Positions 1-64,000 of a DNA stretch of 64,000 nt are shown here, one piece after another; within the stretch, counting starts at the first letter, position 1; each line of letters begins with the position of its first letter. The notes under the pieces are model-generated. The model was not told where the DNA came from. It made no database searches and saw only the letters and a list, made by a program, of their open reading frames with translations. The stretch is taken from positions 225,433 through 289,432 of the forward strand of contig NZ_JAIQDD010000010.1 in NCBI RefSeq assembly GCF_020036995.1, read 5' to 3'. Position numbers and translations under genes: made by a program. This stretch comes from Corallococcus sp. AS-1-12. Its GTDB lineage: Bacteria > Myxococcota > Myxococcia > Myxococcales > Myxococcaceae.

Positions 1-2150
1 CGAACCTCGCGCTGCGTGACGCCTCCGCGCGCGTGGACGCGGTGGTGATGGACGAGTTCCACTACTACTCCGACAAGGAGCGCGGGGTGGCCTGGCAGAT
101 TCCACTGCTGGCGCTGCCCAAGACGCAGTTCCTGCTGATGTCCGCCACGCTGGGCGACACGCACGTCATCGAGCAGAGCCTGGAGAAGCTCACCGGCCGC
201 GAGGTGGCCACGGTGCGCAGCTCCGAGCGCCCCGTGCCGCTGGACTTCGACTACCGCGAGGTGCCGCTGCACGAGACCATCCAGGACCTCATCGCGCGCG
301 GGAAGTACCCCGTCTACCTGGTGAACTTCACGCAGCGGGCCGCGGCCGAGCAGGCGCAGAACCTGATGTCCGTGGACTTCAACACCAAGGAAGAGAAGGA
401 GGAGATCCGCCAGGCGCTGCTGGACGCCCCCTTCGACACGCCCTACGGCAAGGACTTCCAGCGCTTCCTGCGCCACGGCATCGGCATGCACCACGCGGGC
501 CTGCTGCCCAAGTACCGCCTGCTGGTGGAGAAGCTGGCGCAGCAGGGCCTGCTCAAGGTCATCAGCGGCACGGACACGCTGGGCGTGGGCGTGAACATCC
601 CCATCCGCACGGTGCTCTTCACGCAGTTGTTCAAGTTCAACGGCGAGAAGCTGGCGACCTTGAGCGTGCGCGACTTCAAGCAGATCGCCGGCCGCGCGGG
701 CCGCAAGGGCTTCGACACCGAGGGCAGCGTGGTGGCGCAGGCCCCGGAGTACATGATCGAGAACATCCGCCAGGCGGCGAAGGAGGCCGCGGGCAAGAAG
801 AAGTCCCCCAAGGCGAAGCCGCCGCAGAAGGGCTTCGTGCAGTACGACAAGAGCACCTTCGAGCGGCTCCAGAACGGGCTGCCGGAGCCGCTGGAGTCGC
901 GCTTCGACGTGACCCACGGCCTGCTGCTCAACCTGCTCCAGAGCGACAAGACGGAGGGCAGCGGCGGCTACCGGCGGCTGGTGCAGTTGGTGATGCGCTC
1001 GCACAGCTCCGACTACACGAAGAAGAAGATCCTGAAGGACGCGGCGATGTACTTCCGCACGCTGCGCGAAGCGGGCATCGTCAAGGTGGTGCAGTGGGAG
1101 AAGCACTCGGCGACGGTGGAGGTGTCCGAGGACCTCCAGCGCGACTTCAGCCTCAACCACACGCTGTCCCTGTACCTGCACGAGACGCTGGAGCTGTTGG
1201 ACCCCACGCTGGACACGTACGCGCTGGACGTCGTCACGCTGGTGGAGTCCATCCTGGAGAACCCGGAGGTGGTGCTGTACGCGCAGTTGCACCAGTTGAA
1301 GGGGGAGAAGATCCAGGAGATGAAGGCGCGGGGCGTGGAGTACGACGACCGCATGGAGGAGCTGGAGAAGCTGGAGTGGCCCAAGCCCAACCGTGAGTTC
1401 ATCTACGGCACCTTCAACGCCTTCGCGAAGAAGCACCCGTGGGTGGGCGAGGAGAACATCCGGCCCAAGTCCATCGTCCGGGACATGTTCGAGCGCTTCA
1501 TGTCCTTCCACGACTACGTGCGCGAGTACGGCCTGCAGCGCAGCGAGGGCGTGCTGTTGCGCTACGTGGGGGACGTCTACAAGTCGCTGGTGCAGACGGT
1601 GCCGGAGAAGTTCCGCAACGAGGACCTGGACGACATCATCGACCACCTGCGCGCGACGCTGCGTCAGGTGGACTCCAGCCTCCTGGACGAGTGGGAGCGG
1701 ATGCGCAACCCGGAGGCCCCCGTCGAAGTGAAGCCGGTGGTGGACCTCAAGCCCAAGGAGCTCACGGAGGACCCCAAGGCCTTCGCCGCGCGCGTGCGCG
1801 AGGAGCTGCACCGGCTGCTGCGCGCGCTGGGCCAGCGCCGCTACCTGGACGCGCTGGGCATGCTGGACAACGCGCTGGGCGAGTGGACCGCGCCGAAGCT
1901 CGAGCAGGCCATGGCGCCGTACTTCGAGGAGCACAAGCTGGTGGTGCTCACGCCCCAGGCGCGCAAGCCGGCGAACACGCAGCTCAAGGAGTCAGGCACG
2001 CGCCAGTGGGAGGCCCAGCAGCGCATCATGGACCCCGAGGGCCATGGGGACTGGGTCATCGACTGTGAGATTGACCTGCGCGGCCGGCGCATGGACGACG
2101 GCCCCATCCTGATGCTGCGCCGCATTGGCGGCATGGCCGCCTGGTCGTAG
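1..2150 (+). CDS. DEAD/DEAH-box (superfamily 2) helicase, C-terminal portion; 5' end lies outside the window. Helicase core motifs are followed by a long alpha-helical C-terminal extension (DUF3516-like).
   Basis: ORF 33..2150 is open to the window edge. Motifs seen in the translation are DEFH (motif II), SAT (III), HHAGL, GTDTLGVGVNIP and QIAGRAGRKG (VI). Stop TAG at 2148-2150. Confidence 0.8.
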   Translation, partial: NLALRDASARVDAVVMDEFHYYSDKERGVAWQIPLLALPKTQFLLMSATLGDTHVIEQSLEKLTGREVATVRSSERPVPLDFDYREVPLHETIQDLIARGKYPVYLVNFTQRAAAEQAQNLMSVDFNTKEEKEEIRQALLDAPFDTPYGKDFQRFLRHGIGMHHAGLLPKYRLLVEKLAQQGLLKVISGTDTLGVGVNIPIRTVLFTQLFKFNGEKLATLSVRDFKQIAGRAGRKGFDTEGSVVAQAPEYMIENIRQAAKEAAGKKKSPKAKPPQKGFVQYDKSTFERLQNGLPEPLESRFDVTHGLLLNLLQSDKTEGSGGYRRLVQLVMRSHSSDYTKKKILKDAAMYFRTLREAGIVKVVQWEKHSATVEVSEDLQRDFSLNHTLSLYLHETLELLDPTLDTYALDVVTLVESILENPEVVLYAQLHQLKGEKIQEMKARGVEYDDRMEELEKLEWPKPNREFIYGTFNAFAKKHPWVGEENIRPKSIVRDMFERFMSFHDYVREYGLQRSEGVLLRYVGDVYKSLVQTVPEKFRNEDLDDIIDHLRATLRQVDSSLLDEWERMRNPEAPVEVKPVVDLKPKELTEDPKAFAARVREELHRLLRALGQRRYLDALGMLDNALGEWTAPKLEQAMAPYFEEHKLVVLTPQARKPANTQLKESGTRQWEAQQRIMDPEGHGDWVIDCEIDLRGRRMDDGPILMLRRIGGMAAWS

Positions 2151-2156
2151 GGCGTA

Positions 2157-2450
2157 TCAGGCGGGCGGCGGCTTGGAGCTTCCGGAGCCTTGGGCCGCCT
2201 CGCGCACGGTGCGGGTGGCGACCTCCACCTCCGCGAGGATGCGGCGCGCGTGCTGGAGCAGGGCCTCGCCGGTGGGCAACAGGCGCATGCCCTTGGGGAC
2301 GCGCTCGAAGAGGGGCGTGCCCAGCTCATCCTCCAGGGCGAGGATGTGACGGCTGAGCGGCGGCTGGGTGAGGTGCAGCCGGCGCGCGGCCCGGCCCACG
2401 TGGCCCTCTTCCGCCACCGCGACGAAGGACTGGAGGTGCGTGATGCTCAC
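2157..2450 (-). CDS. LysR-family HTH-only ORF (97 aa). It has the N-terminal winged-helix DNA-binding domain but no substrate-binding domain, so it is a possible gene remnant.
   Basis: The translation carries the LysR signature LQSFVAVAEEGHVGRAARRLHLTQPPLSRHILALEDELGTPLFER. The ORF stops immediately next to the helicase stop. Normal LysR proteins are ~300 aa. Confidence 0.45.
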   Translation of the reverse strand: MSITHLQSFVAVAEEGHVGRAARRLHLTQPPLSRHILALEDELGTPLFERVPKGMRLLPTGEALLQHARRILAEVEVATRTVREAAQGSGSSKPPPA

Positions 2451-2551
2451 GCGCGGGAGGCTAGCGCGAGTCGTGCGCGTCGTGCACCCAGGCCGCGTGA
2501 TGCCAGAACAGCATTGGACGTTCCGGACGGGCGGGTGCCACCTTGCCCGGC

Positions 2552-3343
2552 ATGGGCATCCCTCTCTTCAAGGGCAGTGAAGTGGAACGGCTGCGGCTGG
2601 CGGGCCGCGCGGCGGCGGGCACGCTGGAGCACGTGGCCTCCCGGCTCCAGCCGGGCGTGACGACGGCGGACATCGACGCGTGGGTTCGCGAGGACACGGC
2701 CCGGCGCGGAGGCACCCCGAGCCAACTGGGCTACAAGGGCTTCCCGGCCACGGTGTGCACCAGCCGCAACCACGTGGTGTGCCATGGCGTCCCGCGCGCG
2801 GATGAGGTGCTGAAGTCCGGCGACATCGTCAACGTGGACGTGACGACGCACCTGGACGGCTTCCACGGCGACACGTCCGCCACGTTCATGATTGGCGAGG
2901 TCTCCGCGGACGCGAAGCACGTGGTGGATGTGGCGCGGCGCTGCCGGGACGTGGGCGTGTCCGTGGTGCGGCACGGCGCGCGGCTGGGGGACATTGGCGC
3001 GGCGGTGATGGCGCTGGCGAAGGCGGAGGGGTGCAGCGTGGTGGAGGAGTTCGGGGGCCACGGCATCGGCAGGCAGATGCACGGGGAGCCGCACGTGCCG
3101 CACGTGGCCAGGGCGGGCACGGGCATCACGCTGAAGTCGGGGATGGTCATCACCATCGAGCCGATGATCAACCTGGGGCGGCCGGACATCCGGATGATGC
3201 CGGATGGGTGGACCGTCGTGACCGCGGACGGCAGCCTGTCCGCGCAGTTCGAGCACACCGTGCTCGTCACCCGCGACGGCTGCGAGATCCTCACCCCCAG
3301 TGAGCTGTCCCTGCACATCCCCGTGAGCCATCCGAAAAGCTGA
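2552..3343 (+). CDS. map: Methionine aminopeptidase, type I
   Basis: Full-length similarity to MetAP1. The metal-ligand context (D..D..H..E..E) is present, for example FHGDTSATF and GHGIGRQMHGEP. The ATG at 2552 is preferred over the TTG at 2543. Confidence 0.9.
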   Translation: MGIPLFKGSEVERLRLAGRAAAGTLEHVASRLQPGVTTADIDAWVREDTARRGGTPSQLGYKGFPATVCTSRNHVVCHGVPRADEVLKSGDIVNVDVTTHLDGFHGDTSATFMIGEVSADAKHVVDVARRCRDVGVSVVRHGARLGDIGAAVMALAKAEGCSVVEEFGGHGIGRQMHGEPHVPHVARAGTGITLKSGMVITIEPMINLGRPDIRMMPDGWTVVTADGSLSAQFEHTVLVTRDGCEILTPSELSLHIPVSHPKS

Positions 3344-3400
3344 TGGCTCATCGCTTCTGACATCTGGTGTCCGCAGGCAGCCAGGCGCATCTCCTGGCGA

Positions 3401-4378
3401 ATGGAAACGCCTCCACCGCTCCCTGTTGTCCGTCCCCGGGCCTGGACGGCAGGGCATGTCGTGATGCCGCTCGGCGCGGCGCTCTGCCTGCTGCCTTCCG
3501 TCTCCACCGGCGTGGCGCTGCTCGCGGGGCTGTGCGTGGCCCTGACCGTGGGGAATCCGTTCGCGGGGAAGACGCGGGCCCTGACGCCCCGGCTGTTGTC
3601 CCTGGCGGTGGTGGGGCTGGGCGCGGGCATGGACCTGCGCACGGTGCTCGTCGCGGGGCGTGAGGGGCTGGGCTACACGGTGGTGGGCATCGCGCTGTGT
3701 TTGACGCTGGGCGTGGGGCTCGCCCGGCTGCTGGGCGTGCCTCGCGTGACGGGGCTGCTCATCAGCGTGGGCACGGCCATCTGCGGTGGGAGCGCGATCG
3801 CGGCGGTGGTGCCGGTGCTGCGGCCCCAGGAGCATGAGACGTCGGTGGCCCTGGGGACGGTGTTCCTGCTCAACGCCGTGGCGCTGTTCGTCTTCCCCGT
3901 CGTGGGGCACGCGGTGGGGCTGACGCCGCACCAGTTCGGACTGTGGTGCGCGATGGCCATCCACGACACCAGCTCCGTGGTGGGCGCGGCGCTGCGCTAC
4001 GGCCCGGAGGCGCTGGCGGTGGCCACGCCCGTGAAGCTGGCGCGGGCCCTGTGGATCCTCCCGCTGACGGTGGGCCTGGCCGCGTGGCGGCGGCGCGAGG
4101 GCCACACGGTGACGGGCCGGGTGCGCCGGCCGTGGTTCATCGCCGGGTTCCTCGGCGCTGCGGCGGTCGTGACGGCGTTCCCGTCGCTCGCACCGGTGGG
4201 GCAGGGTGTGGCGGCCGTCGCCCGGCAGGTGCTCGTGGTGACGCTGTTCCTGCTGGGAGCAGGGCTGACGCGCGAGACGTTGAAGGCCGTGGGCCTCCGT
4301 CCGCTCGCGCAGGCGGTGGTGCTGTGGCTGATCGTGGCGGGCCTGTGCCTGGGCGCGCTGCTCCTGGGCTGGGCGTGA
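3401..4378 (+). CDS. YeiH/UPF0324-family polytopic membrane protein (putative sulfate-exporter-family transporter)
   Basis: Hydrophobic 325-aa protein with about 10 predicted TM segments. The GxxxCGGSAIAA-type motif (LISVGTAICGGSAIAAVVPVL) is typical of the YeiH family. Confidence 0.75.
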   Translation: METPPPLPVVRPRAWTAGHVVMPLGAALCLLPSVSTGVALLAGLCVALTVGNPFAGKTRALTPRLLSLAVVGLGAGMDLRTVLVAGREGLGYTVVGIALCLTLGVGLARLLGVPRVTGLLISVGTAICGGSAIAAVVPVLRPQEHETSVALGTVFLLNAVALFVFPVVGHAVGLTPHQFGLWCAMAIHDTSSVVGAALRYGPEALAVATPVKLARALWILPLTVGLAAWRRREGHTVTGRVRRPWFIAGFLGAAAVVTAFPSLAPVGQGVAAVARQVLVVTLFLLGAGLTRETLKAVGLRPLAQAVVLWLIVAGLCLGALLLGWA

Positions 4379-4387
4379 GCCTCCGGC

Positions 4388-5302
4388 TCAGGGCAGCAGC
4401 ACGGGGGGCGTGGCGCGGGCATGGCGCAGGAAGCGGCCCGCGGCTCCGGATGGCTCGGCCACGGGCAGGGCCCAGGAGAAGGCTCGCGGGATTCGCAGCC
4501 CCGGGACGGGCAGCACCTGGAAGCGGCCCTGGGACAGCTCGCCGTCGATGCTCCAGCGGGACAACAGCGCGACGCCCAGGCCCAGCGACACGGCCCGCTT
4601 GATCGCCTCGGTGCTGCCCAACTGGAGGTCTCCGCGTCGCGGCCCCTTGCGCACGCCCGCCTTGCGCAGGGCCCTATCCAACACGGCGCGCGTGCCGGAG
4701 CCCTGCTCCCGCCACAAGAGCGGCACCTCCCGCAGCGCCTCCATGGTGCGGATCCGCGACCACTCGGCCGGCCCCTGGGACGAGACGACCGGCACCAGCT
4801 CGTCATCCAGGTAGCGCTCCAGCCGGATGCCGGGCGCCCTCGCGTGGCCCTCCACCAGCCCGAGCGGTACCCGGCCCTCCGACAGCCACGTCAGCACGTC
4901 GCGCGTATTGCCCACTTCCAGACGGACCTGGAGCTCGCGGTGCGTCCGCAGGAAGGACGCCAGCAGGCCCGGCACGATGGCGTTGGCCACGGTCGTGCTC
5001 GCCGCCAGCGCCAGCTCTCCCGTGAGCTTCTCCCCCGCCGCGATGGCGAGCGCCGCCTCGTCCAGCAGGCCGTGGATGCGCTGGGCATAGTCGAAGAGCA
5101 CGCGCCCCGCCGCGTTCAGCCGCACCCCGCGTGCCGTGCGCACGAGGAGCGGTTGGCCGCAGTCCGCCTCCAGTTGCCGGACCTGCGCGGTGACCGCGGG
5201 CTGCGACAGGTGGAGCAGGCGCGAGGCGGCGGAGATCTGCCCGGTCGAGGCGACGACGCGGAAGGTTTCGAGCCTGCGGGGGTCGACGAACAAGGCCGTC
5301 AT
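4388..5302 (-). CDS. LysR-family transcriptional regulator (full length, 305 aa)
   Basis: HTH LETFRVVASTGQISAASRLLHLSQPAVTAQVRQLE plus a C-terminal substrate-binding domain. The real start is the ATG at 5300-5302. The upstream 202 codons of ORF 4388..5908 are a GC-rich extension with no protein-like features. Confidence 0.85.
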   Translation of the reverse strand: MTALFVDPRRLETFRVVASTGQISAASRLLHLSQPAVTAQVRQLEADCGQPLLVRTARGVRLNAAGRVLFDYAQRIHGLLDEAALAIAAGEKLTGELALAASTTVANAIVPGLLASFLRTHRELQVRLEVGNTRDVLTWLSEGRVPLGLVEGHARAPGIRLERYLDDELVPVVSSQGPAEWSRIRTMEALREVPLLWREQGSGTRAVLDRALRKAGVRKGPRRGDLQLGSTEAIKRAVSLGLGVALLSRWSIDGELSQGRFQVLPVPGLRIPRAFSWALPVAEPSGAAGRFLRHARATPPVLLP

Positions 5303-5435
5303 CCTAGACGAGGCGCGAAAGAGGGGGCGCCCGCATCGCTGGGTGTTGAGAAGGGGGCGCTTGTGTCCGCCTGGCCGGCCGGGCAGGCGGTGGTTCTCGT
5401 TGGAAGCGTCAGGGCCTTTGATAGGTTGCCGCCCC

Positions 5436-6452
5436 ATGAAGAAGATTTTGGTCGCGCTCCTCGTGCTCATCGTCCTGGCGGTCGCGGGTGCAGGCGGCGT
5501 GTTCATGCACTTCCAGAACGCCACCACCGCGCCGCACGCGGCGGCGGATCCGGCGCCCAGGGAGTTCGTGGTGAAGAAGGGCGCGTCCGCGCGCTCGCTG
5601 GGCCAGCAGCTCCAGGCCCAGGGCTTCCTGGACGACCCCAACGTCTGGCGCTTCCACCTGTGGCGCCGGGGCAGCCTCAACGTGAAGGCCGGCCGCTTCA
5701 TGCTCAGCCCCACCGCCTCCGTGGCGGAGCTCGCCAACGCCCTGGAAGGCCAGCCGCTGCCGGAGGACGTGCCCTTCGCGATGATCGAAGGCTGGCGCCT
5801 GCGCGACACCGACCAGGTGCTCGCCGCCCAGGGGCTCATCAAGCCCGGGGAGTACGTCGCCGCGGCCAGCCAGCCGGGCCGCTTCGCCGCGCCGTTCCCG
5901 CTGCCCACGCGCAGCCTGGAGGGCTACCTCTACCCGGAGACGTACGGGATCATCGCGGCCAACTTCAAGGTGGAGACCTTCATCCAGCGGCAGATCGATA
6001 CCTTCCGCGCGCGCTTCTACGACGAGCACAAGGACGAGATCGCCAAGAGCGGCCGGTCGCTGCACGACATCGTCGTGATGGCCTCCATGCTGGAGCGCGA
6101 GGAGCCCGTGCCCTCCCAGCGCGCGCTCGTCGCGGGCATCCTCTGGAAGCGCGTGGACAAGGGCTTCCCGCTGGGCGTGGACGCCACCAGCCGCTACGAG
6201 CTGGCGGAGTGGAACGACCGCAAGGCGTTCCTCAAGCGGCTGCGGGACAACTCGGATCCGTGGAACTCGCGCACCCGCGCGGGCCTGCCGCCGGGCCCCA
6301 TTGGCGCGCCCACGGTGGACTCGCTGCTCGCCGCGCTGCGGCCGGTGAAGAGCGACTACTGGTACTACCTGCACGACGCGCAGAAGGTCCTGCACCCGTC
6401 GCGCAACGCGCAGGAGCACGAGGCGCTCCGCGCCAAGTACAACGTGTACTGA
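5436..6452 (+). CDS. mltG: Endolytic murein transglycosylase MltG (YceG-like)
   Basis: N-terminal TM helix MKKILVALLVLIVLAVAGAG followed by a YceG domain (GYLYPETY, ASMLEREE motifs). The start is the ATG at 5436, in frame inside ORF 5136..6452. Confidence 0.85.
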   Translation: MKKILVALLVLIVLAVAGAGGVFMHFQNATTAPHAAADPAPREFVVKKGASARSLGQQLQAQGFLDDPNVWRFHLWRRGSLNVKAGRFMLSPTASVAELANALEGQPLPEDVPFAMIEGWRLRDTDQVLAAQGLIKPGEYVAAASQPGRFAAPFPLPTRSLEGYLYPETYGIIAANFKVETFIQRQIDTFRARFYDEHKDEIAKSGRSLHDIVVMASMLEREEPVPSQRALVAGILWKRVDKGFPLGVDATSRYELAEWNDRKAFLKRLRDNSDPWNSRTRAGLPPGPIGAPTVDSLLAALRPVKSDYWYYLHDAQKVLHPSRNAQEHEALRAKYNVY

Positions 6453-6461
6453 GGCGCCACC

Positions 6462-8156
6462 ATGACGTCCCCCCTCCTGGACCCGAGCCGCGTCTCCACG
6501 CCCCCCGCCGGCGCGGAGGCCGCCTTGCGAGAGGAGGTGGCCTTCCTGCGTCAGGAGACCGAGCGGCTGCGCCGGCTGCTGGAGACCGCGGCGCAGGTCA
6601 CCTGGTCGACGGACCCCGCCAGGGAGGCGCTGACGCCCGTCTCCGCCTCGTGGACGGCCTTCACCGGCCAGACGCCGGAGCAGATGCGCGACCAGGGGTG
6701 GCTCCTCGCCCTGCACCCGGATGACCGGGCCGGGGCGCTGGCGGCGTGGGAGCGGGCCAAGGCGGGGCCGTCGCTCTTCTCCACGCGCTACCGGCTGCGG
6801 CGCGCGGATGGCGCGTACGTGTGGATGCTCGTCCGGGCCACGCCCATACCGGGGCCGGATGGCGCCGTGAGCGAGTGGGGGGGCACCTGCGTCGACATCC
6901 AGGCGCAGGTCCTGGGCGAGCAGCGCTCCGCGTTCCTCGCGCGGGCCAGCGAGCTGTTCGCGTCGTCGCTGGAGGCCTCCGCCACGCTGGCGTCGCTGGC
7001 GAACCTGTCGGTGTCGGCGCTCGCGGACTGGTGCATCGTGGACGTGCTGCACCCGGACGGCCACTTCGAGCGCGCCCAGGTGGTGACGGCGGACCCCTCC
7101 CAGGCGCAGCTCGCGGCCGCCGTGCAGCGGCTGGCGCCAGTGCCCCAGGAGCCGCCCGTCTATCCTCCCGCGGTGGCGCTGGCGACGGGCCAGTCCACCC
7201 TGGTGCCGGAGGTCACGGAGGCGGTGATGCGCTCCGTGGCGCAGGACGCGGACCACCTGGAGACGATGCGCCGGGTGGGCATCCGCTCGCTGCTCACCGT
7301 GCCGCTCCTGGCCCGCGGCCACATCCTGGGCGCGCTGTCCTTCCTGGTCACCACCTCCAGCCGCCGGTATGGCGACGAGGACCTGCGCTTCGCCCAGGAG
7401 CTGGCGAACGTGGCCGCGCTCGCGGTGGACAACGCGCGGCTGCTCCAGGGCGCGCGCGAGGCCATCCGCCTGCGCGACGAGTTCCTCTCCATCGCGAGCC
7501 ATGAGCTGAAGACGCCGCTCACGCCGCTGAGCCTGAAGCTCCAGGCGCTGTCGCGCGCGGTGAAGTCGCACCCGGACTCGCCGCTGGCCCCGGTCATCCA
7601 GGCCCACGTGGAGACGGGGCACCGCCAGGTCCGCCGGCTCACGGAGCTGATGAACGACCTGCTGGACGTGTCCCGCATCAGCGCCGGCACCTTCCGCCTG
7701 CAGCGCGAGGACGTGGACGTCGCGGAGGTGGTGCGCGAGGTGGCCGCGAGCTTCGCGCCCCGGTTCGCCCTGGAGCACTGCGACTTCCAGGTGGAGGCCC
7801 CGGAGTCGGTGCGCGGCAGCTTCGACCGGGCGCGGCTGGCGCAGGTGTTGGATCACCTGCTGGACAACGCCCTCAAGTACGGCGCCGGGACGCCGGTGTC
7901 CGTGCGGCTGGTGGCGGACGGGCCCGTGGCGCGGCTCACGGTGCGGGACGGGGGCATCGGCGTCCCGCCGGAGCAGCGGCCCCGCCTCTTCGAGCGCTAC
8001 GGCCGCGCGGTGTCCGAGCGCCACTATGGCGGCCTGGGACTGGGGCTCTACCTCACCCGCACCATCGTGGAGGCCGAGGGCGGGTGCGTGTCCCTGGAGA
8101 GCCGCCTGGGCGAGGGCGCCGCGTTCACGGTGGAGCTGCCGCTCACGCGGTCCTGA
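6462..8156 (+). CDS. Sensor histidine kinase (PAS - GAF - HisKA - HATPase_c), cytoplasmic
   Basis: H-box FLSIASHELKTPLTP, G-boxes DGGIGV and GGLGLGL, and PAS- and GAF-like regions upstream. No response regulator is adjacent. Confidence 0.85.
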   Translation: MTSPLLDPSRVSTPPAGAEAALREEVAFLRQETERLRRLLETAAQVTWSTDPAREALTPVSASWTAFTGQTPEQMRDQGWLLALHPDDRAGALAAWERAKAGPSLFSTRYRLRRADGAYVWMLVRATPIPGPDGAVSEWGGTCVDIQAQVLGEQRSAFLARASELFASSLEASATLASLANLSVSALADWCIVDVLHPDGHFERAQVVTADPSQAQLAAAVQRLAPVPQEPPVYPPAVALATGQSTLVPEVTEAVMRSVAQDADHLETMRRVGIRSLLTVPLLARGHILGALSFLVTTSSRRYGDEDLRFAQELANVAALAVDNARLLQGAREAIRLRDEFLSIASHELKTPLTPLSLKLQALSRAVKSHPDSPLAPVIQAHVETGHRQVRRLTELMNDLLDVSRISAGTFRLQREDVDVAEVVREVAASFAPRFALEHCDFQVEAPESVRGSFDRARLAQVLDHLLDNALKYGAGTPVSVRLVADGPVARLTVRDGGIGVPPEQRPRLFERYGRAVSERHYGGLGLGLYLTRTIVEAEGGCVSLESRLGEGAAFTVELPLTRS

Positions 8157-8160
8157 GCCG

Positions 8161-9195
8161 CTACGGCGCGCTCGTGCCGGGAGGCTCGGGCGACGTCTGG
8201 AACATGCCCGCGAGGATGCGCTCGGCCGCGTCCGCGAGCAGGTCCCGGGCCATGCGCGTCTCCTCGCCGAAGATGCCGCGCGACGTGTTCGCGTCCAGCA
8301 CGTGCGTGGCCAGCAGCGCGAACGCGGAGGGCTCGTCGAACGTCGCCTCCGACGACAATACGCGCTTGCCGGGCTGTTGATCCTCTTCGTGGAAGCGCCC
8401 CTCCCACGTGTCGCCCAGGGTGATGGAGAAGTACTGCGCCGCCACGTTGCCGGGCCGCGACATGTGCGACGCGGCCACCACGGCGCGCAACTGGCCGCGC
8501 TCGTCCCCGGTCATCTCGCGTTTCCACGCCTCGACCGAGGCGTGCATGGTGTCGATCTGATCCCTCGCCGCGTCCTCGGCGTTCTGCAGGAGGTCCGGCA
8601 CCCGGGCGTGGATGAACGCGGAGAGCTCCGCCTGCGTCACCCGGTTCGCCGCCAGCACGCCGTCCACGAGCGCGAGCGACGCGTCGAGCAGGCGCTGCTG
8701 CCGCGCCAGCGCCTCGGCCGGAAGCCCCCGGTCCTCCAGGCTCGCGCGGGAGGCGGTGATGAGGCCGCGCAGGGTGATGAGCCGCGTGCGCGTGTCGTCA
8801 TCGAGCGCGCCCTTGCTGGCGAGCAGGACGTGGAGCGCGAGCGGCACGTGGGTGACGGCCTTGTATACGTGGTAGCGGCGCGTGCGCGCGGGCGCCTCGA
8901 AGCGCTGGCCGCCCTTGCGAAGGATGAGCACGTCGTCGATCTGCGCGATGACGGGCCCCATGCGGGACAGCACGGCCTCACGGCGCGCGGCGTACGCGTC
9001 GCGGAACGCCTGGTTGAGCACGGAGATCGGATCCGCGGGCTCGAGCGCCACGCTTCGCGCGACCTCGGACGGCGGCTCGGGAGGAGGGGAAGGGGAGGCG
9101 GGACCACCCACGGGGCACTCGGCCATGGCGCGCACCGTAGCGTCCCCCGCGCGCCCGTCATCCCCGGCCTCGCGCCGGTGTCCGGATTCCTGCAA
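8161..9195 (-). CDS. Hypothetical protein (Myxococcales-type, no recognisable domain)
   Basis: Long ORF with non-biased, helix-rich composition downstream of the HK (convergent). An alternative ATG start at 9126 (MAECPVGG...) would remove the Pro-rich N-terminus. Confidence 0.5.
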   Translation of the reverse strand: MQESGHRREAGDDGRAGDATVRAMAECPVGGPASPSPPPEPPSEVARSVALEPADPISVLNQAFRDAYAARREAVLSRMGPVIAQIDDVLILRKGGQRFEAPARTRRYHVYKAVTHVPLALHVLLASKGALDDDTRTRLITLRGLITASRASLEDRGLPAEALARQQRLLDASLALVDGVLAANRVTQAELSAFIHARVPDLLQNAEDAARDQIDTMHASVEAWKREMTGDERGQLRAVVAASHMSRPGNVAAQYFSITLGDTWEGRFHEEDQQPGKRVLSSEATFDEPSAFALLATHVLDANTSRGIFGEETRMARDLLADAAERILAGMFQTSPEPPGTSAP

Positions 9196-9206
9196 CCCGG
9201 AAGCGA

Positions 9207-9241
9207 AAGGCCGGCCCCGCGGCGAAGCGGAGGCCGGCCTT
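9207..9241 (-). terminator. GC-rich hairpin AAGGCCGGCC...GGCCGGCCTT downstream of inhA (minus strand), a possible terminator or attenuator before the next minus-strand gene
   Basis: 10-bp arms with an internal ccgc/gcgg sub-stem. No clear U-tract. Confidence 0.2.
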
Positions 9242-9275
9242 CCTTCACGGCTCAGCGGTGACGGCGGTCAGGTGC

Positions 9276-11627
9276 TCAGTCGACCGGACGCACCTGGACC
9301 TGCATCACGGTGTCGCTCTTGTTCACCGACAGCACCTCGATGATGGTGCCCGTCTTCGGGACCTTCACGCCGGCGTACGGCTGCGTGGCGTACCAGAAGG
9401 TGTTGGTGTCGTTGAACACCGGCACCGCGGGCTGCGAGGGGTACTCGCTGCGCGGGAAGCCGTTGGGCTTGAGCGACAGCGGGAAGCTGGGGTCCAGGCC
9501 GAACGTCGCGTCGTGCGTCTGCACGCGGCCGGACCAGTAGCGGCCGTCGCTGCGCTGCAGGGGCTGCGGGCGCGAGTCGATGGGCAGGATGCGGCCCTCG
9601 CCCGGGTGCTGCGACACGTTGTTGTTCGACTGGGAGGTGTCCCAGTAGGTGACGAGCAGGCCGGGGTTGTACGAGTATCGCTCCGCCCAGTCATACAGAC
9701 CGTCCGCGCTGAAGCCGAAGTTGTACGGGCCCGTGGCCAGCCCCTCGTCGTAGCCGCGGAACTGGCGCCACTCGGCGATGTAGTAGTTGTCGTAGAGGGT
9801 GTGGGTGCCGTCCGTCACGAAGAACGTCGACTTGTCCCACCACTTGTGGCCCCACTCACCGTCGTCGCCAAAGACGTAGGTGTTCTTCGCCCACAACTGC
9901 ACGGCGTCCACCAGGAAGCCGGCCTGGAAGTAGGCCGCGTCCGTCTTGTAGCGGATGCGCAGCGTGACCTTCTTGCCCGCGTAGGAGGACAGGTCGAACG
10001 ACAGCGGCACCCAGCCCGTGGACGTGCCGGTGATGCCGTTGCCCAGGTTGTTGCCGTACGGGTTGCTGGTGCGGCTCACCGGGCTGGGCAGGTTGACGAA
10101 CGAGCCCCCCTCCTCGGCGATGGAGACGTAGGCGTAGTCCCAGTCCTCCTCGATGTCGAACCACGTCTGGAAGGAGAAGGTGATGGGCGTCTTGCTCGGC
10201 AGCTTCACCGTCTTCTCCAGCACGCGGTCCAGGTTGTTGCCCTGGCCGCCCTGCCACATGCCCTGGCCCTCGAAGGGGGCGGTGGTGGGCTGCAGCACGG
10301 GCTTGCCGGGCAGCTTCACCACGAGCGCCTGCTTCGCGTTCTGCGAGGTGAACTCCGCGGGGCCCAGCCGGTGGTACGAGTACAGGCCCGCGTCCGTGGT
10401 GGCGTAGTCCAGCCAGCCCAACTGCAGCTTGTCCCAGGCGAAGAAGTCACCCGGACGGCTGCCGATGTCCGTGGTGCCGTCGTTCAGGTACGAGCCGGAG
10501 GACATGATGGTCCAGAAGCCCGTCCCGTTGTCCGCCGCGTTCGTCGTGTCGTAGTGGTCCGGCAGGCCCAGGTCGTGGCCGTACTCGTGCGCGAACACGC
10601 CCAGTCCGCCGTTCTCCGGCTGGATGGTGTAGTCGCCCACCCACTTGTCCACGCCCGTCCCGAAGCGCGCGCCGCCGTTCTGGTTGTACGCGGGACCCGC
10701 GCCATCCGGGCCCAGGCCCGTGCTGTACGCGTACCAGCGGTGGCTCCACACCGCGTTCGGACCCTGCGCGCCGCCGCCGACCTCCTCACCCATGCCGGCG
10801 TGGACGATCTGGAAGTGGTCGATGTAGCCGTCCGGCTCGTCGAAGTTGCCGTCGCCGTCGTAGTCGTACCGGTCCCACGTGTCGAACGTGTCCAGGTACG
10901 CCTTGATCTCCGCGGGCGTCTTGCCGGCGGCCTGCTGCGCGTGGGTCCACGCCTTGATGGCGTCGCTGATGAGCGGCCACACGGAGTTGGAGCAACTGGA
11001 GCTGCCGCACAGGTTGTTGCCGTAGCGCGCGGCGTTGTAGGGCACCTTCACCCACTCGGACACCGCGCCGGACACGGCGTAGCGGCCGGAGGACGCGGCC
11101 TTGTAGAAGTTCGCCACCGAGTCCGCGCCCGGAGTGGTGTCGAAGTAGAGCTTCTCGAAGTGCTCGCGGTTGTAGTCCGGCTGCCAGATGGTGGTGTTGT
11201 CCACCGAGCGGTCCGGGGCCGGAATCTCGTTGTGCAGCGGGCCGGGGATGTCGCCGCCCGGGTTGGTGGTCGGGTTGCCGAACACCGGGTGGATCTGCGT
11301 GCCGTACTCCACCAGGATGACGAAGATGCGGTCCGTGCGCTGCAGCTCCAGCTCCACGAACTTGCCGTTGGCCAGCTTCTGCACGCGGCCGGGCTGACCG
11401 CGACCCTCCAGGCGCTGCTGCAGCGCCTGCGCCTTCAGCTCCTTCTGCTGCTCCCCCAGACGGTGGGGCAGGTCATCCGTGATGTCCTGGACCACGGACT
11501 TGCGCAGCGACGCCGACGGCGGGGCGATGTCCGGTTGCGGCTTCTCGTACCACGCGCGCTCCGCGTACGCGGACGGCGCCGCGAGCGCGAGCAGGCCCAC
11601 GGCCAGCCAAGACGGGTTTTTCCGCAT
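9276..11627 (-). CDS. inhA: Immune inhibitor A (InhA)-like secreted zinc metalloprotease, MEROPS M6 family
   Basis: HEYGHDLGLPDHYD zinc-binding motif. Signal peptide MRKNPSWLAVGLLALAAPSAYA begins at the ATG at 11627 (the ORF-track start at 11633 is GTG). About 780 aa, typical of M6 peptidases. Confidence 0.85.
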   Translation of the reverse strand: MRKNPSWLAVGLLALAAPSAYAERAWYEKPQPDIAPPSASLRKSVVQDITDDLPHRLGEQQKELKAQALQQRLEGRGQPGRVQKLANGKFVELELQRTDRIFVILVEYGTQIHPVFGNPTTNPGGDIPGPLHNEIPAPDRSVDNTTIWQPDYNREHFEKLYFDTTPGADSVANFYKAASSGRYAVSGAVSEWVKVPYNAARYGNNLCGSSSCSNSVWPLISDAIKAWTHAQQAAGKTPAEIKAYLDTFDTWDRYDYDGDGNFDEPDGYIDHFQIVHAGMGEEVGGGAQGPNAVWSHRWYAYSTGLGPDGAGPAYNQNGGARFGTGVDKWVGDYTIQPENGGLGVFAHEYGHDLGLPDHYDTTNAADNGTGFWTIMSSGSYLNDGTTDIGSRPGDFFAWDKLQLGWLDYATTDAGLYSYHRLGPAEFTSQNAKQALVVKLPGKPVLQPTTAPFEGQGMWQGGQGNNLDRVLEKTVKLPSKTPITFSFQTWFDIEEDWDYAYVSIAEEGGSFVNLPSPVSRTSNPYGNNLGNGITGTSTGWVPLSFDLSSYAGKKVTLRIRYKTDAAYFQAGFLVDAVQLWAKNTYVFGDDGEWGHKWWDKSTFFVTDGTHTLYDNYYIAEWRQFRGYDEGLATGPYNFGFSADGLYDWAERYSYNPGLLVTYWDTSQSNNNVSQHPGEGRILPIDSRPQPLQRSDGRYWSGRVQTHDATFGLDPSFPLSLKPNGFPRSEYPSQPAVPVFNDTNTFWYATQPYAGVKVPKTGTIIEVLSVNKSDTVMQVQVRPVD

Positions 11628-11633
11628 TGCCAC

Positions 11634-11828
11634 TCCTTAGGGTCAGGTCAGACATCCCGGCGGGGTCCGGGATTGCCCACTTTTTAGTGGAAGGCTCGTC
11701 CCCTTGGGAAGACCGGGTAGTTGAATTTTTACTGCAAGGACGGAGTGAGTCATCCGTCCGCTGGCGGTCGGAAATCCGAGAATGGGTAGGGGCGGTGGGG
11801 GGCCAAAGGACTACGGTTCCGGTCCGTG
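11634..11828. promoter_or_regulatory. AT-enriched divergent intergenic region between inhA (-) and ppc (+), presumably carrying both promoters
   Basis: A-T-rich runs (e.g. agttgaatttttactgcaagg) in a locally GC-rich genome. Motif-level only. Confidence 0.4.
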
Positions 11829-14498
11829 ATGGCGCGTACACGTCCCGTGGATCCCCCGCTGCGGCGGGATGTCCGGCTCTTGGGCCGGCTGTTGGGTGAG
11901 GTGTTGGTGGAACAGGAGGGGCAGGCCCTGTTCGACAAGGAGGAGGAGGTCCGCCACCTGGCCATCCAGCGCCGGCGGGGGCCGGTGGCCGGACGACGCG
12001 CCGCGGCGGCGGAGCTGGCGGCGGTGTTGCGGCGGCTGCCTTCTGAGCAGGTGGAGCCGGTGCTGCGCGCCTTCTCCGTCTACTTCCAGTTGGTGAACCT
12101 GGCCGAGCAGCACCACCGCATCCGCCGCGCGCGGGCCCACGCGAGCCCCACCTCCGCCCGGCCCCAGAAGGGGTCGCTGGAGGCGACGCTGCTGACGCTG
12201 AAGGCCGCGGGCGTCAGCGCCGACAAGGTGCGTGAGACGCTGGGGACGCTGAAGGTGACGCTGACGTTCACCGCGCACCCGACCCAGGCGGTGCGCCGCA
12301 CGCTGCTGGAGAAGCTCTACCGGCTGGCGCAGTTGTTGGAGGAGCGCGACCGCTGCGCGCTCACCCCGCGCGAGTCCGCCGCGAACCTCACGGCCATGCG
12401 CGAGGAGATCACCGCGCTGTGGCAGACGGACGAGCTGCGCCGCGAGCGCCCCACGGTGGGCGACGAGGTGAAGAACGTCCACTGGTACGTGGAGGAGATG
12501 CTGTCGGAGCCGGTGGCCCGGCTGCCGGAGGCGCTGGACTGGGCCTTCGAGCGCGCCTACGGCGAGCCCCTGGGCGCGCTGGACACGCCCGTGCGCGTGC
12601 ATTCCTGGGTGGGCGGCGACATGGACGGCAACCCGCTGGTGACCCCGGAGGTGTTCGCGGACACGCTGCGCGCGCACCGCGCCCGGGGGCTGCGGCTGCT
12701 GTTGCGCGACGTGGAGCGGCTGGGCGGGATGCTGTCGCAGTCGGAGCGGCACGCGCGCCCCACGCAGGAGCTGGAGCGCTCGCTGGACGAGGACGCGAAG
12801 GCGCTGCCGGAGGTGGCCAGGCAGCAGGGGCCGCGCACGCTGGGCGAGCCGTGGCGCCGCAAGCTGCGCTTCATGGAGGAGCGGCTGACGCTGGCGCTGG
12901 AGCACGTGCTGGCGCGGCGCGAGGGGAGGGAGTCCACGCTGCCGGCCGGGGCGTACCGTTCACCGGAGGCGCTGGGGGATGACCTGGCGGTGCTGGAGCG
13001 GTCGCTCTTCGCGGCGAGAGCGGAGCACGCGGGCCTGCGCGAGGTGCGCCGCATGTCCGAGCGCGTCCGCGCGCTGGGCCTGGGCCTGGGCGAGCTGGAG
13101 GTGCGGGCCCCCGCGGAGGACGCGGTGAGCGCGGCGGCGTCCTTCCACGGCGGACCGGCCCCGACCGAAGGCGGCAAGCGGCTCCTGGAGGTGCTGGCGA
13201 AGCTGCGCGAGGGCCAGGACGAGGGCGGCGAGTCCGTCTGCCGCACGCTCATCCTCTCCATGGCCTCCACCGCGGCCGACGTGCTGGCGGCCTTCCAGTG
13301 CCTGAAGCACGCGGGGCTCTGGGACCCGGCGCGGCAGTGCGCCACCGTGGACGTGGCGCCCCTCTTCGAGCAGTTGGGCGCGCTGGACGGCGGCCCGGAC
13401 GTGCTGCGCCAGCTCTTCGCGCACCCGGAGTACCGCCAGCACCTGAAGGGCCGTGGGGTGCAGGAGGTGATGGTGGGCTACAGCGACTCCGGCAAGGAGG
13501 TGGGCCTGCTCGCCGCGAGCGCCGCGCTGTACCGCGCCCAGGTGGCGCTCACCCAGGTGGCGGATGAGCACGACGTGCCCCTGCGCCTGTTCCATGGCCG
13601 AGGGGAGACGGTGGCGCGCGGCGGCGGCCCCGCCCAGACGGCCATCCTCGCGCTGCCGCCGGGCACGGTGGCCGGCGCCTACAAGGCCACCGAACAGGGC
13701 GAGGCGATGGACCACAAGTACGCGCGCCCGGAGCTCACCCAGCGCACGCTGGAGCTGGTGGTGGGCGGCGTGCTGCTGCACACGCTGGACGCGCAGCCGC
13801 GCCCGTCGCCGGAGGACGAGTCCGCCTTCCGCGCCGCCTTCGACGCGCTGGCGGAGTCCGGCCGCAAGGCGTACCGCGCGCTCGTCTGGGAGGACCCGCG
13901 CTTCGTGGAGTTCTTCATGAAGGGCACGCCGGTGGATGAAATCTCCGCGCTGCCCATCGGCTCGCGCCCCAGCAAGCGCAAGGCGGGCGGGCTGGACACG
14001 CTGCGCGCCATCCCCTGGAGCTTCGCGTGGACGCAGACGCGCGCCATCCTCCCGGCCTGGTACGGCGTGGGCAGCGCGCTGGAGGAGTCCGCGGCCACGC
14101 CGGAGGGCGCGGCGCTCCTGCAGCGCATGTACAAGGAGTGGCCCTTCTTCCGCGCGGTCATCGACAACGTGACCATGGTGCTGGCCAAGACGGACATGGC
14201 CATCGCGGCGCGGTACGCGAAGCTGGCCCCCGCGGCCACGCGGCCCCTGTGGCTGCGCATCCAGCAGGAGCACTCGCGCACGCGCCGCGCGGTGAAGTCG
14301 CTCACGGGCGAGGCGAAGCTTCTGGACAACAACCCGCAGCTCCAGCGGAGCATCGCGCTGCGCAACCCCTACGTGGACCCCATGTCCTTCCTCCAGGTGG
14401 AGCTGCTCAAGCGCAAGCGGGACGGGGACGCGGAGTGCGACCGGCCGCTCCTCCTGGCGCTCAACGGCATCGCTGCGGGCATGCGGAACACCGGTTAG
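11829..14498 (+). CDS. ppc: Phosphoenolpyruvate carboxylase
   Basis: 890-aa protein with PEPC signatures (VMVGYSDSGKEVG; the C-terminal ...LNGIAAGMRNTG is the conserved PEPC C-terminus). ATG at 11829. Confidence 0.9.
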   Translation: MARTRPVDPPLRRDVRLLGRLLGEVLVEQEGQALFDKEEEVRHLAIQRRRGPVAGRRAAAAELAAVLRRLPSEQVEPVLRAFSVYFQLVNLAEQHHRIRRARAHASPTSARPQKGSLEATLLTLKAAGVSADKVRETLGTLKVTLTFTAHPTQAVRRTLLEKLYRLAQLLEERDRCALTPRESAANLTAMREEITALWQTDELRRERPTVGDEVKNVHWYVEEMLSEPVARLPEALDWAFERAYGEPLGALDTPVRVHSWVGGDMDGNPLVTPEVFADTLRAHRARGLRLLLRDVERLGGMLSQSERHARPTQELERSLDEDAKALPEVARQQGPRTLGEPWRRKLRFMEERLTLALEHVLARREGRESTLPAGAYRSPEALGDDLAVLERSLFAARAEHAGLREVRRMSERVRALGLGLGELEVRAPAEDAVSAAASFHGGPAPTEGGKRLLEVLAKLREGQDEGGESVCRTLILSMASTAADVLAAFQCLKHAGLWDPARQCATVDVAPLFEQLGALDGGPDVLRQLFAHPEYRQHLKGRGVQEVMVGYSDSGKEVGLLAASAALYRAQVALTQVADEHDVPLRLFHGRGETVARGGGPAQTAILALPPGTVAGAYKATEQGEAMDHKYARPELTQRTLELVVGGVLLHTLDAQPRPSPEDESAFRAAFDALAESGRKAYRALVWEDPRFVEFFMKGTPVDEISALPIGSRPSKRKAGGLDTLRAIPWSFAWTQTRAILPAWYGVGSALEESAATPEGAALLQRMYKEWPFFRAVIDNVTMVLAKTDMAIAARYAKLAPAATRPLWLRIQQEHSRTRRAVKSLTGEAKLLDNNPQLQRSIALRNPYVDPMSFLQVELLKRKRDGDAECDRPLLLALNGIAAGMRNTG

Positions 14499-14508
14499 AG
14501 AAGAGACC

Positions 14509-15219
14509 ATGGCCCAGGAGACGTTCGTCGTGGAGGAGATCAACCCCAAGCACGGCTTCGCGCGCGTGCGCCCGGAAGAGGGCACGGGGTTGCTGCACAC
14601 CGCCCTCTATCCGGATCCGGAGTTCACCCAGGCGCCGCCCTTCCAGCTCCGCAAGGGGGACCGGGTGACGGGCCTTCGCCGGGGCCAGACGGTGTCGGAG
14701 GTGGCCTGGCTCACGCGCGTGGAGCCGCCCTGGGAGGAGGTGGAGCGCGTGGCGGAGCTGCTCGCGCTCCTGGAGCGCTGGGAGATCCGCGTCCCCCACG
14801 AGGCCCGCGTCCTGGCCGAGCACGCCTGGCGCGACAGCAGGGACAACCCGCTGCGCGACGAGCTCCAGGCGCAGTTGCCCACCTTCTTCGACCTGGAGGG
14901 CGCCCACCCCTTCGAGGACCCCACGCTGCTGGAGCGCCTGTCCGCCGCCATGCAGCCGTACCTGCCGGGGTTCGCCCTCCAGCCGGTGCAGGGCCAGCCC
15001 GCGGTGCGCGTGGAGCCCGGCGCCGTGGAGGTCCAGGCGGGCGTGGGGAGCTGGGAGGTGCCCCAGCCCACCTTCGCCCCGATGATCGCGGAGGTGAACG
15101 CGAGGCTCGCCGCCGCCGGAGCCCCCGTGCGCTGGGTGCCCACGCGCGAGGACTGGATGCTCGCGCCGCCCGCGCTGGCCGCGCTCCTCCAGAAGCACGG
15201 CCTGCTGGGGCCTCAGTAG
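14509..15219 (+). CDS. Hypothetical protein (236 aa)
   Basis: ATG 10 nt after the ppc stop and codirectional with it. Balanced composition; no domain recognised. Confidence 0.55.
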   Translation: MAQETFVVEEINPKHGFARVRPEEGTGLLHTALYPDPEFTQAPPFQLRKGDRVTGLRRGQTVSEVAWLTRVEPPWEEVERVAELLALLERWEIRVPHEARVLAEHAWRDSRDNPLRDELQAQLPTFFDLEGAHPFEDPTLLERLSAAMQPYLPGFALQPVQGQPAVRVEPGAVEVQAGVGSWEVPQPTFAPMIAEVNARLAAAGAPVRWVPTREDWMLAPPALAALLQKHGLLGPQ

Positions 15220-15566
15220 CCGTAGGAGCCGCTGCGCACGTCCACCAGCCGGCCGTCGCGGAAGATGGCCACCTGCATCAGCCGGTGGGGCCCGAAGTTG
15301 TAGGTCCACTCCTCCACGGTCGTGGAGGTCGTGACCTCCGTGGAGGCCTCGCCGTAGCGCGTCCGGTCCCGCGTCCCTTCCTTGACCTTCTGGGTCACGT
15401 ACTCCGTCCTGCTCTGCTTCGTCACCGGCTCGCCGCACTTGGCCAGCGCGTCCGTCTGCGAGGCCCCCTCCGACACGAGCTTGTTGTCGCAGCGCAGCGC
15501 GGACGCGTGGACGAGCGAGGGCAGGGCGAGGCAGGCGACGACGAGGGCGGCGGGAAGGGTGCGCAT
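15213..15566 (-). CDS. DUF2845-family small secreted protein
   Basis: Signal peptide MRTLPAALVVACLALPSLVHA, then the CDNKLVSEG...C motif typical of DUF2845 (two Cys). Confidence 0.65.
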   Translation of the reverse strand: MRTLPAALVVACLALPSLVHASALRCDNKLVSEGASQTDALAKCGEPVTKQSRTEYVTQKVKEGTRDRTRYGEASTEVTTSTTVEEWTYNFGPHRLMQVAIFRDGRLVDVRSGSYGY

Positions 15567-15666
15567 GGGGAACGCTCCGGGGAGTGGAAAGGGGCAGGGA
15601 ACACGGCCAGGACGCGGCGGACCCGAAACTATTCAACCCTCCGTGCGCTTTCCCGCCGGGCAGCCG

Positions 15667-16944
15667 CTACAGGCCGCCCTTCGCCTTGAGGGTGCGCGCC
15701 ACCTCGTCCGCCATCACGCGGTGGCCCTCCACGGACGGGTGGATGCCGTCCACCTCCAGCCCGTCGATGAAGAGGTCCACGTTGCCCGGCTGGCGCGTCA
15801 CGGCCTCCAGGTCGATGAGCTGCGCGCGCGTCAGGGAGCGCAGCCACGCGTTGAACTCGTGGCGCTGGGCCTTCATCAGCTCGAAGTCCCCGCCGTCCGC
15901 GCCCATCTTCTCCTTGGGCAGCAGCGTGCTCACCCACAGCCGGCACATGGGCTGGAGCTGATCCAGCAACTGCGTCATGCGCTGCTGCAGCTTCGGCACC
16001 GTCATGCCCTCCGCGGCCAGGTCGTTGACGCCCAAGAGGACGATGCAGTCGGTGACGCCCTGCAGGGAGAGCACCTCCTGCGGCAGTTGGAGGTTCGCGT
16101 CCCAGAAGCCCTGCCCGGACGCGCCCGAGTTCACCACCGGCACCCCGAGCTGCTTCTCCACCCGGGACGGCCACGCGTTGCGCGTGTCGTTGAACGTGCC
16201 CGTGTAGCCCTCCGTGATGCTGTCTCCAATGGCGACGAAGGCCCGGCCCGGTGCGCCCTCCACGTCCACCGTCGCCACGCCCGTGGCGTACTCCCAGGCC
16301 TGGCCGCCCAGCGCGCCCTGCGTCGTCGCGTAGGCGCCGGCCTTCATCCAACTGTCCGGGAACGCCTGGATGCGGCTCTTGCCCAGCGCGCCCTTCACCT
16401 CGAAGGAGATGGCCAGCTCGTCGCGGAAGCCCACCGGGAAGGAGACCGGATCCGACGTCACCAGCGTGCGCGTGCCCGTGGTGAAGCCCGGCTGGCCGCC
16501 GAAGGTGAGCGCCACCGGAGCGGAGTCCAGCGCGCCGTTGTTGCCCGCCTTCGCCACCGTGGCCCGCTGCAGCGTCAGGCCGCCGTCGCCGGAGCGGAAG
16601 GTGACGCGCACGCGGCTGCCCGCGCGCCCCAGGGGGACCTTGAGCCGGTACGTGGTGAAGGTCCCCACGGAGACGGATTCGCGCAGCGACTGGTGGAAGG
16701 CGGGCTGGAACTTCGTGGGCAGGGGCGCCACGGGCGGCGTGGCCTGCACCTGGTGCCCGTCATGCAGCGTCAGCGTGGGGGCGGCCTCCACCGACCCCTC
16801 GGCGGCGGGCGCGGTCACCTCCGCGTCCGTGCGGCCCTGCCCGGAGGGCTCCTCGGGCGAGCGGCCGTCATCCATGCCTCCACACCCCACCAGCACGCCC
16901 AGGGCTCCGAAGCACCCCCAGCGCAGCGCCTTCCTCAGACCCAT
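15667..16944 (-). CDS. SGNH/GDSL-family hydrolase lipoprotein
   Basis: GDSL block FVAIGDSITEGY and a C-terminal D..H (VDGIHPSVEGH). Lipoprotein signal MGLRKALRWGCFGALGVLVGC, with the start ATG at 16942-16944. Confidence 0.75.
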   Translation of the reverse strand: MGLRKALRWGCFGALGVLVGCGGMDDGRSPEEPSGQGRTDAEVTAPAAEGSVEAAPTLTLHDGHQVQATPPVAPLPTKFQPAFHQSLRESVSVGTFTTYRLKVPLGRAGSRVRVTFRSGDGGLTLQRATVAKAGNNGALDSAPVALTFGGQPGFTTGTRTLVTSDPVSFPVGFRDELAISFEVKGALGKSRIQAFPDSWMKAGAYATTQGALGGQAWEYATGVATVDVEGAPGRAFVAIGDSITEGYTGTFNDTRNAWPSRVEKQLGVPVVNSGASGQGFWDANLQLPQEVLSLQGVTDCIVLLGVNDLAAEGMTVPKLQQRMTQLLDQLQPMCRLWVSTLLPKEKMGADGGDFELMKAQRHEFNAWLRSLTRAQLIDLEAVTRQPGNVDLFIDGLEVDGIHPSVEGHRVMADEVARTLKAKGGL

Positions 16945-17160
16945 GCCCACGACCTCCCGGCGCAAGACAATGTGCACGATGTGCCCGCGTGGCGACCCGG
17001 GGATTCATGGCGCGCGCCAATCCCAGCGGGCCATGAACATCCCCTGCCAGGGAGCGGACGGCGCAGCACTTCCCCCACGCGGTGGCGGGCCGGGCCCCTG
17101 GAGGACCCGCGCGCTCGCCACCCGGGGCCGGGGCGCTGCCTTCCGTGGGCAATCCGTTGC

Positions 17161-18057
17161 CTACGGGACGCAGGCCCCCACGTCGCCGTCGTTGTTGTTG
17201 ATGGGCCGGCAGGTCGCGCCGTTCGCGCACCCCGGTGAGCCCGAGGGCAGGCGGCACAGCGTCCGGCACGCGCCGCCGCCGCCGCCGGTCATCACGCAGG
17301 TGCTGCCCCGTGAACACTGGTTGCTGAACTCGCACGCCGCGCCTTCCGTCCGCGACCCCTGGCCCGCGCACACCGAGCCGGTGGCGGCCGGGTAGCAGGC
17401 CAGCGGGCTCTCGCAGTCCTGCGCGAAGGCATCGCACCGCGCGGACGCGGGGCCGCACACCAGCGGCAGCTCGCGCGTGCCGGACAGCCGCAGCACGGTG
17501 TTGCACTCGCCCGTGCCGCAGTCGGAGGTCGCGTGGCACAGCTCGCGGCAGAAGAAGCCGACGCCGCCGTCGCCCTGCGACTCGTCCTTGCAGTACAGGC
17601 CCGCCGCGCACGTGTCGTACGTCTGGCCCGGAGGCGACTCGGCCAGCGTGCACGGCGCGCCCTCCGTGGCGGTGCCCGCCGCGACGCACTGGCGCTCGGT
17701 GGTGCCGGCGTCGGAGCCCACGTACGTGCACCGCTGTCCGGACGGACAGTCCTGGCGGACCACGTCGCACGCGGCCGCGAAGCACTGGCTGCCCGTGCCG
17801 CCGTCCGCCAGGTCCGTGTACAGACAGCTCTGTCCCGCGGCGCAGCCCTCCTGCTTCGTCACGTTGCACGCGAAGTCGGAGCTTCCACCGCCGCCGCCAT
17901 CACCCGCGTCGACAGTCCCGGAATCTCCGGCGTCGGTCCCGGAATCCAGGGTGGTCCCGCCATCCGTTGGCGGGCGGACAGTCCCGCCGTCATCGCAGCC
18001 CGCCACCCACAGCCCCAGCATCAGGGCGCCACCCAACAACACGAGACGTGCACTCAT
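17161..18057 (-). CDS. Cysteine-rich repeat lipoprotein (myxobacterial Cys-rich extracellular type)
   Basis: Lipobox LGLWVAGC, a Gly/Asp-rich linker, then about 24 Cys in repeating C-x-x-G/Q-x-C patterns. Confidence 0.7.
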   Translation of the reverse strand: MSARLVLLGGALMLGLWVAGCDDGGTVRPPTDGGTTLDSGTDAGDSGTVDAGDGGGGGSSDFACNVTKQEGCAAGQSCLYTDLADGGTGSQCFAAACDVVRQDCPSGQRCTYVGSDAGTTERQCVAAGTATEGAPCTLAESPPGQTYDTCAAGLYCKDESQGDGGVGFFCRELCHATSDCGTGECNTVLRLSGTRELPLVCGPASARCDAFAQDCESPLACYPAATGSVCAGQGSRTEGAACEFSNQCSRGSTCVMTGGGGGACRTLCRLPSGSPGCANGATCRPINNNDGDVGACVP

Positions 18058-18184
18058 CCGGAAACTCCTGGCGTCGAAGTAGCCTGGGACTTACACGAGC
18101 CATTCCGTTGTCCGGGGGCCCTTGAACCGGGCCTGGAAACCAGCCGACACTTCCGGTTTGAGAACCGAGGGGGTCAGGGTGCGC

Positions 18185-18541
18185 ATGAACACGAAGTTGG
18201 ATGGGCCGGTGGAGCCAGACCCGTACATGAACCGCCGCGCCGAGGAGCGCGTGGCGGCGCGGTTCGAAGTGCGTTTCGAGCAGATGGAGGACGCGGCGCG
18301 CGCGCTGCGGGCCTACTCGCTGAACCTGTCCGCGGGCGGGCTGTGCCTGCGCACGCGCAAGTCCTACGACGTGGGCGCGCAGGTGCGGCTGGCCATGGTC
18401 ATCGACGGGGAGGAGTTCCACCTCACCGGCGTCGTGGCCTGGGTGCGCGACGAGGCGGAGGCCATCGGCGTGCGCTTCATCGACGTGAGCGAGGAGGACC
18501 ACGAGCGCCTGCGCCGCGTGGTCGCGAGCTTCAAGCGCTGA
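18185..18541 (+). CDS. PilZ-domain protein (putative c-di-GMP receptor)
   Basis: RRAEERV (RxxxR) and DxSxGG (NLSAGGLCL) PilZ motifs. ATG at 18185 is preferred over the upstream alternative at 18122. Confidence 0.7.
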   Translation: MNTKLDGPVEPDPYMNRRAEERVAARFEVRFEQMEDAARALRAYSLNLSAGGLCLRTRKSYDVGAQVRLAMVIDGEEFHLTGVVAWVRDEAEAIGVRFIDVSEEDHERLRRVVASFKR

Positions 18542-18551
18542 AGCCGCATCC

Positions 18552-18592
18552 GCCGCGGGAGGTGCCCGGCCAGGACGCCGGGCCCTCGCGGC
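18552..18592. terminator. Nested GC-rich hairpin between the convergent PilZ gene (+) and GNAT gene (-), a candidate bidirectional terminator
   Basis: Inner stem cccggc-caggac-gccggg; outer arms gccgcggg / ccctcgcggc. Confidence 0.25.
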
Positions 18593-18601
18593 ACCCTGCC
18601 G

Positions 18602-19069
18602 CTACTTCTGGGGCTCGTACTCCGAGTGGCGGAACACCCCGGAGTCACCCTCCACGTAGCCGCACGCCCGGTAGAAGGCGCGCGTCTCCTCGGTGACGTT
18701 GATGGGGGCGATGAGCTGCAACTGCTTCACGCTCAGCACCTTGCCCCGCTGCGCCACCTGCGCGAGCAGCGCGCGGCCCACGCCCCGGCGGCGCCAGCCC
18801 TCGGACACCACCAGCTCGTCCACGGTGGCCACGCGCCCGCGCAGCCGAAGCTGCGGCCGGTGGGAGAAGGACACCATGCCCACCGCGCGGTCCTGCGGGT
18901 CTCCCGCGACGAAGATCTCAATCTCCGGATGGCTGATGACCCAGTGCACCGTCTGCTGATCGGTGCCCTGGGGGTAGCCCAGCTCACGCAGCAGCTGGGC
19001 CATGACCTCGGCGTCACCGCGACGCGCGCGGCGGATCCGGAAGGCGTTGGCGTCTGGGGCGGGGGTCAT
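18602..19069 (-). CDS. GNAT-family N-acetyltransferase
   Basis: Acetyl-CoA binding motif RRRGVGRALL (R/Q-x-x-G-x-G/A). Start ATG at 19067-19069. Confidence 0.75.
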   Translation of the reverse strand: MTPAPDANAFRIRRARRGDAEVMAQLLRELGYPQGTDQQTVHWVISHPEIEIFVAGDPQDRAVGMVSFSHRPQLRLRGRVATVDELVVSEGWRRRGVGRALLAQVAQRGKVLSVKQLQLIAPINVTEETRAFYRACGYVEGDSGVFRHSEYEPQK

Positions 19070-19187
19070 GGTGCGGACGATGGGCTGGGACACGGAAGTT
19101 GGGATTCTAACGACTGGGCCGCCGGCCTCCAAAGAGGAACGGCGGCCCGGATGTCTTTCTGCGGTGGGGGCGGAACCGGCGCCGGCC

Positions 19188-20243
19188 CTACGGCTGCTCG
19201 CGGCAGAGCGAGCGCAGGGCGGTGGTGATGTCGTTCTGCTGCGGCACGGACGCCATCTCCAGCGCGTCCGCCAGGCCGATGCCCGGGACGAACTTGCCGG
19301 CGACCAGCCGGGGCGGCGCGAGCAGCGAGTAGAACAGCTCCTCCACGGTGCGCCGGACCAGGTGCTCGCCGAAGTTGGTGACCTCGGTGTCCTCGTTGAC
19401 GAAGAGCACGCGGCCCGTCTTCTGGACGGAGGCCTTGATCATCTCCCAGTCGTACGGCCAGAGCGAGCGCAGGTCGATGACCTCCACGCTCAGGCCTTCC
19501 TCCGCCAACTGCGCGGCGGCCTTGATGCACAGGGGCATGGTGCGGCCGTAGCTGATGACCGTGGCCTGGGTGCCCTCGCGCACGAGCTTGCCCTTGCCAA
19601 TGGGGATGGCGAACGCCTCCACCAGCGGCCATTGGGGCTTCCACTGCGAGCGGTCACCCAGGGGCGCGTCGATCATCTTCGACAGCGCGCGGTCGTCGTC
19701 GGGCTCGCCCGGGATGCGCTCCTCGCCCTTCACGCGCAACAGCGCCTTGGGCTCCAGGAACATGACGGGGTTGGGGTCCTGGCACGCGGAGATGAGCAGG
19801 CCGTACGCGTCCAGCGGCGTGGAGGGCATGACGACCTTCCAGCCGGGGATGTGCGTCATCGTCGCGTCGAAGGAATGCGAGTGGTACAGCGACCCGCGGA
19901 TGCCGCTGCCCACGGGCGTGCGCACCACCATGGGCACCGCCCAGTCCCCGTTGGTGGCCCAGTGCGTGTTGCCCGCCAGCTTGAGCAGGTCGATGGTGTT
20001 GTAGATGTAGTCGCAGAACTGGATCTCCGCGACGGGGCGGTGGCCCGCCATCGCCAGGCCCATGGCCGTGCCGATGATGCCGCGCTCGTCCAGGGGGCTG
20101 TTCCACGCCGTCTTCAGGCCCTGCGTGCAGGTGAAGACGCCGCCCAGCGGGGCGCCCACGTCCTCGCCGAAGATGTCGGTGACGCCCAGGTTCTCTTCCG
20201 CGTAGTGCAGGGCCATCCGGATGGCCTGTGCCATGTTCGCCAT
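19188..20243 (-). CDS. 2-oxo-acid dehydrogenase E1 component, beta subunit (transketolase-like C-terminal subunit)
   Basis: Strong full-length similarity to PdhB/BkdA2/AcoB-type E1 beta (e.g. GEDVGAPLGGVFTCTQGL, EPKALL). Three nt downstream of the alpha subunit gene. Confidence 0.9.
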   Translation of the reverse strand: MANMAQAIRMALHYAEENLGVTDIFGEDVGAPLGGVFTCTQGLKTAWNSPLDERGIIGTAMGLAMAGHRPVAEIQFCDYIYNTIDLLKLAGNTHWATNGDWAVPMVVRTPVGSGIRGSLYHSHSFDATMTHIPGWKVVMPSTPLDAYGLLISACQDPNPVMFLEPKALLRVKGEERIPGEPDDDRALSKMIDAPLGDRSQWKPQWPLVEAFAIPIGKGKLVREGTQATVISYGRTMPLCIKAAAQLAEEGLSVEVIDLRSLWPYDWEMIKASVQKTGRVLFVNEDTEVTNFGEHLVRRTVEELFYSLLAPPRLVAGKFVPGIGLADALEMASVPQQNDITTALRSLCREQP

Positions 20244-20245
20244 GG

Positions 20246-21253
20246 TTACTTCTTCTCCGCGTAGATGTGGTCCCAGATGGAGTCGCCAGAGGGCTGCGGC
20301 TCGTCGCGCACGGTGCGCGCCGCGGCGGCCAGCTCCTCCGTGTAGCGGTTGCGCGCCTCGTCCATCTGCTTGCGGTCGAGGACGCCCTCCTGCTCCAGCC
20401 GCGCCTCGAACAGGCGCAGGCAGTCCTGCTCCTCGTTCACGAAGTTGGCGCCGGACGCGGACGAGTGCCCGTACAGGCGCGACACGCGCGCCTCGATGAA
20501 GTACGGCTTGCGCTCCTTGCGCACGTAGTCCATCGCGGCCTGGAGCTCCTGGTAGGACTCCACCGGATCATTGCCGTTGATGACCTTCGCCGGGATGTTG
20601 AAGGCGCGCGCGCGGTCCGCGATGTTCGTCTCGCCGTGCTGGCCGTCCGAGGTGGTGCTGATGCCCCACTTGTTGTTGGTGACGATGATCAGGATGGGCA
20701 GCGGGTTCGCCGGGCGGCTGCTCCAGATGAGGCAACTGGCGAAATCGCCCTCGGCCGTCCCCGCGTCGCCGCCGGTGACGATGCTGATGCCGTCGCCGCC
20801 GTGGCGCTTCTGGGCCATGGCCGTGCCCGGCGCGATGGCGTACTGCACCTCGATGGGGGAGGTGACGGGCGCGATGTTCTTCGAGCGCCGGCTGAAGTGG
20901 CCCGCGAAGTTGCGGCCGCCGGAGTAGGGGTCCGTGGCCGTGTTCTTCATCTGCCGCAGCGCCCCGATGGGCTCCTCGCCCATGGCGAGCAGCGTCGCGG
21001 ACTGGCGGTAGTGCGCGTGCAGGTAGTCGTAGGCCGGGCCCTCGCCGACCTTCATCAGCATGCCCAGGGGGACGTTGAACGCCTCCTCACCGGGGCCGCC
21101 GATCCAGAAGTAGCCGTGGCCCTGCTTGTACATCTGGATCAGGCGCTCCTCCAGGACGCGCGCCTTCACCATCAGGTCATGGATGCGGATGAGCTGCTCT
21201 CGGGGCAGGGAGAGCGGCGCGGAGTTTTCTTTGATCAACCGGGGCCGTGACAC
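20246..21253 (-). CDS. 2-oxo-acid dehydrogenase E1 component, alpha subunit (ThDP-binding)
   Basis: ThDP motif GDGxxxEG (GGDAGTAEGDF) and YGHSSASG. GTG start at 21253. Confidence 0.9.
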   Translation of the reverse strand: MSRPRLIKENSAPLSLPREQLIRIHDLMVKARVLEERLIQMYKQGHGYFWIGGPGEEAFNVPLGMLMKVGEGPAYDYLHAHYRQSATLLAMGEEPIGALRQMKNTATDPYSGGRNFAGHFSRRSKNIAPVTSPIEVQYAIAPGTAMAQKRHGGDGISIVTGGDAGTAEGDFASCLIWSSRPANPLPILIIVTNNKWGISTTSDGQHGETNIADRARAFNIPAKVINGNDPVESYQELQAAMDYVRKERKPYFIEARVSRLYGHSSASGANFVNEEQDCLRLFEARLEQEGVLDRKQMDEARNRYTEELAAAARTVRDEPQPSGDSIWDHIYAEKK

Positions 21254-21582
21254 GGGCGGAGGACCTCGAAGGGAAAGAAAGGGACGCCCCTATACTCCGA
21301 ACGCGGCCTCCCGGCTCAAGGACCTGTTGGCCGCCGTGTTCGCCAGCACCTTTCCGCCCCCGGGGTGGCGCGACGCGGCAATGAGCGGAACTCATCCATG
21401 CCCCGTGACGTGCTGTTCCAGGAGCGCTCCCGGTCCGGGTTGATCGCACGGCCGCTGAGGGGCCGGCGGAGGGAGCACCCGCGAGGAATTGCCCGACAGG
21501 TGGACTCCTCGCGTCAATCAGGAAGTGCGATACAGTCCGCCCCGCCCCGACCGCGTTCGTCACGACGCGGGCTCCCCCAGGT

Positions 21583-23388
21583 GTGCCTTTGTCCCGTACG
21601 AACACGCGCCTCGACCCCGTGCCCGAATCACCTGATGCGTCCGATGCGGCGCCCGGCACCCCGCCTCCTCCTCCGGAGTACACCGGCACGCATTCCCGGG
21701 AGCTCACCGCGCTGCGCGGGGAGCACACGGCCACCCGGCTGACGGGGGCGCTGGGGCTGCCGGCCGTGGAGCCCACGAGCACGGTCATCGCGCCCATGGA
21801 GGCCGGCGAGCTGCCCAACGTGGCGGCCATCCGCGGGCTTCGCTTGGATCAACTGCTGCTGCTCACCACGGGCGCGCTGGTCATCGTCATCGTGGGGCTG
21901 CTCGCCGCGCTGTCCGCGAAGACGACGGAGGCGCAGCTCACCGCGACGTCGGACCGCTTCACGCAGCGGCTCCAGTCCCAGGCGCGCGAGCTGGGCCAGA
22001 CGGTGAGCCACACGCTGGCGCTCACCTCCGCCACCAGCCTGCGTGACAACAACTACGCGTTCCTCACGGAGGTGGCGCGCTCCATCATCGCGGACAACCA
22101 CAACATCCTGCGCGTGCAGATGTTCGACGCGGACGGGCAGCTCGTCGCGGACAGCGACCCGGCCGCGAAGCTGGGCGAGTCCTCCGGAGGCCGCACCGCG
22201 GAGCGCCGCTGGGCCAGCGCCTTCTTCCAGGGCCAGCCCGTCTTCGAGTTCCAGGAGCCGCTCGACTACGGCTCGCAGGGCGGCAAGGGCGTGGTGGTCA
22301 TCAGCTACTCGCTGGAGGACCTGCAGAAGCAGCTCCACGAGCTGGAGGAGACCAACCGCGCCGCGGTGCGCGCCAACACGCTGCGCATCGTGGGGCTGGG
22401 CGTGGGCTTCGTCGTCTTGGCCGGCGTGCTGGCCGCCTTCCAGAGCCGCCGCATCACCAAGCCGCTGGGCGTGCTCACCCACCGCGTGATGCAGCTCGCC
22501 GCCGGTGACCTGGGCGCCCGCGCGGGCACGGCGCCGGGCGCGGGCCGCGAGGTGACGACGCTGGGCGTGGTGTTCAACCACATGGCGGAGCGCATCAAGG
22601 TCCTGCTGGAGGACGTGCGCGCCAAGGCGCAGTTGGAGCGCGAGGTGTCGCTCGCGCGCACGGTGCAGGAGACGCTCCTGCCGGGCCGCGAGGCCGTGAC
22701 GGTGGGGCCGCTGCGGCTGGCCGGGCTGGTGGTGCCCGCGGACGCGTGCGGCGGCGACTGGTGGTTCCGCGCCGCGCTGGACGACCGGCGCGTCGTCATT
22801 GGCATCGGAGACGTGACGGGCCACGGCCTGTCCACGTCACTGGTCGCCACCAGCGCCACCAGCGGCTTCGCCTCCGCCATGACGCTGCGCGAGCCGTCGC
22901 AGGTGCACGCGCAGATGCTCATCACCGCGCTCAACGTGACGCTGGCCAACGTGGGCCGCGGTGAGCACCAGATGTCCAGCGCGCTCGCGGTCATCGACGT
23001 GTACAGCGGCAGCATCGACTACGCGGCGGGCGCCCACCCGGCGGCGGCCATCTACAACCGGAACACGCGGCAGATGGCGTCGCTGCCGGCGCGCGGTCCG
23101 CTGCTGGGCGCGAACGTGGCGTCGCAGTTCACGTCGCGCCAGGCGCAGTTGAGCCCCGGCGACATCATCGTCTGGTACACGGACGGCCTCACGGAGGCGC
23201 GCGACGGCGCCAACCGGCTCTACGGCACGCAGCGGCTGGCCGCCGCGCTCCAGGCCCACGCCCACCTCCCCGCCGACGCCCTCCGCGACGCGCTCCTCGC
23301 GGACGTGCGCGCGTTCAGCGCCGGTCAGCCCCAGCGCGACGACATCACCGTCATCGTCGCCGAATTCAGCCCCGCCCCCTCGCCGTGA
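21583..23388 (+). CDS. Membrane-anchored HAMP-domain PP2C-family (SpoIIE/RsbU-like) Ser/Thr phosphatase
   Basis: TM helix, a periplasmic region, a second TM + HAMP, then PP2C motifs (GDVTGHGLS, DGLTEA, QRDDITV). The exact start is uncertain: GTG at 21583 or an internal ATG. Confidence 0.8.
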   Translation: MPLSRTNTRLDPVPESPDASDAAPGTPPPPPEYTGTHSRELTALRGEHTATRLTGALGLPAVEPTSTVIAPMEAGELPNVAAIRGLRLDQLLLLTTGALVIVIVGLLAALSAKTTEAQLTATSDRFTQRLQSQARELGQTVSHTLALTSATSLRDNNYAFLTEVARSIIADNHNILRVQMFDADGQLVADSDPAAKLGESSGGRTAERRWASAFFQGQPVFEFQEPLDYGSQGGKGVVVISYSLEDLQKQLHELEETNRAAVRANTLRIVGLGVGFVVLAGVLAAFQSRRITKPLGVLTHRVMQLAAGDLGARAGTAPGAGREVTTLGVVFNHMAERIKVLLEDVRAKAQLEREVSLARTVQETLLPGREAVTVGPLRLAGLVVPADACGGDWWFRAALDDRRVVIGIGDVTGHGLSTSLVATSATSGFASAMTLREPSQVHAQMLITALNVTLANVGRGEHQMSSALAVIDVYSGSIDYAAGAHPAAAIYNRNTRQMASLPARGPLLGANVASQFTSRQAQLSPGDIIVWYTDGLTEARDGANRLYGTQRLAAALQAHAHLPADALRDALLADVRAFSAGQPQRDDITVIVAEFSPAPSP

Positions 23389-23396
23389 CGAACCGC

Positions 23397-25910
23397 ATGC
23401 GCCCATTCATCCGCTCCCCGCGCCGCGTCTCCACCGCGCTCGCCCTGCTGGCCACCCTGGCCGGCCCTCCGGCGGCGCTCGCCCAGTTCCGCCCGCCGCC
23501 CGCCACCGAGGCGCAGCGCATGACGGAGCAGGGCGAGCAGGTCCTCGTGTCCGCCAACGCCGCGCTCGCGAAGGGCGACAAGAAGGAGGCCGAGGAGAAG
23601 TTCAAGAAGGCGCTCCAGCTCTTTGAACAATCGCTCGCGCAGGAGCCGCAGTCCGTGTTCGCCGCCGCGGGCCTGGGCAGCGCCGCCAACGCGCTCCAGG
23701 ACTTCCAGCGCACGGCGACGCGCCTGGCGCCGGTGTTCGCGCAGAACCCGCGGGACCTGTCGCTCGCGTACCCGCTGGGCACCGCGTACTTCAAGCTGCG
23801 CCGCTTCCAGGAGGCGGTGCCGGTGCTGGAGCAGGTGGCCGCCGCGGATCAGCCGGACCACCTCATCGTCCACTACTACCTGGCCAGCTATTACCTGTAC
23901 GTCCAGGACGGGAACCGGGCCGTGACGCGGCTGCAGCGCTACCTGGTGCTGCGCCCGGAGAAGCTCGCGGGCAACGACTTCCAGATCCACGAACTGCTGG
24001 GCAAGGCGCACCTCATCCGCCGGGACGCGGCCGCCGCGCGCGCCTCGTTCGAGAAGGCCCAGGCCGGCCGGGCGGAGTCGGCGACCGCGCAGATCGGCCT
24101 CGCGGCCGTGCTGGAGATGGAAGGCAAGGTCGCGGAGTCCCGCGCGCTCCTGGAGCGGCTGGTGACGAAGTTCCCGCAGGTGGCGGAGCCGAAGGAGCGC
24201 CTCGCGCGCCTGTACCTCGCCGCGGGCGACGTGCCGCGCGCGGACCTCCAGGCCACCGCCTTGATGAAGCTGGGCTCCACGCCCGCCGCGCACCTGTTGC
24301 TGGGTGACGTGCGGCTCGCGCAGAAGCAGCCCGCGCAGGCGGAGGCGGAGTTCCGCAAGGTGCTGGAGCTGCAGCCGGGCCTGCTGATGGGGCAGATCGC
24401 CGTGGGCAAGGCGCTCCAGGCGCAGGCGCGCCACGAGGAGGCCATCCAGTTCCTGGAGTCCGCCGTGAAGTCGGGCGGCGGCAGCCTGGAGCTGTGGGCG
24501 ACGCTGGGCTCCGTCAACCGCCGCGCCGGCCGCTACCAGCGCGCGGTGGAGGTGCACCGCCGCGTGGTGGAGATGGCCCCGCGTCAGGCGCTGGGGCACA
24601 TGCTGCTGGGCGCGGATCACTTCGCCACCGGCCAGTGGGACCAGGCCATCGAGGACTACGGCAGCGCGCTCCAGGCCGAACCCGGCCACCCCGGCGCGAA
24701 GCAGTGGCTGGCCCGGGCCCTGGCCCACCGCGCGCGCGACCGCGCCGGCACCCAGCGCCTGGAGGACGCCGTGCGCGACCTGCGCCGCGCGTATGACCTG
24801 GACCGCTCCGTGCCCATGGCCCGCCGGCTGGGCGCGGCGCTCCTGGACAGCCACCAGTTCGCGGAGGCCCGCAAGGTGCTGGAGGGCGCGGTGACGCTGC
24901 CGGGCGTGAGCTGGCGCGAGCACCTGCTGCTGGGCTACGCCCGGCTGGGCGGTGGCGACCCTCAAGCAGCGCTCGCCGCGTTCACCCAGTCCGGCGAGGC
25001 CACGCAGGAGCCGGATCAGCGCGCGGAGGCGTCCGCGGGCGCCGCGCTCGCGGAGGTGGAGCTGGGCCAGGTGGACGCCGCCGTGCAGCGGCTGACGGAC
25101 GCGGGCCCCTCCAAGACGGCCGCGAAGGTGGCGGAGGCGAACCTGCCCCGTGTGCTGGTGCGCCGGGCCCTGGCGAAGCTGGAGGCGGGCGACGCCGCCG
25201 CGGCGAACCGGGACCTGGACGCGGTGGACCGCCTGGGCACCGGCAAGCGCGCGGACCTGGCGAAGCTGGCCGCCTTCGCCCGGGCGCTCACGCGCGCGGA
25301 GGAGGGGCGGTTCGCGGAGGCCACCGCCGGCATCAAGCGCTCCCTCACGCCCGCGCCGGAGTGGGCGTGGCCCAACACGCGCGCGCTCGCGGACGCGTGG
25401 GTGCTCTACCGCCAGGGCAAGGTGGCGCCCTCGCGCAAGCTGCTCACCGCCGCCCAGAAGAAGCCCATGCCCGGGCAGCCGAAGTGGATGGGCAACCTCA
25501 CCGGCGCGCTGCTGCGGCGTGAGGCCGCGCTCGCGTACGCCTCCGGCAACATGAAGGCGTCCCAGAAGGCGCTGAAGGCCGCGCTCGCCGCGACGCCGGA
25601 CGACGCGCTGGTGCAGCACAACCTGGCGTGCGTGGACTGGCGCCAGGGCGACAGCGGCTCGGCGCTCGCGACGTGGAAGCGCCTGGAGACGTCCGTGCCC
25701 GTCGCCTCGCTCAACCTGGGCATCGACGCGCAGGAGCGCCGGCATGAACCCGCCGAGGCCGTGGACGCCTGGCGCCGCTACCTGGCCTCCGGCGCGGGCC
25801 TCCGCGCCGCCCAGGTGCGGGAATGGAAGGACCGCCTGCAGGGCCTCTATGGACTGGGTGACGCGCAGGGCGTCACGCCGGCCGCCGGGGTCGCGGAGGA
25901 GACGCCGTGA
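23397..25910 (+). CDS. Secreted tetratricopeptide-repeat (TPR) protein, ~838 aa
   Basis: Signal peptide MRPFIRSPRRVSTALALLATLAGPPAALA, then many TPR-like A/L-rich repeats. Its GTG/ATG start region overlaps the PP2C stop (GTGA). Confidence 0.8.
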   Translation: MRPFIRSPRRVSTALALLATLAGPPAALAQFRPPPATEAQRMTEQGEQVLVSANAALAKGDKKEAEEKFKKALQLFEQSLAQEPQSVFAAAGLGSAANALQDFQRTATRLAPVFAQNPRDLSLAYPLGTAYFKLRRFQEAVPVLEQVAAADQPDHLIVHYYLASYYLYVQDGNRAVTRLQRYLVLRPEKLAGNDFQIHELLGKAHLIRRDAAAARASFEKAQAGRAESATAQIGLAAVLEMEGKVAESRALLERLVTKFPQVAEPKERLARLYLAAGDVPRADLQATALMKLGSTPAAHLLLGDVRLAQKQPAQAEAEFRKVLELQPGLLMGQIAVGKALQAQARHEEAIQFLESAVKSGGGSLELWATLGSVNRRAGRYQRAVEVHRRVVEMAPRQALGHMLLGADHFATGQWDQAIEDYGSALQAEPGHPGAKQWLARALAHRARDRAGTQRLEDAVRDLRRAYDLDRSVPMARRLGAALLDSHQFAEARKVLEGAVTLPGVSWREHLLLGYARLGGGDPQAALAAFTQSGEATQEPDQRAEASAGAALAEVELGQVDAAVQRLTDAGPSKTAAKVAEANLPRVLVRRALAKLEAGDAAAANRDLDAVDRLGTGKRADLAKLAAFARALTRAEEGRFAEATAGIKRSLTPAPEWAWPNTRALADAWVLYRQGKVAPSRKLLTAAQKKPMPGQPKWMGNLTGALLRREAALAYASGNMKASQKALKAALAATPDDALVQHNLACVDWRQGDSGSALATWKRLETSVPVASLNLGIDAQERRHEPAEAVDAWRRYLASGAGLRAAQVREWKDRLQGLYGLGDAQGVTPAAGVAEETP

Positions 25911-26833
25911 AGACGCCATCCCTTGTCGCGCGGGGGAGCCTCCTGCTCGCCGCCGCGCTGTTCGCTGTTTCCGTCGCCAGCCCCGCCTCCGCCGCGCCGA
26001 AGAAGGCCACGCTGGGCGTGTTCCTCGCCACCACGCTGTCGGATGGCCAGGAGCGCTTCCAGTACGCGGAGGCGCTCGCCCAGAAGCTGGAGGCCAGCCT
26101 GGGCCGCCCCGTGGGCGCCAAGAGCTTCGGCCGCTACGAGGACTTCTCCAAGGCGGTGGGGGAGGGGCAGATCGACTTCGCCGTGGTGGACGGCTGGGCC
26201 GCGGTGCAACTGGGCGCCAGGGCGGAGGCGGTGGCGTACGCCCCGCGCGCCGGTGAGACGCAGCAGCGCTGGGCCATCATCTCCCTCCAGAAGGGCACCG
26301 TGAAGGACCTCGCCGGCAAGCGCATGGCGCTGGTCAAGGGCGCGGGCTCCTCGGACCCCAAGTTCGTCTCCCACGTGGTGCTGGGCGGCGACCTGGATGC
26401 CCAGAAGCACTTCAAGCTGGTGCCGGTGCCCAACGTGGAGTCGGCGGTGAAGATGCTGGAGGCCAAGGGCGCGGAGGCCGCGCTCGTGCCGGTGGCGCAC
26501 GTGCCCAGGGACATGCGGGTCCTCTTCAAGAGCACCCGGGTGCCGGGCGCCGTCCTGGTGGACCTGAAGGGCGGGGGAGACGCGTTGTCCCAGTCCCTGT
26601 CCTCCGTGGGTGCGGTGGCCCCGTTCGACGCCTTCACCCGCATCCAGGGCCGCGAGTTCGAGGACTTCCGCAAGCTCGTCACCCAGGGCCCCCCGCGCCG
26701 CCAGCCCGTCTTCGCGGACCCCCCCGACCTGAGGGTGGAGACCCCCGTGTTCGTCCAGTCCGAGTCGCTGGGTCCCGCGCTCCCGCCCTTCGCGGACGAC
26801 CTGGCCGTCTCCGCCGAACAGCCCGATGACTGA
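25907..26833 (+). CDS. Periplasmic substrate-binding protein, PhnD/SsuA-like fold (ABC-type SBP without adjacent permease or ATPase)
   Basis: Signal peptide; SBP-like region KRMALVKGAGSSDPKFVSHVVLGG. GTG start overlapping the TPR stop (GTGA at 25907-25910). Confidence 0.65.
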   Translation: MKTPSLVARGSLLLAAALFAVSVASPASAAPKKATLGVFLATTLSDGQERFQYAEALAQKLEASLGRPVGAKSFGRYEDFSKAVGEGQIDFAVVDGWAAVQLGARAEAVAYAPRAGETQQRWAIISLQKGTVKDLAGKRMALVKGAGSSDPKFVSHVVLGGDLDAQKHFKLVPVPNVESAVKMLEAKGAEAALVPVAHVPRDMRVLFKSTRVPGAVLVDLKGGGDALSQSLSSVGAVAPFDAFTRIQGREFEDFRKLVTQGPPRRQPVFADPPDLRVETPVFVQSESLGPALPPFADDLAVSAEQPDD

Positions 26834-27069
26834 TTGCGCCGTGAGCTGATCCGCGTGGGGCGCCCCCGCCGCCCCGCGCATGTTTCAGCGCGATCGACAG
26901 CCATGACTTGGCCTAAGGCGAGTTATTGCGGTAATTTGAGAAGTCGAGCGGAACGCCACCGTTCAGGGGTGGAAACTCGTCCCTGAGAACGATTGCCAGT
27001 CGCACCGGCTCTGGATCCTGGCGCAACGACCGCGGACATCCCTGCTTCCCCCTCGTGGAATTGAGAACG

Positions 27070-29688
27070 ATGGACTCGACTGAGTACGGTGGGCCGCGCA
27101 CCAACGCGGTGAAGGGGTTTGCCGGTAGGCTGGGCGCGCGCGCCTGCCTCACCCTGGTGGTCTGCGCACTGTCCCTCTTCGCGGTGGAGACGGCCCAGGC
27201 CCAGGAGGCCCAGGAGCCTGCCCCGAAGACGCGGACCAAGGCCGCCCGCAAGCGCGCGGCGGCCGCCGCGGGCGCGAAGGCCACGACGCCGGGCGCGAAG
27301 GCCGCCACGCCGGGCGCGAAGCCTCCGCGCACGGCGAAGACGCGCCGGGGCGCGAAGACGCCGCCCCCGCCGGTGGAGCCGGAGGTCATCCCGGCGGATG
27401 AGCCCACCCCGCAGGAGCCGGCGCTCGCCACCGAGCCGCCGCCCGCGGCGCCTCCCGCCCCCGTGGCCGGCCCCGGTCCGTCCGTGGCGGATCCGCTGCC
27501 CGTGGCCTCGCCGGCCTCCGCGTCGCCGTCCCCGTATGATGGGCCGCTGACCACGGACATCCCGTCCAACCCGCCGCCCGCGCCCGCGCTGGGTGCCGGC
27601 GCGGTGCTGCCGGCGTCGCAGCCGCGCATGGCGGACAACGTCCCGGACCGCGCGCCCTTCACGGAGCCCGCCTCCGACCGCGCGCTGCCGCCGCCCTCCA
27701 GCCTCTCCGGCCTGGACGGCCCGGACCTGGGCGGGGGCGACGACCTGGAGCAGAACATCAACATGGCGCTGAGCGAGGCCGTCGTCACCACGGCGTCCAA
27801 GCGCAGCCAGCGCATCTCCGACGTGCCCCTCACGGTGTCGTGGATCCCGGCGGAGGAGCTGGAGGGCACCGGCCAGTTCTCGCTCTGCGAGGCCATCCAG
27901 TACTTCCCCGGCATGGAGTGCCGCCGGGGCTCCATGCGCAAGGCGGCGGTGAGCGCGCGCGGCCTGGGCTCCAACTACCTGTCCAACCGCCTGCTGCTCC
28001 TCAAGGATGGCCGTCCGCTGACGGACCCCTGGACGGGCCAGTTCTACGCGGATGAGACGACGCCGCTCACCAACCTGAAGCAGGTGGAGGTGATTCGCGG
28101 CCCGGGCTCCTCGCTCTACGGCTCCAACGCCTTCAGCGGCGTCATCAACATCATCGAGCGCCAGCCCGCGGACCTCATCGCCAAGGGCCAGAACGTGGGC
28201 GCCGACGCGCGCATCCTCGCGGGCCAGGACAAGACCTGGCGCCTGCAGACCAACGTCGCCGGCCGCGGCGGCCCGGTGGAGGCGCTGCTCGGCTACTACG
28301 GCTTCGGCTCGGACGGCCCGCAGCTCTTCAACAACCCGCAGCTCGGCCAGACGGACACCAACGAGGACTCGCTGGTCCACCAGGTGAACGGCAAGGTCCG
28401 CGTGGGGCCGCTCGCGCTGGACGCGGACTTCACGGACGGCAACATCGGCCGGCCCGGCGGGCAGAACATCTCCACCGTGGGCAACTGCGGCCGCTGCCAC
28501 TACACCGCGCAGGACAACGAGCACGTCCAGAACCTGAACGCCGCCCTGCAGTTGGATCAGCAGGTGACGGACAACGTGCGCGTGTTCGCCCAGGGCTACG
28601 CCTTCTTCAAGCGCCGCAACGTGACGCTGGAGAATGAGATCACCGGCGCGCTGGAGGACACGCTGGGCAAGCGCAGCCGCCTGGGCGGTGAGGCGCGCGC
28701 GCTGTTCTCCCTGGACAAGCTGTCCGTCACCGTCGGCGGCGACGTGAAGGCCGACCAGGTGAACAACCAGAACATCCTGCCCGGCCTGACCCTGGACGAC
28801 ACGAAGCAGACCATCCTGGGCGGCTTCGTGGACGCCGAGTACCGCGTCACGGACCGGCTGGTGGTGGGCGCGGGCGCCCGCTACGACAACTACCAGATCC
28901 CCTCCAGGGTCTGGGAGGCGAAGACGGATCAGATCTCCCCGCGCGCCAGCGTGGTGTTCCACGCCATCCCGGAGCTGCTCACGCTGCGCACCAACTACGG
29001 CCGCGCCTTCCGCGCGCCCACGCTGGCGGAGCTGGCCATCAACCAGCAGATGTACGCCGCGACGCTCTTGGGCAACCCGGCCCTGCGCGCGGAGACGCTG
29101 GACACGGTGGAGGCGGCGGTGGACTTCTGGCCGCTGGACCGCAGGGTGCGCCTGACGGGCACGGGCTTCTACAACCGCGCCCGGAACTTCATCAACCAGG
29201 AGCTGCTCTTCGGCTCCACGTCCCAGTTCAAGAACCTGGGCGACGCGCGCGTGGCGGGCTTCGAGGCCGAGGCCGCGGCGCAGGTGCCGTCCATCAACTC
29301 GTCCTTCGACGTGGCCTACCAGTTCCTGGACGCCCAGGCGCTGCCGGTGGGCGGCGGGGCCGGCTACCCGCTGGACTACGCGCCCACCCACCGCGTCTAC
29401 CTGCGCGGCCGCACCAACATCGGCAAGTTCGCCTTCGTGGAGCTCTACGGCCTGTTCGTGGGCGCCCGGTATGATCCGGGCTTCGTGGTGGACGAGAACG
29501 CCGGCACCACCACCCGCGTGAAGCTGCCCAGCTACATCACCGCGACCGCGCGCGTGGGCTTCAACGTCCACGAGCGCGTGGCGGTGTCCCTGCTGGGGAC
29601 CAACCTCTTCAACGCGAAGTACGAGGAGTCCCACGGCTTCCCCGCCCCGCCGCTGGGCGTCTTCACCGAAGTCCGGCTCCATTATTAG
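27070..29688 (+). CDS. TonB-dependent outer-membrane receptor with a ~230-aa Pro/Ala/Lys-rich N-terminal extension
   Basis: Signal peptide and low-complexity linker with GAKA(T/A)TP repeats, a plug domain (SKRSQRISDVPLTVSWI; IRGPGSSLYGSNAFSGVINI) and a 22-strand barrel ending in ...EVRLHY. Confidence 0.85.
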   Translation: MDSTEYGGPRTNAVKGFAGRLGARACLTLVVCALSLFAVETAQAQEAQEPAPKTRTKAARKRAAAAAGAKATTPGAKAATPGAKPPRTAKTRRGAKTPPPPVEPEVIPADEPTPQEPALATEPPPAAPPAPVAGPGPSVADPLPVASPASASPSPYDGPLTTDIPSNPPPAPALGAGAVLPASQPRMADNVPDRAPFTEPASDRALPPPSSLSGLDGPDLGGGDDLEQNINMALSEAVVTTASKRSQRISDVPLTVSWIPAEELEGTGQFSLCEAIQYFPGMECRRGSMRKAAVSARGLGSNYLSNRLLLLKDGRPLTDPWTGQFYADETTPLTNLKQVEVIRGPGSSLYGSNAFSGVINIIERQPADLIAKGQNVGADARILAGQDKTWRLQTNVAGRGGPVEALLGYYGFGSDGPQLFNNPQLGQTDTNEDSLVHQVNGKVRVGPLALDADFTDGNIGRPGGQNISTVGNCGRCHYTAQDNEHVQNLNAALQLDQQVTDNVRVFAQGYAFFKRRNVTLENEITGALEDTLGKRSRLGGEARALFSLDKLSVTVGGDVKADQVNNQNILPGLTLDDTKQTILGGFVDAEYRVTDRLVVGAGARYDNYQIPSRVWEAKTDQISPRASVVFHAIPELLTLRTNYGRAFRAPTLAELAINQQMYAATLLGNPALRAETLDTVEAAVDFWPLDRRVRLTGTGFYNRARNFINQELLFGSTSQFKNLGDARVAGFEAEAAAQVPSINSSFDVAYQFLDAQALPVGGGAGYPLDYAPTHRVYLRGRTNIGKFAFVELYGLFVGARYDPGFVVDENAGTTTRVKLPSYITATARVGFNVHERVAVSLLGTNLFNAKYEESHGFPAPPLGVFTEVRLHY
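27277..27360 (+). repeat. Imperfect 21-bp periodic repeat encoding GAKA(T/A)TP / GAKPPRT / GAKTPPP in the TBDT N-terminal extension
   Basis: ggcgcgaaggccacgacgccg ggcgcgaaggccgccacgccg ggcgcgaagcct... seen directly. Confidence 0.6.
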
Positions 29689-29696
29689 GGCCCTGT

Positions 29697-30539
29697 TTGG
29701 ATACCGTCGCCGCCGTGAAGGATGCTCCCCTGAAGTTGACGCCGGACACGACGCTCACGCCGGAGGCGCTGGAGAAGGCCTCCGGGGTGCTGGCCCGGGA
29801 CGGCCTGTTGTTGGGGCGCGGTGACGACGCGGCGCCGCGGCTGGTGCTGTTCGACGGGCGGTTCACCCCCGCCCACGCCGAGCTCCTGGAGCGCCGTCCC
29901 CCGGCGCTGCTGCTGGCCACCCGCGAGGGCGGCCAGCCGTCCGCCTGGGAGGCGCGGTTGCTCAGCGCGCTCCTGCGCGGCGAGCCCATGATCCCCCAGG
30001 AGGCCGCCACGTCCGTGGCGTGGCTGGGCAGCGTGGCGGAGGTGACGGCCGTGGGCGAGCGCGCGGCCGAGGCCGTCCTCCAGGCCGGCGGCTCCAAGGG
30101 CGCGGCCAGCCGCGTGGCGGATGTCGTCCATGAGATTGGTGTGAACGCCCTGCTCGACGCGCCAGTGGACGGAAGCGGCGAGCCGAAGTACGCCCACCGG
30201 CGTGGCCAGGTGCAGTCGGTGGCGGAAGAGGATCGCTGCCTGGTGTCCTGGGCGGTGGCGGACGGCCGGGCCTGGCTGGAGGCGACGGATCGCTTCGGCC
30301 GCCTGTCGGTGTCACCGCTGGTGCGGGTGGTGAAGGCGTGGGGTGAGAAGGCGCAGGTGGATGCTTCGGGTGGTGGCGCGGGCCTGGGCCTGCGGCGCAT
30401 CCTGGAGCACAGCGACGCAGTGGCGGTGCGGGTGAGTCCGGGAAAGCGCACGCAGTTCGCCTGCGGGGTGGATCTGGGAGACGCTCGCCGCCGGGCCGCG
30501 CAGCCCAAGTCGCTGCTGTTCTGTCTGGAACGAGGGTAG
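29697..30539 (+). CDS. Hypothetical protein. Its C-terminal region has weak GHKL-ATPase-like G-box features (GGGAGLGLRRIL), so it is possibly an RsbW-like serine kinase/anti-sigma-type protein.
   Basis: Eight nt after the TBDT stop and 4 nt before the STPK start. TTG/GTG start. The domain call rests on motif resemblance only. Confidence 0.5.
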   Translation: MDTVAAVKDAPLKLTPDTTLTPEALEKASGVLARDGLLLGRGDDAAPRLVLFDGRFTPAHAELLERRPPALLLATREGGQPSAWEARLLSALLRGEPMIPQEAATSVAWLGSVAEVTAVGERAAEAVLQAGGSKGAASRVADVVHEIGVNALLDAPVDGSGEPKYAHRRGQVQSVAEEDRCLVSWAVADGRAWLEATDRFGRLSVSPLVRVVKAWGEKAQVDASGGGAGLGLRRILEHSDAVAVRVSPGKRTQFACGVDLGDARRRAAQPKSLLFCLERG

Positions 30540-30543
30540 GCGG

Positions 30544-33500
30544 GTGGAGAGCCAAACTTCCAATGCCAGCATCACCTCCCTGCGCGTGGGCAGTCTGACC
30601 CACGTGCGCGTGGCCGGGGTGATCGACGAAACCTTCCCCCTCTCCCCAGCCTCCAAGGGCCTCCAGGGCCTGGTGGTGGTGGACCTGGGCCTGGTCGAGC
30701 GCATCAGCTCCTTCGGCGTGCGCCGGTGGATTGAGTTCGCCGGCCACCCGCCGCAGGGCGTGTCGGGGCTGTACGTCGTCAACGCGCCGCCGGTGGTGGT
30801 GGATCAGCTCAACATGGTGGAGGGCTTCGCGGGCGTCGCGCGCGTGCTCTCGCTGCTGGCGCCGTACTCGTGCCGCTTCTGCAAGGAGGACCGGCTGCGG
30901 CTGGTGCGCCTGGTGGAGGAGGCGAAGGTGCTGGAGCAGGGCGGGGCCCCGCCGCACCAGTGCCCCGTGTGCGCCCAGCCGCTGGAGTTCGCGGACGAGC
31001 CCACGGAGTTCTTCGACTTCGCGCGCCGCCAGCAGTTCTCCGCGGTGGACCCGGCGGTGCTGCGCTACCTGCGCTCCGGCATCCCCTCGGAGCCGTCCGA
31101 GCTCTCGTCGCACCTGAAGATCATCCAGGACGACATCACCTTCATCACCCTGGCCAGCACGCTCAAGGGCGACCTGAACGTGCGCCGGCTGGCGTCCGGC
31201 CTGGAGGGGCGCGTCGCGTTCGACTGCTGCCACGTGAGCGTGGTGGAGCCGGAGGCGCTGCCGCGCATCGAGCAGGTGCTGGAGGTGGCGTCGCAGGGCG
31301 CCCAGGTGGTGCTCTGCCGCGTGCCGCCGCCGCTGTTGGCCGTGCTGGCGAAGTCCACCAAGACGCTGCCCGCGAAGCTGGCCACGCTGTGGCTGCCGTG
31401 CGACTGCCGCAACTGCGGCCAGGTCACCCACCAGCGCATCCAGACCTCCGAGTACCTGGAGGTGCTGCGCTCCAAGGGCACCATGGAGCGCGTGTGCCCC
31501 GTCTGCGGCGGCAGCGCCCGGGCTCCGGCGCTCTCGCAGTTCCAGGGGCTGCTCGCGCGCACGCCGCTCACCGACAAGCCGCTGGACGACATCGAGGCGC
31601 TGGAGCAGCGCGCCCTCAGCCAGTACCTCTTCGGCTCCACCAACCAGGACCCCGGCGCCAAGGGCACGTCCGCCACGGACACGCACAACAGCGGCGCGCG
31701 GCTGCAGATCATCCGCCGGCTGGGGCAGGGCGGCATGGCGGAGGTCTTCCTCGCCAAGCAGCAGGGCGTGAAGGGCTTCGAGAAGTTCGTCGTGATGAAG
31801 AAGATTCTCGCGCAGTTCGCGGAGAATCCTGAGTTCGTCGACATGCTCTTCGCGGAGGCCCGCGCCAACGCGCGCCTCACGCACCCCAACGTCGTGCAGA
31901 CCTTCGACGTGGGCGTGACGGACGGCGTGGCGTACATCCTGATGGAGTACGTGCGCGGCCCGGACCTGAAGCGCCTGCTCACGGAGCTGCGCCGCAAGGG
32001 CATGGCGCTGCCGCTGGAGCACGCGCTGCGCATCGTGGCGGAGGTGGCCGCGGGCCTGCACTACGCGCACAGCTACGTGGACCCGTCCGGCACGGCGCAC
32101 CCGGTGGTGCACCGCGACGTCAGCCCCCACAACGTGTTGGTGTCGCTGGACGGCGCCATCAAGCTGTCGGACTTCGGCATCGCCAAGGTGCAGGGCGAGG
32201 AGCACACGCAGGCGGGCGTCATCAAGGGGAAGATCTCCTACCTCTCCCCGGAGGCCGCCAGCGGCCGCCCGCTGGACTGGCGCAACGACGTGTTCGCGCT
32301 GGGCGTGGTGCTCTTCGAGCTGCTCACCGGCCAGTTGCCGTTCCGCCGGGACCATGACGCGGCCACGCTCGCGGCCATCGTGCGCGAGCCCGCGCCGGTG
32401 CCCTCGCAGTTGCGGCCCCACATCCCGCAGGACGTGTCGGACCTGATCCTCCGCGCGCTGGTGAAGGACCCGGCGCGGCGCACGCCCTCCGCGGCGGCGA
32501 TGCGCGAGGAGATCGAAGCCGTCATCGCGCACCACCGGCTGTCCTCGTCGCCCGCGTCGGTGGCGCAGTTCTTCAAGGAGGCGCTGGGTGACCGGCTCTC
32601 CGAGTACGCGCCGTCGTCCATCGCCGGCTCGGGGACGGGCTCCAACCCCCGGGCTCTGATGCCGGGCACGGGCTCGCACTCGCGCAACCTGGGCACGGGC
32701 TCCGGCAGCGACATGCGGGCCCCGTCGGACCTGTCCCGGCCGCCCGTGCGCGGCGGCTCCGGCAGCATGCCCCGCATGGAGCCGCCCCCGGTGGCCTCCC
32801 CGCCGGAGCCCGCCGAGCGCGGGACCGAGGTCGTCTCCGTCTCCTCGCCGCCCGTGGCCTCGCCTCCGGTGGCCCCGCCCGTGGCCGCCGCGCCCCGTCC
32901 GTCGCGCCCGGCCGCGGCTCCGCCCACGTCGCCGCTGCCGCCGCCCTCCGCGGTGCGCCCCGCCGCGTCCGCCAACGTGCCCACGCGCGTGGGCCCCCCG
33001 CCGCAGGCGCCCGCGCGCCCGTCGGTGTCGGTGCCCTCCGTCGCCCCCATGACCGCGGCCCCGCCGCCGCCCCCTGTGTCCGCCATGCCGCCCCCGCCGC
33101 CGCATGGGGGCACCCACGCGCAATACGGGGTCGCCCACGTGCAGCAGGGAGGCGCGCCGCCGCCGCAGGCAGGTGCCTACGCACCCCAGGGAGGCGCTTC
33201 GCAGTCGCAGGCAGGTGCCTACGCCCCACAGGGAGGCGCTTCGCAGCCGCAGGCAGGTGCCTACGCGCAGCAGGGAGGCGCTTCGCAGCCGCAGGCAGGT
33301 GCCCACGCGCCGCAAGGGGGCTCTCCGCGGACGTCAGGCACCCACGCGCCGCCGACGACGGGCACCCACGCCGCCTATGGGGGGAGCCATCCCTCGTCCG
33401 TGGCCGCGCCGCCGCCGCCTGTCTCGGCGCCCATGGCCCCGCCCGCGCGGGCGCCAGCGGCCCACGTGGCCCCGCCGCCGGCTCCCGTCCACGCGGTCTC

Positions 33501-34041
33501 CCCCACGGCTCAAGCGCCCGCCGCCGAAGCGACGGCGAAGGGGCTGACGCCCGGCCAGCGCAAGGGGCTCATCGTGGGCGGCGTGGCCCTGGTGCTCGCG
33601 GGGCTCGCGCTGGTGTTCCTGCTGCCCAAGGGCGGCGTGGAGGTGCGCAACGCCCAGGAGGGTGAGCGCGTCTACGTGTCCGGTGTCCTGCTGGACGCGA
33701 ACCAGGGCCTGCCCGAGGGCAACGCCGGCTGGCTCATCTCCACGGCCGTGGACGGCAAGCTGCACCGCTTCGGCAAGGTGCCGAGGTCGGAGCACATCGA
33801 CCTGCGCACGCTCGCGGACGCCCCGCCCCAGGCGGAGGCCCGGGGCACGCTCAGCGTCACCGGCGCCCAGGGCTGCCGCGTCGCGCTGGGCTCGCAGGTG
33901 CTGGAGGGCCAGACGCCCCTGTCCAGCCAGATGCCCGCGGGCCGCGAGTTCGAGGTGCGCGTCACCTGTGGCGGCAAGCCGGACCTCGTCCGCTGGGTGA
34001 TGGCCGTCCCGGGACAGGGCGTCGCGCTGGACGTGCCCTGA
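30544..34041 (+). CDS. Hanks-type Ser/Thr protein kinase. Domain order is two N-terminal STAS-like domains each followed by a CxxC...CxxC zinc-ribbon, a kinase domain, a ~330-aa Pro/Ala/Gln-rich disordered region with tandem repeats, a TM helix and a C-terminal extracytoplasmic domain.
   Basis: Kinase subdomains GQGGMAEVFLAK, VMKK, HRDVSPHNVL, DFGIAK and SPE. Duplicated STAS-like and Zn-ribbon units at aa 1-190 and 190-340. Single TM GLIVGGVALVLAGLALVFLL near the C-terminus. Confidence 0.85.
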   Translation: MESQTSNASITSLRVGSLTHVRVAGVIDETFPLSPASKGLQGLVVVDLGLVERISSFGVRRWIEFAGHPPQGVSGLYVVNAPPVVVDQLNMVEGFAGVARVLSLLAPYSCRFCKEDRLRLVRLVEEAKVLEQGGAPPHQCPVCAQPLEFADEPTEFFDFARRQQFSAVDPAVLRYLRSGIPSEPSELSSHLKIIQDDITFITLASTLKGDLNVRRLASGLEGRVAFDCCHVSVVEPEALPRIEQVLEVASQGAQVVLCRVPPPLLAVLAKSTKTLPAKLATLWLPCDCRNCGQVTHQRIQTSEYLEVLRSKGTMERVCPVCGGSARAPALSQFQGLLARTPLTDKPLDDIEALEQRALSQYLFGSTNQDPGAKGTSATDTHNSGARLQIIRRLGQGGMAEVFLAKQQGVKGFEKFVVMKKILAQFAENPEFVDMLFAEARANARLTHPNVVQTFDVGVTDGVAYILMEYVRGPDLKRLLTELRRKGMALPLEHALRIVAEVAAGLHYAHSYVDPSGTAHPVVHRDVSPHNVLVSLDGAIKLSDFGIAKVQGEEHTQAGVIKGKISYLSPEAASGRPLDWRNDVFALGVVLFELLTGQLPFRRDHDAATLAAIVREPAPVPSQLRPHIPQDVSDLILRALVKDPARRTPSAAAMREEIEAVIAHHRLSSSPASVAQFFKEALGDRLSEYAPSSIAGSGTGSNPRALMPGTGSHSRNLGTGSGSDMRAPSDLSRPPVRGGSGSMPRMEPPPVASPPEPAERGTEVVSVSSPPVASPPVAPPVAAAPRPSRPAAAPPTSPLPPPSAVRPAASANVPTRVGPPPQAPARPSVSVPSVAPMTAAPPPPPVSAMPPPPPHGGTHAQYGVAHVQQGGAPPPQAGAYAPQGGASQSQAGAYAPQGGASQPQAGAYAQQGGASQPQAGAHAPQGGSPRTSGTHAPPTTGTHAAYGGSHPSSVAAPPPPVSAPMAPPARAPAAHVAPPPAPVHAVSPTAQAPAAEATAKGLTPGQRKGLIVGGVALVLAGLALVFLLPKGGVEVRNAQEGERVYVSGVLLDANQGLPEGNAGWLISTAVDGKLHRFGKVPRSEHIDLRTLADAPPQAEARGTLSVTGAQGCRVALGSQVLEGQTPLSSQMPAGREFEVRVTCGGKPDLVRWVMAVPGQGVALDVP
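33165..33320 (+). repeat. In-frame 48-bp tandem repeat (~3.3 copies) inside the STPK low-complexity region, encoding (Q)AGAYAPQGGASQ(S/P)Q
   Basis: gcaggcaggtgcctacgc(a/c)cc(c/a)cagggaggcgcttcgcag(t/c)cg repeated head-to-tail. Confidence 0.8.
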
Positions 34042-34097
34042 GCCGGACAGGATGACCCCGGGCCGGGGGAACGCCGCTGACACAGCGGCCCCTCCGG

Positions 34098-34403
34098 TCA
34101 GTCGTGGGTGCCCACGTGCAGGTCGCCGTGGCGCACGCAGACCCAGTGGAAGGCGCACGAGCACGCCACCGCGCGCGCGTGCGTGCAGCAGCGCCCCCCG
34201 AAGTCCTCCGGCAGCAACTCGCGCTCCAGCGCTGGCGGGTCGGGCAGCTCCCTGGGGGCGCCCCTCCCGGAGTCCGCGGGCACGCTGCCGCAGCAGCCGC
34301 GCTGGAGGCAGCCAGCGCACAGGGACAATTCGCAGTGCGCGCACCAGTCGAACACCTCTCCGGCGGTGCCACGGCGCTCACAACCTCCACAGGCGTCGAA
34401 CAT
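34098..34403 (-). CDS. Small Cys-rich putative zinc-binding protein (101 aa); speculative
   Basis: It is the C-terminal part of long ORF 34098..35321, starting at the ATG at 34401-34403. It has 14 Cys arranged as CxxC pairs (CGGC, CAHC, CAGC, CC) and is convergent with the STPK. No homolog recognised. Confidence 0.3.
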   Translation of the reverse strand: MFDACGGCERRGTAGEVFDWCAHCELSLCAGCLQRGCCGSVPADSGRGAPRELPDPPALERELLPEDFGGRCCTHARAVACSCAFHWVCVRHGDLHVGTHD

Positions 34404-34646
34404 GGACGGCCTCCTCGCTTGCTTGTGAAGGACGGTAGAGCAGGGGTCCGACATCACGGGTCGTGCGGGGACGTCTGGCGCTCCGGGAGGAGGGAAGCGA
34501 TGGCTGGCCGACGCTCGCGCCACGCACCTTCCACGGGTGGACGGGAGGGAGGACGCACGCCGGTCCGTGAGCCCTTGCGGCGTTGGCCGGGGATTCGCAT
34601 GGAACAGGGGCTCACGTAGTTCCAGTTTTTCGGGGAGGACGCAGTC

Positions 34647-35177
34647 ATGCGCAGACACCGCCGCATCATCGGAGTGTTCGGCTCCGGGGCGAACTCCCAC
34701 GAGGAGTGGGTCGTCCCCCTGGCGCGGTGGATCGCGGAGGCCGGGTTCGACCTGCTCACCGGCGCGGGCGGCGGCGTCATGAGCGCGGCGGCGGGCGCCT
34801 TCGTCCAGGTGGAGGGGCGGCGGGGGGCGGCCATCGGCATCATCCCCGGCACGGTGGGCCCGGACGGCCGCTACCAGCCCCGGCCCGGCTACCCGAACAC
34901 GGACATCGAGATCCCCATCTACACGCACCTGCCGCTCAGCGGGGAGCAGGGCACGGACCCCATGAGCCGCAACCACATCAACGTGCTGACGCCGCACGCG
35001 CTGGTGGCGCTGCCCGGGGGCGCCGGCACCGCGGCGGAGGCCTCCCTGGCCCTGCGCTATGGCAAGCCGCTCATCCTGCACGGCCCAACGGAGGTGTTCC
35101 GGCGCTTCCCGGCGGAGGCCGAGCGCACCACCTCCCTGGAGCGGGTGGCCGAGTTCCTCCTGGCCGCCACCCGGTAG
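34647..35177 (+). CDS. TIGR00725/LOG-SLOG-family Rossmann-fold protein (DprA-like fold, predicted nucleotide-binding)
   Basis: GVFGSG...GGGxGxM pattern (IGVFGSGANSHEE; LLTGAGGGVMSAAAGA). A good RBS GGGGAGGA lies 8 nt upstream of the ATG. Confidence 0.75.
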   Translation: MRRHRRIIGVFGSGANSHEEWVVPLARWIAEAGFDLLTGAGGGVMSAAAGAFVQVEGRRGAAIGIIPGTVGPDGRYQPRPGYPNTDIEIPIYTHLPLSGEQGTDPMSRNHINVLTPHALVALPGGAGTAAEASLALRYGKPLILHGPTEVFRRFPAEAERTTSLERVAEFLLAATR

Positions 35178-35310
35178 GCGGCAGGCGGGCTGAAGCAGGG
35201 CCTGGCCGGGGGGAAGCCACCCCACGGGGTGGCAAAAGATTCTAGGATGGACGGCACGGGGAAGGGCGTGCACCGCGCGCGCACGCCCGGCACCCGTCAC
35301 GTCCGCCATC

Positions 35311-35715
35311 ATGCTCATCAACCCCGACTATCCGCTGGCCAGTTGGTTCCTCGCGGTCTCCACCTCGGTCTTCCTGGTCGTCTACGCGCTGCCGCTGCTG
35401 TTCATCCCGCTGCGCTGGGCGCGCTGGTTCGGGTGGGAGCTGCCCACGGGCAACAACGACTTGACGGTCTACTTCGCGCGCTGCCTGGGCGGCCTGGCGC
35501 TGTCCGTCATCATCGCGGTGGTGCAGTTCATCCCGGACCCCAGGAGCCACCTGGTCATCTTCGAGCTCATCGGCCTCATTGGCGGCCTGATGACGGCGGT
35601 GCACATCTGGGGCGCGCTGAAGAAGCAGCAGCCCTGGCTGGAGACGGCGGAGATCCCCCTCTACGGCGCCATGTGCCTGGGCGCCCTGTACCTGCGCTAC
35701 GCGCACCTGTCCTGA
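35311..35715 (+). CDS. Small integral membrane protein (4 predicted TM helices), hypothetical
   Basis: Hydrophobic 134-aa ORF, codirectional with and 18 nt upstream of the large cyclase gene. Confidence 0.55.
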   Translation: MLINPDYPLASWFLAVSTSVFLVVYALPLLFIPLRWARWFGWELPTGNNDLTVYFARCLGGLALSVIIAVVQFIPDPRSHLVIFELIGLIGGLMTAVHIWGALKKQQPWLETAEIPLYGAMCLGALYLRYAHLS

Positions 35716-35733
35716 GCGGAAAGCCCTTCAAGG

Positions 35734-38700
35734 ATGCCCTCCACGCAGCCCATCGATCCCGCTGTCGCGATGCTGGCGCCGTACATGCCGGCGGCCATCC
35801 TCGCGCGGCTCGGGAGCCAGGAGGCGGACGCGCTGCCCCGGGCGGAAGGGGTGCGCGGCGCCATCCTGCTGCTGGACATCGCGGGCTTCACGCCCATCGT
35901 GGTGGGGCTGAGCGGCGCGGGCCCGCGCGGCATCGACGCGCTCCAGCGCCTGCTGACGAACTACTACACGGAGATGATCGACGTGGTCCGCGACCACGGC
36001 GGGGACATCTACCAGTTCGCCGGTGACTCCATCCTCGCGTGCTTCGAGGCCGCGCCCGGGGAGGCGGACGCGGACGTCGTGCAGCGCGCGGCGGTGTGCG
36101 CGCTGGGCGTGCAGCGCCGGCTCGCGCGCTTCGCCCGGCTGGAGCTGCTGGGCCAGCGCTTCGGCGTGTCGTCGCGCATCGGCATCGGGTTCGGGGAGGC
36201 CACCCGCATCGTGATGGGCGCCACCGGCCTGTGGATGCACCCGGCGCTCGTGGGAGAGCCGCTGGCGCAGGCGGTGGGCGCGGAGAAGCAGGCCACGGTG
36301 TCGGAGGTCGTCCTGAGCCCGCGCGCGTGGGCGGCCCTGCCGGAGTCCGCGCGCAAGGGCGAGCCGCGCGAGGGCGGCAACCACCGGCTGGCGCTGGACG
36401 CGCCGGTGGAGTCGGTGAAGCGCCCGCTGCCCGCGCCCACGGGCGGCGCGGAGCTGGTGGGCCGGTGCGCGCTGCTGCTGCACCCGGTGCTCTTCACGAA
36501 GATCACCACCGCGCACCAGGAGTTCGCGGGCGACTTCCGCGACGTCACCTGCTTCTTCGTGCGCTTCACCCACGCGCAACCGGACGCGGATCCGGACACC
36601 TTCACCCGCGACCTCAACGCCTACTACGAATATGTCCAGCGCGAGTCCGCCCACCACGGCGGCGTGCTGCTGATGACGGACTTCACGGACAAGGGCAACG
36701 TGCTCTACGTCCTGTTCGGCGCGCCCACCGCCCAGCAGAACAAGGAGGTGCTGGCGTGCCGGCTGGCCTGCAAGCTGCTCAAGGCCCGCGAGCAGTTCCC
36801 CTTCCTGGACGAGCTGCAGATCGGCATCGCCACCGGCCACGCCTACTGCGGGGACATGGGCTCGCCCACGCGCAAGGGCTACTCGGCGCTGGGCGAGGTC
36901 GTGAACATGGCCGCGCGCCTGATGACGCACGGCGGACGCCAGGACGGCGTGCACCTGTGCGCCAACACCCAGGCGCGCTCACAGCAGGGCGGCTTCGCCA
37001 CCGAGTTCGTGGAGGACGCGAAGCTCAAGGGCGTCTCGCGCTCGGTGCCGGTGTACCGGCTGCTGGGAGAGACGCGCCGCGGCCTCTTCATCAAGGGCCG
37101 GGGCGACATCATCGGCCGCAGCCGTGAGCTCAACGTGCTGCACGCGTCGCTCAACGCGGCCTTCGCCGGCCAGGGCCGCGTGTGCGTGGTGTCCGGAGAG
37201 GCGGGCATCGGCAAGTCGCGGCTGGGCGCGCGCGTGCTGGAGGACGCGGAGGAGGGCGGCGCCCGGGCGCTGTACGGCGTCTGCTACTCCTACGAGGCCT
37301 TCACCCCCTTCTTCCCCTGGAAGGAGGTCCTGCTCCAGGCGTTCGGCCTGCACGACTCGGACGACACCGACGCGCAGCTCGCGCGCCTGCGGCAGGGGCT
37401 GGAGGGACTGGAGGACGTGGGGCCGGAGTGGATCCCCGTGGTCGCGGGCATCCTCGGCATGTCGCTGGAGGAGACGTCCGCCACCGCGGGGATGGACGCG
37501 CGGCGCAAGCAGCAGAAGGTGTTTCAAATCGTCTTCCAGCTCCTGGAGAAGCTCAGCCGCGCGCAGCCGCTGCTGCTCTTCTTCGAGGACCTGCACTGGG
37601 CGGACTACATCTCGTTGGACCTGCTCCAGTACCTGGCGGTGCGCGTGGGCTCGCACCGCATCATGGTGCTGGCGACCATGCGCCCGGGCGACCAGCTCCG
37701 CGGGCTGCGCGACCTGCCGGAGTTCATCCCGCTGGACCTGGTGAGCCTGGACGACGAGGACACGCGGGCGCTGTTGCGCGTGCACCTGCGCCTGTCGCCG
37801 CCGGACGTGGCGCTGGAGGACCGGCTGCTCGCGAAGGTGCAGGGCAACCCGTTCTTCATCGAGTCCATCGTGGAGGGCCTGGCGGAGCAGGGCTACCTGG
37901 GGCCGGTGGAGCCCGGCTCGCCGCGCATGGAGTTGAAGCGTGGCCTGCAGGACCTGCTCCTGCCGGACTCCATCCAGGACGTGGTGCTGTCGCGCATCGA
38001 CCTGCTCAGCGAGACGGAGAAGCTGGTGGTGAAGGTGGCGTCCGTCATCGGGCGCATCTTCACGCTGGACGCGGTGGCGGCGCTGGTGCCCACGCTGGGC
38101 CACGCCATGCTGCGCGAGGCCATGGACACGCTCCAGCGCCTGGGCCTCATCCTGCTGGAGACGGAGGAGCCGTACACCTGCCTCTTCAAGCACATCGTCA
38201 TCCGCGACGTGGCCTACAACACGCTGCTGGTGTCCGCGCGCGAGGACCTGCACCGCCGGCTCGCGCGCTACCTGGAGGCCCGCGCCAACGACAACCTCGC
38301 GGGCTCCGCGGGTCTGCTCGCGTTCCACTTCCTCGCGGGCAACGTGGAGGACAAGGGCCTGGAGTACACGCTGATGGCGGCCCGCAGCGCGCGGGCGCAG
38401 TACGCGAACGACGACGCGCTCTACCACTACAACCGGGGCCTGGAGCTGCTGGGCACCGTCGTGCCGGTGGACCCGGAGGCGACGCTGCTCCAGACGCGCC
38501 GGGTGATGCAGGAGCTGGCGGAGACGCTGCTCCAGGCGGGCGACTACGCCAACGCCATCCTGATGTTCGAGCAGTGCCTGGTGGACGAGGAGGAGCCTCC
38601 CCGCCAGGCGGAGCTGCACCTGGGCCTGGGCCGCGCGCACCAGGAGAAGGGCGAGTCCGCGCTCGCCACGCAGCACCTGGAGAAGTCGCTGGTGCTGCGG

Positions 38701-40038
38701 GGCCGCAGCCTCCCGGGGAACCTGGCCACGCTGGGCCTGCGCACGCTGGCGAACCTCCTGCTGCGGGGGCTCGCGTCGCTTTTGCCCTTCATCCTGCGCC
38801 CGCTGCCGGCGGCGCGGCTGGGCAACTACCTGCAGCAGTTGTCCACGCTCAACTCGCTCATCCGCATCTACTACTTCGCGGACATCACCAAGCTCACCTG
38901 GGCGACGCTGGTGTCCACCAACATGGCGGAGCGCTCGCGCAGCGACTACGCCAGGAGCCTGGCGCGCGGCTACTACGGCACGCTCCTGTTCGGCGCGGGG
39001 CTGCTCGGCCGCGCGCGCTACCACTGCGAGAAGGCGCTGGAGTACGCCCGGCGCTCCAAGGACCCCGTGGCGGAGGGGCTCGCGCTCAGCCGCCTGGGCA
39101 TCCAGGCCTTCTTCGCCAACGAGCTGGAGCGCGCGAGAGAGTTCCAGGAGGAGGCCGTCTCCACGCTGCGCCAGGTGGGCGAGCGCTGGGAGCGCCAGAC
39201 GTCGCTGATGATGCAGGCCACGGGCGAGTTCCTCCACTCGCGCTTCCGCGCCGCGGTGGTGCTCTACGAGCAGATGGGGGCCATCGGCGTGGAGCTCAAC
39301 GCGCTGATGCACCAGGGCTGGGCGCACTCGTGGGCGCCCATGTGCCGCTACCTCATGGGCGAAGGCGACGTGGGCGAATTGTGCGCGGAGCTGGAGCAGG
39401 GCCTGCGCATCAGTGTGGAGGTGGCGGACCTGGCCAACCAGTGCGCCAGCCTGAACCACCTGGCCAACGTCACGGTGCGCGAGCACCAGGTGGAGGAGGC
39501 GGCGCTCGTCGCGGTGCGCTGCTTCAAGAGCATCTGGAGCTACCAGGTGATGGTGCCCTTCCTCCAGGTGGGGCTGGTGGACGCGGCGGAGGCGGCCCTC
39601 TTCGCGCTGGAGGAGGGCGCCACGGTGGTGCCGCGCAAGAAGCTGCTGAAGATCGTCAAGCTGGCGTGCATCAAGGCGCGCGTCATCGCCCGGCTCTATC
39701 CGTACCTGAAGGGCCCGGCGCTGCGCGTGACGGCGCGCTCGCTGGCCCTGCGCAAGGGGCCGAAGGCCGCGGAGCCGGTGTTCCTGGAGGCCATCGCCGT
39801 CCTGGAGAAGAGCCCCAACCGCTGGGAGACGGGCGTGGCCTACTTCGACGCGGCGGTGGCCCTGCCGCACCGGCGCGAGGACTTCCTCGCCCGGGCGCGC
39901 GCCATCTTCACGGAGGTGGAGGCCCGCGCGGAGCTGCGCCGCGTGGACCGCTTCCAGGCCACGCTCCAGGCCCCGCCGGCCCCGGCGCTCGTCGCCGCGC
40001 CCCGGGCCTCGCAGGTCCGTGACGCTCGCGTGATGTGA
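35734..40038 (+). CDS. Large multidomain signalling protein (1434 aa): tandem class III adenylate/guanylate cyclase homology domains, an AAA/STAND NTPase (P-loop GEAGIGKSRL) and a TPR/alpha-helical C-terminal region
   Basis: The first CHD carries LLLDIAGFT...GD..L...EA (catalytic-like). The second CHD carries FFVRFTHA in place of F-x-D-I-x-G-F-T and so appears degenerate. Walker A GEAGIGKSR and Walker B-like LLLFFEDLHWAD are present. Confidence 0.85.
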   Translation: MPSTQPIDPAVAMLAPYMPAAILARLGSQEADALPRAEGVRGAILLLDIAGFTPIVVGLSGAGPRGIDALQRLLTNYYTEMIDVVRDHGGDIYQFAGDSILACFEAAPGEADADVVQRAAVCALGVQRRLARFARLELLGQRFGVSSRIGIGFGEATRIVMGATGLWMHPALVGEPLAQAVGAEKQATVSEVVLSPRAWAALPESARKGEPREGGNHRLALDAPVESVKRPLPAPTGGAELVGRCALLLHPVLFTKITTAHQEFAGDFRDVTCFFVRFTHAQPDADPDTFTRDLNAYYEYVQRESAHHGGVLLMTDFTDKGNVLYVLFGAPTAQQNKEVLACRLACKLLKAREQFPFLDELQIGIATGHAYCGDMGSPTRKGYSALGEVVNMAARLMTHGGRQDGVHLCANTQARSQQGGFATEFVEDAKLKGVSRSVPVYRLLGETRRGLFIKGRGDIIGRSRELNVLHASLNAAFAGQGRVCVVSGEAGIGKSRLGARVLEDAEEGGARALYGVCYSYEAFTPFFPWKEVLLQAFGLHDSDDTDAQLARLRQGLEGLEDVGPEWIPVVAGILGMSLEETSATAGMDARRKQQKVFQIVFQLLEKLSRAQPLLLFFEDLHWADYISLDLLQYLAVRVGSHRIMVLATMRPGDQLRGLRDLPEFIPLDLVSLDDEDTRALLRVHLRLSPPDVALEDRLLAKVQGNPFFIESIVEGLAEQGYLGPVEPGSPRMELKRGLQDLLLPDSIQDVVLSRIDLLSETEKLVVKVASVIGRIFTLDAVAALVPTLGHAMLREAMDTLQRLGLILLETEEPYTCLFKHIVIRDVAYNTLLVSAREDLHRRLARYLEARANDNLAGSAGLLAFHFLAGNVEDKGLEYTLMAARSARAQYANDDALYHYNRGLELLGTVVPVDPEATLLQTRRVMQELAETLLQAGDYANAILMFEQCLVDEEEPPRQAELHLGLGRAHQEKGESALATQHLEKSLVLRGRSLPGNLATLGLRTLANLLLRGLASLLPFILRPLPAARLGNYLQQLSTLNSLIRIYYFADITKLTWATLVSTNMAERSRSDYARSLARGYYGTLLFGAGLLGRARYHCEKALEYARRSKDPVAEGLALSRLGIQAFFANELERAREFQEEAVSTLRQVGERWERQTSLMMQATGEFLHSRFRAAVVLYEQMGAIGVELNALMHQGWAHSWAPMCRYLMGEGDVGELCAELEQGLRISVEVADLANQCASLNHLANVTVREHQVEEAALVAVRCFKSIWSYQVMVPFLQVGLVDAAEAALFALEEGATVVPRKKLLKIVKLACIKARVIARLYPYLKGPALRVTARSLALRKGPKAAEPVFLEAIAVLEKSPNRWETGVAYFDAAVALPHRREDFLARARAIFTEVEARAELRRVDRFQATLQAPPAPALVAAPRASQVRDARVM

Positions 40039-40118
40039 CGCGCCGGACGCGCATTCCTTGTCCCGTCAGGCGGGGCCCCTAGACTGCGTGCTTCTTCCTC
40101 GACCTCCGCACCGGGCTC

Positions 40119-40949
40119 ATGACCACCGCGCCGCTCCGCTTCCAGCTCAGTCCCGTCATCGTCGTCTACATGCTCGTGGTCCACGGCCTGGCCGCGCTGG
40201 CGTTCATCCTGCCCTGGCCGCCGTACGCGCTGCCGGTGGCGCTGGCCGTGTACGTGTCCATTGGCTTGGGCACGACGGTGGGGCTGCACCGGCTCTTGTG
40301 CCACCGCGCCTTCGCGTGCCCCCGCTGGGTGGAGTACGCGCTGGTGACGGTGGCCATGCTCACGGCGCAGGGCAGCCCGCTCCTGTGGGCCGCCAACCAC
40401 CGGCTGCACCACGCGAAGGCGGACGCGGACGGGGACGTGCACTCGCCGGTGCGCGGCTTCTGGTACGCGCACATGGGGTGGATCCTCAACGAGGCCTCCA
40501 CGGAGGAGGACGGCTGGCGCACCTGGTGCCGCGACATGGCGGACGACGGCTACTACCACTGGCTCTTGCGCTACCGCATCGCGCCGCAGGTGCTGGCGGT
40601 GCTCTTCGTGGGGCTGACCTTCGGCTGGCGCACGGTGCCCGCGTACTTCTTCCTGCCCGTGGTGTGCTGGATGCAGAGCACCTACGCGGTGAACTCCGTG
40701 TGCCACGCCGCGTTCGGACACCGCGACCACGACACGCGCGACCACAGCCGCAACGTGTGGTGGGTGAGCGTGCTCGCGCTGGGCGAGGGCTGGCACAACA
40801 ACCACCACGCCTTCCCCGCGTCCGCGCGGCACGGCTGGGTGTGGTGGCAGTGGGACCCGGGCTGGCTCTTCATCCGGGCGCTCCAGGCCCTGGGGCTGGC
40901 GTGGGACGTGCGCCTGCCGTCCCGGCTCAGGTCAGGACCTGCGGCGTGA
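40119..40949 (+). CDS. Membrane fatty-acyl desaturase, acyl-CoA (delta-9/stearoyl-CoA)-type
   Basis: Three histidine boxes typical of the family: HRLLCHR, HRLHHAKAD..DVHSP, and HNNHHAFP. Confidence 0.85.
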   Translation: MTTAPLRFQLSPVIVVYMLVVHGLAALAFILPWPPYALPVALAVYVSIGLGTTVGLHRLLCHRAFACPRWVEYALVTVAMLTAQGSPLLWAANHRLHHAKADADGDVHSPVRGFWYAHMGWILNEASTEEDGWRTWCRDMADDGYYHWLLRYRIAPQVLAVLFVGLTFGWRTVPAYFFLPVVCWMQSTYAVNSVCHAAFGHRDHDTRDHSRNVWWVSVLALGEGWHNNHHAFPASARHGWVWWQWDPGWLFIRALQALGLAWDVRLPSRLRSGPAA

Positions 40950-42342
40950 GGCCCAGCGCGGGCATCCGCTCCGCGTCCCACGCTTCAATGGCGTCCAGCC
41001 CCGCGATGTAGCGGCGCTCCGGGTTCTTCACCGGGTTGCGGATGCTGACGATTTCGGGCCCGGAGAAGAGGATGGTCTGCTTGTAGCGGGGCAGGTCGCT
41101 CATCATCAGCTTGGACGCGTAGTGCCGCGCGATGTTGGGCAGGCTGCCCAGCGTGCGGCACAGCCGCTGGAAGTGCTCCACCACCTCCGACGCGTGCATC
41201 TGCTTGGGCCGGTGGCACAGCGTGTAGCCGTCGTAGTCGCGGCTGGTGGTGCCGGGCAGGAGCCGGTCCTCGGCCTTCAGTTCGCGGAAGAAGGGCGTCT
41301 CCGGATACGGGCACACGATGCCCAGGAACGTGACGGAGAAGTACTTCAGGTCCGCCAGGTAGTCCGGCAGCCGGTGCAGGTACTCGTTGGTGTCGCCGTC
41401 CGAGCCAACGATGAGCCCGAAGGACAGCAGGATGCCGGCGGAGAAGACGCGGCGGATGACGGTGTCCACCTCCGACAGCTTGTTCTGGCCCTTGTTCATC
41501 GCCTTGAGCGAGTCCGGGTTGAGTGACTCCAGGCCGGTGTAGACGTAGCGGCAGCCCGCCTTCGCCATCAGCTTCACCAGCGACTCGTCCTTGAGCACGT
41601 TGAAGGTGAGCGCGCAGCCCCACGTCTTCTTCAGGGGGATGAGCGCTTCGCACAGCGCGCGCAGGTACTTGGGCGAGCCGCCCAGGTTGTTGTCCAGGAA
41701 GACGAACGCGTCCCCCATCAGCCCCAGGAAGTTCGGGTTCCAGCGCATGCGCGTCTGGATTTCGTCGATGACCTCCGGGATGGGCCGGAAGCGGTAGCGC
41801 TCGTGGCCGGTGAGCACGCAGAAGTTGCACGTGAAGGGGCAGCCGCGCGACGCCTCGATGCCCGGCAGGCGCACCTTGTTGTGCGTGAAGTCGATGAGCT
41901 CGTAGCGGTACGGCCGGATGGCCGCGGCGCCCTGCGACGGCAGGCTGTAGCGGGGCTTGAGCTCACCCTTCTCGAAGTCCGCGATGAGCGCCGGCACGTT
42001 GGACTCCGGCTCCCCGGTGATGACCGCGTCGAAGTACTTCGCCGCGTCGTCCGGGAAGTGGCTCGCGTGCCGGCCTCCCGCCACCGTCGTCATTCCGCGC
42101 TGACGGAAGAGGGTGGAGAGCACCTTGGTGTGCTCGTAGTACGAGTGCAGGTACGAGAAGAAGACCAGGTCCCAGTGCCGGTCCAGCGGCAGGTCCGCCT
42201 CCTTCTCGTTGAAGATCTCCACCTCGGCGTGCTCCGGGCACAGGCCCGCGATGAGCTCCGGCACGGAGGACTGCATGATGGAGGGTTCCTTGATTCGCAG
42301 CCGGGTCGGATGGGTGTACGTGGCGATGATGGCGATGCGCAT
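40927..42342 (-). CDS. B12-binding (cobalamin-dependent, class B) radical SAM protein
   Basis: Radical SAM cluster motif CPFTCNFC (CxxxCxxC). An N-terminal Rossmann-like B12-binding region precedes it. Its 3' end overlaps the desaturase 3' end by 23 nt (convergent). Confidence 0.85.
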   Translation of the reverse strand: MRIAIIATYTHPTRLRIKEPSIMQSSVPELIAGLCPEHAEVEIFNEKEADLPLDRHWDLVFFSYLHSYYEHTKVLSTLFRQRGMTTVAGGRHASHFPDDAAKYFDAVITGEPESNVPALIADFEKGELKPRYSLPSQGAAAIRPYRYELIDFTHNKVRLPGIEASRGCPFTCNFCVLTGHERYRFRPIPEVIDEIQTRMRWNPNFLGLMGDAFVFLDNNLGGSPKYLRALCEALIPLKKTWGCALTFNVLKDESLVKLMAKAGCRYVYTGLESLNPDSLKAMNKGQNKLSEVDTVIRRVFSAGILLSFGLIVGSDGDTNEYLHRLPDYLADLKYFSVTFLGIVCPYPETPFFRELKAEDRLLPGTTSRDYDGYTLCHRPKQMHASEVVEHFQRLCRTLGSLPNIARHYASKLMMSDLPRYKQTILFSGPEIVSIRNPVKNPERRYIAGLDAIEAWDAERMPALGLTPQVLT

Positions 42343-42565
42343 GCGAGCGGGCCCGGCGGCGCACGCGGCGGAAACGGGGGCGCGCGCGTTCGTGTTTTCA
42401 CCTGCCGGACCGCGTCCCCCTTCGTCGGTGGAGGATCACCCGGAGTCCGGGCGGTGGCAAAGGATCTCCCTCACGAACACCACACGCTCCGCGTGTTTCC
42501 GGTGGCAGCGGACGACCCAGGAGGACCTATCTCGCGTGGGGGGCGTACTGATAGATCTTTGAAAC

Positions 42566-44353
42566 ATGGATACTTCTCCTTCGCCAGCCGCCCCGGGTTG
42601 GCCGTTTAAGCGTTACTTCTGGATTTCCATCGTGCTCGCGGTGGCGCTGGGCGCGACGGCGTTGCGCTCGGGGTTCATGCCGGATGACTTCATCTGGCTG
42701 GGCGTCTGGGACAACATTCCGCCGCCCGCGCCGCTGGGCAACACGCACCTGGACGTGTACCGCACGGCCACCGGCATCCCGGAGCACACGCTGCGTCTGG
42801 CGGAGGTGGGCGTCTTCCCGTGGTGGGTGGAGCCCACCGTGCGCGTCGCGTTCTTCCGGCCCCTGGGCAGCCTGCTCTACGGGCTGGATCACGTGCTCTA
42901 CAACCGCGTCGCCGTGGCCTACCAGCTCCACTCGCTGCTCTGGTACGTGGGCCTGGTGGCGGTGGCGGGCCTGCTGCTCAAGCGCGTGCTGCCCACGGCG
43001 GTGGCGGGCGTGGCGATGGTCCTCTTCGCCCTCTGGGGCTCCCACGCGGCGGTGCTGGGCTGGCTGTCCTACCGCAGCGTGGTGATGTCGCTGCTCTTCG
43101 GCATCCTCGGCATCTCCCTGCACGTGAAGTGGCGGGAGGAGAAGCGCACGGGCGCGCTGGTGGGCGCGCTGGTGTCCTTCGCGCTCGCGCTCCTCTGCGG
43201 TGAGACGATGGTCATCCTCAGCCCGTACGTGCTGGCCTACGAGGCCTTCTCCGGCCCGGGGCAGGCGAAGGACAAGCTCAAGGGGCTCATCCCGTTCGGC
43301 GTGCTGATGGCCCTCTACTTCGCGGCGTACCGGGCCATGGGCTACGGCGCGGGCGGCTCGGACATGTACCTGGACGCGCTGGGGACGCCGGTGGCGTGGT
43401 TCCAGGCGATGCTCGGGCGCGTGCCGGCCGCCATCGCGGGGCTGACGCTGAACGCACCGCCGGACTTCATCTTCGATCAATCCCTGGTGCCCCTCTTCAC
43501 CGTCCTGGGCGCGGTGGGCTTCACGCTGTTCGCGCTGCTCGTGTGGGGCGTGTGGCCCCGGCTGGAGGCCGCGGAGAAGCGCACGGTGGGCTGGATGCTG
43601 ACGGGCGCGTTCGTGTCCACGTGGCTGTCCAACTCCGCCTTCGCCGGCTCGCGCACGCTCATCGTGCCCAGCCTGGGCATGGCGGTGGGTTTGGCCGTGG
43701 TGCTGCGCCACGCGTGGAAGGGGCGGGCGCTCAAGCTCCGCGCGGGCGCGGTGGTGGCCGGCGCGGCGGTGATGGCCCTCATCCACGTCGTGGGCTCGCC
43801 GTACCTCTGGTGGCAGACCATGGAGCAGTACTCGCAGGCGGACGCGCTCATGGGGCGCGTGCAGGCGCGCTACGAGGAGGCGTTCGATCAGACGAAGCTC
43901 CCCAACCAGCGCGTGGTGGTGCTCAACGCCCCCAACGGCATCATCGGCATCTACGGCTCCGTGCGCTGGTGGTCCTCGGGCAACCCCCTGCCCAAGGCCT
44001 GGTGGGTGCTGTCCTATTCGCTCCACGAGCAGAAGGTGACGCGCACCGGCCCCAACTCGCTGGAGCTGGCGCTCACCCGGGGCGGCCACTTCCTGGACTC
44101 CGTGGAGGAGCGCATCCACCGCGCCGCGCGCCACCCGGTGCGCCAGGGCGACGAGTTCGACATGAAGGGCATGAAGGTGCGGATCGAGGAGGCGGACGCG
44201 CAGGGCCCCACGCGCATCTCCTACACCTTCGACGTGCCGCTGGAGGACCCGTCGCTGAAGCTGGTCCAGTGGCAGAACAAGAAGGTGGTGCCCTGGGTGC
44301 CGCCGGCCGTGGGCGGGCCGCCGTCCGCCCTCAACGTCCGGGCCGTGCAGTAG
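42566..44353 (+). CDS. Large polytopic membrane protein (~12 TM helices plus a C-terminal soluble domain). Possibly a lipid/glycan transferase-like membrane enzyme (GT-C/ArnT-like topology); function unknown.
   Basis: Hydrophobicity pattern, ATG at 42566, and divergent from the radical SAM gene across a 223-nt intergenic region. Confidence 0.65.
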   Translation: MDTSPSPAAPGWPFKRYFWISIVLAVALGATALRSGFMPDDFIWLGVWDNIPPPAPLGNTHLDVYRTATGIPEHTLRLAEVGVFPWWVEPTVRVAFFRPLGSLLYGLDHVLYNRVAVAYQLHSLLWYVGLVAVAGLLLKRVLPTAVAGVAMVLFALWGSHAAVLGWLSYRSVVMSLLFGILGISLHVKWREEKRTGALVGALVSFALALLCGETMVILSPYVLAYEAFSGPGQAKDKLKGLIPFGVLMALYFAAYRAMGYGAGGSDMYLDALGTPVAWFQAMLGRVPAAIAGLTLNAPPDFIFDQSLVPLFTVLGAVGFTLFALLVWGVWPRLEAAEKRTVGWMLTGAFVSTWLSNSAFAGSRTLIVPSLGMAVGLAVVLRHAWKGRALKLRAGAVVAGAAVMALIHVVGSPYLWWQTMEQYSQADALMGRVQARYEEAFDQTKLPNQRVVVLNAPNGIIGIYGSVRWWSSGNPLPKAWWVLSYSLHEQKVTRTGPNSLELALTRGGHFLDSVEERIHRAARHPVRQGDEFDMKGMKVRIEEADAQGPTRISYTFDVPLEDPSLKLVQWQNKKVVPWVPPAVGGPPSALNVRAVQ

Positions 44354-44399
44354 GCCGGCAGGCGGCGCGGGGGAAGCCTCCCCCGCGCCCGGGCCTGCT

Positions 44400-45425
44400 T
44401 CAGCCCACCATCCGCACCACCGCCAGCGTGAGCCCGTAGACGATGACGGACACCAGCGCGGCGGCGGGGATGGTGAACACCCACGCCCAGATGATGCGGC
44501 CGGCGGTGCCCCACTTCACGGCCCGCCAGCCGCGCGTGGACCCCACGCCGACGATGGCGCCGGTGATGGTGTGCGTGGTGGAGACGGGGATGCCCAGCTC
44601 CGCCAGCGCGATGATGGTGACGCCGCCGCCCGTCTCCGCGCTGAAGCCGCCAATGGGCGCCAGCTTCGTGAGGCTGTGGCCCATGGTGCGGATGATGCGC
44701 CAGCCGCCGAAGAAGGTGCCCAGCGCGATGGCGGCGTGGCAGGAGATGATCATCCACCAGTCGATGTGGAACGGCCGGTCGCGCCAGATGGTGCCGAAGA
44801 GCACCACCGCGATGATGCCCATGACCTTCTGCGCGTCGTTGGTGCCGTGGCTGAAGGAGAAGATGGCGGACGACACCAACTGCAGCCGGCGGAACCAGGT
44901 GTCCACGCGCAGCGGCGTCTGACGGTGCACCGCCCAGGTGCTGGCCAGCATCATCCCGATGCCCAGCGTCATGCCGATGAGCGGCGACAGCACGATGAAG
45001 GCCGCGATGCGCGCGATGCCGCTGCCCACCAGGCCCTCGAAGCCCAGCACGGGGAGCGTGGCGCCAATCATCCCGCCCGCCAGCGCGTGGGACGACGACG
45101 AGGGCAGCCCCCACCACCAGGTGAGCAGGTTCCAGACGATGGCGCCCATCAGCGACGAGAAGATGACCATCAGCACCGCGGTGGGGCCGGCGGCGCGGAG
45201 CATCTCGAAGTTGATGATGCCCTTGCCCATGGTGTTGGCCACGTGCACGCCGCCCGCGAAGGCCGCCACGAAGTTGAAGAACGCGGCCCACGCCACGGCC
45301 AGGTTCGGCGACAGCACGCGCGTGGACACCACGGTGGCGATGGAGTTCGCCGCGTCGTGGAAGCCGTTGATGAAATCGAAGATGAGCGCGACGACGACGA
45401 TGGTGACGACCGCTGCGAGCAGCAT
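44400..45425 (-). CDS. pit: Inorganic phosphate transporter, PiT family
   Basis: Duplicated PiT signature GxNDAxN (INGFHDAANSIAT and FSHGTNDAQKVMG). Confidence 0.85.
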   Translation of the reverse strand: MLLAAVVTIVVVALIFDFINGFHDAANSIATVVSTRVLSPNLAVAWAAFFNFVAAFAGGVHVANTMGKGIINFEMLRAAGPTAVLMVIFSSLMGAIVWNLLTWWWGLPSSSSHALAGGMIGATLPVLGFEGLVGSGIARIAAFIVLSPLIGMTLGIGMMLASTWAVHRQTPLRVDTWFRRLQLVSSAIFSFSHGTNDAQKVMGIIAVVLFGTIWRDRPFHIDWWMIISCHAAIALGTFFGGWRIIRTMGHSLTKLAPIGGFSAETGGGVTIIALAELGIPVSTTHTITGAIVGVGSTRGWRAVKWGTAGRIIWAWVFTIPAAALVSVIVYGLTLAVVRMVG

Positions 45426-45426
45426 C

Positions 45427-46053
45427 TCAGCTATGCTCCAGCACGACGCCTTCGATGACGTTGGCCACGCCCTGGCACTTGTCCGTGGCCGTCTCGATGA
45501 GGTCGTAGATCTCCTTCCACTTGATGATGGTCAGGGTGTCCACGCCGCTCTTGAACAGCCGGCCCATGCCCGCGCGCAGGACCTCGTCCGCCTGGGTCTC
45601 CAGGTGCTTGATCTCCTTGCACCCCGCGAGGATCTGCTCCGGCTTCTTGATGAGCCGCAGCGCCGCGACGACCTCCTGCACCTTGCGCGTGGAGAGCACC
45701 AGCAGCCGCGCCAGCTCCGTGGCGTCCTCGCGGCTGGACTCAATCTCGTAGTAGAGCAGCCGCGCCGCCGCCGCGTTGGTCAGGTCCAGCACGTCGTCGA
45801 TGCGCGACAGGAGCGTGTGGATCTGACCCCGGTCGAACGGGGTGATGAACTGCTGGTGGAGCCGGTTGAAGGCCGTGTGGGTGACCTCGTCGCCCCGGTG
45901 CTCCACGTCCTTGAGGGCCTGGACTCGCGCGGGCACGTCCCGGAAGTCGCTCAAGAGGTCGTGCAGGAGCTTCGCTCCCTCGACAGTTCTGGCGCATTGC
46001 GCGTCGAAGTCGTCGAAGAACTCGTCCGACTTCGGCATCAGCTTTTCGAGCAT
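45427..46053 (-). CDS. DUF47 (PhoU-like) phosphate-transport regulator family protein, PiT-associated
   Basis: Typical DUF47 length and helical bundle sequence. One nt upstream of pit, the standard two-gene arrangement. Confidence 0.8.
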   Translation of the reverse strand: MLEKLMPKSDEFFDDFDAQCARTVEGAKLLHDLLSDFRDVPARVQALKDVEHRGDEVTHTAFNRLHQQFITPFDRGQIHTLLSRIDDVLDLTNAAAARLLYYEIESSREDATELARLLVLSTRKVQEVVAALRLIKKPEQILAGCKEIKHLETQADEVLRAGMGRLFKSGVDTLTIIKWKEIYDLIETATDKCQGVANVIEGVVLEHS

Positions 46054-46231
46054 GGGGATCTCCCTCGGCGCCTGGAGGGACAGGAGCTGTCCGCCGCGGG
46101 AGGTGGGTGGCGCCTCTGGAGGGGTGACACTCCCGTGACGCGGGAGTGAGTACCCTACCTGGAGAGATTCGCCAGTGTTCCGTGCGAAAACGTACGGATT
46201 CCGAGGGGTTGTGCTTGACGCGAGGCGCCGC

Positions 46232-46894
46232 TCAGACGACGCGGTTGCGCAGCTCCTCGAAGAATCCCACCCACAACTGCCACATCTCCTCGGCGCCGCG
46301 CGTGATGGTGGCCAGCTCCGCGTCCGTGTACTGGAGGCCCACCGTGTGGCCGGCCGTCTCCACGTGGTCCGGCTCCTGCTTCACGTGGATGTCCACCCAG
46401 GGCAGGGCCTTGAGGCCCGTGGTGCGGCGCACCAGCTTGCCCAGCTTGGCCACCATGGTGAGGTCCGCCACCTCCGTGCCATAGAGGAAGCCCAGGCCCG
46501 TGAGGTGGCTGTCCGTGGAGCGCTGGTAACCGTCGATGAGCCGGCGCGTCGCGGGCGTCATGTCCGCCTCGGACACGCCCGCCTTCGTGAAGCCCGCGTC
46601 CGTCATCGTCTGGATGAAGAAGCGCTCGTGCGCCCTCGCCGGGTCTCCCTCGCCCACCTCCTGGTTGAGGATGTGCGTCACGGCCGTCTTCATCTCCATC
46701 TGCGGACAGACGGCGATGAGCTTGCCCAGGAAGGTGGGGAAGTAGTGCAGGGGGTGCCACCACTGACCCAGCACCATCTCCGCCTGTTCGCGGCTGAAGG
46801 CCTTCTCATCCACCACCTCGAAGAACCGGTGCTTGATCAACTGCTCTCGGTGGGAGTTCTTCGCCAGTGCCGCCTCGATGGTCTGGTTCCGCAT
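46232..46894 (-). CDS. Heme-oxygenase-like fold protein (TenA/PqqC/CADD 'iron-containing redox enzyme' superfamily), possibly a diiron enzyme
   Basis: 220-aa helical protein with E..H and H-x6-D-H spacing (NQEVGEGDPARAHERF; DIHVKQEPDHVE) reminiscent of HDO/CADD metal ligands. Motif-level inference only. Confidence 0.5.
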   Translation of the reverse strand: MRNQTIEAALAKNSHREQLIKHRFFEVVDEKAFSREQAEMVLGQWWHPLHYFPTFLGKLIAVCPQMEMKTAVTHILNQEVGEGDPARAHERFFIQTMTDAGFTKAGVSEADMTPATRRLIDGYQRSTDSHLTGLGFLYGTEVADLTMVAKLGKLVRRTTGLKALPWVDIHVKQEPDHVETAGHTVGLQYTDAELATITRGAEEMWQLWVGFFEELRNRVV

Positions 46895-47113
46895 TGCCGC
46901 CTCCAGGTGGGTCCAAAAGGGCTGGGTCGGCGTTTATCACAAAGCAGGACTGAGATTCTTGGAAATGTAGAAAGACAAGTTCAATACGACTACGTGGTTT
47001 GCCGCCAGTGTGGAACGTGCAGGCAGGCGAGGGTGGGCTGTTCGGCGTGGGGGCTGACAGCCTACAGTTGGAAAATCGGCATTTTCTCCCTGGCCCCCTT
47101 GTACGGAAGACGC
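46895..47113. promoter_or_regulatory. AT-enriched divergent intergenic region between the heme-oxygenase-like gene (-) and the desaturase (+)
   Basis: ttatcacaaagcaggactgagattcttggaaatgtagaaagacaagttcaatacgactacg is unusually AT-rich for this sequence. Confidence 0.35.
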
Positions 47114-47998
47114 ATGACCCTGTTCCGGCACCCTGAAGATCGCATCCCGGTCCTGATGTTCCTTGGCGTCTTCGCGCTCGACATGACGGTGTTCCTCACG
47201 GCGCGAAGCTGGTGGGTACCGGTGCTGTGGTTCGGGCTGGGCATCATCCCCAAGGGGTGGATCTGCTCGTGGAACCACCACCACCAGCACCTGTCCTTCT
47301 TCAAGCACGCGCTGCCCAACCGGCTCCTGGAGATTGTCTTCGGCTTCCAGACGGGCGTGACGTCGCAGGCGTGGTTCCTCCATCACGTGCTGGGCCACCA
47401 CAAGAACTACCTGGACCAGTCGCAGGACGAGTCGCGCTGGAAGCGGGAGGACGGCTCGACGATGGGCGAGGTGGAGTACTCGCTGGGCACGGCGCTGACC
47501 GCCTACCCGCGCGCGTTCCAGGTGGGCCGGAAGCACCACCCCAAGGCGCTGCGCACGTTCGTGGTGATGGCCGCGCTCCAGGTGGTGCTGCTGGCGGGCC
47601 TGTTCTGGGTGAACCCCTACAACGCGCTCTTCGTGTTCCTGCTGCCCATGATGGCGTCGCTCTACGTGACGACCTGGGCCACGTACTTCCACCACGTGGG
47701 CCTGGACACGGCGAACCACTCGGAGGCCTCGTACAACATCCTCCACAAGGGCTACAACCTGATGACGGGCAACCTGGGCTACCACACCGCGCATCACACG
47801 CGGCACGGCCTGCACTGGTCCAAGCTGCCGGAGCTGCACGCGCAGTTGGCGCGCGACATCCCCGCGAACCTGTACCGCCAGCCGGGCATCCCGTTCGTCT
47901 GGCGCGGCTCCGAGGAGAAGCTGGTGCTGAGCGAGCACGAGGTCGCCGCGCTCACCGGCGGGCCCGTGGAGGGCCGCGGGGAGAAGCTGGCCGCCTAG
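47114..47998 (+). CDS. Membrane fatty acid desaturase (FA_desaturase family, DesA/sphingolipid-desaturase-like)
   Basis: Histidine boxes HHHQH, HHVLGHH and HTAHHTRH. ATG at 47114, in frame within ORF 46175..47998. Confidence 0.8.
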   Translation: MTLFRHPEDRIPVLMFLGVFALDMTVFLTARSWWVPVLWFGLGIIPKGWICSWNHHHQHLSFFKHALPNRLLEIVFGFQTGVTSQAWFLHHVLGHHKNYLDQSQDESRWKREDGSTMGEVEYSLGTALTAYPRAFQVGRKHHPKALRTFVVMAALQVVLLAGLFWVNPYNALFVFLLPMMASLYVTTWATYFHHVGLDTANHSEASYNILHKGYNLMTGNLGYHTAHHTRHGLHWSKLPELHAQLARDIPANLYRQPGIPFVWRGSEEKLVLSEHEVAALTGGPVEGRGEKLAA

Positions 47999-48068
47999 CG
48001 GTCCCGCCGTCCCCGCTGCAAGCCCCCGCCGGAAGTGCTCCCTTCCGGCGGCGGGGCGCCGCGGACGG

Positions 48069-49487
48069 CTACTTCGGCTGCTGCGGCTCCGTCGTGCGGT
48101 TCGCCGCGAGGCTGATGACGTTGAGGAGCAGGTCCTTCACGCGGCGGGGCTTGTTGCCGCCGTTGTCCTCGATGATCTTCTCGATGTCGTCATCCTGCCG
48201 GTGGTACTCAGGGATGAGGTCGCCGCCGCCCTCGGGGTTGGACAGGCCCTCGAAGAGGAAGAGCACGTCCTCGCCCTTGCGCCCGAAGGACGCGCCGTCC
48301 TGCCGGTCGCGGTAGACGTTGATGTCGCGGTTGATGCGGTCGAACGGATCCGCCAACTGCTGGTTCGCCTGGTCCACCACGTCGCGGAAGTAGTTGGGCT
48401 GGCCCTTGGTGTTGGTGTCCACCACGGACAGGCGCTGATCATCCCAGCGGCCCACCATGTCCGTGTTGATGACGCCGGCGATGTTCTTCAGCTCCAGGCC
48501 GGGGATGGGGTGGTCCACGAAGTACTGCGAGCCCACCAGGCCCTTCTCCTCCGCGCCCGTCCAGATGAAGAGCACGGAGCGGTCCAGCTTGCCGTTCTTC
48601 GCGGCCTCCGCCAGCTCCGGCACCGCCGCCATCAGCACCGCGCTGCCGGACGCGTTGTCGTCCGCGCCGTTGAACGGGTTGCCCTTGCGGTCCACGCCCA
48701 CGTGGTCCAGGTGGGCCATCACCACGATGACCTCGTCCTTGTGGGGGCCCGTGCCGGGCAGCATGGCCATGGTGTTCACCGCCTGGCCCGTGGCCGTGGC
48801 CACCTGCTGGAGCTCCTCCACGCTGCGCTGCTTGCCCGCGCGCGCCGGCACCACCGACTGGCCCGCCGCCTTCATCGTCTGCTCGTACTGCTGGTTGAGC
48901 CGCTTCAGCGTGTCCTTGGGCATCTTCTCGTCCAGGTAGAAGCCCTCCTGGAAGAGCGTGTGGCCGAACTCCTTGTGCTCGGCGTGGGCTCCGGCCGTCT
49001 CGCCCGCCTTGTCCGCGCCCAGCCAGGAGTAGACCTTGAACTTCTGCTGGAAGGGGTTCTCCGGGTTGTTGATGTTGGGCCCCACCAGCCCGTACTTCTC
49101 CGCGTGGGCCTGCACGTAGACGGAAGCGGCGTCCAGGCCCGCGGAGGGGCTGTCACGCCCCTGCAGCGCGTCCGAGGCCAGGTACTCGAGGTGCGTCATC
49201 GGGTCCGAGTCGGCCGACACGGGCGGCTCGGTGGGCGCCTCCGGCGGCACGGGCGTCGTCGGCGCGGGCGTCGGGGTGGTGGGCGCGGGCAGCCCCAAAA
49301 TCGGCGGCGGCGCGGGCAGCCGGGGCAGTTGGCCGGGCGCGGGGCGCGTGCCGCCGGAGGACTCGAAGCCGTCCTTCCAGGCGATGGGGCGGTTCCGGGA
49401 CTTCGCCTCCGTCGTCCGGGCGTCCTGCGAGGACAGCCGCGAGACGGAGGTGAGGGGACGCGAGCTGTCGTTGATCTTCGAGGCCAT
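48069..49487 (-). CDS. M28-family zinc peptidase (aminopeptidase-like)
   Basis: HLDHVG...DDNASGSA...TGAEEKGLVGS...NTDMVG metal-binding blocks. The N-terminus is a Pro/Thr-rich linker with no clear signal peptide, so the start is uncertain. Confidence 0.8.
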   Translation of the reverse strand: MASKINDSSRPLTSVSRLSSQDARTTEAKSRNRPIAWKDGFESSGGTRPAPGQLPRLPAPPPILGLPAPTTPTPAPTTPVPPEAPTEPPVSADSDPMTHLEYLASDALQGRDSPSAGLDAASVYVQAHAEKYGLVGPNINNPENPFQQKFKVYSWLGADKAGETAGAHAEHKEFGHTLFQEGFYLDEKMPKDTLKRLNQQYEQTMKAAGQSVVPARAGKQRSVEELQQVATATGQAVNTMAMLPGTGPHKDEVIVVMAHLDHVGVDRKGNPFNGADDNASGSAVLMAAVPELAEAAKNGKLDRSVLFIWTGAEEKGLVGSQYFVDHPIPGLELKNIAGVINTDMVGRWDDQRLSVVDTNTKGQPNYFRDVVDQANQQLADPFDRINRDINVYRDRQDGASFGRKGEDVLFLFEGLSNPEGGGDLIPEYHRQDDDIEKIIEDNGGNKPRRVKDLLLNVISLAANRTTEPQQPK

Positions 49488-49623
49488 GGTGGGGAGTCCG
49501 GGGGGGAGGAACCGCGCTCCCCAGATTATCCGCCGGACCCCCCGCGGAGTTGTGCCCCCCGGCGAAGTTCCGCCTGGGAGTGCGGCGCCATGACGCTCCG
49601 TGTGAGACCCGGCTTGCTACAAA

Positions 49624-49640
49624 TCACATGTTTCATGTGA
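49624..49640. promoter_or_regulatory. Perfect 7-3-7 palindrome TCACATG-ttt-CATGTGA in the divergent promoter region between the M28 peptidase and the lipoprotein gene, a candidate dimeric regulator site
   Basis: Seen directly at 49624-49640. The 10-mer TTTCATGTGA recurs at 59715-59724 upstream of the 59757 gene. Confidence 0.35.
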
Positions 49641-49764
49641 CATCCGGCGCTACCCTGTTTTCTCAATCATTGAACAACGTGACTGAAGACAGACGGACCT
49701 GGGGTGTTGGCGCGCGGGGTGCAGTGGGGACGGGGGCAGTCCACCCCACACGACGAGGTAGTAC

Positions 49765-50577
49765 ATGCATCTGAGAATCACGGGTTCCCTGCTGGCGTCC
49801 ATGCTGTTGAGCATCACGGGCTGCGCGGGCGGCGCCGACGACGGCCAGGCCGGCTCCCTGGGCGCGCAGGAGGCCGCGGCGTCCCAGTGCGTGAAGCGGT
49901 TCGACGGCATCACGAGCTGCGCGCTGGGCCGCGCGAAGGTGGAGTCCGTCGCGGAGGGGCTGGCGGTGTCCAACCTCACGACGCAGAAGGACGGCGTCTC
50001 CAGCAGCTTCACGCAGGCCGTGAAGTGGGAGCAGCGCGTGGCGATGAGCCTGGGGGCGCAGGGCGGCTACCAGTTGGCCGCGCGCGATGGCGATCAGGTC
50101 GTCAGCACGCTGCGGGTGACGCCGGGCCGCGAGGCGAACACGGTCAACATGGCCCCCTCGTTCACGGGCTCGCCGGGCGGCTCCGCGTACCGGATGAACA
50201 TCTACCGCGGGGGCGTGCTCCAGGGCAGCAGCAGCCAGCCCGCCGGGATGGTCATCACCTTCACCAACTGGCGGGACTTCATCCGCTGGGCGGAGATGAA
50301 CCACTTCTTCCTGAACGACTTCGACATCGACGGGCTGTCCACCGGCTCCGCGGAGACGAACGTGGGCGCGTGCGTGTGGCGCTTGAACGCGGAGAAGAAC
50401 ACCTTCACCGTGGACATCGACGGCAAGTCCATCACCGGTGACTCGGTGGAGTTCATCGAGACCGTCGCGGATGGCGCGTACCCGTACCGCCACTTCACGG
50501 GCATCGACACGAACGCCATCGCCGGCCAGTACACCATCCGCTCCGAGTCCATCACCCAGCCCACGGGCGTGAAGTAG
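49765..50577 (+). CDS. Lipoprotein, hypothetical (270 aa)
   Basis: Lipobox LLSITGC. No recognisable domain. Confidence 0.6.
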   Translation: MHLRITGSLLASMLLSITGCAGGADDGQAGSLGAQEAAASQCVKRFDGITSCALGRAKVESVAEGLAVSNLTTQKDGVSSSFTQAVKWEQRVAMSLGAQGGYQLAARDGDQVVSTLRVTPGREANTVNMAPSFTGSPGGSAYRMNIYRGGVLQGSSSQPAGMVITFTNWRDFIRWAEMNHFFLNDFDIDGLSTGSAETNVGACVWRLNAEKNTFTVDIDGKSITGDSVEFIETVADGAYPYRHFTGIDTNAIAGQYTIRSESITQPTGVK

Positions 50578-50638
50578 CCCCAGGGCCCGGATTCCAGGCG
50601 CCGGACGGGGATCACGGCCCCGTCCGGCGTCTTCGCGC

Positions 50639-53089
50639 CTAGCGTCTCCCGGAGACGGAGGACGTGGGCGTCGCCACGTTCCGGCCGCTGCCCCCCACGC
50701 CCGTGGCGGGGCTCACCGTGGGCGTGCGCGCGGCCTCCAGCGGGGCCTTGCGGGCCGGCGCGAAGGCGGCGGGGACTTCATTGGCGTAGAGCAGCTTGTA
50801 GGCGCTGTAGCTGCTGAGCACGCGCTTCACGTAGTCGCGGGTCTCGTCGAAGGCGATGTGCTCCACCCACTCGTCCAGCTCCGCCTGGGGCAGGGCCTTG
50901 CGCCAGCGCTCCACCGCCGCGGGGCCCGCGTTGTAGGCGGCCACCGCGTAGGCGGGGTTGCCGTCGAAGTGCTTGAGCAGCGAGCCCAGGTACGCCGCCC
51001 CCAGCCGGATGTTCTGCGCGGGCTGGAGCAGCGACGACACGTCGAACGACGCCAGCTTGAGCGAGTCCGCCACCGCCTGGGCCGTCGTGGGCATGAGCTG
51101 CGCGAGCCCCAGCGCGCCGGTGGACGAGCGCGCGCGAGGGTTGAAGCGGCTCTCCTCGCGGATGAGGCCCTGGAGCAGGTCGGGGTCCACGCGCGCGGCC
51201 CGCGAATGGCTCTGGATGAGCGGCCGGAACGCGAGCGGCCACGTCGCCTCCCACACCGGACGGGACGCGGCGCTGAGCGGCCCGGCGGCCTCCTGGCGCA
51301 GCGTCACGCGGGCCACCTGCCGCGTGGCCCGGCCCCGGCCGGTGCGGCGCATGGTCTGGTAGAGCAGCCGCGCGGGCGCCTCCGCCAGGCCGCGCGTGTC
51401 CACCGCGAGCAGCTCCTCCACCACGCCCGGCTGGCCCAGGCGCAAAAGCTCCACGCCCGCCGCGAAGCGCGCGTCCTTCTGGAGCGGGCCGGGGGGCAGG
51501 GGCCAGACCTCGTCGTTGGCCGGCGCGGCGGTGTTCACCGCCTTCACCGTGGCCGGCCGCGCGGCGGCCTCCGTCAACCGCGCCAGCCGCTCCGGCGCGT
51601 GCTGGGCCAGCCGCGTCCGGGACAGCAGCCCGTACCAGGCCGTGGGCCGCTCGGTGGCGATGAGCTCGTAGCGCGCGAGCGCCGCGTCCACCGCGCCGGC
51701 GTTCTCCTGGGTCCGCGCCTGCCAGTAGCGCGCGCGCCAGAGGGCGTCGTCCGTGCGCGCGGCCTCCGGCAACTGCTCCACCGACATCAGCGACGCCAGG
51801 CCCGGCTGCGTCTCGCCCTTGCGCAGGTGCAGCCAGAAGGCGCGGAAGAGGGCCTCGGCGGCGAAGTTGCCGGCCGGGTAGCGCTTCGCCAGCGCCTCGT
51901 AGTTCTCCAGCGCCTCGTCCGCGCGGCCCAGGCGCTGCTGCGTCCAGGCCTCGAAGAAGAGCGCGTCGTCCGCGTAGCCGTGCTCCGGGTAGTCCCGCGC
52001 CAGCGTGGCGTACGTCTCCACCGCCGCCTCGGGCTGCACCACGGACTGCGAATAGGCGAGCAGGTAGAGCGCCTGCGGACGCTGCTCGGGCGACTGGCAC
52101 TCGCGCGCCACCGGCTCCAGCACCTGGATGGCGCGGCGGTGCTGACGCTCCTTGCGCAGGGCGCGGCCCAGGGTGAGCTGGGCGCGGCAGGCCAGCTCGT
52201 CCGGGAGCTCCGTGCGGGGCCCCGAGCGGGCCAGCATGTTCATGGCCGCGACGTTCTGGTGCAGCTCCACCAGCGCCTCCGCGCGGCGCACGCGCCACTT
52301 CATGGGCAGGGGCAGGTCGCGCAGCAGTGCGCGCGCGCGGTCCGCCTCCGGCGACAGGGGCGCGGTGGCCCAGACCTCCAGCAGCGCGCGGTGCTCCGCG
52401 TTGTACTGCCCTGCCGCGCGCGCCAGGTCGCAGTACGCGAGCAGCGCCTTCATGCGCAGCGCGTCCGGCCCGCGGGCCTGCCGGTTGTCGATGAACTCCT
52501 GGAGCGCGGCGAGCGCCTCCGGGATGCGGAGCTGGCGCTTGAGCACGCGCGCCATGGTGAAGCGGGCCTCCGGATAGAGCGGGGAGCCGGGGCTCACCTG
52601 GCCATACTGCTCCGCCGCGCGCAGCGGCTTGCGCAGCCGCTCATGCGCCTGCGCGGCCTTCATCAGGCAGTGGTCTCGCAGCGGGACGTAGTCCTCCGCG
52701 AGCGCGGTGAACTCCGCGGCGGCGGTCGCGAAGTCCCGCGCGAGGAACGCGCTCTGCGCCTGGAGGAAGCGGCCGGGGAGGGAAGGGGAGGGCTCCGTCG
52801 CGAGCAGCGCCCGCGCGGACTTGTACCGGCCGCGGTCGAACTCCGCCTTCGCCTTGGCCAGCAGGCCCTCCGCGAAGTAGGGCGTCAGCCGCTCCGGCCC
52901 GAAGGCCTCCGCCGTCACCTCGTCCTGCGAGGGCTGCGCCGTGGGCGTGTCGAGCAGGGCCTCCAGCTTCTCCTCCGACATCACGTCGCCGGAGTCGTCC
53001 TCGCCGGGCGCCTGCGCCCACGCGGTGCCCGGGGCCCACAGGCCCGCGCACGCGAGCACCACCGCTGCTGTTCCTCGAAGTCCGTCCAT
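50639..53089 (-). CDS. slt: Soluble lytic murein transglycosylase (Slt70-like; TPR/superhelical N-domain plus C-terminal lysozyme-like domain)
   Basis: Catalytic block LIREESRFNP...GALGLAQLMPTTA...AYNAG. Signal peptide MDGLRGTAAVVLACAGLWAPGTAWA at the ATG at 53089. The upstream 117 codons of the ORF track are a GC-rich extension that I do not count as coding. Confidence 0.85.
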   Translation of the reverse strand: MDGLRGTAAVVLACAGLWAPGTAWAQAPGEDDSGDVMSEEKLEALLDTPTAQPSQDEVTAEAFGPERLTPYFAEGLLAKAKAEFDRGRYKSARALLATEPSPSLPGRFLQAQSAFLARDFATAAAEFTALAEDYVPLRDHCLMKAAQAHERLRKPLRAAEQYGQVSPGSPLYPEARFTMARVLKRQLRIPEALAALQEFIDNRQARGPDALRMKALLAYCDLARAAGQYNAEHRALLEVWATAPLSPEADRARALLRDLPLPMKWRVRRAEALVELHQNVAAMNMLARSGPRTELPDELACRAQLTLGRALRKERQHRRAIQVLEPVARECQSPEQRPQALYLLAYSQSVVQPEAAVETYATLARDYPEHGYADDALFFEAWTQQRLGRADEALENYEALAKRYPAGNFAAEALFRAFWLHLRKGETQPGLASLMSVEQLPEAARTDDALWRARYWQARTQENAGAVDAALARYELIATERPTAWYGLLSRTRLAQHAPERLARLTEAAARPATVKAVNTAAPANDEVWPLPPGPLQKDARFAAGVELLRLGQPGVVEELLAVDTRGLAEAPARLLYQTMRRTGRGRATRQVARVTLRQEAAGPLSAASRPVWEATWPLAFRPLIQSHSRAARVDPDLLQGLIREESRFNPRARSSTGALGLAQLMPTTAQAVADSLKLASFDVSSLLQPAQNIRLGAAYLGSLLKHFDGNPAYAVAAYNAGPAAVERWRKALPQAELDEWVEHIAFDETRDYVKRVLSSYSAYKLLYANEVPAAFAPARKAPLEAARTPTVSPATGVGGSGRNVATPTSSVSGRR

Positions 53090-53528
53090 GCCAGCCCTCG
53101 TTCGTCCGCCAGGGACCCCGATGGATTGGCACTGCCCGTGCGCTTGGAACCTGCCCGCCTGTCCCCTTGCCAGGCCCGCGTTGCCTTTCGTGCATCCACC
53201 CCCAGGCACACATCGGGAGCGCTGCAAGAAAGCCAACGGCCGGCGGGCCGGGCGTCTGGCGCCTGGGGTGCTACATACCCAGAGGCGCCTGCCTGCTGTC
53301 AGGACGTGCGTGACGCAAAGGCCGCCGGGATTGTCCTGGATGGCGGAGCCCTCGCCGTGTCCTCGACTTCGCGCCAGAGGGGATGAGCGTCTGCCTTTGG
53401 GTCTCGCCGGAGCGGGGCAGGCTGTAGACAGATGATACATGAGGGAAACCGATGTGAAGCATTGGGTCCTCTTGCGGTCGGCGGGCCTGTAGCTTTACCG
53501 TGCGCCTGCTGCCCTCCCCCGGACATCC

Positions 53529-54458
53529 ATGGCCACTCCGAGTCTCCCGTCGTCGAGTGTCGCAGTCGAAGAAGCCAGGCCCTCGCTGGCCCGCGTCTGG
53601 TGGGTCGCGCTGCGGCCCAAGACGCTCACGGCCTCCATCGCGCCCACGCTGGTGGGGTGGGCCTTCGCCAACGTGGAGGGGGGCTGGCGGCCGGTGCCGG
53701 CGCTGACCTTCCTGGTGGGCTTCATGCTGGCGCAGATCGTCAGCAACCTGGTGAACGACTACTCGGACTTCGAGCGCGGCGCGGACACGGCGGCCCGTCT
53801 GGGGCCCGCGCGCGTCACGCAGAAGGGCTGGCTGTCCTCACGTGAGGTGGCGGGCGCCGCGGCCCTGGCCTTCACCGGCGCCGCGCTGGCGCTGCTGCTC
53901 CTGACGCAGGCGGGCGGCTGGCCCGTGCTCGCGGGCGGCGCGGTCTGCCTGGCGGGCGCGGTCCTCTATTCCGCGGGCCCCGTGCCGCTGGGCTACATGG
54001 GCCTGGGGGACCTGCTGGTGCTGCTCATCTCCGGCCTCCTGGGCGTCACCGGCAGCTACGGGGTGCTCACCCATCACCTCTCCGGCGACGTGGTGCTCGC
54101 GGGCCTGTCCATGGGGCTCATCGCCGCGGGCATCCTCGCGGTGAACAACCTGCGCGACCGCGAGACGGACGTCCTCGCCGGCAAGCGCACGCTGGTGGTG
54201 CGCTTCGGCCGCCGCTTCGGCCAGTGGGAGTACACGCTCGCGGTGGCGGGGGCGTTCGCGCTGCCGCTCATCGCCTGGGCGCTGTCGCCGGAGCATCCGC
54301 GCGCGTGGCTCTTCACGCTGGCGGGCCTGCCGCTCGCGGCGGTGCAGATCCGCGCCATCTGGAAGGAGGACGGCGGCGCGCTCAACCCGCACCTGGGGCG
54401 CACCGCGGGGCTGGGGCTGGTGTTCGCCGTGCTCCTGTCCGCCGGTCTCAGCCTCTGA
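53529..54458 (+). CDS. menA: 1,4-dihydroxy-2-naphthoate polyprenyltransferase (UbiA superfamily), menaquinone biosynthesis
   Basis: First Asp-rich motif NLVNDYSDFERGAD plus 8-9 TM helices, a MenA-like layout. Confidence 0.8.
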   Translation: MATPSLPSSSVAVEEARPSLARVWWVALRPKTLTASIAPTLVGWAFANVEGGWRPVPALTFLVGFMLAQIVSNLVNDYSDFERGADTAARLGPARVTQKGWLSSREVAGAAALAFTGAALALLLLTQAGGWPVLAGGAVCLAGAVLYSAGPVPLGYMGLGDLLVLLISGLLGVTGSYGVLTHHLSGDVVLAGLSMGLIAAGILAVNNLRDRETDVLAGKRTLVVRFGRRFGQWEYTLAVAGAFALPLIAWALSPEHPRAWLFTLAGLPLAAVQIRAIWKEDGGALNPHLGRTAGLGLVFAVLLSAGLSL

Positions 54459-54528
54459 CTCGGCTAGACTCGCAAGCCCCCGCCCGTCCCCCGTTGCATC
54501 CCCCGTCGTCGTTCGCTCCGGAGTCCCC

Positions 54529-54984
54529 GTGTTCTTCGCGCCGAAGGTCTTCCCCGCCTGGGGTTCGCTCAGCCATGCCGCCCGGTCCCTCTACGGTTGG
54601 ACCTTCTACACGGTGCCGCTGGCGCTCCTGACGCTCTTGAGCCCCGCCACCTTCCTCACCGTGGCGGGCATGCAGCCGGACCCCGCGGATCCGCACCACT
54701 TCGCGGTCCGCATGTTCGGGTCGCTCCTCACGTCGCTGTCCTTCATGTCCCACCAGGCCGCGGTGCGGGAGGTCCGCCCGTTCTTCCACTGGGCCGTCAT
54801 CGGCCGGACCTTCATCACCGGCGTGGTGCTCCTGTGCACGGCGCTGGGGCAGTGCCCGCCCATCATGGCCTTCTTCGCCTGCATCGACTTCGGGGGCGGC
54901 ATGTGGACCTTCGTGGGCCTCAAGCGCGACGCCGCCGAGGCCGCCCGCGGCGCCCAGCCCGCCCTGGCCCATCCGACGCCCTGA
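54529..54984 (+). CDS. Small membrane protein, hypothetical (151 aa, 4 TM)
   Basis: Hydrophobic ORF between menA and the cytochrome genes. Non-ATG start. Confidence 0.45.
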   Translation: MFFAPKVFPAWGSLSHAARSLYGWTFYTVPLALLTLLSPATFLTVAGMQPDPADPHHFAVRMFGSLLTSLSFMSHQAAVREVRPFFHWAVIGRTFITGVVLLCTALGQCPPIMAFFACIDFGGGMWTFVGLKRDAAEAARGAQPALAHPTP

Positions 54985-55002
54985 GTCACCCGCGCGATCT
55001 GA

Positions 55003-55023
55003 AGTCCGCGAATTGCGCGGACT
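55003..55023 (+). terminator. Hairpin AGTCCGCG-aattg-CGCGGACT 18 nt after the stop of the 54529..54984 ORF, a weak intrinsic-terminator candidate with a poor U-tract
   Basis: 8-bp perfect stem and 5-nt loop seen in sequence, followed by ctcataatgtggtcagtttg. Confidence 0.25.
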
Positions 55024-55197
55024 CTCATAATGTGGTCAGTTTGAACCGATGAGGTGTTCTCCTCCCAACCCTTTCCTGGCTTCACCATCTCCGCGTAGCG
55101 GAGCGCTGGCGGCGTCGGGAAGGGTGGGGCGCGCGGGCCCGCGCGTGAGGATACCTGCTCCCTTTCCTCCCCCCGACTGCCTCCGGCCTCGTCTTCC

Positions 55198-57108
55198 ATG
55201 AACCGCTCAATCCTGCTGAAGAGCGCGTGGTGCGCCCTGCTGGTGCCCCTGCTGTCCTGCAACCTCCTCAAGGTCACTGACGACGAGGGGTCCACGACGG
55301 GCCGCGGTGCCAAGCGGTTCGACCCCTACCAGGGCCTCAACTCCGGCGCGATCCGGCTGAGCCTCCAGTACATCAACGGCTGCGCCTTCCTGCCCAACGG
55401 GCAGATGGTGGCGAAGAACAGCGTGACCCCGGGGTATCCGGACACGTGCATCACGCCGCTCGCGCAGGACCCGCTGACGCTGTCGCCTCCCACCGGGACG
55501 CTGCAGATCCTGTCGGACACGCAGTACTTCCTGAACCAGTTCTCCGTGTCGGAGACCGTGGTCAACCAGCACAACAACCCCAACGACCAGACCGCCGCGC
55601 TGGCGTGGATCAAGAACCAGTCCGTGTTCTCCGGCCTGGACTGGACCAACGTCAACCAGGGCCCGGACGAGTGGAGCTTCTACAGCCTCGCGGGCGCGGT
55701 GGAGGACTGCTGGACCCGCGAGGTGCAGTTCGGCAACGCGAACTGGCAGAAGGTGAAGGACGACACCATCACCGTGGAGGTGCTGGACGAGACGGGCACC
55801 CCGCGCGCGAGCCAGACGTACCTGCGCTCGGAGCTGCTGGCCTCCTCGCCCTACGCCGGCCACAGCCGCTTCTCCTGGCGCTCGGAGAACCTGAAGCCGC
55901 CGCGCTTCCCTGGCGACAAGGACCCCGGCACCGTGACGGGCTTCGCGGGCGGCCTGGACCAGAGCGCCATCACGCGCACCATCGCGCGCGTGGACTGGGT
56001 GGGCAGCACCAACCCCTTCAAGGTGCTGCGCGTGCCGCGCCTGTCGGGCCCCGGCGCGCTCCGGGCCACCTGGAGCCAGTTGCCGGACAAGCCGTTCTAC
56101 TTCCCCGTCACGTACATCATCCCGGATGACCGCCCGTCCACCTGCACGGACGACGCCGGCAACCCGGTGCAGTGCAGCCCGGGCCTGGACTCGCGGCTGG
56201 TGTTCTCGCCCCCGAAGGAGGGCAGCTTCTACAAGCCCGGCGAGGACGTGAGCGTCTACGTGGACCTGCGCGACAGCGCGGGCGCGCACCTGCACTCGCG
56301 CGACCTGCTGCCCAGCGCGCGGGAGATCATCGGCGGCCAGTCCAACGGCATCCAGACCTTCGTCCCCAACGTCATCGCGACCGTCACGGAGAACGACTCC
56401 ATCTCCAACGTGGCCATCGCCGGTCCCATCCAGGACCTGAAGGTGCTGGGCAACCCCAGCGACAAGCCCGAGTTCTTCGCGCGGCCGTTCCCGTTCGCCA
56501 TGCTGGATGACGCCACGCTCACGGGGCTGACGCCGGGCCTCATCGACTACAAGTGGCCCACCCGCCAGACGTTCACGCTGCCCGCGAACGCGAAGCCGGG
56601 CACCTACGTGGCGCTGGTGAAGTTCAACCGCGCGGCCCTGGGCGAGCGCGTCGCCAAGCTGAACCCCTTCTTCTTCCAGGTGGGCCAGGACGAGCCCACG
56701 ACGTACCCGGGCAACGTGGGCAACTGCCAGATCTGCCACCGCGGCGTGCTGTCGCTGGACAACCTGCGCCACGGCCTGTCGGTGGACCACATCGAGAGCT
56801 GCAAGGTCTGCCACCACTACGACACGGACACGGTGGGCCGCACGCAGGAGATGGTGCACCGCATCCACATGAACTCGCCCAGCTACCCGGCGAACCGCGC
56901 GGACTGCACCGTGTGCCACCTGACGCGCAAGAGCACGGAGCGGCCCAGCCTGGCGCTGTGCGGCTCGTGCCACATCTCCCAGCACGGGGACGAGTTCTTC
57001 CAGATCGCCTTCAACCAGCGCGGCACGCCCAGCCGGTTCGGCAACTGCGCGCAGACCTGCCACGGCGGCGAGCAGCTCCCCGCCCGACACATCCTCCCCG
57101 CGAAGTAG
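55198..57108 (+). CDS. Multiheme c-type cytochrome lipoprotein (5 heme-binding motifs clustered in the C-terminal 140 aa; large N-terminal non-heme domain)
   Basis: Lipobox PLLSC. Heme motifs CQICH, CKVCH, CTVCH, CGSCH and a CX3CH (CAQTCH). Confidence 0.8.
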   Translation: MNRSILLKSAWCALLVPLLSCNLLKVTDDEGSTTGRGAKRFDPYQGLNSGAIRLSLQYINGCAFLPNGQMVAKNSVTPGYPDTCITPLAQDPLTLSPPTGTLQILSDTQYFLNQFSVSETVVNQHNNPNDQTAALAWIKNQSVFSGLDWTNVNQGPDEWSFYSLAGAVEDCWTREVQFGNANWQKVKDDTITVEVLDETGTPRASQTYLRSELLASSPYAGHSRFSWRSENLKPPRFPGDKDPGTVTGFAGGLDQSAITRTIARVDWVGSTNPFKVLRVPRLSGPGALRATWSQLPDKPFYFPVTYIIPDDRPSTCTDDAGNPVQCSPGLDSRLVFSPPKEGSFYKPGEDVSVYVDLRDSAGAHLHSRDLLPSAREIIGGQSNGIQTFVPNVIATVTENDSISNVAIAGPIQDLKVLGNPSDKPEFFARPFPFAMLDDATLTGLTPGLIDYKWPTRQTFTLPANAKPGTYVALVKFNRAALGERVAKLNPFFFQVGQDEPTTYPGNVGNCQICHRGVLSLDNLRHGLSVDHIESCKVCHHYDTDTVGRTQEMVHRIHMNSPSYPANRADCTVCHLTRKSTERPSLALCGSCHISQHGDEFFQIAFNQRGTPSRFGNCAQTCHGGEQLPARHILPAK

Positions 57109-57123
57109 GGGAAGCACCCCGCC

Positions 57124-58245
57124 ATGCAAAGAGCTCTCTTCGTCGGAACGCTCCTCGGCGCGGCCCTGCTGAACGCGGGCTGCCAGGACTCCACCAACCC
57201 CGCGGCGTCCACCTTCACGCCGCGCCCCACGTATGAGAACCGCGAGCCGGAGGGCCTCACCTCCCGCGTGACGGGCTTCACCGTGGATCCGGAGGCCTAC
57301 TTCCTCAACCTGGCCAACTGCGCGCCGCCGCCCGCGCAGTGCGCGCTGCCGCCGCTGTACGCGGAGTTCAGCCCGCTCCTGCAGCGCGCGGTGGTGCGCA
57401 ACGCGCCCATCACCCTGCAGGACACGCAGCCGGACCCCGCCACGGGCCAGCCGCCCGCGCCGGGCGCGCCCACGGTGTCGGACGCCAACGGCATCTGGAC
57501 CCTGGACAAGGTGCCCACCCGCCGGGGCGCGCCGTTCCTCGTGCTGTCGCTGGGAGGGCAGGCCACGCTGGCCAACAACGCCACGTTGCCGCTGCCGCCT
57601 CCGCTGCCGACGCTGCCTCCCGTGCCGGAGGGCAACTATGTCCCCACGCTGACGGTGCGGCCGGTGGTGCCCGCGCACAGCGCCTGCGTGGGCCTGGAGG
57701 CCCTGCAGATGAGCGACAAGGGCATCCTGGAGGCGGTCGCGAAGTCCCTGACCGCCGAGGGCACGCCCACCACGGTGGCGGACCTGCTCAACCCGGCCCG
57801 CTTCGGCGGCGTGACGGTGTTCTGGATGTACCGGCCGGGCTTCCCCGTGTTCCGCGTGCCGGCGGCGAACACCACCGTGACGGCCACCTCCGGCCGCGTG
57901 CTGAACGTCGAGTGGGCGCCCCCGGGCGCGCTGCCGCCGGCGCTGGCGCCGTTCCAGTCCACGCGCGGCTTCTTCATCCCGCCGGGGCCGCCGGCGCCCG
58001 ACAGCTCCCTGGGCATCGTCGCCGTCGTCCACCCGCCGCTGATGGGGCCGCCGCCCGTGGTCCACTACGAGGCGAAGGACGTCACCACGAGCGACCCGGA
58101 AGGACGCCCCTGGTCGCTGATGCAGCCGGTGGACCTCCCCGTCATCCCGGGGGTCGTGACGTTCGCCGGCCTCCAGTTGGTCAGCAAGACGCCGTCCTCG
58201 ACGCCCCAGATTCCCCCGCCCAGCACCTGCCTGCCGGGCCAGTAG
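57124..58245 (+). CDS. Pro-rich lipoprotein, hypothetical (373 aa)
   Basis: Lipobox LLNAGC. Sixteen nt after the pentaheme gene and codirectional with it. Confidence 0.6.
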   Translation: MQRALFVGTLLGAALLNAGCQDSTNPAASTFTPRPTYENREPEGLTSRVTGFTVDPEAYFLNLANCAPPPAQCALPPLYAEFSPLLQRAVVRNAPITLQDTQPDPATGQPPAPGAPTVSDANGIWTLDKVPTRRGAPFLVLSLGGQATLANNATLPLPPPLPTLPPVPEGNYVPTLTVRPVVPAHSACVGLEALQMSDKGILEAVAKSLTAEGTPTTVADLLNPARFGGVTVFWMYRPGFPVFRVPAANTTVTATSGRVLNVEWAPPGALPPALAPFQSTRGFFIPPGPPAPDSSLGIVAVVHPPLMGPPPVVHYEAKDVTTSDPEGRPWSLMQPVDLPVIPGVVTFAGLQLVSKTPSSTPQIPPPSTCLPGQ

Positions 58246-58344
58246 CCGCCTCACCCGTCCCAACGCCGGCGCTCCCTCCACGCCTCCCCGTGGTGCGGAC
58301 GGAGCGCCGTGTGCCGTCCCCGTTCATCCGGAGAAGCGTTCCCC

Positions 58345-59598
58345 ATGATGAAGAAGATCCTGATCGCCATTGGTGCGTTGGTCGCCCTGGTCCTGATTGG
58401 CGCGGGCACCGCCATGGGCGTGGCCAGCCACAAGATCAACAAGTCGTATGACTACGTCGCGCTGCCCAACATCACGCGAGACAGCTCTCCGGAGGGCATT
58501 GCCCGCGGTGAGCAGGTGTTCCGCGCGGTGTGCGCGGAGTGTCACGCGGGCGGTGGCAACACCAAGCCCACGGGCGTGCAGATGCACGACTTCCCGCCGG
58601 AGCTGGGCACGTTCTACTCGGCGAACATCACCTCCGACCCGGAGAAGGGCGTGGGGGCCTGGACGGACCAGGAGATCGCCCGCATGGTGATCAACTCCAT
58701 CGACAAGAACCACCACGTGCGCCCCATGCCCGCGTTCCCCAACATGGGCGACAAGGACCTGGCGGCGGTCATCGGGTTCATGCGCTCGGGGCACCCGGAC
58801 TTCGCGCCGGAGAAGACCCAGCCGCCGCGCTCCACGCTGACCCCCATGGGCCGGATGGTGTTCTCCTTCGCCATGGGCATCAACGACAAGGGCCGCACGG
58901 AGGAGGTGCCCGTGCCCGCGAAGGCGGCGGACTCCGTGGAGTACGGCCGCTACGTGTCCGCCAGCGTCTACGACTGCGTCTTCTGCCACTCGCCGGGCTT
59001 CGAGGGCAGCGCGGCGAAGATGAAGAACCCGGACACCGTGCTGAGCGGCGGCTTCGAGTTCGACCTGACGCCGCTGGGCGGCGAGGGCAAGCTGCTGTCG
59101 CCCAACATCACCGTCAGCGAGACGGCCGGCATCGGCAAGTGGACGCTGGACGAGTTCAAGCACGCCATGCGCACGGGCGTGACGCCCGCGGGCCACATCC
59201 TGCGCGCGCCCATGCCCAAGTACCGCTACGCGGACGACGTGGAGCTCACGGCCATCTACACCTTCCTGCGCTCCATGAAGCCCAACGACACCGTGGTGCC
59301 GCCTCCCGCCGGTGGCCGCCCCAAGGCGGAGCCCTCCAACGACCCGGAGAAGATGTTCAGCTCCCTGGGCTGCGCGACCTGCCACGCCCCCGGCAAGCCC
59401 TACGAGGCCAAGCTCCAGGGCGCCAAGGGCAAGGCCCCGGAGGAAGTGGCCAAGTGGATCCGCAACCCGGAGTCCTTCAAGCCCGGCACGCAGATGCCCA
59501 CCTACGAGTCGCTCGTCGACGAGACCAACGCCCTGGCGCTGGCGAAGTACGTCCTGGGCAGGACGGGCGGCACCGTGAGTGAAGGCACCACGCCCTGA
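58345..59598 (+). CDS. Membrane-anchored triheme cytochrome c (three class-I cytochrome c domains; resembles cytochrome subunits of membrane-bound dehydrogenases)
   Basis: N-terminal TM KKILIAIGALVALVLIGAG. Motifs CAECH, CVFCH and CATCH, each followed by a Met-containing distal region (PMPAF, MPKY, QMPTY). ATG at 58345. Confidence 0.85.
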   Translation: MMKKILIAIGALVALVLIGAGTAMGVASHKINKSYDYVALPNITRDSSPEGIARGEQVFRAVCAECHAGGGNTKPTGVQMHDFPPELGTFYSANITSDPEKGVGAWTDQEIARMVINSIDKNHHVRPMPAFPNMGDKDLAAVIGFMRSGHPDFAPEKTQPPRSTLTPMGRMVFSFAMGINDKGRTEEVPVPAKAADSVEYGRYVSASVYDCVFCHSPGFEGSAAKMKNPDTVLSGGFEFDLTPLGGEGKLLSPNITVSETAGIGKWTLDEFKHAMRTGVTPAGHILRAPMPKYRYADDVELTAIYTFLRSMKPNDTVVPPPAGGRPKAEPSNDPEKMFSSLGCATCHAPGKPYEAKLQGAKGKAPEEVAKWIRNPESFKPGTQMPTYESLVDETNALALAKYVLGRTGGTVSEGTTP

Positions 59599-59756
59599 GC
59601 TTGACGGCGGTGTGACAAAGGCCCCCGCGTGAGTGTCAACACGCGGGGGGCCCGTGAAACATCACGTTTCTTCCGGGGGGGCGGGAGTCACAGGAAGTAC
59701 AGGTTGGTATAAGCTTTCATGTGAAGTCGTTCCCCCACCCCGTGGAGCGTCATTCC

Positions 59757-60719
59757 ATGAATGTTTCATCCGCCTCCCCCTCGGCACACCGGACGCAGTC
59801 CCCCCAGCCGCTTCACCTCCACGAGACGAAGCACCCGGACGCGCAGGGCCCCATCCGGTTGGATGACGTGCTCTGGAACCCGGTCAACGCGGAGGAGGCG
59901 CTGGAAGGGCTGGAGAAGATCCTCGCCCGGCTGAACGCGCGGAATGACTCACGCGCCATCTTCCTGGACATCTACGCCATCGTCACGCGCAAGGTCGTCC
60001 ACCTGCTGAGCCGGGAGGACGCGGGCGGCTTCCTCGAACCCGAGTGGCTGTCGCATTTGACGGGCCGCTTCGCGGAGGAGGCGCTCATCGCGGTGCGGGA
60101 CTCGCTGAGGAACCTGCCGCTGCCCACCGCGGCGTGGCGCTTCGCGACGCACTACCCGGCGCAGGGCCTGACGCAGCCGTACCAGGACGCGCTCCTGGGC
60201 GTGAGCGCGCACATCAACCACGACCTGGGAATGGTCGTCTACGACAACATCGCCCACCAGTCGCCGCCGGTGGACGCGCGCCGCCTGGCTCGCTACCGGC
60301 ATGACTACTTCCACGTGAACGAGATCCTCCGCTCGTGCATCCCGGAGTGCCTGGACCTGCTCGCGGAGCGCTACCGGTGCGCGTCCACGCGGCTGCTGCT
60401 GCGCGTGCCCTTCAGCCGCCCCGTGGTGGAGCGGGCGGTGATGCAGATGCTCATCGTGTGGCGGCAGCGCGTCTGGGACAACGTCGTCGCGATGCTGGAG
60501 GCGCAGACGCCCGAGGAGCACCAGGCCGTCGTGGAGCGCGTGCGCACCACGTCCGGCCGCATCGCGCAGGCGCTGTGCGCGGACAAGGCGCTCTGGTGGA
60601 CGGTGCGCGGCGAGTCTCCGCCGTTCAGCCTGGACCTGCCGCCGGAGGCGTGGCCCGGCGTGGTGCCGCCTCCGGAGCCCGGGCCGGACGCGGACGCGAG
60701 CGCTGCCCGCGCCGGCTAG
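59757..60719 (+). CDS. Hypothetical protein (~320 aa), His-rich helical protein of unknown function
   Basis: ORF track 59721..60719 (GTG). The in-frame ATG at 59757 (MNVSSASP) is preferred. No domain recognised. Confidence 0.5.
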   Translation: MNVSSASPSAHRTQSPQPLHLHETKHPDAQGPIRLDDVLWNPVNAEEALEGLEKILARLNARNDSRAIFLDIYAIVTRKVVHLLSREDAGGFLEPEWLSHLTGRFAEEALIAVRDSLRNLPLPTAAWRFATHYPAQGLTQPYQDALLGVSAHINHDLGMVVYDNIAHQSPPVDARRLARYRHDYFHVNEILRSCIPECLDLLAERYRCASTRLLLRVPFSRPVVERAVMQMLIVWRQRVWDNVVAMLEAQTPEEHQAVVERVRTTSGRIAQALCADKALWWTVRGESPPFSLDLPPEAWPGVVPPPEPGPDADASAARAG

Positions 60720-60730
60720 CAGGGCCGCCT

Positions 60731-62128
60731 TCAGGAGGGCGTGACTCCGGCCACGAGGTAGAAGCGCACCTGGCCGGAGTTGACGGCGTAGGCGACGTCC
60801 ACGCCCAGCAGGGGCAGCACGACGTTGTTGAGGTACAGCCGCAGGCCCGCGCCCACGCCCTGGGCCACGGTGACGGGGTTCTGGCCCGTGAGGGTCTCCC
60901 GCAGGTAGTCGCGGATGACGCGCCCGTTGGCGTCGCGGAGGACTCCATCCTCGGGGACGTCCCACCACGCGATGGCGCCCGTGTCGGAGAAGGCCACGCC
61001 CCGGAAGGCCAGCGACTGCACCTTGAAGAGGGGGAAGTGGTACTCGGCCGTGAAGGTGAGGCGGGTGTCGCCGCGGAACTGCCGGTACTGGAAGCCGCGC
61101 AGCGTGGTGCCGCCCATCACCAGCTCCTGGTGGAAGGGCAGGTCCCGGCCCAGGGCCAGCTCGCCGCGCAGCACCAGGTTGTGCTCCGTGAAGAAGCGGA
61201 TGCCGTGGCGGTAGAGCAGGCCGAACTTGCGGTAGTCGAACTCGCTCCACACGCCCGGGGTGGAGACCTCGTAGGAGGCCTCCAGGTTGAGCCCCTCCGT
61301 CACCGCGTGCAGCGTCTGGCGCGAGTCCAGGCCCACCATGAGGCGCAGCGACGTGTCCCGCATGGCGGGGCCGGTGGAGAAGGGCGGCACCGTCACCGGC
61401 ATCTTGGGGTCCGGCGCCTTCGCGTCGATGCTGGCCAGGCGGTACTTCGCCGCCGCGCGCACGCGCTCGAAGAGGATGAAGCCCAGCTCGGAGCTGAGGG
61501 ACGCGGAGTTGAAGCGCGTGCGCCGCAGGATCTCCGGGTCGTCCTCGCTGGCGTCCATGCTGTACTCGTCCACGCGGTCGCTCTTGAGCTGCCCCTCCAG
61601 GCTGAACTTGAGCTGCGGCAGCCCGAAGAGGATGGGGTCCAGGAAGCCCACGTACAGGCCGCTCTCGCCGGTGCTCACCTGCGCCGCGACGGCGAACTTC
61701 TTCGCGCGGCCGCCCAGGTTGTTCTCCGCGTAGAGCAGCCCGCCGCCGGTGTTCGCGGAGGACAGGGCCACCGTGGGCGCCACCACCCACGACGCCTTGT
61801 CCTTCACGCGCAGCACCAGCCGCACGCGCCCGTCGGGCATCGGCTCCGTGCTCACGCGGGCGTCCTGGAAGAGGCCCGTGGCCAGCAGGCGCCGCTTCAC
61901 CTTCTCCAGCTCCTCGTCGTCCACCTCGTCGCCCACGTCCACCTTGCCGAACGAGCGCACCGTCGAGGACCGCGTCTTGTTCGCGCCCTCCACCGTCACG
62001 TCCCCGACCTCCGAGCGTTGGGAGGTGGACACGGGCGTGTCCTCGTCGGCGTGGGCCACGGCGGCCCCCAGGCCCGTCAGGGCCAGGGCGAGGACGGACA
62101 GGTGACGGCGCAGGCAGGAGAGACGCAC
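60731..62128 (-). CDS. Omp85-superfamily outer-membrane protein (BamA/TamA-like: POTRA plus 16-strand bacterial-surface-antigen barrel)
   Basis: C-terminal barrel ending ...VRFYLVAGVTPS (aromatic/hydrophobic terminus). Signal peptide VRLSCLRRHLSVLALALTGLGAAVAHA from the GTG at 62128. The upstream part of the ORF track is an unsupported extension. Confidence 0.7.
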   Translation of the reverse strand: MRLSCLRRHLSVLALALTGLGAAVAHADEDTPVSTSQRSEVGDVTVEGANKTRSSTVRSFGKVDVGDEVDDEELEKVKRRLLATGLFQDARVSTEPMPDGRVRLVLRVKDKASWVVAPTVALSSANTGGGLLYAENNLGGRAKKFAVAAQVSTGESGLYVGFLDPILFGLPQLKFSLEGQLKSDRVDEYSMDASEDDPEILRRTRFNSASLSSELGFILFERVRAAAKYRLASIDAKAPDPKMPVTVPPFSTGPAMRDTSLRLMVGLDSRQTLHAVTEGLNLEASYEVSTPGVWSEFDYRKFGLLYRHGIRFFTEHNLVLRGELALGRDLPFHQELVMGGTTLRGFQYRQFRGDTRLTFTAEYHFPLFKVQSLAFRGVAFSDTGAIAWWDVPEDGVLRDANGRVIRDYLRETLTGQNPVTVAQGVGAGLRLYLNNVVLPLLGVDVAYAVNSGQVRFYLVAGVTPS

Positions 62129-62306
62129 GCACCGCTCATACTCCACGGGCCTCGGGCCCTGGTTGTTCCGGCGTGCGGCGAACGGCGCGTGCGCGCGATG
62201 CTCAACGTTCCGCGCCCGGCTCAACCTGGCGGCGGCTTGCCGTGCGCCCTGGAGAACAATCGCCTTCGGACGGGCGTCCCGGCGCCAGACGTATTATGTT
62301 CATCAT

Positions 62307-62816
62307 ATGGATGTGCAGCCATCCGGAAGGGACGCGGGCATGGCATCGACGGACGAGGGCGGGCGCCAGGAGCTGTTCCTGGACGACCTGTCGGTGGGGC
62401 AGAAGTTCACCAGCGGTACGCACACGCTGGACGCGGCGCAGATCATCGCCTTCGCGCGGGAGTTCGATCCGCAGGGCTTCCACCTGGACGACGCCGCGGC
62501 GAAGGACACGCTGTTCGAGGGGCTCGCGGCGAGCGGCTGGCACACGGCGGCCCTCACCATGAAGCTCAACGTCCAGAGCGGCCTGCCCTTCAAGGGCGGC
62601 ATCGTGGGGGCGGGCGGGGAGCTGCGCTGGCCCAGGCCCACGCGCCCGGGGGACGTCCTTCACGTGGAGAGCGAGGTGCTGGAGATCATCTCCTCGCGCA
62701 CGCGGCAGGACCGGGGCATCGCCACCGTGCGCAGCGAGACGCGCAACCAGAGGGGCGACGTGGTGCAGGTGCTCATCGCGAAGCTGGTGCTGCCCCGCCG
62801 CCCGGTGGGCGGGTGA
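62307..62816 (+). CDS. MaoC-like (R)-specific enoyl-CoA hydratase / hot-dog fold dehydratase
   Basis: Hot-dog signature ...DPQGFHLDDAAA...GGIVGAGG..., about 160 aa. Alternative ATG at 62340. Confidence 0.8.
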   Translation: MDVQPSGRDAGMASTDEGGRQELFLDDLSVGQKFTSGTHTLDAAQIIAFAREFDPQGFHLDDAAAKDTLFEGLAASGWHTAALTMKLNVQSGLPFKGGIVGAGGELRWPRPTRPGDVLHVESEVLEIISSRTRQDRGIATVRSETRNQRGDVVQVLIAKLVLPRRPVGG

Positions 62817-62910
62817 GCGGGACGGGACGCTTTGCGTCAGGGCGTGTGGAGGCTACGGTGCGCCCCGCATCGGCCGTGGTCCCCGTCCTGCTCCCGAGGA
62901 GTTCTTCCGC

Positions 62911-64000
62911 ATGTCCCGCGCCGCCCCCGACTTCGACCTGGCCTCCGTGGATGTGGAGGGCTTCTACCGGGAGCTGAAGGAGCTGAGAGCCCGGCTGGAC
63001 GCGAACCTGGGGGAGGCGGACGCGGCGCACCTGCGGAAGATGGAGCGCTGGGGGAAGGTGGCGTCGGCGCTGGGGCTGGCCACGGCGTGGATCGCCCCCA
63101 ACCCGCTCTCCGCGGTGGCGCTGGGGCTGGGGCGCTCCACGCGCTGGCTGCTCATGCACCACGTGGGGCACCGGGGCTATGACCGCGTGCCGGGCATGCC
63201 CGCGTCGCGCACCAGCAAGGGCTTCGCGAAGGGCCACCGCCGGTTCGTGGACTGGCTGGACTGGATGCTGCCGGAGGCGTGGGTCTTCGAGCACAACGTG
63301 CTGCACCACTCGCACACCGGCGAGGAGGCGGATCCGGACCTCCTGGAGCGCAACGCGGAGGGCTCGCTGCGCGACACCGGCCGGCCGCTGCCGCTGCGCT
63401 ACGTGCAGCTCGCGCTGCTGGCCGTCACCTGGCGCGCGAGCTACTACGCGCCGGAGACGCTGGGCTCGCTGCGCCGCAAGGGCCGGCGCGAGGGCGGGGC
63501 GCTGACGCGCGCGGAGCTGTGGGAGCTCTTCACGCGCTGCTACCTGCCGTACGCGACCGTCTTCTTCGGGCTGTACCCGGCGGCGTTCCTGCTGGTGTCG
63601 CCGTGGGCGGCGTTCAGCGTGTTCTGCAACTCCGTGCTGGCGGACGTCGTCACCAACCTGCACACGTTCTTCGTGGTGGGCCCCAACCACACCGGCGAGG
63701 ACCTGTACCGCTTCGACTCCGCGCCCGCGAACAAGGCGGAGCGCATGGTGCAGCAGGTGGTGGGCAGCGCGAACTACCGCACGGGCGGCGACCTCAACGA
63801 CTACGCCCACCTGTGGCTGAACTACCAGATCGAGCACCACCTCTGGCCGGACCTGCCGATGCTGAAGTACCGCGAGGCGCAGCCGCACGTGCGCGCCCTC
63901 TGCGAGAAGTACGGCATCCCCTACGTGCAGGAGAGCGTCTGGACGCGCGCGCGGAAGATGGTGGACGTCGTCGTGGGCAAGGCGTCCATGAAGCGGCTGG
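62911..64000 (+). CDS. Membrane fatty acid desaturase (FA_desaturase family), 3' end outside the window
   Basis: Not in the ORF track because it is open at the window end. Manual translation from the ATG at 62911 gives MSRAAPDFDL... with histidine boxes HHVGH, HNVLHH and EHHLW. Confidence 0.8.
   Translation, partial: MSRAAPDFDLASVDVEGFYRELKELRARLDANLGEADAAHLRKMERWGKVASALGLATAWIAPNPLSAVALGLGRSTRWLLMHHVGHRGYDRVPGMPASRTSKGFAKGHRRFVDWLDWMLPEAWVFEHNVLHHSHTGEEADPDLLERNAEGSLRDTGRPLPLRYVQLALLAVTWRASYYAPETLGSLRRKGRREGGALTRAELWELFTRCYLPYATVFFGLYPAAFLLVSPWAAFSVFCNSVLADVVTNLHTFFVVGPNHTGEDLYRFDSAPANKAERMVQQVVGSANYRTGGDLNDYAHLWLNYQIEHHLWPDLPMLKYREAQPHVRALCEKYGIPYVQESVWTRARKMVDVVVGKASMKRL

Follow-up and report, generated by a model that had tools for sequence, protein, structure and literature searches.

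A stretch of DNA from Corallococcus sp. AS-1-12, 64,000 nucleotides long and hereafter called the window, contains a desaturase gene and a radical SAM (rSAM) gene that converge and overlap at their 3′ ends. The gene for a large membrane protein diverges from the rSAM gene. Do these neighbours act together and, if so, on what? A sequence-only reading of the locus had judged it plausible that all three belong to a lipid-tailoring island with two further desaturases. The features considered here are as follows.

34620-35715, plus strand: SLOG cluster-4 gene (PF18306) and a gene for a 173-aa protein without a family; both precede the cyclase gene
35734-40038, plus strand: adenylate/guanylate cyclase, AAA_16 (STAND) and TPR protein, 1434 aa, from Pfam matches
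40119-40949, plus strand: SCD-type (stearoyl-CoA-desaturase-like) membrane di-iron fatty-acyl desaturase, 276 aa; accessory member of the pair
40927-40949: 23-nt overlap of the convergent desaturase and rSAM 3′ ends, with stop codons read from the sequence
40927-42342, minus strand: orphan rSAM enzyme with an N-terminal Rossmann (B12-binding-like) domain, 471 aa; core member of the pair
42343-42565: divergent intergenic region, 223 nt, ending at the membrane-protein ATG (42566)
42566-44353, plus strand: predicted GT-C fold glycosyltransferase (ArnT/PglB/STT3/PMT-like), 595 aa; a neighbour outside the module
47003-47998, plus strand: second desaturase (PF00487, E = 3e-29)
62563-63999, plus strand: third desaturase (PF00487, E = 2.4e-24), running past the window end

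The desaturase and radical SAM proteins

Both genes had been recognised correctly, as a desaturase gene and a radical SAM gene. The histidine boxes HRLLCHR, HRLHH and HNNHH are present in the desaturase ORF, which matches PF00487 (E = 1.3e-17), and CPFTCNFC is present in the rSAM ORF, which matches PF04055 (E = 3e-15). The GC3 values of the two genes are 0.97 and 0.95 respectively. The whole core of the desaturase aligns with mouse SCD1 (4ymk; E = 8.8e-28, residues 12-268) and the SCD1 metal-ligand positions HxxxxH, HxxHH, NSxxH and HNxHH line up with it. It resembles SCD1 and the bacterial acyl-CoA and acyl-lipid delta-9 desaturases. Unlike these, the protein is short, and its orthogroup, where orthologs were looked up, was found solely beside rSAM. 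The DesA family model was not reached (96 bits against a cut-off of 400).

In an alignment of the rSAM family and its distant relatives, C168, C172, C175, G270 and E272 are unvarying; the CxxxCxxC and GxE SAM motifs are both retained. An AlphaFold model of the protein (pLDDT 92) has a class-B-like fold, with Rossmann and TIM-barrel parts. Its architecture is that of class B, but the nearest relative of solved structure, AprD4, dehydrates 1,2-diols and is no methylase, so that B12 dependence, as given in the earlier reading, is no more than putative. The B12-binding family PF02310 scored 19 bits on the protein, below its gathering score of 32 bits. The best PDB matches of the model are AprD4, MgmA, TsrM, OxsB, TokK and CysS.

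The rSAM protein reached no NCBIfam cut-off, and none of the curated families. Scores were 37 bits for HpnR (cut-off 650), 65 bits for HpnJ (578), 66 bits for BchE (481) and 67 bits for the ladderane-type TIGR04072 (360). The family itself is tight, with at least 60% identity inside the clade and 72-75% between phyla. Placed among its relatives, the protein clusters with neither cofactor nor antibiotic enzymes; such clustering would have told against the earlier reading. Class B (cobalamin-dependent) rSAM enzymes that modify lipids are the hopanoid methylases HpnP/HpnR, GrsA/GrsB and Gmm; Myxococcota and Pyrinomonadaceae, which carry the present enzyme, go unmentioned in the review describing them (PMC13459092). 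The likeness to these enzymes consists of the Rossmann domain, the rSAM barrel with CxxxCxxC, and the lipid-chain enzymes in the genomic context. Conversely, the protein studied here belongs to a clade of its own, set apart by a gap down to 33-41% identity in the next relatives, and fits no curated model.

Conservation of the desaturase-rSAM pair

We surveyed 8 kb around each of the 80 best rSAM loci, counting as desaturase orthologs those with at least 57% identity. An ortholog lay within 8 kb at 26 of the 80 loci, and a diverged desaturase at 2 more. In the reverse look-up, all five desaturase orthologs adjoined an rSAM ortholog (68-87% identity); a control desaturase paralog of 50% identity had no adjoining rSAM gene. 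The desaturase precedes rSAM in Archangium gephyra and in a Polyangia MAG, and the two genes are convergent in Pyxidicoccus xibeiensis. The order is Rce1-like, rSAM, desaturase, hydrolase in Sorangium, and rSAM, desaturase, hydrolase, with 4-nt overlaps, in Minicystis rosea. Desaturase orthologs of 57-94% identity adjoin rSAM orthologs in both Myxococcota and Pyrinomonadaceae, and the pair is kept together in at least five gene orders across Myxococcia, Polyangia and Pyrinomonadaceae. Pairwise distances for the two proteins are correlated (r = 0.92; 0 of 2000 Mantel permutations were as high), and for 7 pairs of rSAM and desaturase matches the longest contig is of identical size. The two genes form a genuine conserved module, of which the convergent pair in the window is the Corallococcus form.

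The rSAM gene is the core of this module and is found in all carriers, namely Myxococcota, Pyrinomonadaceae (which we take to be Acidobacteria subdivision 4) and a few other acidobacterial MAGs. The desaturase is accessory; it occurs in only some rSAM carriers and adjoins rSAM in every case examined. Myxococcus, most Pyxidicoccus, Stigmatella and many MAGs have rSAM with no desaturase ortholog nearby, and no Myxococcus protein is among the desaturase matches of at least 50% identity. Thus, rSAM has no need of this desaturase, because such genomes keep the former without the latter.

Could unrelated genes simply have come to lie tail to tail in a genome as gene-dense and GC-rich as this? Within the window, all convergent pairs are close-packed (spacings of 4-70 nt, plus a single further overlap, of 7 nt). 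The 23-nt overlap and the 223-nt spacer had both been given correctly, but the overlap is not conserved; in other Corallococcus and Citreicoccus genomes, the two ends overlap by 23, 80 or 8 nt or are separated by 4-27 nt. A search for a terminator-like site at the overlap was negative. The overlap is unremarkable by itself, and its exact form is a local accident of the Corallococcus genome. Adjacency of the two genes is, however, far above chance. The two genes have stayed together through five or more rearrangements across two phyla, and every reverse look-up was positive. On these comparative data we reject chance adjacency, which we consider scarcely credible.

The membrane protein and the remainder of the window

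The 595-aa protein is, as had been stated, a large polytopic membrane protein. Pfam and PDB sequence searches with it gave no match. Its model (pLDDT 90) has about a dozen long helices and a C-terminal beta domain, and all but one of its 25 best Foldseek matches in the PDB (24) are GT-C enzymes. We found 36 homologs in all, some named RgtA/B/C/D-like. An acidic DD motif (D40-D41) in the first loop is unvarying. We read the protein as a GT-C glycosyltransferase, unrelated to the desaturase-rSAM pair, and its position as a local accident of the Corallococcus genome.

The trio proposed earlier, in which the membrane protein would serve the two enzymes as a transporter, flippase or scaffold, draws on the physical closeness of the genes in the window and on a divergent arrangement that is common within Corallococcus. 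Against it stand the GT-C fold and the distribution of the gene, which adjoins rSAM in 11 loci, all Corallococcus-type, and was found at no rSAM locus outside Corallococcus. The protein also evolves faster (64-92% identity within the genus, compared with 91-98% for rSAM). In Citreicoccus, the contig recorded for the best homolog differs in length from the one with rSAM, so the two genes are apparently on different contigs; this counts as indirect evidence because the rSAM locus (L013) spans just 8 kb on each side. The divergent junction exists in Corallococcus-type loci only. Its 223-nt spacer has no Rfam match, and so no cobalamin riboswitch, and no sigma-70-like promoter was found in it; there is a single weak hairpin at 42378-42391. 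The second and third desaturases are real, but neither they nor the other neighbours are conserved with rSAM beyond the genus, and the rest of the window is a mixture of unrelated functions. The trio is thus largely refuted, and we regard it as very improbable. Of the lipid-tailoring proposal as a whole, the desaturase-rSAM pair is retained, while the trio, the conserved overlap and the island are not.

Proposed function of the module

Accessory neighbours of the pair (a hydroxylase, a hydrolase, an alkyl-DHAP synthase homolog and PlsC) point to glycerolipids; other neighbours point to cNMP signalling. In Pyrinomonadaceae, the operon order is desaturase, FA_hydroxylase, rSAM. The FA_hydroxylase, which 23 of the 29 loci from Acidobacteria contain, is closest to the yeast ceramide fatty-acid 2-hydroxylase Scs7p (Scs7/FA2H-like). 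Two Archangium species have a same-strand row of aldo-keto reductase, alkyl-DHAP synthase homolog (matching 2uuu, E = 1.7e-74), a fusion of glycerol-3-phosphate dehydrogenase and alpha/beta hydrolase, desaturase and rSAM. The hydrolase that follows the pair in Minicystis shares 60-62% identity with the fused hydrolase domain of Archangium. At two loci (L071 and L076), a PlsC-type acyltransferase is divergent from rSAM. PMC13159169 reports an ether-lipid cluster, elb, from myxobacteria and from Acidobacteria of subdivision 4. The pair has a two-phylum distribution similar to that of the ether-lipid genes agps (Mxan_1676) and elbB-E and, in Archangium, is directly downstream of the AGPS homolog and the dehydrogenase fusion. 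However, rSAM and the desaturase are not among the genes named in that work (agps, elbB-E, plsA, Ger), and linkage to AGPS was observed in a single genus.

The earlier claim of a functional, lipid-related link between desaturase and rSAM is supported by recurrence of the pair across two phyla, in several gene orders, with acyl and glycerolipid genes alongside. Radical tailoring of lipid chains is the most likely function. With moderate confidence, we suggest that the rSAM enzyme and the SCD-type desaturase both modify hydrocarbon chains in the glycerolipids of the membrane, which may be ether (alkylglycerol-type) lipids. The rSAM enzyme would use a 5′-deoxyadenosyl radical to abstract hydrogen at an unactivated chain carbon, and would then finish a modification beyond the reach of ordinary enzymes. 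For this reaction we favour cobalamin-dependent C-methylation, but only slightly over a radical reaction without methyl transfer. The desaturase would introduce a cis double bond into lipids of this pool and would probably act either on the rSAM product or in parallel with it. Conservation of the pair thus suggests a step of membrane-lipid tailoring that has yet to be described. Gene identities, catalytic motifs, folds, linkage across phyla and the accessory genes are established here, whereas the lipid substrate, the sequence of the two steps and the chemistry are inferred. We know of no lipid that is common to exactly these taxa and still without an enzyme, which counts against the proposal. 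So do the genomes that have rSAM but no desaturase ortholog nearby, the prevalence of signalling genes around rSAM in Myxococcota, the two-component setting of a sister rSAM family, the dehydratase activity of AprD4 and the restriction of the ether-lipid context to one genus.

Desaturases are paired with methyl-adding enzymes for acyl-chain tailoring elsewhere. Tuberculostearic acid, a mid-chain methyl-branched lipid, is made via BfaA/BfaB by desaturation and then SAM-dependent methylation, and fungal sphingolipids involve a delta-8 desaturase and a C9 methyltransferase. The module would share this pairing, and the acidobacterial operon adds a sphingolipid-type 2-hydroxylase to the fungal likeness. 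Conversely, the methyltransferases of the BfaA/BfaB and fungal C9 type belong to the ordinary class I SAM enzymes and attack a double bond, whereas the partner here is a radical SAM enzyme that in many genomes occurs without the desaturase.

The same lipid module might instead contain an rSAM enzyme that works without cobalamin and does not transfer methyl groups. One candidate is a dehydratase like AprD4 (apramycin biosynthesis, 1,2-diol dehydratase), which would act on a vicinal diol such as a hydroxylated chain or the terminal glycerol of an alkylglycerol. Another is a counterpart of the adjoining oxygen-dependent desaturase and hydroxylase that, unlike these, needs no oxygen. AprD4 (6fd2) has the same two-domain architecture and is the solved relative closest in sequence (E = 1.8e-11) as well as in fold (TM 0.67-0.70), albeit at ~18% identity. 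The low PF02310 score and the lack of a cobalamin riboswitch in the spacer are in keeping with this, the acidobacterial hydroxylase immediately upstream of rSAM could make the substrate hydroxyl, and oxygen-dependent and oxygen-independent isoenzyme pairs are a known pattern (HemF/HemN, AcsF/BchE). However, the AprD4 family model gave 43.5 bits against a cut-off of 500, and the cobalamin-binding TsrM, OxsB, TokK and CysS fit the rSAM fold almost equally. AprD4 belongs to an aminoglycoside cluster with a reductase partner, whereas the partners of rSAM are membrane lipid enzymes. Furthermore, the carriers are aerobes and, to our knowledge, there is no rSAM fatty-acid desaturase. We consider this chemistry unlikely. 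Similarly doubtful is a role for rSAM in a cyclic-nucleotide/STAND signalling unit, where it would modify a protein or peptide, perhaps a substrate of the CPBP (Rce1-like) intramembrane protease, or make a small signal molecule; the desaturase would then be a regulated output or a passenger. Signalling genes are indeed the commonest rSAM neighbours in Myxococcota. A cyclase/AAA_16/TPR homolog is beside rSAM at 42 of the 80 loci, including all 34 of Myxococcaceae type, and is upstream on the same strand at L064 and L061. A cNMP-binding plus Rce1-like protein, or an Rce1-like protein alone, adjoins rSAM in five lineages (L057, L061, L064, L084 and L087). A sister rSAM family (39-41% identity) is encoded inside a two-component operon, directly downstream of a response regulator and at L081 also overlapping a hybrid histidine kinase gene at its 3′ end, which would suit a protein or signalling substrate. 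In addition, third place among the structural matches goes to MgmA, which methylates glutamine in a protein, and a macromolecular substrate would fit the very high conservation of rSAM. Nevertheless, STAND/TPR, kinase and two-component genes are very abundant in Myxococcota, so some chance adjacency is expected. No conserved small precursor ORF is present beside rSAM, rSAM in Acidobacteria shares its operon with genes for two membrane di-iron lipid enzymes and with no signalling gene, and a passenger desaturase can hardly account for the 5/5 reverse linkage.

In the window, the desaturase starts 80 nt downstream of the cyclase/AAA_16/TPR gene, the most constant rSAM neighbour in Myxococcaceae. 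The order LDcluster4, small ORF, cyclase recurs in Pyxidicoccus (L086) and Stigmatella (L091) and is syntenic in Myxococcaceae; the ORF cluster occurs in 33 loci.

Gene calls and junctions in the window

The window has a G+C content of ~70%, and true reading frames were picked out by third-position GC. Our conclusions about the loci compared are based on tblastn coordinates and the collection's own gene calls. The radical SAM (rSAM) locus is 100% identical to that of Corallococcus coralloides KYC2213. The genes discussed are listed here.

Genes of the window, with coordinates, strand and, where applicable, the basis of the assignment.
34620-35177, +, SLOG cluster-4 (LDcluster4) gene
35194-35715, +, family-less gene
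35734-40038, +, cyclase/AAA_16/TPR protein (third-position GC, Pfam)
40119-40949, +, desaturase (third-position GC, Pfam)
40927-42342, -, rSAM protein (third-position GC, Pfam)
42566-44353, +, membrane protein (third-position GC; no Pfam match)
44400-46053, -, PiT phosphate transporter and PhoU_div protein (third-position GC, Pfam)
46232-46894, -, Haem_oxygenas_2 protein (third-position GC, Pfam)
47003-47998, +, second desaturase (third-position GC, Pfam)
62106-62816, +, MaoC-like dehydratase ORF, just before the third desaturase ORF
62563-63999, +, third FA_desaturase-family ORF, much extended at the N-terminus and running past the window end

The start of rSAM is placed at ATG 42342 because the 31 homologs aligned with the window protein share the M-R/K-I/V-A/G N-terminus of its 471-aa form. 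The 486-aa form of the Corallococcus protein at NCBI probably begins 15 codons too early.

The sequence-only reading described a desaturase with three histidine boxes, an rSAM gene with the motif CPFTCNFC, a 23-nt overlap of their 3' ends and a divergent spacer of 223 nt between rSAM and the membrane protein gene. Both motif sets are found in the sequence, and the overlap (40927-40949) and spacer have these lengths. The overlap itself means little. It is 23 nt in C. coralloides, C. interemptor and Corallococcus sp. RDP092CA, 80 nt in C. carmarthensis, C. exercitus and C. aberystwythensis (loci L003, L004, L005, L006) and 8 nt in Citreicoccus. Other Corallococcus species have a gap of 4-27 nt. 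In the species with the 80-nt overlap the rSAM stop codon is shifted by 57 nt, giving a longer rSAM and a larger overlap. The desaturase C-terminal tail past ~residue 267 is not conserved. Moreover, all convergent pairs of the window are tightly packed, with spacings of -23 to +70 nt. No terminator-like hairpin was found between the desaturase and rSAM genes, and searches of the 223-nt spacer and the overlap for an RNA element, promoter or terminator gave nothing above chance. There is no cobalamin riboswitch upstream of rSAM, an absence that is neutral on cobalamin use.

Two further desaturases had been noted nearby, and both exist (47003-47998 and 62563-63999). The idea that the window is a lipid island was rejected on the unrelated functions of the neighbours; other window genes encode a Ser/Thr kinase, a TonB receptor, an M28 peptidase, an SLT transglycosylase, UbiA, cytochromes and Omp85. 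The second desaturase gene (+) is arranged divergently from the Haem_oxygenas_2 gene (-), which encodes a CADD-like, iron-containing redox enzyme (TIGR04305, 44.6 bits vs a 200-bit cut-off). Both are kept in most Corallococcus loci and are missing at the rSAM loci of other genera. They are perhaps a di-iron enzyme pair in their own right. In the window, a 2-oxoacid dehydrogenase E1 alpha/beta gene pair (E1_dh; Transket_pyr + Transketolase_C) occupies 19188-21289 (-); in L091, a Stigmatella locus, it is at 19039-21102. The distance to rSAM is ~20 kb in Corallococcus and ~8 kb in Stigmatella; hence, there is wider synteny around the locus.

Linkage of the desaturase and rSAM genes

To see whether the neighbours vary freely among orthologs, which the sequence-only reading had counted against its lipid proposal, we looked for the genes flanking rSAM in the window at 80 rSAM loci taken from species-representative genomes. 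Desaturases with at least 57% identity were taken as orthologs, and adjacency was counted within 8 kb of rSAM. A desaturase ortholog was present in 26 of the 80 loci (14 Myxococcaceae-type, 11 from Pyrinomonadaceae or other Acidobacteriota and one Lake Baikal Myxococcales MAG). The Myxococcaceae-type loci are mostly convergent; Hyalangium versicolor has the desaturase on the rSAM strand, immediately upstream. A diverged desaturase adjoins rSAM in two more loci, namely Minicystis L078 (36% identity, directly downstream) and L063 (41%). No desaturase was found at the rSAM loci of Myxococcus, most Pyxidicoccus and Stigmatella L091. In Myxococcus, the rSAM and cyclase genes are tail to tail.

In the reverse search, all five desaturase orthologs that we looked up in other lineages adjoin an rSAM gene, and those five rSAMs are true orthologs (68-87% identity). 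As a control, we used a desaturase paralog with 50% identity; it has no adjoining rSAM. Thus, by our working definition, the two genes constitute a conserved module: whether one starts from rSAM or from the desaturase, they are found adjacent in distant lineages and despite rearrangement. The pair is kept in at least five arrangements.

Arrangements of the desaturase-rSAM pair.
Arrangement 1: cyclase, desaturase, then convergent rSAM
Arrangement 2: desaturase then rSAM
Arrangement 3: rSAM, desaturase, hydrolase, with 4-nt overlaps
Arrangement 4: desaturase, hydroxylase, rSAM
Arrangement 5: the two genes separated by 5.5 kb (locus L064)

In the cases looked up, desaturase orthologs occur only with rSAM, and rSAM is often alone. 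Hence, we infer a core role for rSAM, with the desaturase as an accessory that depends on it. The pairwise distances of the two proteins are correlated (r = 0.92; none of 2000 Mantel permutations reached this value), which is weak support since shared phylogeny alone would also give correlation. Minicystis rosea (CP016211.1) has two copies of the pair, at 7854-10345 of L078 and 5508-8823 of L088. One has the orthologous desaturase and a hydrolase, and the other the diverged (36%) desaturase. Of the linked lipid-tailoring genes proposed from the sequence, then, the desaturase-rSAM pair is real; we found no support for a trio or an island, or for a meaning of the overlap.

Families and folds of the three proteins

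The rSAM protein belongs to the radical SAM superfamily (PF04055, 57 bits vs a 29.5-bit cut-off). The cluster cysteines of CxxxCxxC (C168, C172 and C175) and residues G270 and E272 of the GxE SAM-binding motif are invariant. The AlphaFold model (pLDDT 92) agrees in fold with rSAM structures and has an N-terminal Rossmann domain; PF02310 (B12-binding) scores 19 bits vs a 32-bit cut-off. The best fold match is AprD4 (TM 0.67-0.70), followed by MgmA, TsrM, OxsB, TokK and CysS. On the basis of the Rossmann domain and these matches, the predicted architecture is class B; cobalamin use is putative. AprD4, the nearest solved relative, is a dehydratase and not a methylase.

The sequence-only reading had named placement relative to HpnP/HpnR, BchE and TsrM-type enzymes as a check, with clustering among enzymes of unrelated pathways counting against a lipid role. 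No such clustering appeared, as the protein reaches none of these families. Among the NCBIfam models covered (BchE, HpnP/HpnR, HpnJ, PhpK, TsrM types, ladderane-associated TIGR04072 and AprD4), no equivalog cut-off was reached, the best scores being 37-67 bits vs 251-775. The nearest out-clade relatives are likewise below every curated cut-off. Assignment to a curated family (HpnP/R, HpnJ, BchE, TsrM-type, PhpK, ladderane B12 rSAM, AprD4 or RiPP methylases) was rejected because the scores are far too low. An exhaustive HMMER search of 1.84 billion cluster representatives gave one full-length representative at 60% identity, then a gap to 41, 39 and 33%. Clade members from different myxococcal genera share 80-87% identity, and those of Pyrinomonadaceae and a Bryobacteraceae MAG are still 72-75% identical.

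The desaturase is an SCD-type acyl desaturase of the first-desaturase group (PF00487, 65 bits vs a 29.7-bit cut-off). It has the motifs HRLLCH, HRLHH, NSVCH and HNNHH, corresponding to the histidine boxes and the NSxxH ligand region. Residues 12-268 align with SCD1 (4ymk, E 8.8e-28). The DesA family threshold was not reached (NF049918, 96 bits vs 400).

The membrane protein has no sequence-family match. Its model (pLDDT 90) was compared with the PDB using Foldseek, and 24 of the best 25 matches are GT-C enzymes (AglB, STT3, PglB, ArnT, AftD, Pmt4, DPY19, ALG9), with E down to 9e-7. An acidic DD pair near the N-terminus (D40, D41) is invariant in 22 homologs. The GT-C membrane fold, together with a DxD/DD motif in the first extracytoplasmic loop, places the protein among GT-C glycosyltransferases. 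Homologs (n = 36) are found in Corallococcus, Citreicoccus, Archangium and a few MAGs. The gene adjoins rSAM only in Corallococcus-type loci (11 of 80), where the membrane protein is 64-92% identical vs 91-98% for rSAM. We conclude that it is a predicted fast-evolving envelope glycosyltransferase, and that its divergent position beside rSAM is a genus-level accident. The GT-C fold and genus-specific position led us to reject it as a transporter or lipid partner, and the trio falls with it.

Gene neighbours, proposed function and possible origin of the pair

The known route to functionalising lipid chains that are chemically inert is by radical SAM enzymes, as in hopanoid methylation and in the formation of archaeal tetraethers and their rings. 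Of the 29 acidobacterial loci, 23 have a gene for a 215-aa FA_hydroxylase-family protein immediately upstream of rSAM; the closest solved relative of this protein is yeast Scs7p, a ceramide fatty-acid 2-hydroxylase. This partner is absent from the window and from Myxococcota loci. In two Archangium species the pair is at the end of a same-strand row that comprises an aldo-keto reductase, an alkyl-dihydroxyacetonephosphate synthase (AGPS) homolog, a glycerol-3-phosphate dehydrogenase/alpha/beta hydrolase fusion, the desaturase and rSAM. The AGPS homolog matches 2uuu with E 1.7e-74 vs 1.6e-26 for D-lactate dehydrogenase. The window and the loci outside Archangium gave no AGPS or GlpD homolog. 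In Minicystis, the hydrolase encoded downstream of the pair shares 60-62% identity with the fused hydrolase domain of Archangium. A PlsC-type acyltransferase is divergent from rSAM in two Myxococcota MAGs, and a YceI-like protein gene is so placed in M. xanthus. These accessory neighbours point to acyl or alkyl glycerolipids. They also fit the elb ether-lipid cluster, which is reported to be common to myxobacteria and subdivision-4 Acidobacteria (PMC13159169). Gene context makes radical tailoring of the chains of membrane glycerolipids the likeliest role, a reading that we favour with moderate confidence.

Other neighbours are of signalling type. A cyclase/AAA_16/TPR (STAND) homolog adjoins rSAM in 42 of 80 loci. 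Genes for a cNMP-binding and Rce1-like (CPBP) membrane protein, or an Rce1-like protein alone, do so in five lineages. The main rival explanation is that the true substrate of rSAM is a protein or a signal molecule, which we consider unlikely. Alternatively, the signalling neighbours could provide cyclic-nucleotide regulation of a lipid pathway. For a peptide substrate of RiPP type, no conserved precursor-like ORF was seen beside rSAM and the neighbours are mixed: outside the named partners, 110 Pfam families occur among 110 proteins, each in six or fewer. That reading was rejected. An anti-phage system (Pycsar-like cyclase and cNMP effector) was also rejected, as PADLOC gave weak, generic cyclase/cNMP-domain similarity and nothing for rSAM or the desaturase.

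The cNMP-binding and Rce1-like neighbours, in which a cNMP-binding domain is fused to the domain of an Rce1-like intramembrane protease, occur in non-Myxococcaceae Myxococcota (L057, L061, L064, L084, L087), Sorangium having the Rce1-like domain alone. In L061 and L064 an AAA_16/TPR gene separates the cNMP/Rce1-like gene from rSAM. Beside rSAM there is also a triad, consisting of the SLOG cluster-4 gene, a family-less gene of ~130-170 aa and the cyclase/AAA_16/TPR gene. It is kept in Corallococcus, Pyxidicoccus (L086, 1554-6949) and Stigmatella (L091, 12412-17393), and may be a nucleotide-signalling unit of its own. Members of a sister rSAM family (39-41% identity; L081 7099-11443, L082 398-2566) come right after a Response_reg+GerE regulator gene, and the one in L081 further overlaps a hybrid histidine kinase gene at its 3' end. 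The sister family is thus embedded in a two-component operon.

A more specific proposal is that rSAM founds a new lipid-modifying radical SAM family. The enzyme would add a modification that as yet has no gene to the iso-branched acyl or alkyl chains of ether-type glycerolipids, with the desaturase, and in Acidobacteria the 2-hydroxylase-like enzyme, acting on the same chains. Candidate modifications would be a mid-chain methyl branch, a ring or a carbon-carbon link, and the carriers would be Myxococcota and subdivision-4 Acidobacteria. The acidobacterial rSAM could be one missing aerobic enzyme behind iso-diabolic-acid or brGDGT-type lipid structures. In this detailed form we hold the proposal to be distinctly improbable. 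Branched tetraether and iso-diabolic lipids serve as palaeoclimate proxies, and the acidobacterial version might bear on their biosynthesis. In Acidobacteria, Mss homologs are absent under the criteria of the published survey and Tes is rare (PMC13159169). A 2026 review of lipid-modifying rSAM enzymes lists Tes, Mss, Gms, GrsA/B, Gmm, Cds, HpnH/J/P/R, Jaw5 and ladderane candidates; it mentions neither Myxococcota nor Acidobacteria, and its characterised cases are all from other lineages (PMC13459092). Our full-text searches gave no paper on this rSAM protein. On these grounds, we regard the pair as a module not yet described, assembled from known enzyme superfamilies.

The rSAM family is now defined as uncharacterised, unusually conserved (72-75% between two phyla) and travelling with a dedicated SCD-type desaturase. 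Specific accessory genes are now named, and since Myxococcus and Corallococcus are genetically tractable, a lipid phenotype is directly testable. Should the product be a new chain modification, a step would be added to bacterial membrane-lipid biosynthesis.

We built a neighbour-joining tree of rSAM, rooted with the 33-41% relatives and without support values. The acidobacterial rSAMs (loci within L031-L063) group in a single clade that falls within the diversity of Myxococcota; Polyangia sequences branch more basally. This topology suggests that Acidobacteria received the module from Myxococcota in one transfer. The elb ether-lipid cluster is reported to have a similar distribution (PMC13159169).

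Follow-up and report, generated by a model that had tools for sequence, protein, structure and literature searches.

Three adjacent genes of Corallococcus sp. encode a pentahaem lipoprotein (ORF1), a proline-rich lipoprotein (ORF2) and a membrane-anchored trihaem cytochrome c (ORF3), and are best explained as an electron-transfer chain of the cell envelope that is linked to the menaquinone pool, a reading to which we assign a probability of roughly one half. An electron-transfer conduit had already been proposed in the initial annotation of this DNA, and that stays the best reading of the locus. The stretch analysed, 64 kb in length, is referred to here as the window.

Locus Organisation and Flanking Elements

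The three co-oriented open reading frames at 55198–59598 were confirmed (Table 1), and are taken as real frames because third-codon G+C lies at 0.95–0.97 in each of them. A 1024-aa antisense ORF (55207–58281) was rejected as a gene, being an artefact of high G+C. The likely start of ORF3 is ATG 58345, which is preceded by GGAGAAG at a distance of 8 nt and agrees with the starts of orthologues, the listed GTG 58309 (429 aa) being less likely. With this start the gaps measure 15 nt (ORF1/ORF2) and 99 nt (ORF2/ORF3), near the 16 and ~100 nt first given, and together with a conserved 5′ leader and a 3′ hairpin they form an operon-like layout.

Table 1. Features of the locus and of the ORF1 protein (nucleotide positions in the window unless given as residues).
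Feature	Position	Strand	Description
Receptor	27055–29688	+	TonB-dependent-receptor-like outer-membrane barrel (Plug + TBDR barrel) with c-haem motif STVGNCGRCHYT
menA	53529–54458	+	1,4-dihydroxy-2-naphthoate polyprenyltransferase; TIGR00751, 170 bits (cut-off 102)
151-aa ORF	54529–54984		membrane ORF between menA and ORF1
Leader	54998–55197	+	upstream of ORF1; conserved across Corallococcus
ORF1	55198–57108	+	636-aa pentahaem lipoprotein
ORF2	57124–58245	+	373-aa proline-rich lipoprotein, zero haem motifs
ORF3	58345–59598	+	417-aa TM-anchored trihaem class-I cytochrome c
Hairpin	59620–59652	+	G+C-rich, 12-bp stem, 22 nt past ORF3 stop codon
ORF1 tether	~25 residues		flexible
ORF1 beta-sandwich domains	residues about 45–215, 224–307, 331–495		predicted; last macroglobulin MG2-like
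ORF1 haem module	residues 505–636		C-terminal, MtrC-type, pentahaem

According to Pfam, the trio is surrounded by menA, a DUF5995 protein, an SLT protein and, encoded on the opposite strand, an Omp85/POTRA protein. The absence of an adjacent catalytic dehydrogenase or oxidase subunit, as initially stated, was borne out by a Pfam scan of the neighbours (from about 40 kb to the window end), and no PQQ or flavoprotein catalytic subunit was found beside the ORF3 orthologues of four related loci (L003, L013, L014 and L053). The window holds no other haem-rich or multihaem ORF, nor does a gene for a trans-outer-membrane component lie next to the trio within it; the only other CxxCH in a high-GC3 ORF of the window is the single motif of the receptor listed in Table 1.

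menA is the conserved upstream neighbour by gene order and is treated as a context gene. It had been placed immediately upstream of ORF1, which is correct as to neighbourhood but not as to adjacency, a 151-aa membrane ORF and a 213-nt intergenic region lying between. The 151-aa ORF occurs elsewhere only in one locus of the same species (L041), the remaining Corallococcus loci leaving no space for it, while ~200 nt of the intergenic region are conserved across Corallococcus.

This conserved leader, a candidate promoter/operator plus structured 5′ UTR, is present once each in 11/11 Corallococcus class-A loci and absent from the other locus classes. Its core (55004–55066) is near-invariant and contains the palindrome GTCCGCGAATTGCGCGGAC (55004–55022) and a −10-like CATAAT (55026–55031). 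Overall leader identity is 81–94% against 76–89% at synonymous sites, therefore the core alone is clearly constrained. RNAalifold folded the leader into a long hairpin in which five pairs show compensatory change, and no Rfam family matched. At the other end, the hairpin downstream of ORF3 possibly marks the transcript end of the trio, the evidence being weak because its fold is not significantly better than that of shuffled sequences (z = −1.35).

The Pentahaem Lipoprotein and Its Non-Haem Partner

ORF1 carries an N-terminal signal peptide and a lipobox (LLSC), in line with its first description as a lipoprotein, and the lipobox Cys21 is invariant among 42 ORF1 sequences, lipidation itself being a prediction. 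A motif scan confirmed the five C-terminal haem sites counted initially, four CxxCH (CQICH510, CKVCH535, CTVCH570 and CGSCH588) and one CxxxCH (CAQTCH617), all within the final 127 residues. These five motifs are invariant in the 42-sequence alignment (39–86% identity), as are H525, H554, H557, H596 and H631, which are candidate distal ligands. Shuffling the residues of ORF1 produced at least two haem motifs in only 2 of 20000 trials.

Fold searches of the ~450-aa N-terminal part, a check proposed in the initial annotation, identified no enzyme-like fold, and beta-sandwich domains are predicted instead. The AF2 model has a pLDDT of 79.7, with the N-terminal part mostly above 90 and the haem domain, modelled without haems, at only 55–70. 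ORF1 might nonetheless be a catalytic multihaem enzyme, acting for instance as a reductase or peroxidase through its unusual CxxxCH haem, with ORF2 as a subunit or maturation factor and ORF3 as electron donor. This is highly improbable, since five invariant histidines for five haems indicate no open coordination site, ORF1 shows neither CxxCK nor any other catalytic haem signature, no enzyme-like fold was predicted for ORF1 or ORF2, and the ORF1 scores against nitrite-, tetrathionate- and Hmc-type cytochrome NCBIfams fall far beneath their cut-offs.

The haem module appears rather to be a distant relative of the MtrC/OmcA pentahaem domains, the similarity being weak for ORF1 itself. PF22113 is matched by 28/42 family members (MG2 by 4/42), while ORF1 reaches 23.8 bits against the MtrC-type Pfam (gathering score 30), E = 0.023 in phmmer and 19 bits on TIGR03507 (cut-off 209.3); the match with MtrC 6r2q_C has E = 1e-3. 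Both ORF1 and the MtrC/OmcA/MtrF/UndA proteins of Shewanella (PF22113 domain II/IV; TIGR03507) are lipoproteins in which beta-sandwich domain(s) precede a compact pentahaem module, with bis-His-type ligation that in ORF1 would involve the candidate distal histidines; similarity of sequence and fold is detectable, and a role as outer-envelope electron wire is presumed for both. They differ in that ORF1 has one such module (5 haems) behind three Ig/MG-like domains, whereas the MtrC/OmcA type has two (10–11 haems) in a four-domain I-II-III-IV arrangement with split-barrel domains I and III. Furthermore, the Mtr system includes the decahaem MtrA and the porin MtrB, neither of which accompanies ORF1 in the 64-kb window, ORF2 lacks a counterpart in the Mtr system, and the hosts of ORF1 are aerobic Myxococcota.

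ORF2 contains 16.6% proline, an invariant Cys20 and no haem motif, consistent with the proline-rich lipoprotein described at first. Its predicted fold consists of transthyretin-like/CnaB-type beta-sandwich domains throughout, with no catalytic fold in the predicted-fold analysis, and by gene order it is the obligate genomic partner of ORF1.

The Membrane-Anchored Trihaem Cytochrome

The haem sites of ORF3 are CAECH, CVFCH and CATCH at C63, C211 and C343 (417-aa form), each followed by a conserved M-P/P-M ligand motif, and the first two haem motifs are invariant among orthologues. One strong N-terminal hydrophobic segment is present (Kyte–Doolittle 19-residue mean 2.56), and Pfam assigns Cytochrome_CBB3 and Cytochrom_C. 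Sequence comparison indicates homology over the full length with the trihaem subunits of quinone-linked membrane dehydrogenases, namely 8hdd_B (FAD-glucose dehydrogenase beta; E = 1.4e-20, residues 51–418), 7w2j_C (fructose dehydrogenase; 6.9e-18) and 8gy2_B (alcohol dehydrogenase subunit II; 5.4e-16). The earlier view of ORF3 as a triheme, TM-anchored cytochrome resembling dehydrogenase subunits is upheld by these motifs, hydropathy and matches.

The trihaem subunits of FAD-glucose, fructose and alcohol dehydrogenases pass electrons to membrane quinone. ORF3 shares with them three class-I c-haem domains and a NIT(S/P)D..GIG.W motif, but has an N-terminal TM anchor and lacks ~60–70 C-terminal residues of the solved subunits. 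It also differs in that no PQQ/FAD catalytic gene is nearby, its partner being a multihaem lipoprotein, and in that the host quinone is presumably menaquinone, not ubiquinone as for the dehydrogenase subunits. CymA, NapC and NrfH, inner-membrane c-cytochromes that connect menaquinol with periplasmic multihaem proteins, offer a functional analogy only, with the N-terminal anchor and the presumed role in common; these tetrahaem proteins are non-homologous to ORF3 with its three class-I His/Met haems, which gave no NapC/NirT-family match in Pfam or NCBIfam. The cofactor of CymA is menaquinone-7 (PMC3340143).

Family Distribution and Gene Neighbourhoods

A family survey recovered 67 related loci, all from Myxococcota. 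Species-representative genomes contain 63 loci of the family, in Corallococcus, Myxococcus, Pyxidicoccus, Archangium, Hyalangium, Vitiosangium and Citreicoccus. Database names are always “hypothetical protein” or “lipoprotein”. The suggestion that such a set is unusual for an aerobic myxobacterium fails, given 63 loci over seven genera and the 34 c-type cytochromes reported to be encoded by M. xanthus (PMC2330069).

In 64/67 loci ORF1 is followed by ORF2 on the same strand, the median gap being 17 nt. The conserved unit therefore appears to be this pair, seemingly under selection, and not the trio: synteny outside the Corallococcus genome extends to ORF1–ORF2, but the cytochrome partner varies or is absent nearby. 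In 36/67 loci a cytochrome c of the ORF3 superfamily, tethered to the membrane, is encoded no more than 6 kb from the pair, and depending on the clade it is trihaem and TM-anchored or a dihaem, lipobox-anchored lipoprotein, while elsewhere it is absent from the immediate neighbourhood. The dihaem partners are without the third haem domain of the ORF3 type, which means that the role conserved in the cytochrome partner may be something other than quinone reactivity.

The link to menA is stronger than was first described, and it recurs, in various gene orders, with further men genes. Each of the 11 Corallococcus class-A loci has menA ahead of ORF1, and in Hyalangium/Archangium-type loci the trio is flanked by other men genes: Hyalangium versicolor and one MAG have menF on one side of it and menD-menH-menA-menC on the other, and further MAGs have the orders menA(−), trio, menF or SnoaL(−), trio, menF. 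In the sister clade (Myxococcus and others) the pair lies beside a Rieske oxygenase and NRPS instead. The men linkage could be one ancestral insertion that was inherited rather than kept by selection.

Such variation bears on whether a dedicated chain exists at all. ORF3 could be an ordinary respiratory cytochrome c (e.g., a cbb3/aa3 donor) and ORF1–ORF2 could have a separate role, for instance as a periplasmic electron buffer, in redox sensing or in envelope structure, with their adjacency to ORF3 and menA being inherited gene order. A cytochrome partner that is clade-dependent in type and missing nearby in about 30/67 loci would suit this, as would a men linkage confined to one clade and a 99-nt gap before ORF3 that could hold a separate promoter. 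Its chances are nevertheless slim, as two clades that diverge deeply both have a cytochrome of the same superfamily next to the pair, in differing orders and with differing anchors, which makes inheritance alone hard to accept, and the linkage between trio and men genes survives several rearrangements.

A Haem-Motif TonB-Dependent Receptor

The locus had been called self-contained, which is doubtful, because related loci add a receptor with a haem motif and a CCP/MauG peroxidase, the latter adjoining the ORF1–ORF2 pair in other lineages; the corresponding receptor of the window lies 25 kb upstream of the trio. A receptor with the motif VGNCGRCH adjoins ORF1–ORF2 in six genomes (6/63 genome loci), the motif being kept in 6/6. 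It is likewise kept in all ten close metagenomic relatives of the receptor, generic TBDRs being without it, while 0/10 of those loci have ORF1 within 7 kb, a PhnD-like binding protein and a kinase being the genes usually found alongside. Among solved structures, Cir and the haem receptors PhuR and ShuA (iron-catecholate/haem importers) come closest to the receptor. One adjoining locus (L017) has the order receptor, small gene, Ser/Thr kinase, ORF1–ORF2 and SLOG/regulator block, and the window has the same receptor-kinase block with the SLOG/regulator block after it. Behind distant ORF1 relatives comes either a TBDR carrying two CxxCH motifs (L069) or the beginning of a Plug domain (L068).

From adjacency in other genomes only, the receptor is a possible outer-membrane partner of ORF1–ORF2. 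Cyc2-type cytochrome-porins and porin-cytochrome complexes are comparable in combining an outer-membrane barrel with a c-haem site; Cyc2 has an N-terminal haem on a smaller porin, unlike the receptor, whose haem motif lies inside the barrel region of a Plug plus TBDR protein.

These data allow a specialised version of outward electron flow, namely reductive iron or haem acquisition, in which ORF1–ORF2 would dock on the receptor and ORF3 would supply electrons, so that an imported ferric chelate is reduced, or haem handled, at the outer membrane or in the periplasm. The six adjacent receptors, the barrels following distant ORF1 relatives, the L017 blocks kept in the window and the importer-type solved relatives all speak for it. 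We consider it distinctly unlikely, as adjacency is limited to those six genome loci and was not seen in the metagenomic ones, receptor and trio are 25 kb apart in the window, and no Fur-box-like sequence was recognised by eye in the conserved leader.

Proposed Electron Path

In the menaquinone-tied chain, ORF3 would be held in the inner membrane by its single N-terminal helix with three His/Met c-haems facing the periplasm, where menaquinol/menaquinone or a quinone-linked respiratory complex would be its redox partner. ORF1 would be lipid-anchored, probably in the outer membrane, through its flexible tether, with five bis-His MtrC/OmcA-type haems forming a wire atop three Ig-like beta-sandwich domains that serve as its stalk. 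ORF2, non-redox, probably binds ORF1 and positions or docks it. Electrons would then pass outward from menaquinol through ORF3 and ORF1 until they reach an acceptor located at the outer membrane or outside it, for which metal chelates, ferric ones among them, and an outer-membrane barrel with haem are candidates. Outward flow is favoured over inward by about 60:40, and the CCP/MauG peroxidase and haem-motif receptor neighbours, the latter related to importers, support the outward, reductive direction.

In the reverse path ORF1–ORF2 would be reduced by a donor outside the cell or in the periplasm, for example Fe(II), reduced humics or reduced quinones/phenazines, and would pass the electrons through ORF3 to the menaquinone pool or a terminal oxidase, with aerobic respiration as the sink; ORF1–ORF2 would stand in for the catalytic dehydrogenase subunits that normally partner a trihaem cytochrome. 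His/Met c-haems usually have a higher potential than bis-His haems, which makes flow from ORF3 to ORF1 energetically awkward and the inward transfer downhill. The host is aerobic, no dehydrogenase gene adjoins the trio and, to our knowledge, every characterised ORF3 relative is reduced by a periplasmic partner and in turn reduces membrane quinone. Inward uptake is still thought unlikely: the characterised MtrC-family proteins known to us are terminal reductases, the peroxidase and importer-type receptor neighbours suit outward electron supply, and direction is not fixed by any sequence feature.

A bolder extension of the outward chain, which we hold to be speculative and doubtful, is that the menaquinone-linked inner-membrane cytochrome feeds the half-size MtrC-like lipoprotein, which ORF2 would hold in place and which would couple to a covalent-haem TBDR barrel, giving an unrecognised electron route to or across the outer membrane. 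If true, a “cytochrome-TBDR” module would replace the MtrAB/porin-cytochrome solution in aerobic Myxococcota, and its use could lie in the reductive uptake of metals or in respiration outside the cell where swarms and fruiting bodies are microoxic.

Significance for Myxobacterial Biology

Envelope and extracellular electron transfer is understood chiefly from anaerobic metal respirers such as Shewanella and Geobacter. Most Myxococcus-type bacteria keep the conserved, uncharacterised module described here, their aerobic, predatory hosts including the genetically tractable M. xanthus. It combines an MtrC-type haem wire and a quinone-dehydrogenase-type cytochrome, in the absence of a dehydrogenase, with the ORF1 stalk and ORF2, two protein families for which relatives are not known. 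Its recurrent position near menaquinone genes and next to a TonB receptor with a haem motif provides hypotheses for knockouts. If the conduit is real, more kinds of organisms and components than are now known would wire the respiratory chain to the cell surface; it would then be of wider interest, and it could bear on iron acquisition, survival in the oxygen-poor interior of swarms and the redox chemistry between predator and prey.

Components of the Proposed Electron-Transfer Trio

All parts of the trio point to electron transfer rather than catalysis, since the lipoprotein ORF1 (636 aa) would carry five six-coordinate-type haems on a non-enzymatic stalk, its lipoprotein neighbour ORF2 (373 aa, Pro-rich) is modelled as a non-redox sandwich protein, and ORF3, a membrane-anchored trihaem cytochrome c, belongs to a family of dehydrogenase cytochrome subunits. 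The probability that the three form a menaquinone-linked envelope electron chain is put at about one half.

The C-terminal 127 residues of ORF1 hold all of its haem motifs (CQICH, CKVCH, CTVCH, CGSCH and CAQTCH), confirming the four CxxCH sites and one CX3CH site of the initial annotation. In an alignment of 42 homologues (39-86% identical to ORF1), all Cys and His residues of the haem sites are invariant, as are five further histidines (H525, H554, H557, H596 and H631), a number sufficient to give each of the five haems bis-His ligation. The invariance extends to four non-haem cysteines (C62, C84, C316 and C326), which hints at a pair of disulfides and a location outside the cytoplasm. Judged by profile alignment, the haem module is distantly related to pentahaem domains II/IV of MtrC and MtrF: the ORF1-family profile matches MtrC (6r2q_C, 6qyc) and MtrF (3pmq) at E values between 1e-3 and 3e-3, and the haem motifs line up. 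The Pfam pentahaem-domain model scores 23.8 bits against ORF1 of the window, under its threshold of 30, and matches 28/42 family members at E<1e-3 (best 3e-8). In the AlphaFold2 model (pLDDT 79.7, pTM 0.81, residues 50-500 mostly >90), a disordered tether (22-44) leads into three beta-sandwich domains, with the haem domain after them. Fold searches drew on PDB structures only, and Foldseek returned nothing for ORF1 beyond generic tandem Ig-like arrays (TM ~0.12). A resemblance of residues 81-157 to dispase autolysis-inducing protein (phmmer E=0.04) was discarded as noise.

An exhaustive ORF1 profile search gave 235 representatives at E<=1e-3, of which ~17 are full-length or nearly so. Many relatives of ~500-670 aa, with a named example from Pendulispora (Myxococcota), share just an MG-like domain and the pentahaem module (profile positions 324-636).

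The alignment behind the ORF2 family model is shallow, at 21 sequences. When its profile was searched against a third database round, just 27 proteins came back, each known before or near-identical, and proline-rich words had probably crowded the list of candidates. Cys369, five residues from the C-terminus (..STCLPGQ), is invariant in 21/21 aligned homologues within an otherwise variable tail, and the conserved non-lipobox cysteines (C66, C188, C369) are odd in number.

In M. xanthus, Lys at the +2 position of a lipoprotein retains it in the inner membrane. ORF1 and ORF2 carry Asn and Gln there rather than Lys, suggesting a predicted release to the outer membrane.

ORF3 has a single strong hydrophobic segment, at its N-terminus. 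Behind each of its three CxxCH motifs comes a conserved ligand motif, Met-Pro or Pro-Met. Its early assignment to the dehydrogenase cytochrome subunits holds: residues 51-418 align to the FAD-glucose dehydrogenase beta subunit (8hdd_B, E=1.4e-20), and the cytochrome subunits of fructose and alcohol dehydrogenases also match. All three differ from ORF3 in possessing 60-70 C-terminal residues which ORF3 lacks. A domain scan of neighbouring genes found no PQQ or flavoprotein dehydrogenase near ORF3, in keeping with the initial annotation.

The known alcohol, fructose and glucose dehydrogenase relatives of ORF3 pass electrons to membrane quinone. For the trio, outward flow is favoured on the MtrC kinship together with the peroxidase and importer-type receptor neighbours of related loci; electrons would run from the menaquinone pool to ORF3 and on to ORF1. 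Inward flow, from ORF1 through ORF3 to quinone, is a serious rival, as it is the direction of ORF3's relatives and the one which presumed haem potentials favour.

Gene Structure and Upstream Region

Third-codon G+C of 0.95-0.97 in ORF1, ORF2 and ORF3 is of coding type and supports the three plus-strand genes originally proposed as real; a 1024-aa antisense ORF was dismissed as an artefact of high GC. The ORF1 product has 100% identity to a Corallococcus protein annotated as hypothetical, and its translation is 100% identical to that of locus L041 in C. coralloides KYC2213. The ATG at 58345 is the most likely start codon of ORF3, judging from the GGAGAAG motif and the N-termini of orthologues, and leaves a gap of 99 nt after ORF2. 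The hairpin behind ORF3 is not significantly more stable than shuffled sequences.

Positions of features in the window and, where a locus label is given, in related loci
Feature	Position	Strand	Remark
PhnD-like binding protein	25862-26833		flanks receptor
Haem-motif receptor	27055-29688	+	same kind as class-D receptors; motif STVGNCGRCHYT
Ser/Thr kinase	30436-34041		flanks receptor
SLOG/regulator block	34620-42435		SLOG-family, small membrane protein, 1440-aa regulator-like protein, fatty-acid desaturase, radical-SAM
menA	53529-54458	+	upstream of trio
151-aa hydrophobic membrane ORF	54529-54984	+	between menA and leader
Leader	54998-55197		200 nt upstream of ORF1
Leader core	55004-55066		~60 nt; palindrome GTCCGCGAATTGCGCGGAC, CATAAT element
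ORF1	55198-57108	+	N-terminus MNRSILLKSAWCALLVPLLSC, signal peptide and lipobox
ORF2	57124-58245	+	15 nt after ORF1; lipobox Cys20
ORF2 Cys369 codon	~58228-58230
ORF3, probable start	58345	+	ATG; GGAGAAG 8 nt upstream; orthologues start M(L/M)KKIL there
G+C-rich hairpin	59620-59652	+	3' of ORF3 stop codon
DUF5995 protein	59721-60719	+
Omp85/POTRA outer-membrane protein	60731-62224	-
Acidic peptide, L001	5719-5901		class C
Receptor, L017	3060-5687
Receptor, L044	8283-10481
Receptor, L047	7880-9985
Receptor, L050	207-2459
Receptor, L055	1-1308
Receptor, L057	7935-9971
Receptor, L069	9817-12006

The leader upstream of ORF1 is alignable in 11/11 Corallococcus class-A loci, and its core is almost invariant. 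Identity over the whole leader (81-94%) is close to that at synonymous sites (76-89%), and therefore only the core is clearly constrained. RNAalifold folds the leader into a long hairpin with compensatory changes at five pairs, and the region may comprise an operator and a structured 5' UTR. An Rfam search of the leader gave nothing credible, a leader profile (nhmmer) matched Corallococcus class-A loci and none in other classes, and a sigma-70 consensus scan of 53300-60000 found no promoter. The 151-aa ORF has the typical high third-codon G+C and is without a Pfam or NCBIfam match; BLASTP revealed no similarity to the small membrane proteins adjoining the ORF1-ORF2 pair elsewhere. It was found in the window and, elsewhere, at the same-species locus L041 alone, and for that reason is not counted in the system; in other Corallococcus species menA and the leader lie only ~60 nt apart.

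Distribution and Synteny

With each species represented by one genome, the scan gave 63 loci, from Corallococcus, Myxococcus, Pyxidicoccus, Archangium, Hyalangium, Vitiosangium, Citreicoccus and MAGs, all Myxococcota by record title apart from two records labelled Comamonas or Proteobacteria, which have myxobacterial gene order. The Comamonas-labelled records L035 (BNCN01000002.1, 'Comamonas sp. KCTC 72670'; 71% G+C) and P0078 ('Comamonas sp. JC664') carry a Myxococcus-type class-C locus and are probably mislabelled or contaminated myxobacterial assemblies.

A same-strand ORF2 follows ORF1 in 64/67 loci (median extrapolated gap 17 nt), making the pair the conserved core. The synteny of the initially described set thus extends to the pair, but the cytochrome partner varies by class.

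Gene orders of the locus classes
Class	Hosts	Gene order
A	Corallococcus	SLT(-), menA, ORF1, ORF2, trihaem, DUF5995, Omp85(-)
B	Hyalangium, Archangium-type MAGs	menF, trihaem, ORF1, ORF2, SnoaL(-), menD menH menA menC
B, variant		menA(-), trihaem-type, ORF1, ORF2, menF
B, variant		SnoaL(-), trihaem, ORF1, ORF2, menF
C	Myxococcus, Pyxidicoccus, Archangium; second copy in the species C. terminator	NRPS(-), 60-aa acidic peptide, Rieske/VanA_C oxygenase, dihaem cytochrome c, ORF1, ORF2, TldD/PmbA pair
D		pair with other neighbours

The trihaem clade keeps its linkage to menaquinone genes across several rearrangements. The class-C dihaem cytochrome is the counterpart of the first two ORF3 domains and is itself a lipoprotein (LCAC-K, LSAC-Q/R). 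Two deep clades thus repeatedly have a membrane-tethered cytochrome of one superfamily next to the pair, with differing anchors and gene orders. The class-C copy of C. terminator comes from a strain other than that of its class-A locus.

The class-C pair is paralogous, with a divergent NRPS on one side and the TldD/PmbA pair on the other. The acidic peptide, containing ...LDEIEEIDFLLEEIESKIAPLALA, belongs to a layout shared by ~20 class-C loci; peptide, oxygenase, cytochrome, NRPS and TldD/PmbA together resemble a peptide natural-product cluster. In most class-A loci of Corallococcus the DUF5995 and Omp85/POTRA genes come next after the trio; they are absent there in other classes, and no sign of system membership was found.

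The Haem-Motif Receptor

A TonB-dependent receptor (Plug and barrel) adjoins the pair in six class-D loci, with a CCP/MauG dihaem peroxidase also adjacent in 3/6, and the motif VGNCGRCH(Y/F/A)TP is present in 6/6 of these receptors. VGNCGRCH, a conserved c-type haem-attachment motif, sits in the barrel region of this receptor subfamily, which most often has a PhnD-like binding protein and a Ser/Thr kinase as neighbours. Among proteins of solved structure its closest relatives are Cir, a receptor for catecholate iron, and PhuR and ShuA, both haem receptors. Two distant ORF1 relatives retain the exact 4xCxxCH and CxxxCH pattern; one (L069) is followed by a TonB-dependent receptor with two CxxCH, the coding sequences overlapping, and the second has as neighbours a multihaem cytochrome of 1287 aa, a paralogue and the beginning of a Plug domain.

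In L017 the receptor comes first, then a small gene, the kinase, ORF1, ORF2 and a block of SLOG, membrane, 1430-aa regulator and radical-SAM genes. This block directly adjoins the pair in seven loci (L016-L018, L022, L023, L059, L066), and in L063 a few kb separate it from ORF1. Given the L017 order and the same block in the window, the pair appears to have been split by rearrangement from its receptor/SLOG neighbourhood in Corallococcus and moved ~13 kb from the block. A metagenome scan with generic Plug-domain patterns gave 70/80 loci with ordinary TonB receptors devoid of the motif; ten close receptor relatives all retain it, and no ORF1 was found within 7 kb of any of them. The receptor-pair link is patchy, not universal. 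Reductive iron or haem handling together with the receptor is the most interesting specific version of the proposed function, although the adjacency on which it draws is this patchy one.

Novelty and Place in the Clade

Database names for ORF1 and ORF2 are 'hypothetical protein' or 'lipoprotein' throughout. Literature searches on myxobacterial multihaem lipoproteins, myxobacterial extracellular electron transfer and Corallococcus locus tags found no study of ORF1 or ORF2, and those on haem-motif TonB receptors likewise found none of these proteins. M. xanthus has been reported to encode 34 c-type cytochromes (PMC2330069). The cluster had been regarded as unusual for an aerobic myxobacterium, a view which its 63 loci in the one-genome-per-species scan do not sustain. 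The system is common in its clade, not anomalous, and is made of a haem wire and a cytochrome, each of a known kind, newly combined with two unknown protein families.
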